From positions 1-27,351 of the IMG/VR virus record IMGVR_UViG_3300031588_000012: a DNA stretch of 27,351 nucleotides. One strand, written 5' to 3'. The position numbers and the translations under genes were made by a program. A model generated the notes under the pieces. It searched no databases and was not told where the DNA came from. It saw nothing but the letters and a program-made list of their open reading frames with translations. This stretch comes from a virus. Its lineage: Duplodnaviria > Caudoviricetes. Below, one piece after another: positions 1 through 27,351 of this stretch (the first letter of the stretch is position 1; each line of letters starts with the position of its first letter).

Positions 1-73
1 AATCTAATGGTTGCCACAAATGGGCGGTTTCAGCTTCTGCCTCTGCACACTTTCGCACGGTATCCCGACACTC

Positions 74-296
74 TTTGCGCAAGCGCAAATGAGAATCCTA
101 TCGCGGCAGTCTCGCCGCTTTGGATAGCTTTCCTTTGTTACACCGCACTATGCGGATGCCAGTCGGCTTGTGTGGTGGCATCCGGCTTTCGCCTTTGCTC
201 CTCGGCTCCCGACTGGAGGCCTCACCCCTTGGCTCAGGTGTCTGCAATACCCTTTGCCCATAGGGTACGGGGGCGGAGGGGGGAGGGGGTGTGGGG
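74..296. other. Cluster of inverted repeats followed by a G-tract
   Basis: TTTGCGC-AA-GCGCAAA at 74-89; CCGCA-CTA-TGCGG at 143-155; CGGATGCCA/TGGCATCCG at 153-161/176-184; TACCCT/AGGGTA at 248-253/262-267; G runs at 269-273, 278-283, 285-289 and 293-296. Confidence 0.55.
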
Positions 297-428
297 TTCA
301 GCAATAGTATAGGTGTCCCCTCTCAACTTTCTAGCCTTCTCAGCCTAAAACCCCCTTTTCAGGCCCCCAAGACCTCATGAGATTTACCAAAATCTGGGTA
401 GATTCTGGAACTGTTGCTGTAGTTTATG

Positions 429-457
429 TTGTTTTACTAGTATCTCGGGAGTATATT
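429..457 (+). promoter_or_regulatory. Putative sigma70-type promoter giving a leaderless transcript
   Basis: TTGTTT (429-434), 17-nt spacer, TATATT (452-457), then 6 nt before the ATG at 464. Confidence 0.4.
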
Positions 458-463
458 GGGCTT

Positions 464-829
464 ATGAGGCTATTTAGACTTAAGGGATCTAGGTTTTGGG
501 GCTGGGAAGCGACTGTTGAGGATGAGCTAGGACGCGTTGGGTGGCTTGACAGCACTCGACTACTGCTCTCTATGGTAGGAGTGCTTATACGGGGTGTGTG
601 GGGCCGCGAATCGCTACCTGTGAAACAGGCCAGGTTCCGTCAGAGGATGAAGTGCTGCATGAAGTGTCCGATCTACGAGCGGAACTCCAAGGTGTGTCGG
701 CCTTACCCGGCGAGTGTGCTGGGATGTGGGTGCTACATGCCCTACGCAGCCCAGTTAAAGAAGCGCTGCTGGGCGGATGAGAACATGCCGGACGAGAAGA
801 TTGGCTGGGAGAGTCACACTCCGAAATAA
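464..829 (+). CDS. Cys-rich putative zinc-binding phage hypothetical protein
   Basis: Motif RMKCCMKCPIY...C...GCGCYM...KRCW...GW. Start moved from 377 to the ATG at 464 because of the promoter-like motif. It is the only credible plus-strand gene. Confidence 0.65.
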   Translation: MRLFRLKGSRFWGWEATVEDELGRVGWLDSTRLLLSMVGVLIRGVWGRESLPVKQARFRQRMKCCMKCPIYERNSKVCRPYPASVLGCGCYMPYAAQLKKRCWADENMPDEKIGWESHTPK

Positions 830-1000
830 GTGTCGGATATAGAGGGGGGTTGGGCCGCTAAAATCGTTTCTAAGGGATTCTGATTTGCTCTTTGGGTCGA
901 GACAGCGCACCCACCCCTTCAATAGCTTAGATTAAGTATTTAGGGGTGGATCTTGCTATCCGATTGGTGCTGTGTTTTTTACTAAGGCAACGCTTTGTTA

Positions 1001-1057
1001 TATAGAATATAGTCATATAGAGTACAGGGTACAGAATGCAGAGTTTAGAGTTAAGAC
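1001..1057. repeat. Degenerate tandem heptamer array (8 units, TNNAGNN)
   Basis: TATAGAA TATAGTCA TATAGAG TACAGGG TACAGAA TGCAGAG TTTAGAG TTAAGAC. Confidence 0.5.
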
Positions 1058-1413
1058 GAAGGTGTGTTTATAGGGGTATATGTGCTATCCCCTAAGTCAA
1101 CTCACCAAAAACCTGTCACCCCGTCACCTCTCTGTACGGGTACCGCGCACCTGAGGGTTGTCGGAGAAAATTGTGCGCCGTGATAATCGTTTGACGCCCA
1201 CAGGTGAGCGGCTAAGAGCGTTGCCGATCAAAAAATCTGTTTTCTGATCGACGAATTAGCCTAATTAATTGCCGGTATCTAACCACTATACATTTCCTAC
1301 TTAGCCCTATATAGCTAATATGTGGAATATGGAGCGATAGTGGGCCAATGCGGGCCTTACCACCACGTTGTTCACTCCTGTTTTTAGATATTTTCACGGC
1401 TGAGAAATCGCCC

Positions 1414-1749
1414 TTATTTAAGAATGTGACGCACCTGGTCCTTAAAGGGCCGGCCAGCGGTAAACTTTACGTTACAGGTCTCGGGCTGGTAGCCGCTAAA
1501 GGGGTTACTCGGGTTGTCTACGTGGAAGCGCTCCTTGCGCCAGCGGAGGCTGAAGGTGCCAAGAGACCAGATGTTAGCTGTAAAGCCCTCAGCGAGCATC
1601 TCAGGCACAACAACAGCCAGTGCCTGAAAGACTTCCTTTACGGCTCTGGTGGGCAATCCGGTACGATCAGATACGCGCCGCGCCAGGGTTTTGTTGGAAG
1701 CTCTATTGGCTTGTGGTTCACTATGTTCTGTTTCAGTAGTCTTTCCCAT
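1414..1749 (-). CDS. HU/IHF-family DNA-binding protein (divergent)
   Basis: SNKTLARRVSDRTGL...VKEVFQAL...LAEG..ANIWSLGTFSLRWRKER...NP...VKFTAGRPFKDQV follows the HU/IHF pattern. Confidence 0.85.
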   Translation of the reverse strand: MGKTTETEHSEPQANRASNKTLARRVSDRTGLPTRAVKEVFQALAVVVPEMLAEGFTANIWSLGTFSLRWRKERFHVDNPSNPFSGYQPETCNVKFTAGRPFKDQVRHILK

Positions 1750-2018
1750 ATTTCTGGCTCGAGTTTGGACCTGATTGGGTCGGCGTCAATCTTAAGGCCG
1801 CCGATGGCGATGGCGATATCAAGTGAGTGGGTGAAGAAAAATTTCAGCAAGCTGTACGCTTCGTCATGAGGGAAAGGGCTGTTGTCTGCGAGTGGGATAA
1901 ACTTAGGTTTGCCATCAACTATATAGCCAGCCTCTTTTACCTGCCGGTAGGCGTCAAAGCTCTGGGCGATTAGTTCGGCCATAATCCTCCTCCCTCCGTC
2001 TATCTCAAAATCCACCAC
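1638..2018 (-). CDS. Phage hypothetical protein
   Basis: Fills the operon gap between Lar and HU. An alternative start is the ATG at 1982, preceded by GGAGGAGG. Confidence 0.65.
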   Translation of the reverse strand: MVDFEIDGGRRIMAELIAQSFDAYRQVKEAGYIVDGKPKFIPLADNSPFPHDEAYSLLKFFFTHSLDIAIAIGGLKIDADPIRSKLEPEIWERLLKQNIVNHKPIELPTKPWRGAYLIVPDCPPEP

Positions 2019-2028
2019 CCCATTGATC

Positions 2029-2241
2029 CTATCCCGTTGTTATCATAAACTCCCTTTGATTCCAAGCATCTACCGCCGCTGTCTTGGATTTCGTGAACGG
2101 CCCGAGTGCTCCGCACTTTAGGCACACCACCCAGTGGTCCCTTTGCCTTTGTCTCTGCTTGGCATCGCCTCCACAGAACGGGCAGTCACTGAGGGCGGGA
2201 AGCTTCTTGGTGGATTTCTTTGGTTTCTTTTTGTTTGTCAT
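2029..2241 (-). CDS. lar: Lar-family restriction alleviation protein
   Basis: LSDCPFCGG...WVVCLKCGALGP...AAVDAWNQR is the characteristic Lar-family pattern. Confidence 0.88.
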   Translation of the reverse strand: MTNKKKPKKSTKKLPALSDCPFCGGDAKQRQRQRDHWVVCLKCGALGPFTKSKTAAVDAWNQREFMITTG

Positions 2242-2244
2242 AAT

Positions 2245-2340
2245 TTAACATTCCTCAATAAATAACAGGGCGACGGCGGCTATGGCCAATAAAGCCATAG
2301 CCACCTCATCCCATGTAACCTTCCCGCCTCTTGGGGTCAT
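2245..2340 (-). CDS. Small membrane peptide, 31 aa (not in ORF track)
   Basis: Translates as MTPRGGKVTWDEVAMALLAIAAVALLFIEEC. It has an ATGA overlap with the upstream stop at 2337-2340 and ends 3 nt before the Lar start. Confidence 0.6.
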   Translation of the reverse strand: MTPRGGKVTWDEVAMALLAIAAVALLFIEEC

Positions 2341-2690
2341 ACGCGGTAGCCCTTGCCCCGCAAGAGCCTCAGTGCGACCTGGATTCGACGGTCGGTCTCG
2401 ATCATGTTATTTGCCCGCGTCACGGAGTTTAGCACGTTGCCGTGATCGCGGTCCATCAATCTTCCAACCTCAGTGGAGGAGTAGCCTGAATCGTAGAGCA
2501 GCTTGGCCATTAAGTGCCTTGGGCGGACGTATGACTCTAACCGGCACCTTCCGGCGATGTTGGCTTTACTGACCTTGAACACCTCTGACAAGTCCTTGAT
2601 CACTTTATTTGGTGAGAGGCGCATGTCTTCTTGAGTGAACTCCCGTAGGGGGTCTTGCTTTATTTTCTTTGCTTTGGTTTTTGTTTTCAT
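2337..2690 (-). CDS. Stand-alone DnaA C-terminal (domain IV) HTH-like protein
   Basis: VFKVSKANIAGRCR...VRPRHLMAKLL...SSTEVGRLMDRDHGNVLNSV resembles the DnaA domain IV signature. ATG at 2690 preferred because the TTG at 2714 lies within a hairpin. Confidence 0.8.
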   Translation of the reverse strand: MKTKTKAKKIKQDPLREFTQEDMRLSPNKVIKDLSEVFKVSKANIAGRCRLESYVRPRHLMAKLLYDSGYSSTEVGRLMDRDHGNVLNSVTRANNMIETDRRIQVALRLLRGKGYRV

Positions 2691-2707
2691 GTTTTGATTT
2701 TTGTTAA

Positions 2708-2790
2708 AACGCAACCGAGCGGGAGTCGGTGAAAGCCGGACAAAATGCCGACTGCAAGGAGGTGACTCGTAGGGTCCACTCGGTCGCGTT
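2708..2790 (-). ncRNA. Candidate structured intergenic RNA with an anti-Shine-Dalgarno segment
   Basis: A 15-bp closing stem, AACGCGACCGAGUGG/CCGCUCGGUUGCGUU, whose two non-Watson-Crick pairs are G-U on the minus strand. It encloses an inner stem AGUCGG/CCGACU and the segment UCACCUCCUU. Confidence 0.55.
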
Positions 2791-2793
2791 AAA

Positions 2794-2964
2794 TTAGTTC
2801 TTGGAGTTGACCTCCCTCTTCAGTCGGTGAGCAGCCTTGTAGGCGCTTAGGATGTACTCCTGGCACTCCATCATGCCCTTCTTGGTTGGTGGCTTGGTGG
2901 TGGCAGCCATAAGGTCCCTGATCAGGCCCTCAAGGCTCTTCGTGATTTGTGGTGGGGTTAGCAT
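2794..2964 (-). CDS. Hypothetical protein, 56 aa (not in ORF track)
   Basis: Translates as MLTPPQITKSLEGLIRDLMAATTKPPTKKGMMECQEYILSAYKAAHRLKREVNSKN. Its start overlaps the stop of the initiator gene. Confidence 0.7.
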   Translation of the reverse strand: MLTPPQITKSLEGLIRDLMAATTKPPTKKGMMECQEYILSAYKAAHRLKREVNSKN

Positions 2965-3917
2965 TTCTTTAATTGTGACTTAAGGGTTTCCAGCTCCTCC
3001 TTAGCCTCAGGCTTAAGAGATCCGTCTGAGTTGCGGTGCTCGGACTCGAAGCTGCCAGTGCCTGGGTCTATGAACTTTGAGGTGATGGCTTCGACGCGGG
3101 CCCTAAGGGCCGGTGCCTCCTCGTCCTCATTGCCCACCATGAATGAGCGGTGCTCGTAGTAACGAATGAACTTCTCGGGCCTGAAGAATGAGTCGGGGTT
3201 GAGAGCCTCGGCGTATTTCGTTCCGGCCCATTTTGAGACCATTCGGGTGATGGCCTGCTTGACCCCCTCAATGTCACCGCCGCTTTCCTTAACACACTCA
3301 TAGATCAGCTCGCGGCGATGGTTGTTCAGCTTAAAGGAGGTGGGACATTTAGAGTCCCTCAGAGCTCGGTTCATGTGGCCCAACACATCGCGTGAAACCT
3401 CAGCAAAATCTTCACTCGCAATAGTAATAGAGTTTAAGGTAAGAGCGGCTCCTTTTTGGCTCCCCTTTTGGCTCCCTTCTTGGCTAGTGTTTTGGCTCCC
3501 TTCTTGGCTCCCTTTCTGGATAGCCTTTTGGCTAGCCAAGCTTTCGGCCTTAATTCGTAAACGGTTCATTTCGCCACCTTTTTTGCTGTTTTCGCGTAGT
3601 TTTTGCCTACGCTGGCGCATCTCCGAACGGTAGGTTTCCTGACGGGAGTTTCGGAGCGCTCCGTCGTCATCCTCGTAGAACTTTTTCAGCACCACGGGGA
3701 AGCGTGAGTGCAGTGAGCCATCGGGATGGCCTATTGGCTCCCCCACGAGACGGCACAAAATAGTGTCGTCGTTGGGCAGTCCCTCCCTGTCCCAGGCATG
3801 ACATAATAGCCGTATATAGATGCCGACCTCCTCATTGGACATCATCGCTGTGCCCTGTAAAAACTCCGCTACGTATAACTGAAACGCTGGTGGCTTCCTC
3901 TTGCTCTTCTCATTCAT
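2958..3917 (-). CDS. Phage replication initiator / replisome organizer (DUF1376/YdaU-like N-terminus, Phg_2220_C-like C-terminus)
   Basis: N-terminal PAFQLYVAEFLQGTAMMSNEEVGIYIRLLCHAW and C-terminal KWAGTKYAEALNPDSFFRPEKFIRYYE, separated by a repeat linker. The ATG at 3917 forms an ATGA overlap with the upstream stop. Confidence 0.85.
   Translation of the reverse strand: MNEKSKRKPPAFQLYVAEFLQGTAMMSNEEVGIYIRLLCHAWDREGLPNDDTILCRLVGEPIGHPDGSLHSRFPVVLKKFYEDDDGALRNSRQETYRSEMRQRRQKLRENSKKGGEMNRLRIKAESLASQKAIQKGSQEGSQNTSQEGSQKGSQKGAALTLNSITIASEDFAEVSRDVLGHMNRALRDSKCPTSFKLNNHRRELIYECVKESGGDIEGVKQAITRMVSKWAGTKYAEALNPDSFFRPEKFIRYYEHRSFMVGNEDEEAPALRARVEAITSKFIDPGTGSFESEHRNSDGSLKPEAKEELETLKSQLKKC
3450..3533. 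repeat. Seven tandem 12-bp repeats, probable iterons / replication origin
   Basis: TCCTTTTTGGCT CCCCTTTTGGCT CCCTTCTTGGCT AGTGTTTTGGCT CCCTTCTTGGCT CCCTTTCTGGAT AGCCTTTTGGCT, located inside the initiator gene. Confidence 0.8.
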
Positions 3918-4219
3918 TCTGTCTGATCCCTTTCCGGTTGTTTTCCCCAGTGCCCCTTGGCACATAGCAGGCCCTTTTTACGGGCCCATGATGGGTTCTC
4001 GTTTATCTTGTGGTGGCCCTCACGACTGACGGCCAACCAAAATTCTTCGCACAGGAACAATGCTCCTGCCCTGCCGCGCGTATGGTGCACGTCGGTGGCC
4101 TTACGGCTTGGCATTACGGCGCATTGCGGATTGGCCTCTAGGAAGGCCTTGCGTTTTACCGCGTAAATTTTCATCTCCCCCCGCCTTTTAGCGGAAATGG
4201 GGTTGATTCTTTTCCTCAT
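3914..4219 (-). CDS. HNH-like protein
   Basis: FLEANPQCAV...ATDVHHTRGR...FWLAVSREGHHKINENP; the zinc-binding cysteines are partly lost. Confidence 0.75.
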   Translation of the reverse strand: MRKRINPISAKRRGEMKIYAVKRKAFLEANPQCAVMPSRKATDVHHTRGRAGALFLCEEFWLAVSREGHHKINENPSWARKKGLLCAKGHWGKQPERDQTE

Positions 4220-4479
4220 GCCGCCCCCTTGTCCTTGTTCAGCGTCCCCATCTCCTTGATAAGCATGTCAGCAAGGTGATCGCGGACAGCCATGATGTGC
4301 TTGCATCGGCGCGTCTTCTTGTCCTCGCGCACCTTCCCTTCCATCCGGCAGCGGAAGTGCGGGCACGTGCACATGCCATTCCCCTTAAGCTCGGTAAGGT
4401 CAACTAGGTACTCCCCGTTCCCTTCCCTGGACTTCACCCAGAAGGTCATGCGGTCATGCGGTTTGATCTGGTACATCAT
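4216..4479 (-). CDS. SWIM zinc-finger protein
   Basis: YLVDL...CTCPHF...CKHIMAV matches the CxCx(n)CxH pattern. Confidence 0.85.
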   Translation of the reverse strand: MMYQIKPHDRMTFWVKSREGNGEYLVDLTELKGNGMCTCPHFRCRMEGKVREDKKTRRCKHIMAVRDHLADMLIKEMGTLNKDKGAA

Positions 4480-4901
4480 CGACTGACCATTTCCTTAAGG
4501 CGGGCGTTCTCATGCTTAAGCTGCTCGATCTCTGTCTCCATAGCGTCTCGCTGGGCAGCCAAGCTCTCGTTGTAGAAGAAGGCGTCAATCAGCTCTTCCC
4601 GTATGGCCCCGATCAAGTCGGGGTGCTGGTCGAGGTTGTCGGTGATTTCTTTCCGAGCCTGACCGTCATCGTACTTCTTGGGCGCGAGCTGGTTAAAGCA
4701 ACGCACCGCATGGTCTCGTATCTGGTTAGGGCTCCTGTTTGTCTTTTTGGTTTTCTGTTCCATATCTAGATATACCTCCACATATGCCCCACAATCAGGG
4801 CAACTTAAATTTGACACAATCCCCTCGCCCTCTCGCCCGTAGTCCTCAAAGTCGTGATCCCCGCCCCAGATGAGCGCGTCACCGCAGTGCCAGCAATTCA
4901 C
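4476..4901 (-). CDS. Zinc-ribbon protein fused to an all-alpha (possibly MazG-like) domain
   Basis: N-terminal MNCWHC..LIWGGDHD...LSCPDCGA, then KKYDDGQ...IREELIDAFFY and a coiled-coil tail. Confidence 0.7.
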   Translation of the reverse strand: MNCWHCGDALIWGGDHDFEDYGREGEGIVSNLSCPDCGAYVEVYLDMEQKTKKTNRSPNQIRDHAVRCFNQLAPKKYDDGQARKEITDNLDQHPDLIGAIREELIDAFFYNESLAAQRDAMETEIEQLKHENARLKEMVSR

Positions 4902-5353
4902 TCCCCCTCCTTTTCCGGCGCGTACTTCTTGGCCGACTGCCAGATTTTCAGGGAGGCACCGAATATAGCTTCGGCAGTCTCAACCTTCTTATCGTCCCAA
5001 ACCTTCTGCACGCAGGGCGCAGGGTCGTTGGAGTCAATCACCACGCTAACGCAGCTCATGGAGTCCGGCTTATCAAAGCAGGCTCTGTAGGCCACAAGCT
5101 GCTCGCAGAACTTGTCGTAGAAGACGGGCTTGGCGCGGACGTTCTGGGTCTTGTAGTCGACCACGGCCTCTTTGCCTCCCTTCATGACACAGTGCATGTC
5201 GGTGGTGCCCGCGTAGCCGTCTTCGTGAACGAGGGTCATCTCAGATGCGATGATCTTATCTACGTTTTCCTCGAGCCAATCAAGGTAGTGCACCATGTAT
5301 GGGCGCAGCGCCTTATCAATTTTCAGTTTCTTGAATAATTCCGTTCTGTTCAT
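4898..5353 (-). CDS. PD-(D/E)xK (Cas4/RecB-like) exonuclease, catalytic C-terminal part
   Basis: SEMTL...GYAGTTDM...VVDYKT...EQLVAY carries the E/D/DxK/QxxxY motifs. Confidence 0.85.
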   Translation of the reverse strand: MNRTELFKKLKIDKALRPYMVHYLDWLEENVDKIIASEMTLVHEDGYAGTTDMHCVMKGGKEAVVDYKTQNVRAKPVFYDKFCEQLVAYRACFDKPDSMSCVSVVIDSNDPAPCVQKVWDDKKVETAEAIFGASLKIWQSAKKYAPEKEGE

Positions 5354-5690
5354 CTAGTATGTAATCGTTAATTTTTTCTATCGAGGCGTGTATGTCAGTG
5401 CCGAAGCCGAGCGTCTTGCCCTGTTCGGTGTTGGCTAGCTTCCTCACCCGCCGCACGTAGTCCTTTTCGTCCTCGTGCATTAGGGGTCGGTTAGCCATAG
5501 CGAGCTTGATGTGGTTGTCGATTTTCCACTTCATCAGCCCCTCGTTGGCGACGATGCCCAGGATGCCACTGACGGACGGGTATAGGTTCTGCTTACGAGC
5601 GTGCCGAAGCGTAGTCTTCTTCCCATCCTCCTGCCAGTGGCGGGCCTCACCTTCCGAGGTGTACCAATGTCCTGATCCAGTATCTGCCAT
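5316..5690 (-). CDS. PD-(D/E)xK exonuclease, N-terminal part
   Basis: HWY...TTLRHARKQNLYPSVSGIL...LMKWK...GTDIHASIE matches the PSVT and GTxxH motifs of phage exonucleases. Confidence 0.8.
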   Translation of the reverse strand: MADTGSGHWYTSEGEARHWQEDGKKTTLRHARKQNLYPSVSGILGIVANEGLMKWKIDNHIKLAMANRPLMHEDEKDYVRRVRKLANTEQGKTLGFGTDIHASIEKINDYILDEQNGIIQETEN

Positions 5691-6016
5691 CAGATTAGGT
5701 CCAGTTGTTCAGGGTCACCCTCAGGGCCTGGATGCCAGGTGGTAGCGGTTCGTCCAGTGACGCGGCACTTGCGAGCCTGGGCACGATGCACTTTGCCGTT
5801 GCGCTCCAACTCAGGGAGGCGTTTGTGAAAGTTTTCGTGTGAAAGCTCAGTGCCGCTCTCAGCCAGTTCTCGGCTAGTAAGGCCTGGATTGCTGTGGACA
5901 GCGTATGCCACTTGGCGGCGCAGGGCCGTTGCGGTGCCATCGTTGGTGATGTCCTCTGCCGCCATGCGGGAGGTCTCAGGGTCTACCCTGCGGTGCATTG
6001 TTTTTAGTTCAGTCAT
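5690..6016 (-). CDS. Winged-helix DNA-binding phage protein
   Basis: RRVDPETSRMAA...PGLTSRELAE...KRLPELERNGKV...RKCRVTGRTATTW. ATG at 6016 preferred because the GTG at 6052 lies within a hairpin. Confidence 0.8.
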   Translation of the reverse strand: MTELKTMHRRVDPETSRMAAEDITNDGTATALRRQVAYAVHSNPGLTSRELAESGTELSHENFHKRLPELERNGKVHRAQARKCRVTGRTATTWHPGPEGDPEQLDLI

Positions 6017-6025
6017 AATAGGGGG

Positions 6026-6058
6026 ACGGGAGCACCAGCAGTTAGGTGGCACTCCCGC
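6026..6058 (-). promoter_or_regulatory. Intergenic stem-loop downstream of the SSB gene
   Basis: GCGGGAG..CACC-loop-GGTG-CTCCCGT on the minus strand. It has no U-tract, so it may act in processing or stability. Confidence 0.4.
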
Positions 6059-6075
6059 CGTTTGGGTTGGGCAGC

Positions 6076-6564
6076 CTAGAAAGGCACGTCGTCGGTTTCC
6101 TCTACGGACGATTGGGCGAACTCAGGCTCAGGCCCGAAAACATCCGCGTCGGACTCGTACGTGACGAGCTTAAGGATTTGAACCCCGTTCAGCCCAGGCG
6201 ATACGCCGGACTTGCCCATGTACTCCCACTCGTAGGGCTTAATGTACACGTTGGCCAGGGTCCCGTTCCCGATCTCAGGGACATCTTCACCGTCGAGCTT
6301 CCGGTTGTCGCCATCAACGACGCGCGGTTGGAGCCCACTGCGAGCGGTGATGAATAGCCCCTTTTCGGGTTGAGGGGTGTTCATTTTCTCACCCTGCCTC
6401 ACCTCCACGCCTGCGTCGTGCAGGGCGCGAGCTTGATCTTTGGTGAGATTGCAAACGTCTGCAAGGTACTTCGCCTTACCGTCGTCATTCTTTTTGGGCT
6501 CCCGAATGGAGGCCCAGTACAGTTGCACCTTCTTGAGAAGGATGCCTTTTTTGTTCTCTGACAT
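6076..6564 (-). CDS. ssb: Single-stranded DNA-binding protein (T7 gp2.5/DUF2815-like)
   Basis: LYWASIREPK...KY...PRVVD...IGNGTLANV...GVSPGLNGVQILKLVTY, with an acidic tail ending DDVPF. Confidence 0.88.
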   Translation of the reverse strand: MSENKKGILLKKVQLYWASIREPKKNDDGKAKYLADVCNLTKDQARALHDAGVEVRQGEKMNTPQPEKGLFITARSGLQPRVVDGDNRKLDGEDVPEIGNGTLANVYIKPYEWEYMGKSGVSPGLNGVQILKLVTYESDADVFGPEPEFAQSSVEETDDVPF

Positions 6565-6583
6565 GTTTTCCTTGTTTCTGGGG

Positions 6584-7897
6584 TTAATCGAACGGCGTTG
6601 CCTGCTCGAATTTGTTGATTGAACGCCTAAAGAGAAGGTTCACCATTCCGGTATCCCCGTTCCTCTGCTTGTCCAAAATTAAAGTAACTATATCGTCCTC
6701 GGGGTCCGGCTTGTGCAACAGCGCTACTGCGTCAGCGTCCTGCTCCAGCGACCCTCCTTGAGCTAGGTCGGCCATGATCGGGCGGCGGCCACCCATCTTC
6801 ACTGACTCGCGGTTGAGTTGGGCGAGAACAATGAACCCAACACCTAGCTCACGCGCCAGCGCCTTGAGCCCAAGGGATATCTCCGCAATCTCCCGCACGC
6901 GCTCAGATGGCTTAAATCCCGGCACCTTTACCAACTGAACGTAGTCGATGACCACTAGATCAATCTTGTGCGCCTTGCACATCGAGCGACAGATGGCTCG
7001 TATTTCAAACAGGCTCATTCCTGGTTTGTCGATTATCCTGAGCCCTGATGTGTTGATCTTGCCGGTGGCTTTCGTAATCTTCTGAATCTCTCCGTGGGTG
7101 AGTGCCCCTTTGGTTTCCATGCGCTTCATGTCCACCTCTGTCACTGAAGCGATGGCCCTCATAAGGAGGCGGGCATAGTCCATCTCCAAGGAGAAGAAGA
7201 GCACGCCCTTCTTGGCGTTCAGGGCAGCGTGGGTGGATATGTTCATCCCAAGGGTGGTCTTGCCCATGCCAGGCCTTGCGGCCACCACAAACATGTCCCC
7301 TGGCTGGATTCCGTTTGTAAGGTAGTCCAGGTTAGGAATGCCAGTGGGAACTCCCATTGATCCAATCTCGCCGGTCTGACACTTCTCAATGCGGTCTATC
7401 ACAGTAAGTATCTGTTCCTTGTGGGTGGACTTCTCGCCCTCACTCGCGTCGCATTCCGACAGAAGCTTATCAAGCCCGACCATTGCCTCGGCGTAGGATG
7501 AGCCGCCCTTGATTAAGGACTGTGAGACGCTCACAGCCTCACAGAGGGCCCGCTTGCGCTCGCACTCTTTGAGCGGGGTAATGTAGTGCGGCAGATTGAT
7601 GGGCGAGGGAATAAAGTCTCCACACTCATTGGTGCGCAGGACAACATCACCTGAGGTGAATCCTGAGCCGATCTTCTTTATGTCGATCATCAGACGAGCC
7701 CTATCAGAGCTACCACTGTCCGCCATCACCTGAAACATCAGGCGGTGCAGCGGGTCGTAAAAGTGCTCAGGCTTAAGTTGGGCAGCAGCTTTCGAGGTCC
7801 ACTCGTCGCCCCCCAGCATGCAGCCGATGACACCTCTCTCAGCGTCCAGGTCAGCAAGCAACGGCACAGGGAGTGTTCCGGCTTCAGTCGCCTCCAC
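6584..7897 (-). CDS. dnaB: Replicative DNA helicase, DnaB family
   Basis: DAERGVIG N-domain, Walker A AARPGMGKT, FSLEM, IDYVQL, LAQLNR, EQDAD and KQRNG. Probable start is the GTG at 7897 after GGGGGAGG. Confidence 0.95.
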   Translation of the reverse strand: MEATEAGTLPVPLLADLDAERGVIGCMLGGDEWTSKAAAQLKPEHFYDPLHRLMFQVMADSGSSDRARLMIDIKKIGSGFTSGDVVLRTNECGDFIPSPINLPHYITPLKECERKRALCEAVSVSQSLIKGGSSYAEAMVGLDKLLSECDASEGEKSTHKEQILTVIDRIEKCQTGEIGSMGVPTGIPNLDYLTNGIQPGDMFVVAARPGMGKTTLGMNISTHAALNAKKGVLFFSLEMDYARLLMRAIASVTEVDMKRMETKGALTHGEIQKITKATGKINTSGLRIIDKPGMSLFEIRAICRSMCKAHKIDLVVIDYVQLVKVPGFKPSERVREIAEISLGLKALARELGVGFIVLAQLNRESVKMGGRRPIMADLAQGGSLEQDADAVALLHKPDPEDDIVTLILDKQRNGDTGMVNLLFRRSINKFEQATPFD

Positions 7898-8108
7898 GGC
7901 CTCCCCCTTCCCCTTCCTCTGGGTGCTCGAGGCCAAGCTTGGCCAATAGCTGGTCGATGTAGACGCACTGCTCAAAGCAGTCCTCGCATATGTACCCCTT
8001 GGTGACTGAGCGGTCATAGGCTATCGCCTCCCGCCTCTCCCCGCAGCTCCAGCATTTTCCTTGCTTTGGCTCTATCCAGTAAATTGACGATTTGGTGCTC
8101 ATGGACAT
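7884..8108 (-). CDS. Small zinc-finger protein
   Basis: CWSC...ICEDC. Its stop overlaps the probable DnaB start. Confidence 0.7.
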   Translation of the reverse strand: MSMSTKSSIYWIEPKQGKCWSCGERREAIAYDRSVTKGYICEDCFEQCVYIDQLLAKLGLEHPEEGEGGGRGGD

Positions 8109-8415
8109 AGGTGATTGAGATTATCGTTTCTTCCTCCGCGCGGTGGGCGACTTTTTCTTGCTCGCACGAGAAGGTGATGTCTGATGCGCGGTCGTCATAA
8201 ATGAGGCCAGCGTATCTGAGCCCATCGAGCACATACTTCGGAGTGAGGTTGTCGGGGTCGAGGAGCCGCACGCGGCGGCTAATAAACCTGATAGCAATGC
8301 GGCCTGGGCTTTCTCCTTCTCCTTCCTCCGTCCCCAGTGGTTCACACCGAAAAGGGCATTCAGAGATGGGATCCGATACTTGATCGTCAGCTTGAGTGTT
8401 CGTGGGTCTTCGCAT
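8014..8415 (-). CDS. RusA-like Holliday junction resolvase, catalytic part
   Basis: IAIRFISRRVRLLDPDNLTPKYVLDGLRYAGLIYDD...ETIISI matches RusA DxDN..K...D...DD. AAGGAGG lies upstream of the ATG. Confidence 0.8.
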   Translation of the reverse strand: MRRPTNTQADDQVSDPISECPFRCEPLGTEEGEGESPGRIAIRFISRRVRLLDPDNLTPKYVLDGLRYAGLIYDDRASDITFSCEQEKVAHRAEEETIISITYVHEHQIVNLLDRAKARKMLELRGEAGGDSL

Positions 8416-8435
8416 TCTATTATTTCCTCCTTCAT
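8121..8435 (-). CDS. Overlapping ORF carrying a RusA-like N-terminal motif
   Basis: LKLTIKYRIPSLNALFGVNHWGRRKEKEKAQAALL resembles the strand-PSxN-basic helix N-terminus of RusA-like proteins. Confidence 0.6.
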   Translation of the reverse strand: MKEEIIECEDPRTLKLTIKYRIPSLNALFGVNHWGRRKEKEKAQAALLSGLLAAACGSSTPTTSLRSMCSMGSDTLASFMTTAHQTSPSRASKKKSPTARRKKR

Positions 8436-8454
8436 GTTGATTTTATGTGAACCA

Positions 8455-8595
8455 CTACTTGGTTTCTTTAAGGTCAGCCGCGATTAGGTTTCGGATGTAC
8501 TGAGACATGGTGACGTACTGTTGATCAGCACGCCGCCTAAGCTTCCGTTTCATTTGGGGTGGCATGGGTACAGCGATGATTGTTTTTTCCTTCAA
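8455..8595 (-). CDS. Ribbon-helix-helix (CopG/Arc-like) regulator
   Basis: KTIIAVPMPPQMKRKLRRRADQQYVTMSQYIRNLIAADL. TTG start at 8595 after AAGGAAAGG; first gene after the promoter. Confidence 0.8.
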   Translation of the reverse strand: MKEKTIIAVPMPPQMKRKLRRRADQQYVTMSQYIRNLIAADLKETK

Positions 8596-8631
8596 ACTTT
8601 TCCTTTCCTTGGCGCGATGCCAGTGCCGCCG

Positions 8632-8691
8632 ATTATACAGAGAGCGAAAGCTAACGCAATAAAAAAAATTGTAAATTATTAACAAGTTAAT
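8632..8691 (-). promoter_or_regulatory. Sigma70-type promoter of the replication operon, with UP element and palindrome
   Basis: Minus strand TTGCGT (8659-8654), 16-nt spacer, TATAAT (8637-8632). A T-tract lies upstream, and ATTAAC-AA-GTTAAT is at 8678-8691. Confidence 0.7.
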
Positions 8692-8707
8692 GACCACCTC
8701 ATACCAT

Positions 8708-8732
8708 GTGGATATCCTTTGCGGAAATCCAC
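8708..8732. promoter_or_regulatory. Imperfect inverted repeat (operator or terminator-like hairpin)
   Basis: GTGGAT-A-TCC-TTTGC-GGA-A-ATCCAC between the 8755 gene stop and the promoter; no U-tract follows. Confidence 0.45.
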
Positions 8733-8754
8733 TTATTCACTATGGGTGTCCGCC

Positions 8755-8997
8755 TTATTTGAGGCGGCGAACTTTTTTTATAACGCCGACCGGGATGCAG
8801 CAGTAATCTCCGACCGGATCCTTTTCGTCGCCCTCGTACTGGCCGGAAGCGAGGACCACATACTCCTTGGTCTTTTTTGCAAGCACGCCCTCATTCCAGC
8901 AGTTGGATAATTTGGCAGCCGACAAAGGCTCATTGATGTAAGCAGTGATATCCACCCACTCAATGCGGACGCGCTGACCTGGTGCAGGTAGCCTCAT
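8755..8997 (-). CDS. Phage hypothetical small beta-barrel protein
   Basis: VRIEWVDI...CWNEGVL...VVLAS...IPVGVIKKV resembles a pattern common in phage proteins. ATGA-coupled to the upstream gene. Confidence 0.8.
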   Translation of the reverse strand: MRLPAPGQRVRIEWVDITAYINEPLSAAKLSNCWNEGVLAKKTKEYVVLASGQYEGDEKDPVGDYCCIPVGVIKKVRRLK

Positions 8998-9254
8998 TTC
9001 TTCTTCTCCCTGTAGTGGGGAACCGGCATTAGCCGCAGACCGGTTTCGATCTTAAACTTCTTCGCCTCGACCGTTCCGTTCTCGATGCCCTTAGCCACCA
9101 CCCTCCTGGTGTGCACCTCACTCATCCCCGACTCCTTGGCTAGCTGCTTAACAGTTAACCAGCCATCAGGGACGGTAACCGCGCCGCCGGAGAACTCTTC
9201 GCGAAGCTGACTTAGCCAGCCTAGATCGTTTTTATTTTTGTTGGTATGTGCCAT
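8994..9254 (-). CDS. HTH/winged-helix protein
   Basis: VPDGWLTVKQLAKESGMSEVHTRRVV...VEAKKFKI...VPHY. ATG at 9254 follows GAGGAGGT. Confidence 0.75.
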   Translation of the reverse strand: MAHTNKNKNDLGWLSQLREEFSGGAVTVPDGWLTVKQLAKESGMSEVHTRRVVAKGIENGTVEAKKFKIETGLRLMPVPHYREKKK

Positions 9255-9949
9255 TTTCCATCCACCTCCTCGACCTGCCACGCAGTCCACGCGCCAGTCT
9301 TTTCGTTAATCATGCCCATTATAAAGCCGTGGTTGTGGCGCAGTGTGCCAGGCATATGCGCGCTCCACTTCATGTCCAAATCGCAAAGGCAGCCGGCTGA
9401 CATTGATGTCCGTCGCTTTATGTATGGCGCTGTATATTGGTCAGCCGCATGAATGTGGCCGAATATGCAATTCCCGTACACGTTCGCGTGCTGCCGGCAC
9501 GCATTAACCCCGTGGTAAAAACCATGAAGAAATGAGAGGTCCCCAAACTTCCACACCGAGCGCTTATGGTAAGGCTTCCAGAGGCAGTTCACCTCGGCGT
9601 AAGCCCGCTCTAGCTCTTGTGTTCCTTTGAAGGCGTACTCAGTCTCAATCCCGTTACTTGCCTCGGCGAGATCATATATACGCTTATCGTGGTTTCCCAT
9701 GAGCGCGTGAGTTGGCTGCCATTCGTGCAGGAACTTTATACCTGCTCTCCAGTCGTGCTGCATGCCCTCTGCTCGCTCCTCCCGGCTAGCTCCTCGCCTA
9801 AGAGGCCTGGCATCCATTAAATCCCCACCGAAGATCTTCAGGTGTGGCTTAAAGTCTTTAGTGGCGGCCATGACGGCCTTCACTGACTTCTCGCAGGCTT
9901 GATCTCCGTGGAGATCCGAGCAAAATAGGAATCGCTTCATATTTGTCAT
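9221..9949 (-). CDS. Calcineurin-like metallophosphoesterase
   Basis: Motifs SDLHG, GGDLMD, GNHD, LHG and FGHIH appear in the expected order. Confidence 0.92.
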   Translation of the reverse strand: MTNMKRFLFCSDLHGDQACEKSVKAVMAATKDFKPHLKIFGGDLMDARPLRRGASREERAEGMQHDWRAGIKFLHEWQPTHALMGNHDKRIYDLAEASNGIETEYAFKGTQELERAYAEVNCLWKPYHKRSVWKFGDLSFLHGFYHGVNACRQHANVYGNCIFGHIHAADQYTAPYIKRRTSMSAGCLCDLDMKWSAHMPGTLRHNHGFIMGMINEKTGAWTAWQVEEVDGKWHIPTKIKTI

Positions 9950-9952
9950 AAA

Positions 9953-10159
9953 TTAACGAGGCCGCTCGAGCTCGTACTCGAGTTGGTTTATATATAGGAG
10001 GCAGGCCTCGATAAATCGTTTCGACTCCTCGGATGCGTCTCGAGCGTCAACCGACCCCTGCGGGTGGTTCGTCAGGAGGTCCGTCACTCCGTTGTACTTC
10101 GGGGTCATGCAGCTCGTTGCGAGCATTAATGAAATCGCCAACCATTTTATTTTTTTCAT
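9953..10159 (-). CDS. Lipoprotein, o-spanin (Rz1)-like
   Basis: MKKIKWLAISLMLATS-C is a signal peptide with a lipobox-like Cys. It starts inside the upstream gene in a different frame. Confidence 0.7.
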   Translation of the reverse strand: MKKIKWLAISLMLATSCMTPKYNGVTDLLTNHPQGSVDARDASEESKRFIEACLLYINQLEYELERPR

Positions 10160-10286
10160 CGAGACGCTCTTTGGCTACACGTTCCTGGTTTTGTTGGTTA
10201 AACTCCCGCACACCTGCCGCAATCTGCTCCGCCGCCTTAGCGATGGCGGGCAGTGCACGGCAGGCGGCAAGGAGGGCAGTAATCAT
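10047..10286 (-). CDS. i-spanin (Rz)-like or lysis accessory protein
   Basis: Hydrophobic N-terminus, helical charged middle and Pro-rich tail; overlaps the lipoprotein gene by 113 nt and lies directly after the holin. Confidence 0.5.
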   Translation of the reverse strand: MITALLAACRALPAIAKAAEQIAAGVREFNQQNQERVAKERLDEKNKMVGDFINARNELHDPEVQRSDGPPDEPPAGVG

Positions 10287-10289
10287 AGG

Positions 10290-10514
10290 TTACTTTTTGG
10301 CAGGCTTCTTGGGCGCAGCCATCTTGCCTTTAGCGAACTCGGCCACAGAATCAACCAGCCCCTGCCCGCCGATGTATGCGCTGCAGATTACGGTAATTGC
10401 GCCGACAACCCACTCGGTCATCTCGGGCCTTAGCCCGATCAGGTCGGTGGCGATCACTGACAGTACGCCGCCAACGGCGACGATGAACTTCCTACTCTTC
10501 AATTTATCAATCAT
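10290..10514 (-). CDS. Holin-like membrane protein
   Basis: KLKSRKFIVAV..., two hydrophobic segments, AYIGGQGLVD and a basic C-terminal tail. Confidence 0.82.
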   Translation of the reverse strand: MIDKLKSRKFIVAVGGVLSVIATDLIGLRPEMTEWVVGAITVICSAYIGGQGLVDSVAEFAKGKMAAPKKPAKK

Positions 10515-10528
10515 TTTTCTTGGGGGTT

Positions 10529-10690
10529 TTATTTTTCTTTGGTTATTTGGTGTATCTTTACCACTGTATATATGATGGATAGCACCAAAAGTGAAATCTT
10601 AAGGAACATCTCGAGGCTACTCAGCCACGTAACGCCCAGCACCGATAAATTCACTGTCAGTGTTTTTAGCATTTCGTAATGGTCGGTCAT
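10529..10690 (-). CDS. Second holin-like membrane protein, 53 aa (not in ORF track)
   Basis: Translates as MTDHYEMLKTLTVNLSVLGVTWLSSLEMFLKISLLVLSIIYTVVKIHQITKEK, with AAGGAG upstream of the ATG. Confidence 0.78.
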   Translation of the reverse strand: MTDHYEMLKTLTVNLSVLGVTWLSSLEMFLKISLLVLSIIYTVVKIHQITKEK

Positions 10691-10731
10691 TTCTCTCCTT
10701 AGTATAACTTATTTTTATTGTATGTTCTATG

Positions 10732-13700
10732 TTAATAACCAAGCGCTTTGCGCATAATCTCTTTCCGACGATCACCGGAGGGGCCTGGAGCACGGCGAGG
10801 TTGCAAGTTGCTTCCGCTTTTCCTCTTACTCTTGCCAGAGGACTCCGATTTCCCTCGCCATGGCTCTTGGCCAAGGTGCAGCTCCCCGTAGGAGTTGTAC
10901 ATTTCCACTGCCGCCTCAATATCGGATCGGTACTCCTCAGGGATGGCCTGAATAAGGGCCTTGTATTGCGTCTCGGTTGGCAGAGGCGAGAAAACCTTCC
11001 TCACGGGATGGTTGGCCAGGAAGCCAGCCCTGACTCTTGCATCTATCTCATCCTCGTCTAGTGTTTCCCCATCTCTCTCAGCCACCTCCCGCAGGGTGCG
11101 CCTGGCGTCTGCGACAGCCTCGGTGAACATATTGATGTCATTACTGATGGCACCCAGCGCCATATTGTTATAGTGAGGTTTCACTAGGCGATGGCTGGTG
11201 ACGCCTCCTCTCCACCCGGGCTTCACGGAAAGATGCTGCATGCGCCCTGCCACCCGCATCCAATTCTCTGCGTTAAGCCGTTTGGTAACCTTGGCCTCTT
11301 GGCTCAATCCGGGCAACCCCGAGCCGTCACCAGTGACGGTATTCAGGATTTGCGCCCACTCAAGGTACCCACCAAGACCAACCATCTGAAGCCCAGGCCT
11401 CACCATTTGCTGGTAATCCATTGGTCGGCCGGTGGCTAACCATTTCGACGTTTGCTCAGCCATACCGCCTATGACGGACAAGAAGAAAACTCTGTTCTCG
11501 ATTGAGAAGTTGCGGCCAGTCTCCGGGTTGAGCTTGGCGTTTGCCGCATCGCCCGTGATTCCGAACATCCCGACCCGACTAGTCCTATCCAGAAAAGCCA
11601 GCGCGTTGTGCCTGCTTATGATATCGGATTCTCCCTTTTCGTTCTCCCACTTGAACTCCAGAATGTTAGCCTTCTTGCGCAGCATCTTCTCCTCCCAACG
11701 CTCCCGGAGCCACACAAAGGCAAGGCTGATTGGCATCATCGCCAAATAAGGCATCATCGATTGCAGCATCAGGCGATAGTTAAACTCACCCGCCGCATCG
11801 TTCGCCTTCCAGTTCCGCCTTACATCGGCGGCCTTCTCAATCGACCACCCTACGAGTGGGTTGGTCATGCGCCCGCCGTGCGAAGAGAAGACGTAGGATG
11901 GCCGAGACATAATGCTGGTTTCCTTCGTGATCTCTGCTTGGGCCATTAGGGCCAGTCTCCGCAGTTGATCATTGTTGAATACCTCCGATTTACCGCCGGC
12001 CATGCGCTTCCTCCGTGCCTCTTGCGCTAAGCTCTCTAACGACATGCCGTAGGTAGCTAGCATATCGGTCATGTAATTAAACGCATCCTCCGACATGTGT
12101 GTGCCAAAAAATCCACCCTTCACGTTCTTGTGGGTGAACCGGAACCCTTTCCCGATGTCGGCCTCAGGATTTGCGTCAAGGTACTCCACGGCGTCGGTAA
12201 CGAGCTTATGGTATGCCTTCCAGCCGTTGATCGTGTTCGCAGCGGTCATCCATAACCCGGCCTGAGTGAATACGGCGTGAGGGTGAAGGGTTGCGTAGCG
12301 CGCCTCGTGGCCCATCTTACCGAATCCCATGATGCCGGTGCCAAGCAGCTCCCGAACCGACCGCGAGAAGTAGACGGCACCTTTCTTCGCCACGTTCCTG
12401 GTCTTACCCCAGACGCTGTCAGCCATCGGGTCAAGGCCGGGGACCTCCCGGTTCACGGCGGCGACAATGCGGGTCATGCCATCACGCATTGCGTCCTGAT
12501 CGCCATGGTGCAGTTCGTTGAACTTAGTCTGCCACCCCGCATCCATGTCTACCTGCCGGCCCAGTGCCTGGAAGAAGCTGCCCGCCGCCTGTGTCAGGGT
12601 GCTGAATCCCCTAAGCGACTGAACGATGCCCATTCGGTTAAAGCCGAACTTAGCGAAGGGCATGGCGAACATCGAGGAGGTGTCAATAATGGCCGTCTTT
12701 CCCGACTGAACCACTAACCCTGTGAGCATCTGCAAAACTTCGTATGAGGCACCCATTTCGGCTGGGGTCCTGGCGGCCTCATTGCCAATCATGGCAAGTA
12801 TTCTGGCCTTAACTCTCGTTAGGCGCTTCAGGTTGTCGCTCGCGGATTTAAGTGTTTTCCAGCCAGCCGGCCCATACAGGTCTTTAGCCTCCTGCTTAGC
12901 CTGGGCAAGTGTTATCTTACCACCGTGCAGTCGACTCCGAATACTCTCCAGCACGCCTAGCTGCTCACCAAATTCCCTTTCAGCGGCGGCAAACTCCTGC
13001 TTCAACGGCTCAAGCTGCTGGCCGAATGCGGCGTGCGCAGAGAACACCCTCATGATGCTCAGGACCTGCTGCTCCTCGAAGGTAGAGTAGCTGACCCAGT
13101 CAGACGGGAAGCCCTCCGTTGTGCGCGCGTCAAGCATAACGCGTCGGAGAGTGATTTGGTTATCTTTAACAGAATCAGGGTTAAGGGCTTGGTCAATGTT
13201 GCTATAGAGGACATTGAATTTGTTTTGAAGCCTCCCTGTTACTTTACCAACGTGCTCCGCCATGGCTTCCTGAGATGCTTGGTCGCCACTCATGTTACCA
13301 TTGGTGATCTCGTACAGCTTCTCAGCGAACCCGACTATGTCCCCCTCCTCCACTGAGTTAAACGCATCTATTACTTCGCTCCTAGATGCTCGGCGGTGGT
13401 ACCGGTTGTCTTCATCGCCCTTCGTCCCACCCTCATCAAATAGTGACTCGCCCGCCTGCTCCACCAGAGGGCGGACAAATTGGTTCCAGACATTTCCTGA
13501 GTACTGCTTCTTTGTGGTCTCGCGCAACTCAGCGTTCTTATCGGGGTCAAGGTAAGCCTCAGCGGTGTCCTTCCTCACATCAGAGACGGACTTTGTGACG
13601 CTTCTGGACTGCTCCACGCCGCCCTCATCAACATGGGTCCAGATCTTCATCCACTCACTGCCATCCTTGCCCATATCAATAGCTAGGGTGGCTATCTCGC

Positions 13701-16700
13701 CGCCAATGGAACGACTGACAGTAAACAGCTCAGCACCGATGGCTTTCCGAAAATGCTCCTGCTTTCCTTTCCCATGCTTAACCTTCAGCCCCATTCCTTC
13801 CTGGTGCTCGATGATGGTCTTGGACATGCTACCCGTAAGGCGCAGTAGTTCCTCGACGGCCGGCCATGCCTCGGGGTTTGATCTCAGGGCTACTGATATC
13901 AGGTTCTCCCCATTCCTCAACATGAGCTCCACATTTTTTAGGCCGGCATTGATCGCCTCCTCCACACTGTCATGCTCATCCAGTAGTTGTTGGTTGGACT
14001 CAAAGTATGCAAGTGCAGGGCCGTATACTAAATCATTAAAGATAGTCTTGCTTCCTTCCCTCTTAGAGAGGCCTAGCGCCTTGATCGCGGCAGTCTCAGA
14101 TTCAACCCAGTCAGCGGACAATGGCTCCAGCTCTTTGTGCCGCCTGCTGAATGCCTCAAACTGTGCGATTCGGTGAATTATGTTCCCGAGAATTGGCGAG
14201 CCGGTTTGCTCGAGCTGATCCCTGAATGTTCCGGCGGCCATGAGCGTTACGCTATCCCGCGCCGCTGTATGGTCACGAACAGTGTGCTCACTGGAAATCA
14301 CATCGTAGACGCGCTTCATGTAGTTCCAGGTCTTGTCCTTCTTGCGACCTGGGTAATGCAGCCAGAGGTAGAGAGCCTCCATCTCGACAGCCAGTTTTTG
14401 CTGGTACTTCTTGGGCGACATGCCCTTGGTCTTGCGCGGGATGAGCGTGAACTCTGTCGGCTTCGTTTTCTGGATACTTGTAGATGATTGATCTGGGGAG
14501 GTTGGCACCACATATTGTGACCCTTCCGTTGCCTTCCACAGCGAGCTTCCCTTTACCACTGAGTCGGGTCTCTGCTCTATTTGCAGCGCTCCCTCAATGG
14601 AGGCCATCTCCTCAATCAGGATTTTCCTGGTGGAGTTATCGAAGTCGATAAACGCTTGTGCGTCCCGCATGCCTTTCACCTTCTTGCGGTGTTCTCTTTT
14701 GTGCTCGGTGAGCTTGATGAGTAGGCGCTCAGCGAGGGACCTGTGTGCTAAGAGCCCACGAATAGATACCCGAGCCTTATTGACGGCAGTCTCATCCGAT
14801 GTCATTACGAGATTAAGAATTTTGTTAATCTCGCCCCGCTTCCCAATCGACCTCAGCTTTGATAAATCAAAGATGTGCTGGTTATCTCGGCCTATATAGG
14901 ACATGAGCACCAGCGCGGCAGTTTGATCATCCGGGTTGGTGGTGATGCTTTGGAGCACGGCCTGCAACTCCGGTGAGATATTGTTCTCTATAAGCTCAAC
15001 AGCCTCCCCTATCCCTTGCGCGCTGAAGTCGATTGCCTCGCCTGGAGACACCTCAATAGCAGCCACGGCATCAACCAAGTTCATTAATTTGTTCCCTGCT
15101 GCCCCTCGCTCGGTCTCGGTCGCGCCCTTGCCTGGTGCCAGTATCTTCTGAACCCTTTCTACTGCGCCTGGAATCTTCTCTCTCTTTAGGTACTTCGCTA
15201 CCTTGACCAGCATGTCTCCCGACTCTCCGGAATTGCGGCTCAGGGCGGTGATGAAGTTACGTAGCGCCTTGTTTGAGGCCTTGGTCCGGGTATTGGCATC
15301 TGTGTAATTGCTGAGGAGCTCTTGAAGCTCCGCGTTGCTAGCCTCAATGCTGTCTAGTTCGTCCTTAACTATCCCCTCCTGCTTTGCCCGGTTTTTTTGC
15401 ATTTTCAGGAAGGTCTTCATTAAGACCTCCCAAAGGTCGTGCTGTGCTCGCTCCTTGTTAACTAAATCATTAATATCCAGCTTCTCAATAACGGACTCCC
15501 CATTATCTACCAGTCGCTGGTTAATGAGAGCTATCACCTCTTCAGGGCTCTTGGGTCGTTTCAGGAACCTTGACGTGAACTGCTTGAAGTCGATCCCGTC
15601 TTGGTTTAGTTGGTCGAGCTTGAACTTGTCGAACATCTGACTCAGCACGTCTTGAACCTTGGTCCAGACGGCAACGTCGCCGCGCAGGGCTGATTCATTG
15701 CTTACGTCAGGATCTGCTGAAATTGTCGGATCATCGGAGACTTTACGCAGCCTTCTGCCTTGAGCGTAATCAGTGCCACCTCCCTGATTAACAGACAAAG
15801 CCTCGGTGTGCTCAGGGGACAGACCCAGTTCTCTGACTAAAGAGCGCACCCGTTCGTCAGCCATGTTCTCCTCTAAGTATGGCTCGGTCTTTACGTGCTT
15901 TTGTTGTTGGGTGTCTTGAATTGTTAAAAGCGTGGTCTCAATGACCTCACCCAACATGCTGTCGGATATCTTACTCCGTCCATCTATTAACCCTAGGCCG
16001 TCAAGGACATCTAGGATTATATCCTTAAGCACGCCAATCAGGGATTGAAGGAAGTTTTCCCCTTTGGTTTGGCCCTCAATGGCTGCAAGGAAATTCTGGA
16101 AATCCGGCTTAGTCATCGCCTCAGAAACAAACTCATGAAGGTCCGTGAGCCCGTAAGGGTGCGCTTCCTTGCCCCATTTGATCTGCCTGCCTTCACGACG
16201 CTCGTGTTCCTTGCGGGCCCTAACAAGCATGCCGTCCAGCTTAGTAATCAACGCCATGGACACAGGAGACAGCTTGTCTCCCCTGTTGGTCTGGAAGTTT
16301 CCAATCGCTCTGATAAGGATCGCGTGAAGCATTTCATGCATCACCGTCTGCTGCATTTGCTCTAATGTCTCGTGGTCCCCGACGTAAATGGTTATTTCAT
16401 TTCGCTCATCGTTATAGCTCCCAAGAATGCTACCCACATTAGGGTGCTCCTTAACCAACCGAAGCTTCACCCCTTTTGCTAGCCCTGACTTCTTGATGAC
16501 CTCAATCAGCCCCTCAAGTAATTTATTACTAAACCCCTTTTCTCCTTTAGTCTCCCAGCTCTCTAAGAAAGCTTGGGCATCCGGGAAGTTCTTACGCATG
16601 GCCCGCATGGCCTTATTCGCTTCCTCGCGCGAGAAACCATCAAGCGTAGAGTGCTTGTACTGGCGTTCGGGAGTCATATTCATCTTGTACTTTATTCCGT

Positions 16701-19700
16701 ACCGCGTACTAGAGGAGTGGCTTTCGGCCCTGCCCTTGGCGTCTTCGCCGAAATAGCCTGTGCCATACCTCTTCATCATCCTTGCCTGTTCGGAGGACCA
16801 TTCCAAAAGCTCTAATTCAGTCATCTCGCCCGGGTGCTTGGGAGGGCTGGAGATGGATTCGCCTCGCACAGCGGGATCCGCCACCCAGGCCGCGTGGGTA
16901 TACTTGTCACCCCATACATCCTTCCAGCCCGCCTTGCTATGAAGAATGTTTGGGTGATAGGTTTGGAGGTGCAGCCCCGAGGGTGCCTGTTCCAATTTCC
17001 TGAGCTTCGGGGCGTTGATAGCAACCCTATTGTCAAGCTCCCCGCCCAATACCTTGAGCTTGGGGAGGGGGATATATCCATGATGGCCCTCGCCGGGTTT
17101 GACCCATGCCTCGCCATGTGTAGTAAGACCTGGCGACTCGCCGGCAAAGTCGGCGGCTGTTCGCCCGACCAAACTCGACCTGCGTGCGCCGGATTTGGGG
17201 TCTATGCGGTCAAGCTTCAAGTGACCGTCAACAACCTCCAACTTTCTGAGATTAAAGTTATCCGACATGTAATTCTCATTGTCGCTCATCTGCTCCCGCG
17301 CAAACATGCTGTCGCTCATGGCTATGTGCAGGTGAGAATGAACTGCAGTGAGCTTTGGCAGGTTAACATACGTGCCTCGAATGGTCGCAAACTGATTGAT
17401 ATCTATATCTTTTGCCTTAGGGAGGTACTGGGTCACGAGATCGGGATCTCCTTTGGCCCCAATGGTCTTGAGGTCAGGCATTGACGTGTTGTAGATTATG
17501 AACTCCAGTGCCCCCTTCTCATTCCCACCAGTGCGCGCGTAGCGTTCCCCGTATATACCCCGCGAGACCTCTTGAATGCCCGGAATAATTGCACTTTCAG
17601 CCTTGAGCGCCCCAACCTTTTTTAGGTTCCCAAAGTCATAGAGCCTCCGGGAAGGCGTCGTCCAGCCCACTACGGTCTCGTGGGGCCCAATGTCTCCCTC
17701 CCTAACCACAAGGTAGGATAAGGATTCATTCACTAGCTGAATAGAGGATTGATCTATCACATACAGCCCGGGTCCGCTGTGGGTCGAGTGGTCACTTTTC
17801 ACCATGTCGGCCAACGCCTCCCGCCGCGCCAGCCCGACGTCAAGCTTAACCCGGCCAAGCCGGGTTCTGAATAACGACACACTGGTTGCCGTGATTTCCG
17901 ACAAGGAAGGAAGGAGGGAATCGATGATGATGGCATCATTCGCCCATCCGGATCCAGGAACGTGGGCACCCGTGTAGCCGTATGCTGGCGCGGCATTGCT
18001 CTCCCAATTTTCATCGTCTTCTGGGCCGATACGCTTAAGCTTAGGTGCATCAACTCCGACAATTTCGAGGGGCTCGATTATCTCCTCCAGGGCCGGCAAG
18101 TTGAGCCTTCGTCCCCGGCCCTGGCGAACCCGAATCCCCAGTCCATGCCTGCCAGTCGCGTGATCGAGGCCACCTCTGTCAATCGCCTCAGCATCTTCAA
18201 TCGTGGGCGACGCCGCCTCCCTGCCGAAATTCATTTTTGCCCTACTAACAACCCTCAAGGCAGGATATTCGTCATTCATATTCACATCCCCCAGGAATCC
18301 CAGGTGTTGAAGCTTGGGCGCAATGATTGGCCGGGGTCCTTCCGCTTGAATGCGATCCGATGATTGATTCTCCGACTTGGATGTCGTAAAACCTTCACCT
18401 CGACCTAAAAAACTTACGTGGCTGTACTGTTCTATTTTGCCGGTGATGCTTTCAAGGTTCTCAGTATTTAGTACGGGGTGGAGGACCGCGACATTCTTGG
18501 AGGAATAGACGTTATGTGCCCCAATGGAGGCCTCTCGGTCTTCGTATCCAATCGAGATGTCACCTACAATGTGCTTAATGTTCTTAGGAAGGTGCACTGG
18601 GCCCGTTTGGCCTGGCGAGACACGCACAATGACTCCGGCTTGGAGAACGCCTTCATCACTAACTTCAACACCGGATGTCTTTCCGTTATTAGTTACGGCG
18701 TTGTAAATTATGCGAGTAGTATCGGTCGAGTACCTATGGTCACCATGCCCCGCAGCTCGTCGCTCGATTCTCTTAAAGACCTTCGGGTTCGGGCGGCGGG
18801 GGGTTGTGATTGGCTCATCTTCAACGGACTCGTCCCACCAACCTGGCTGGACCTCGTCAAGAATGTCGTGGTCCTCCACCCAAGGATCCAGTGAAAGCTC
18901 GCCATGCACGAGGCGCGTTTTAGACACTTTATTAAGGGCCTCTCTTAGGACAGGGTCCACATCGCCAGACGTGGCGTCTGGCCCCAGCGCCACCAACTTT
19001 GCTAAGGCTCTTGCGAAGTCACGGTCTTGCAGGTAAGCCGCTCCACCCTTGATGTTTTTGGAGCGAAGGTAGTCCTCGGTCACATCAGCGTACGCGGGGT
19101 CAATTTCCTGTGTTTCGAGAGTCCGGCCCTTGGGCGACTCGCCCAGCGTGTCGCCTTCCATCCGAAGCATAACTTGCGGGACGCCGTTATCGTAGTAGGC
19201 ATGGAAGTCACCCTTAGACAGGTAACTCTTGGCAGTTCCCCCTATGCCGATGCACCAGGTGGTCCCAACGGCGGCCTCCTGCAAGGCATTAACGTCCTCT
19301 TGCTCCTTTGATCGCTTAAAGATATGCCAGCCTTTCTTGTTGGACAGCTCAGCTTTCTTCGTAGCGTCTTCCGCCATCTGGATCGCAGCGGCCTCGAAGG
19401 CCTCTTTGATCGTCTTGCCGGCCTCCACCGGTTTGTACTCGAGCACAGGAATGCCCTCATCGCCGTCGATGCCGAAGTGACGCATCCCCACCTCCACCTC
19501 ACCCCACCTCGGCCTGAGCGCATCCCGTACATAGGCCGCGCCCGCCCCAGTGAGAACCATGACTGGATGGTCGTTATCGACCCTAATCTCATCCCTCTTG
19601 CCGTCAGGCCTGTATGAGTACTTGGCCGCATGATAAACAATCATAGCGGCCTCAGTGGGCGTATAGATGTCACCTTCCAATTGTCCGGTTAGGCCTCCGA

Positions 19701-22700
19701 GATCACGATCTGTAAGCCGATATTCAACCCTGCCGTGGTTTGGGAAGGGCACGACACGCTCTTCCAGATAATGTGCAAGACTCGATATAGCATCCATGCG
19801 TTCAGAAGTTCTCTTCCGAGCGTCTTCATAGATCAACTCATTGAGAGATTCCGGCTCCTCTTGCTGGAGCCTCCACATTTCCCGCCCCAAGGGGGAGGCG
19901 AGATCGCGCTCCGCCCCATTATTCATATTGAGTGACTGGAATGGCGGATTTTCGTTTTTGAAGTATTGCTCTACGCGGGTCTTCTCGCTATCAATTACAA
20001 GTTTCGGGAGGTGGGCCTCTATATCCTCCGAAATGCCGTGCTCGCGATATCCTGAGATTGTTTGGAGGATAAGCATAGCAACGTCATCCATCTCCTTGAT
20101 ATTCATAGGCTCCCGCCGCCCACCCCTCTTCGTCTTCCCTTCTATGGAGATTGTCATGCGCTGCCCGGCAACCTTCATGTCCTTATTCTCCTCGGTCATC
20201 GGCCAGGTTAGGTCCTTAAACGTATCGAAAAAGCTTACTAGCGTGGCGTCTTGGTCCTGTAGGGCCGCGAGGTCTTTGCGGCTATACCGCTCCACGGTTG
20301 TATCTCCGCGTTGATGGCCAGTGACAATAGCCTCCCGCGCGTGAGCAACCATGTGAGCTGCAAGGGTTTGCGGATCGGAGTGCTGACCGCCTGTAATTTT
20401 TCGGTAGATGTTCTCCAGTAGCGCGACCAGCTTATCCCATAGGGTTCGCTGCTCTTCAGTCTGCAGAGTCTCTTCGCGGATGAACTGCAACGCCCGCACG
20501 CGCTCTTCCTCAGTCGCAAGATCAGAGCCATATAGGCGAGCAACCTCAACGCTGATCTTGTTTTGCTGAGCCTCGGACAGGCTGCCCCACAAGGCCTCAA
20601 AGGCCTGCGTGAACTCGCCGTCGCCGTAGATGTAGTGCGCTAGCTCGTGGTCTATGTTGCTCTTGACCTCCGAGGCTTGAATGAGGTTCAGGTTGATTGC
20701 AATGGTGCCGTCTTCCTGTAGGCGTGCGGCCCAAAATTCTGCATCACTATCGGATTCAGCTCCTGGGCCACGAACGAGCTTAACTATCCCTTGCAGCTCT
20801 GGATGTTTATCTAAGTATTCCTCAAGAGCCTTAACAACTCCCTTCTCTCGTGTATCAACCGGGGTTTGCTCCAGCTTCTCAAGCGCCTCCTGGCTGATGA
20901 GGTTGTTGCGTTCCTTCTCCTCCTGCTGCTCCTTCTTGTCTGCGTCATGCAGGGCGTTGTGAGCACTAGCCCCATCAGAGCCGTCGTTCACGACCGGGTT
21001 AATGTCTATGGTTACACTGCCATCGTCGGGGTTCAGTGACGTTGTCTCAATCAGCGTGCCATCGGACGGCGTCAGGTTGTTGTCTTGGATGTTTTTTGCA
21101 AGCTCTGCTCGTACTTTCTCATCCTTGCCCACCTCGCGCTCTGTCTGCCCGTTATCTTGAACACTTTCTCCAATGCTCCCGATGTCGATAGTTTCTTCAG
21201 GTCTTGTTCCAGTTTGGTCAGTTTCATGATCATTTATTCCTTCACGTATTGCTTCTGTTAAAGTTTTCTGAAAAGCCACAAGCGAATTAACGGTTGAATA
21301 AGTGTCAGCCTCTTTTCTCGCTTCCTCCTGGTTTGCGTGGCGGATATGAAATTCATTTATGCCAGCGTTCGGGTCTATGAGCACCCGCATAAGCCCCTCT
21401 CCATCAGGGACGGCCTCACCGTTCTCGCTAGCCCATTCAAGGATATCATACACGGAGTCCTTAGCCCAGTTACTGACTCTGGACGGAAGCTTGGGAGCCT
21501 CAATGTCCATGCCGGCCGTTCCGCCACCATCGTCTATGGCATCCTGAATTATTTTTTGCTTGAGGGCCTCATCGCTCTCATTGCCCTCGCTATCTATCGC
21601 GTAGTCGCCTTCATCATATATAGTCAGCTCATCCGCTCGGCCCTCCAGAGCTTGGACCCCTTCCTGATATTCGCCTCCTTCAATTAGGCCGGTCTCATCA
21701 TCCATATACCCCTGGTCAGTTCTTGATAAACCCTCACCAGTGTCACGCCCTCTACCGTACTTAGTGTCTTCCGTCACTTGGCCAAGGAGCTCCACATTTC
21801 CCTCTGCCAAGGCGGCTACATCCTGGCTCTCGTCATACGCCTCTTGAAGCACAGACTGGCCTGGGGCTACGTATTCATGGATAGCAGTTCCTGAGGCCTG
21901 TGCCTTTCGCTGACTTCTCGCAGAGTCCCTGAGGTTGCTGTATTGCTTTTGAGTTAAGCTGTACTTCGTTGGGTTATTAAGGGGAACCGGCGTGGACAGC
22001 CTGGCAGACCCAATCACGTTATAGTTCCCCGCCTTAAGTACTTCATCTAAGGTCATATACTTGACCGCTTTGCTCTTCTTGGTTTCGCCAGCAGGAATAG
22101 GAACTTTGTAGAGGGACTTCTTGCTCGTCCCGCGTGCGCCTGATTTATGAATGGGGAGAATCTGGACTTTAGTGGGGTCAGCCTCAGCGCGAGTCTGATG
22201 GTGCAGGACAACCATCCTGGTGGTGTTACCGACGGAGGATGTGTTTCTTGTCCCAGTCCTCGCGCGCCCCTCGCTAACAAGTATCTCCCCAAGGGCGTTC
22301 AAAGCCTCGCTGTTCTTGGCGTCGTACTCCTTGTTATCTTTGTTCTCTTCAACCTCGGCAATGGCAGCATCAAGCGCGTTACGCAGCTCATCGCCAGCTT
22401 CATGCCCCTCCGGCTCCAGCACATCATAGAACGCTGGATAGGTGACACTCTCGCCCTTCTCCAAGTTGTCATCGCGGGTGCGGACGGATCTGTCGGCCTC
22501 TTGAGTTTGGAAGGCAAGGAGGCCAACCGGGAAGGCGTCGTCCAGAACCGTCAATTTACCATCCCGGATTAGCTTAAGCTCAGTAAGGTTTTTTATGATT
22601 TTAGCAAGGGTGCGGGTCTTGTTCTCGGTGTTGGATATTACGCGCTTCGGTGTTCCACCCATCCGGTTCAGTTCCGCAGCACCCTCAGGGCCGTATTCCA

Positions 22701-25008
22701 CTACTGTCTTGCCGTTAATAACAGCACTGTAAGCTTCCTGCTTGGTCAGTAAGGCGACACGGCTGCGCAATTCTGCTTCATCTACGTAGGATTTCTGCTT
22801 GGTCAGCGAGGCGACACGCTTCTGAAACTCAGCTTCATCTATTTTACCATCGGCGCGCAACCGGAGGAGATCATCCATTTTAATTTTGCCAGCCTCGTAC
22901 AACGCGCTCAGCCCCTCCATTGTGTCGACTTTACCCTGCTCAATAGATTGGATTTCGGTCTCGAGCACCGTAACGTCCTTCTCGAGCTCAGTGATGCGCT
23001 GCTCAACCATGGCCTGCGCAGCCTCCTTGTTCTGAGCTATGGTGAGGGGCTGTACCTTGGGCTTCTCAACCTTTGGAGGCGCAGCGGGAGGGATGACCAC
23101 ACGCGTTGGAGGCACAGGGGGAGTGAGCTGGGCTGGCTCTCCACTCCCTTCACTCTCTCCACCTCTCTGAGTAAAGCTCAAAACTTCCACCCCATCGTCG
23201 CGGACTAGAGGTACTCCGGGAGGGGTGGTTTGGCCTGAACGCGCTGCGTATCCGTCGGCGGGGGTGAGTTTAACCGTTGCCTTCTTCCCAGTATTATCAA
23301 TACCGGGAAGGAGTTTTGCTGCCGCAGCCTCAGCCGCCTCGACCACCTTAGCCGGCGCGTCGCCCAGCGTAACCGGCTTTGCATCGACCGGGGCACGGGT
23401 AAACGCCGCGCGTGCTAAAGCTCTCTGGGACATGTAGTATTCCCGCAAGGACTCGTCAGAATCCTCCCTCGAGAGTAGGCTGATTTTTGAGAACAGGTCC
23501 GGGCTAGGGTCATTAAATCTGATGAGCTGGCCATCTACATCCAGCTCGGCCGTGTCGGCCATCTCCTCAGCCACTAGCGCATCTACATCTGCACGCCCTT
23601 TATGATCAATATGGGCTACATCTACCGGTATAGGGTCGGCTCCTTCCAGTGCGGGTGTCGGGTCAGTCGGGTCAGTCGGGGCAGCTCCTGGCTCCGCATC
23701 TACCGGTGGCTGTGTTCCTCCAGCTAGGGAAGAGAAGACTTCTCCACCACCACCACCCATCACGCCGGCCACGAAGCCCACCTTGGCTGCATGCCACATC
23801 TCCTGCTTCTGTGACCAGGTGAGGTTGTCTAAACTTGAGTCCGCTATGGCGTCATTGACTGACATTCCCTTGGCAGACTTCTCAGCGACGATGCCTACCC
23901 AGGTCTGGAAAGCTTCGGTCCCTGCCTCAATCGTTCCGCCTCCAGCCGTTGCCTTGCTAAAGCGGCCGGGGAAGGAGTCCATGACGCGGCGATAAGTACT
24001 GTCGGTTGCCTGGCGAGTAATGGGTGCCGACCCACCCTTCAGGGCCTTTAAGGTTTTCCCCAGAATCATTGAGGGGAGAATTGTATCAGGGACACCGGCA
24101 ACGATGCCTCCCCAAAATGCATGGTTGAATGCAGTGTCAAGGTCCACATCCGGATCTGTTGCGAGCTGTGAGTATATCTCACCGGCACTGAGGCCAACGG
24201 AGTTCATTCCGGTCACGGCCGATCCGGCGACTTGCTGAAATAGGAGCTTCTTATGGCCGGCTAAGGTCGCTGCCTTCGCCAGGAGCTGCTCCTTTGCGTA
24301 GGCCTTGCCAGTCGCATCCACGGTGCCGATGATGCCTCTCTTGGTGGCAGCCTGAGTCATGAGCTCCCTTGTCCCGTAAGGCTTCAATACACTGACCCCA
24401 AGCTCCTGCTTAAGCTTTGCCTTCACGGCACCCTCAGTGGCACCCTCCCCAAGCTCTCTAACCATGTGCTCTTTCAGCTCCTTCTTGATGGCGTTCTTGC
24501 TTAAGATGCCAGCAAAGAACCCACCCGGAATAGTGACAACATCATCAGGAGTCGGCCCAGGAGCTAACATTCCGCCAATCCCTGCGCCAGCGACACCCAT
24601 TCCGACGGACTCAAGCAGTGATGGAGCGGCTTCACCTATCAAGGAGGAGATAGGAGCTGAGCCAGATGACCGGTATTCCGGCCGAGAGGCCTTTTGGTAG
24701 TTTGCCTGCGCAGCCTTTAGCCAGTCTGTGCCAGTTTCTTCTGCGCCCAGCTTGGTGGCGAGCATTGACCCGGCGGCCTTGAAGGTTCCTTTAGTTCCTT
24801 CCCAGCTCCGGCGACCACCCCGATTAAACTCTTCCCAATTACTGAGAGGGTTTAATTTACCGAGCTCTGCTAGGTAAGCGGCGTGGTCTTCAGGGTATTT
24901 AAGTAAAACATTCTCGCCGTGATCTATGGCGTAGCGAAAGAGGATATCCCTGTCACTACGCTTGTCGTTGGGGTACCGAAGACGAAAGAAATCTATTAGT
25001 TGTCCCAT
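10732..25008 (-). CDS. Giant polyvalent / internal virion (DNA ejection) protein, 4758 aa
   Basis: Uninterrupted 14.3-kb ORF. It has Gly-rich hydrophobic N-terminal segments, HELAH (about aa 1454), a GTTWCIG module (about aa 1918), LPxLxxV-type repeats, HEMLH...HEFVSEA (about aa 2891) and a long helical C-terminal region. Confidence 0.85.
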   Translation of the reverse strand: MGQLIDFFRLRYPNDKRSDRDILFRYAIDHGENVLLKYPEDHAAYLAELGKLNPLSNWEEFNRGGRRSWEGTKGTFKAAGSMLATKLGAEETGTDWLKAAQANYQKASRPEYRSSGSAPISSLIGEAAPSLLESVGMGVAGAGIGGMLAPGPTPDDVVTIPGGFFAGILSKNAIKKELKEHMVRELGEGATEGAVKAKLKQELGVSVLKPYGTRELMTQAATKRGIIGTVDATGKAYAKEQLLAKAATLAGHKKLLFQQVAGSAVTGMNSVGLSAGEIYSQLATDPDVDLDTAFNHAFWGGIVAGVPDTILPSMILGKTLKALKGGSAPITRQATDSTYRRVMDSFPGRFSKATAGGGTIEAGTEAFQTWVGIVAEKSAKGMSVNDAIADSSLDNLTWSQKQEMWHAAKVGFVAGVMGGGGGEVFSSLAGGTQPPVDAEPGAAPTDPTDPTPALEGADPIPVDVAHIDHKGRADVDALVAEEMADTAELDVDGQLIRFNDPSPDLFSKISLLSREDSDESLREYYMSQRALARAAFTRAPVDAKPVTLGDAPAKVVEAAEAAAAKLLPGIDNTGKKATVKLTPADGYAARSGQTTPPGVPLVRDDGVEVLSFTQRGGESEGSGEPAQLTPPVPPTRVVIPPAAPPKVEKPKVQPLTIAQNKEAAQAMVEQRITELEKDVTVLETEIQSIEQGKVDTMEGLSALYEAGKIKMDDLLRLRADGKIDEAEFQKRVASLTKQKSYVDEAELRSRVALLTKQEAYSAVINGKTVVEYGPEGAAELNRMGGTPKRVISNTENKTRTLAKIIKNLTELKLIRDGKLTVLDDAFPVGLLAFQTQEADRSVRTRDDNLEKGESVTYPAFYDVLEPEGHEAGDELRNALDAAIAEVEENKDNKEYDAKNSEALNALGEILVSEGRARTGTRNTSSVGNTTRMVVLHHQTRAEADPTKVQILPIHKSGARGTSKKSLYKVPIPAGETKKSKAVKYMTLDEVLKAGNYNVIGSARLSTPVPLNNPTKYSLTQKQYSNLRDSARSQRKAQASGTAIHEYVAPGQSVLQEAYDESQDVAALAEGNVELLGQVTEDTKYGRGRDTGEGLSRTDQGYMDDETGLIEGGEYQEGVQALEGRADELTIYDEGDYAIDSEGNESDEALKQKIIQDAIDDGGGTAGMDIEAPKLPSRVSNWAKDSVYDILEWASENGEAVPDGEGLMRVLIDPNAGINEFHIRHANQEEARKEADTYSTVNSLVAFQKTLTEAIREGINDHETDQTGTRPEETIDIGSIGESVQDNGQTEREVGKDEKVRAELAKNIQDNNLTPSDGTLIETTSLNPDDGSVTIDINPVVNDGSDGASAHNALHDADKKEQQEEKERNNLISQEALEKLEQTPVDTREKGVVKALEEYLDKHPELQGIVKLVRGPGAESDSDAEFWAARLQEDGTIAINLNLIQASEVKSNIDHELAHYIYGDGEFTQAFEALWGSLSEAQQNKISVEVARLYGSDLATEEERVRALQFIREETLQTEEQRTLWDKLVALLENIYRKITGGQHSDPQTLAAHMVAHAREAIVTGHQRGDTTVERYSRKDLAALQDQDATLVSFFDTFKDLTWPMTEENKDMKVAGQRMTISIEGKTKRGGRREPMNIKEMDDVAMLILQTISGYREHGISEDIEAHLPKLVIDSEKTRVEQYFKNENPPFQSLNMNNGAERDLASPLGREMWRLQQEEPESLNELIYEDARKRTSERMDAISSLAHYLEERVVPFPNHGRVEYRLTDRDLGGLTGQLEGDIYTPTEAAMIVYHAAKYSYRPDGKRDEIRVDNDHPVMVLTGAGAAYVRDALRPRWGEVEVGMRHFGIDGDEGIPVLEYKPVEAGKTIKEAFEAAAIQMAEDATKKAELSNKKGWHIFKRSKEQEDVNALQEAAVGTTWCIGIGGTAKSYLSKGDFHAYYDNGVPQVMLRMEGDTLGESPKGRTLETQEIDPAYADVTEDYLRSKNIKGGAAYLQDRDFARALAKLVALGPDATSGDVDPVLREALNKVSKTRLVHGELSLDPWVEDHDILDEVQPGWWDESVEDEPITTPRRPNPKVFKRIERRAAGHGDHRYSTDTTRIIYNAVTNNGKTSGVEVSDEGVLQAGVIVRVSPGQTGPVHLPKNIKHIVGDISIGYEDREASIGAHNVYSSKNVAVLHPVLNTENLESITGKIEQYSHVSFLGRGEGFTTSKSENQSSDRIQAEGPRPIIAPKLQHLGFLGDVNMNDEYPALRVVSRAKMNFGREAASPTIEDAEAIDRGGLDHATGRHGLGIRVRQGRGRRLNLPALEEIIEPLEIVGVDAPKLKRIGPEDDENWESNAAPAYGYTGAHVPGSGWANDAIIIDSLLPSLSEITATSVSLFRTRLGRVKLDVGLARREALADMVKSDHSTHSGPGLYVIDQSSIQLVNESLSYLVVREGDIGPHETVVGWTTPSRRLYDFGNLKKVGALKAESAIIPGIQEVSRGIYGERYARTGGNEKGALEFIIYNTSMPDLKTIGAKGDPDLVTQYLPKAKDIDINQFATIRGTYVNLPKLTAVHSHLHIAMSDSMFAREQMSDNENYMSDNFNLRKLEVVDGHLKLDRIDPKSGARRSSLVGRTAADFAGESPGLTTHGEAWVKPGEGHHGYIPLPKLKVLGGELDNRVAINAPKLRKLEQAPSGLHLQTYHPNILHSKAGWKDVWGDKYTHAAWVADPAVRGESISSPPKHPGEMTELELLEWSSEQARMMKRYGTGYFGEDAKGRAESHSSSTRYGIKYKMNMTPERQYKHSTLDGFSREEANKAMRAMRKNFPDAQAFLESWETKGEKGFSNKLLEGLIEVIKKSGLAKGVKLRLVKEHPNVGSILGSYNDERNEITIYVGDHETLEQMQQTVMHEMLHAILIRAIGNFQTNRGDKLSPVSMALITKLDGMLVRARKEHERREGRQIKWGKEAHPYGLTDLHEFVSEAMTKPDFQNFLAAIEGQTKGENFLQSLIGVLKDIILDVLDGLGLIDGRSKISDSMLGEVIETTLLTIQDTQQQKHVKTEPYLEENMADERVRSLVRELGLSPEHTEALSVNQGGGTDYAQGRRLRKVSDDPTISADPDVSNESALRGDVAVWTKVQDVLSQMFDKFKLDQLNQDGIDFKQFTSRFLKRPKSPEEVIALINQRLVDNGESVIEKLDINDLVNKERAQHDLWEVLMKTFLKMQKNRAKQEGIVKDELDSIEASNAELQELLSNYTDANTRTKASNKALRNFITALSRNSGESGDMLVKVAKYLKREKIPGAVERVQKILAPGKGATETERGAAGNKLMNLVDAVAAIEVSPGEAIDFSAQGIGEAVELIENNISPELQAVLQSITTNPDDQTAALVLMSYIGRDNQHIFDLSKLRSIGKRGEINKILNLVMTSDETAVNKARVSIRGLLAHRSLAERLLIKLTEHKREHRKKVKGMRDAQAFIDFDNSTRKILIEEMASIEGALQIEQRPDSVVKGSSLWKATEGSQYVVPTSPDQSSTSIQKTKPTEFTLIPRKTKGMSPKKYQQKLAVEMEALYLWLHYPGRKKDKTWNYMKRVYDVISSEHTVRDHTAARDSVTLMAAGTFRDQLEQTGSPILGNIIHRIAQFEAFSRRHKELEPLSADWVESETAAIKALGLSKREGSKTIFNDLVYGPALAYFESNQQLLDEHDSVEEAINAGLKNVELMLRNGENLISVALRSNPEAWPAVEELLRLTGSMSKTIIEHQEGMGLKVKHGKGKQEHFRKAIGAELFTVSRSIGGEIATLAIDMGKDGSEWMKIWTHVDEGGVEQSRSVTKSVSDVRKDTAEAYLDPDKNAELRETTKKQYSGNVWNQFVRPLVEQAGESLFDEGGTKGDEDNRYHRRASRSEVIDAFNSVEEGDIVGFAEKLYEITNGNMSGDQASQEAMAEHVGKVTGRLQNKFNVLYSNIDQALNPDSVKDNQITLRRVMLDARTTEGFPSDWVSYSTFEEQQVLSIMRVFSAHAAFGQQLEPLKQEFAAAEREFGEQLGVLESIRSRLHGGKITLAQAKQEAKDLYGPAGWKTLKSASDNLKRLTRVKARILAMIGNEAARTPAEMGASYEVLQMLTGLVVQSGKTAIIDTSSMFAMPFAKFGFNRMGIVQSLRGFSTLTQAAGSFFQALGRQVDMDAGWQTKFNELHHGDQDAMRDGMTRIVAAVNREVPGLDPMADSVWGKTRNVAKKGAVYFSRSVRELLGTGIMGFGKMGHEARYATLHPHAVFTQAGLWMTAANTINGWKAYHKLVTDAVEYLDANPEADIGKGFRFTHKNVKGGFFGTHMSEDAFNYMTDMLATYGMSLESLAQEARRKRMAGGKSEVFNNDQLRRLALMAQAEITKETSIMSRPSYVFSSHGGRMTNPLVGWSIEKAADVRRNWKANDAAGEFNYRLMLQSMMPYLAMMPISLAFVWLRERWEEKMLRKKANILEFKWENEKGESDIISRHNALAFLDRTSRVGMFGITGDAANAKLNPETGRNFSIENRVFFLSVIGGMAEQTSKWLATGRPMDYQQMVRPGLQMVGLGGYLEWAQILNTVTGDGSGLPGLSQEAKVTKRLNAENWMRVAGRMQHLSVKPGWRGGVTSHRLVKPHYNNMALGAISNDINMFTEAVADARRTLREVAERDGETLDEDEIDARVRAGFLANHPVRKVFSPLPTETQYKALIQAIPEEYRSDIEAAVEMYNSYGELHLGQEPWRGKSESSGKSKRKSGSNLQPRRAPGPSGDRRKEIMRKALGY

Positions 25009-25017
25009 TTTTGTTTA

Positions 25018-27351
25018 TTATTTAGGTACCGGTGGTGCTATTGGCAGACTATTGGTGCTGGAATTTCTGAAACTCGGCGGCGGTGTCGGCACGCCTGAGA
25101 TGCCTCCACTCCCTGATTTCGTCAAAAGCCCTTTGAGCAAATATTTGTTAAAGACATCTTCATTTAATGGAATTTTGCCCATCGTGGGATGAGTCATTAA
25201 GTACCCGCCGCCCGCCTCCTCTGTGATTACCACCGGCACATTGCCCTCCTCGCCGCCTGACCACGTCCAACCTCCTGAAGCTGGGGTGGGTGCCGTCACC
25301 GGCAGGTTGACCCACGTCTTTGATTTTTCGTCGTACTCCCGCCTGAAGCCTGCCCCGGCTGACGACCCAGTCACTGGCCTCACGGGGACGCTTGGTAAGC
25401 TGGTTGGCTTGGGGATCCTTGGAGCCTCTGGCACGGAGCCAGATACCGACCTTAGCGACCCTGAGTTCATGTAAGTATTGAAGTCATCTAAGGTCATTGG
25501 TTGAGCCGGAAAGGTCCCAACCTGCACCATTAGCTCGCCCTTTCCGTCGTCAGTAATGAATACGGGCTTCCCGCCCCATGTATATCTACCTGTTCTCCCT
25601 ATGGAGGCAGGCGCGGGCGGCACCGGCACGCTTGACTGGGCTGGAATAGAGTTGGTTGGCGTGGGCGCACTTGGAACCGCAGGTGCTTGTGGCAAAGAGA
25701 CTGCCCCTGTTGGTGGCGCAACAATAGGTGGCGGTGGCATATCAATAGGTTGCGGAGCAAGCAGAGGCGGAAGCTTGGGCAGGTCTTCGGGTCCCTGCTC
25801 GTAGGGCTTAATCAGCTCACTCTGTTTGGCAGCGTCAGCCAGCCTGACGCGCTCACGCAAAGCAGCCTCTTCTTCCGCTGTGTAGGGCTTAGCTGTAAAT
25901 TCGCTACGCCACCCGGCGTCTCGCCCAGCTAACCCATCAACAAGGCTTTGCATTTTTGCGCTGGCACGCTGAGGATTCCCTAAAGCTGTCACCCACCCAT
26001 TGTAGTCAGTTGGGTCATCCGGTAGGCGAAGAGTGGGGTTTGCCGCCCTAATCTCGTCCCATGTCACCCCAGCTCGCTCCATGAGCGGGAGCATCTCATT
26101 CCTGACGAAGGCATCATTATGAAGCTTCGTCTCTGCTAGCCTAAACGGAGCGTTTTGTTGGTTTAACTTTAGCGTAGCCTCTTCATTAGGGGTGGTCGGT
26201 ATGGAACCGGGCTTAACGTCGTCGGAAGGAAGTTCTGGCTTCTCGTCGGGGGGCAGATGGTAACCCGAACTTACGTCAGGTGTTGGGAGGTTGTTCGCAT
26301 TATGCTGGGAGTCGCCACCTGCCTTGGGGACACTTGCTCCGCTACCTGCAGGAATTGATCTGCCTAAGAATTGCCTATTAGGGGTGCCAGGGCCGTAGTA
26401 ACGAGCATCTTGCGCATTAAACTTCCTGAGGTCTGCGTGCGCCTCTTCATACCTGCGATAAACGACGCCATCTAGCACCGACTTGAGCTGAGCTGCCGCA
26501 GTGGGCCCTGCCGCCTTCGCCGCTAATTCAGCATTTTCCAATTCTTTCTGCTGGATCCTGCCAATCGCGTCCTGGAATGAACGCGCTTTCTCCGGTTGCG
26601 ACTTTAAGGCTTCGCGCACCAATGAGTACGCATCTTTCTTTTCCTGAGGGGTTTTGGCTTTTTTAACTAAAGTCTTCAGCGTTGCAGGCAAGGGCAGTTT
26701 GTCGACGTTATTGAAAAGGACAATATTCGCCGCCACTGGCGCAAGGTGGGGGTTGCCTTCCGCTAGATCGTCCAAGGCATTGGTCGCCGATATCTCTTCT
26801 GCTATTAAGTTAGAGTGGCTCCAGTTGCTCCACGCCCTCTGCATGGTGAGCTTGGCTTGCCCGACTGACATGCTTTCAAGTTTCGCCACAGTGAGGTCGC
26901 CCTTAGCCGACTCGGGCATGGATTCGAGGTCAATCTCAAACTGATACCTCGTCACCTCGTCCGACTTATCCTTTGTGTTTGCCACCGCATCCGCCTGCTC
27001 TTTGTCATTCAATTTCGCAAAGAGCTCATGGGATTCTAGTTTGCGATTATTCAGGTCATTACCTTCGTGGAGGAAGGCTTGGCCGTGGGCCTTCTTGGCA
27101 GTACCCGTGATGCTTGCACTGGCTTCTTTCTCCGCAACCTTGATCAGCACATCAGCCATTGATGCTTCTAGCGCTAGGTAATAATCCTCGTCGGATTGGC
27201 CTGGCTCTTTAGCTATGGGCTTCACACCTCTCTTAGAAATACTTAGCTTAATTGCATTGATGTTCGCCTCAATAACAGCCTTGTCCTTGTTCGCCTCGAT
27301 TGCCATGGAGATAGCTGCGCTTAAGCGGGCTGCCTTTGTTCCGTGGTCATC
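25018..27351 (-). CDS. Probable internal virion protein, possibly 5'-truncated by the window edge
   Basis: The frame stays open from the ATG at 27306 to the window end. Helical N-terminal part and Pro-rich C-terminal part; ends 9 nt before the giant gene starts. Confidence 0.7.
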   Translation of the reverse strand, partial: DDHGTKAARLSAAISMAIEANKDKAVIEANINAIKLSISKRGVKPIAKEPGQSDEDYYLALEASMADVLIKVAEKEASASITGTAKKAHGQAFLHEGNDLNNRKLESHELFAKLNDKEQADAVANTKDKSDEVTRYQFEIDLESMPESAKGDLTVAKLESMSVGQAKLTMQRAWSNWSHSNLIAEEISATNALDDLAEGNPHLAPVAANIVLFNNVDKLPLPATLKTLVKKAKTPQEKKDAYSLVREALKSQPEKARSFQDAIGRIQQKELENAELAAKAAGPTAAAQLKSVLDGVVYRRYEEAHADLRKFNAQDARYYGPGTPNRQFLGRSIPAGSGASVPKAGGDSQHNANNLPTPDVSSGYHLPPDEKPELPSDDVKPGSIPTTPNEEATLKLNQQNAPFRLAETKLHNDAFVRNEMLPLMERAGVTWDEIRAANPTLRLPDDPTDYNGWVTALGNPQRASAKMQSLVDGLAGRDAGWRSEFTAKPYTAEEEAALRERVRLADAAKQSELIKPYEQGPEDLPKLPPLLAPQPIDMPPPPIVAPPTGAVSLPQAPAVPSAPTPTNSIPAQSSVPVPPAPASIGRTGRYTWGGKPVFITDDGKGELMVQVGTFPAQPMTLDDFNTYMNSGSLRSVSGSVPEAPRIPKPTSLPSVPVRPVTGSSAGAGFRREYDEKSKTWVNLPVTAPTPASGGWTWSGGEEGNVPVVITEEAGGGYLMTHPTMGKIPLNEDVFNKYLLKGLLTKSGSGGISGVPTPPPSFRNSSTNSLPIAPPVPK

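Follow-up and report, generated by a model that had tools for sequence, protein, structure and literature searches.

The resolvase RusA of E. coli (1Q8R, 2H8E; PF05866; PHROGs 34 and 1682) is a single chain of 120 amino acids that forms a homodimer, which cuts four-way junctions with Mg2+. According to the available part of PMC1636454, its residues D70, D72, K76 and D90/D91 are critical, R69 and N73 contact DNA, and residues 13-16 contact DNA as well, with N15 and R16 proposed to serve in sequence recognition. Overlapping phage genes whose products form a complex are also already known. For example, lambda Rz and Rz1 are encoded in embedded or overlapped frames (PMC6139136, PMC5295617, each available in part) and their complex is a heterotetramer (PMC6139136). 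Likewise, 11 overlapping viral gene pairs with interacting products have been collected (PMC8227390). Such overlaps are usually explained by overprinting, in which a new protein arises on an old gene, and the available text of PMC8227390 frames its pairs in this way.

Here we describe a phage locus at which a RusA-like domain appears to be divided between two overlapping reading frames, A and B. With E. coli RusA it has in common the predicted fold, the D-x-D-N motif, the lysine, the distal Asp pair and an Arg-rich loop ahead of D-x-D-N. It differs in that its halves lie in different frames, in having two residues between the last Arg and the first Asp, and in a D-to-K distance of 7 or 9 compared to 6. 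Like Rz/Rz1, the locus has two frames that appear, on sequence evidence, to be separately initiated and to be both selected. However, Rz and Rz1 are two membrane-anchored proteins, whereas A and B look like halves of one globular enzyme domain, and here intact single-chain homologues reveal what was split. The pairs of PMC8227390 resemble the locus in having two frames and two proteins acting together, but in our case both modules appear to come from one ancestral chain instead of an old gene and a newcomer. In the mainly open-access literature that we searched, we found no description of one domain divided between overlapping frames, or of this family.

The locus lies in a 27,351-base virus record of a marine phage, a metagenomic fragment that is 39% complete; this whole stretch of DNA is the one analysed and is called the window below. 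Its features, in window positions, are as follows.

8435-8121, minus strand: ORF A, 104 aa from an ATG start; RusA-like N-terminal half (strand 1, PSLN helical turn, HW, helix 1), then a basic, unconstrained tail.
8415-8014, minus strand: ORF B, 133 aa from an ATG start, in the -1 frame relative to A; a leader through A's module, followed by the RusA-like catalytic half and a tail that extends into the next gene.
8432-8426, minus strand: Shine-Dalgarno-like AAGGAGG for B, in A codons 2-4, 10 nt before B's ATG.
8283-8396, minus strand: conserved A module, L14-L51, with constraint on A-frame residues.
8369, minus strand: first base of P23-S24-L25-N26 of A.
8283-8301, minus strand: doubly constrained stretch, the end of A helix 1 and the start of B strand 2.
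8104-8301, minus strand: the part of B that holds the catalytic half, from R39 to around V104, with strands 2, 3 and 4 and R48/R50, D53-P-D55-N56, K60, D64 and D75; it contains invariant columns.
7884-8108, minus strand: ORF C, a 74-aa CxxC...CxxC protein in A's frame, overlapping the last 95 nt of B.

A sequence-only reading of this DNA had described ORFs 8435-8121 and 8415-8014 as both beginning with ATG and overlapping by 295 nt, with AAGGAGG in the first codons of A as the Shine-Dalgarno sequence of B, and with a helix of A and a strand of B on the same nucleotides. All of this was re-found on the minus strand: the helix and the strand correspond to A46-L51 of A (8300-8283) and R39-F44 of B (8301-8284). 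Once ORF C is counted, B is dual-coded over 390 of its 402 nt. ORF C is open and similar in six close loci (L094, L001, L003, L098, L099 and L017), and it also overlaps the front of the 8017 ORF.

The same reading had asked whether an indel could have created the overlap. Contigs from other runs show no differing letter and no gap across it (X2, 7834-8800; X7, 8043-8486), and further identical contigs cover parts of the region (X3, 8140-8800; X5, 8128-8384; X8, 8233-8415), at depths of 3-5. The overlap is therefore not an assembly indel. One RNA run (X18) contributed a single 199-nt contig at 7833-8031, outside the A/B overlap.

The locus is neighboured by a ribbon-helix-helix-like gene on one side and DnaB on the other, with SSB, exonuclease and primosomal genes downstream. 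Replication or recombination genes flank the window locus. Of 17 sampled loci, for which 54 of 86 ORFs were scanned, 10 likewise have such neighbours (helicase, exonuclease, annealing or primosomal). As to DnaB itself, its true start is probably a later GTG near 7895, since the family match begins at residue 50-55.

B matches PHROG 34 (RusA-like) with an E value of 4.5e-7, over residues 38-111 only. No RusA model matches A, and neither window A nor window B has a PF05866 match or reaches the gathering cut-off of that family; 2 of 50 B cores touch Pfam RusA, with a best E value of 0.028. A B profile run against PDB sequences found no RusA.

The nearest relatives that we found by sequence are single-chain 'SxN...HW' RusA-like phage proteins (alignment A5, 47 sequences; e.g. 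L199, L223 and L183). In HHalign comparisons, A falls on columns 5-46 of their profile (probability 95.9%, E value 5.6e-9) and B on columns 57-126 (99.4%), bearing out the assignment of a RusA-like N-terminus to ORF A and, together with the PHROG 34 match, of the catalytic core to the -1-frame ORF. Run on the window, the single-chain profile splits into two overlapping pieces, one per frame: profile positions 2-40 at 8277-8396 (E value 8.5e-4) and 49-117 at 8110-8310 (E value 7.5e-13). Its only match in the PDB is RusA (1q8r, E value 0.0058). Single-chain proteins share with A plus B the PSLN, HW and helix 1 elements, R..LDxDN, K, D, DD and Q; they differ in using one frame and in placing PSLN 50-59 residues before the Asp in most cases, commonly 55. 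A motif scan of viral contigs gave at least 120 loci which, with seven added loci, amount to 118 distinct sequences. Of the 118 listed, 79 have the N-terminal module in frame and 34 have it in the +1 frame; no locus has it in the third frame, and in 5 the module is weak. Because the locus departs from the single-chain form and fails the Pfam cut-off, we call it RusA-like, not RusA proper.

Some single-chain genes are poorly served by current annotation: one is unannotated (L178:236-598, MW202801.1) and in two others an annotated late start drops the N-terminal half (L177, OZ195742.1; L180, MK448927.1).

Structure predictions point the same way. The single-chain model of L199 (pLDDT 93.4) aligns to residues 6-118 of 1q8r_A with Z 9.0 and rmsd 3.2 over 107 aligned residues, the next match having Z 4.9. 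The 72-residue core of B, modelled alone, reaches pLDDT 88.5 and aligns to E. coli RusA (1q8r_A 52-118) with Z 5.0 and rmsd 2.7 over 65 residues, a match tied with 4-OT at Z 4.5 and with a Foldseek E value of 0.19. As the core folds confidently alone, this model does not show B needing A. Nonetheless the RusA fold, a four-stranded mixed sheet and two helices, is found only in A and B taken together: B corresponds to three strands and helix 2, and A to strand 1 and helix 1 of the single-chain form. A keeps the alternating hydrophobics of strand 1 and the helix face used by the single-chain relatives.

Residues D53, D55, N56, K60 and D75 of B are invariant in 50 of 50 sequences. From alignment and model, these acids and the lysine would correspond to the D70, D72, N73, K76 and D90/D91 group of RusA, with one extra residue before the lysine. 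Similarly, PSLN of A would be the counterpart, residue by residue, of the DNA-contacting turn S13-R16. The Arg-rich loop is present in B (R48 in 39/39 loci, R50 in 38/39), and so is P-S-L/W-N in A (S in 39/39, N in 38/39).

The dual-coded arrangement is widespread. Searches with B and its alignment returned 175 sources, of which 168 fit the B motif and represent 111 distinct sequences, a set that takes in the window itself and leaves out L093, the window's own contig. In 110 of these 111 loci, PS[LW]N is found in the +1 frame and is stop-free to the catalytic Asp, so that the overlap first seen in one sequence is conserved in others; the 111th locus has PSLY. The register from PS[LW]N to the first catalytic Asp is 37 codons in 108 loci, reaching down to 46% nucleotide identity, and 39 and 40 codons in one each. 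Judged from these loci, the arrangement is far beyond chance. Looser registers of 41 codons (L236, L244 and L292) and, at the loosest, 44 codons (L217 and L250, where A stops right after helix 1) also occur. We checked four of the seven sources that fail the B motif: three are dual-coded (L010, L063 and L144) and L175 is a partial match of 16 residues.

Among the A-profile and B-type proteins examined, the A module and the DxDN core were not seen in one chain. The A profile recovers 328 clusters at 50% identity (E<=0.001), and a DxDN core occurs in none of its best 150 proteins; single-sequence searches with A gave no match, its relatives surfacing with the profile only. The B profile recovers 1014 relatives (E<=0.001), and among the 135 B-type proteins examined none carries the A module in the same chain, and none has a substitute N-terminal half recognised by the A profile. 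The lone regex match for the A module in these 135 (P0219) is spurious. No B without A in the +1 frame occurs among the 111 loci.

Five of the best 150 A-profile proteins (P0116, P0141, P0085, P0160 and P0121) are gene calls that fuse the A module to the C-terminal part of B; they are without strand 2 and DxDN and are presumably deletions or assembly errors, P0116 resembling a deletion form of L080. In cultured phage the dual form was not found: the window B query gave no match, and two other B queries gave weak matches, of which six were examined and all are single-chain. Two dual-coded loci lie in contigs of a Planctomycetales (L173) and a Verrucomicrobiaceae (L174) assembly, a weak hint at hosts given that these contigs may be mis-binned phage DNA.

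Next, we examined conservation by codon position in 39 loci below 80% nucleotide identity to one another (mean 60%, range 46-79%), numbering B codons from D53; this is the site-level check of constraint that had been suggested for the overlap. Constraint in the A frame spans B codons -46 to -9, where the invariant bases are third positions of B and hence second positions of A, while constraint in the B frame starts at -14. On the A side, P and S are kept in 39 of 39 loci, N, W and R in 38 and K in 36, and L51 at position -9 is kept in all 39. The PSLN serine at -36 is present in 39/39 although written in both codon families (AGY 30, TCN 9). On the B side, from -14 onwards, R39 is kept in 37 of 39, S in 36, R48 in 39, R50 in 38, and L, D, P, D and N in 39.

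Between -14 and -9 the two frames leave their marks on the same letters. The second position of B is T at both -11 and -9 in 39/39 loci. Accordingly, the A leucine at -9 is encoded by TTA or TTG only (39/39), compared to CTN in 27 of 36 for the A leucine at -32; the A serine at -11 is TCN only (26/26), with the 13 other residues found there also T-starting; and the codon for A position 49 starts with T in 39/39. Reciprocally, the Ile, Val, Phe or Leu codon of B at -9 always ends in T, unlike the hydrophobic codons of B further downstream, and all B codons opposite L51 at the 8283-8301 site do so (39/39). The pattern recurs in 16 further loci from the motif scan (Leu at -9 in 15/16, T at -11 in 16/16, Arg at -14 in 15/16). 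At the level of codons, this shows protein-level constraint on both frames, on shared bases for about six codons (~19 nt): helix and strand share bases, and the hydrophobic strand of B imposes T-starting codons on the helix of A. Because A-frame constraint runs five codons beyond the onset of B-frame constraint, any single crossover between the frames drops a selected element, as the sequence-only reading had foreseen for a simple frameshift fusion.

The frames are also open more often than expected. In our null, the residues of one frame are fixed and its codons reshuffled. All 39 loci have B open across the module of A, where 11.6 would be expected, and all 39 have A open over strand 2-DPDN, where 12.8 would be expected; the third frame shows no excess of openness in the same test on the 39 loci. 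Applied to ordinary genes in 519 tiles, the null proved roughly calibrated (0.181 versus 0.189 observed; 0.128 versus 0.160 observed). P-values are inflated, since the loci are related.

Both frames have starts of their own. A start codon precedes strand 1 of A in 38 of 39 loci, the remaining locus being cut by the contig end. All 15 loci with an in-frame stop at -56 or closer have such a start (4.9 expected), and in these loci the stop means that A cannot be reached by reading on from upstream in the A frame. An upstream start is present for B in 39/39 loci, and 20 of the 39 B leaders bear one of three recurring motifs, upstream of the A module. Of the 39 loci, 16 have a Shine-Dalgarno match of at least four bases at the A start and 20 have one at the B start; the A start of the window has none.

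The tail of A (8121-8282 in the window) is open across the B core in 30 of 39 loci, compared to 6.0 expected, and ends in a Lys/Arg-rich run. It displays no residue-level constraint in the 39 loci, as seen from the third positions of B being free downstream of D53. In some loci A stops at -10, +4 or +9, and the tail is thus dispensable there. Two separately initiated chains explain everything described so far except this open tail.

We propose, with a probability of roughly 0.7, that A and B form an obligate two-chain RusA-like nuclease, likely A2B2, acting on branched DNA. This extends the suggestion of a two-chain resolvase made from a dual-coded locus, and the conserved overlap, the double constraint, the separate starts and the match of the single-chain halves to A and B all speak for it. 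From their separate starts, A and B would be translated as two chains that build one RusA fold, A docking strand 1 and helix 1 onto the three-stranded sheet of B. Two such AB units would then form the RusA dimer. In this model the metal-binding acids would come from B, and the DNA contacts that RusA makes around S13-R16 would fall to A. The predicted role is cutting Holliday junctions or other branched DNA in phage replication and recombination; both assembly of A with B and junction cleavage are expected by us from sequence comparison. A 1:1 co-fold of A (52 aa) with B (72 aa) scores 0.48 compared to 0.01 for the best control, a score that likeness to solved RusA may drive. Contact agreement in this co-fold is at least 97% and partner pLDDT at least 71. 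In calibration, 18 of 157 solved complexes passed at <=0.60, as did both passing mismatches, and likeness tends to let the halves of a known fold pass.

Other readings of the locus have to be weighed against this one. Both proteins may be made, with B active alone as a homodimer and A acting as a regulator, inhibitor or specificity factor. The B core is modelled confidently alone (pLDDT 88.5) and holds all the RusA catalytic residues listed in the available part of PMC1636454, and a co-fold score of 0.48 is weak support for pairing. We nevertheless regard a self-sufficient B as unlikely: A keeps the strand 1 hydrophobics and the helix face used in the single-chain fold, the 135 B-type proteins offer no substitute N-terminal half that the A profile recognises, and B without a +1-frame A is absent among the 111 loci. 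That the whole locus is an assembly error or a decaying pseudogene is hardly credible. The window is indeed fragmentary metagenomic DNA (39% complete), backed by contigs at depths of 3-5, but identical contigs come from several other runs, the same register recurs in 108 loci down to 46% nucleotide identity, and the catalytic residues are invariant in 50/50 sequences.

Two further readings join the frames into one chain. An ordinary -1 frameshift would link the front of A to the core of B, one of the overlapping elements being a shadow of the other. The order is right for this, A lying 5' of B and B being in the -1 frame, and in the loci of register 44 (L217 and L250) helix 1 ends ahead of strand 2, so that a shift there loses less. 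However, A is constrained five codons past the onset of B, a slippery heptamer is present in just 5 of the 39 loci, at two positions, and PSLN-to-Asp would measure about 37 residues compared to 50-59 in most single-chain relatives. The A frame of the window has no X XXY YYZ heptamer (Y = A or T), in agreement with the sequence-only reading. We therefore consider frameshifting highly improbable. Retrograde recoding, in which the ribosome or RNA polymerase backs up 20-60 nt after helix 1 and rereads in frame B, would retain both constrained elements in one chain, and retrograde realignment has been demonstrated in a synthetic T4 gene 60 cassette (PMC5009743, available in part). Yet a stop of A near the take-off point is lacking in most loci, where it lies 44-48 codons past the catalytic Asp; the at least 30 open upstream codons of B, its own start and its leader motifs are left unaccounted for; and no joints appear in the contigs, which are nearly all DNA. 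A matched codon pair is present in 8 of 39 loci at best and repeats in 8 of 39, scattered; neither is conserved, and the pattern tested for bypassing or hopping of the T4 gene 60 type was not found in the 39 loci. Such a backward jump is accordingly very unlikely in our view.

Turning to the origin of the two-chain enzyme, we think it likely that the domain was split into two chains, that the genes then slid until helix and strand shared bases, and that this state became fixed across hundreds of uncultured phage lineages beside single-chain relatives. Measured from PSLN to Asp, the commonest single-chain form exceeds the dual form by about 55 nt. A single-chain gene would have lost about 55 nt (3n+1) of the linker between helix 1 and strand 2, probably stepwise, which would shift the catalytic half into the -1 frame, preceded by a leader that has a start of its own. 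Registers 44 and 41 may be steps toward 37 or be derived from it. A tree of 96 cores (70 columns) is poorly resolved and has five label changes, at least three of them forced by supported branches. L215 and L247 are dual-coded and yet cluster with another single-chain clade, which may mean a second origin; nonetheless a single clade for the dual forms is not rejected by the AU test (p = 0.099).

We also considered a pre-existing overlapping gene in the single-chain ancestors. The -1 frame is open over the N-terminal half in 22 of 46 cases compared to 11.3 expected. This excess was not counted as support, since neither a start nor a leader is conserved in those frames and the loci are related to one another.

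In the usual account of overlapping genes one partner is new. Here the two modules that overlap resemble the halves of a single old domain, and single-chain forms and looser registers (41 and 44 codons) persist. Fission followed by overlap is directly testable in an enzyme of 120 residues with an established cleavage assay. If true, this would be a natural and testable case of one active enzyme made from two frames of one sequence. A split DNA-cutting enzyme might let the phage control activity by subunit ratio. Gene callers usually keep one frame, and as a result B looks like a truncated RusA without a Pfam match and A like a basic hypothetical protein.

Two other observations concern the rest of the window. 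On the minus strand, 10732-25008 is an ORF of 4758 aa in which a stretch near residues 2850-2905 weakly resembles zinc peptidases; otherwise it matches no family significantly. In addition, an exonuclease (PHROG 298) is split between ORFs 5316-5690 and 4898-5353 on the minus strand, which overlap by 38 nt, and contigs from three runs read through the junction with no gap. L003/L004 and L017/L018 shift frame at the same exonuclease site, at GATGAG or GATGAA, and L001/L002 are continuous. The exonuclease may thus be a second conserved split gene of this phage group.
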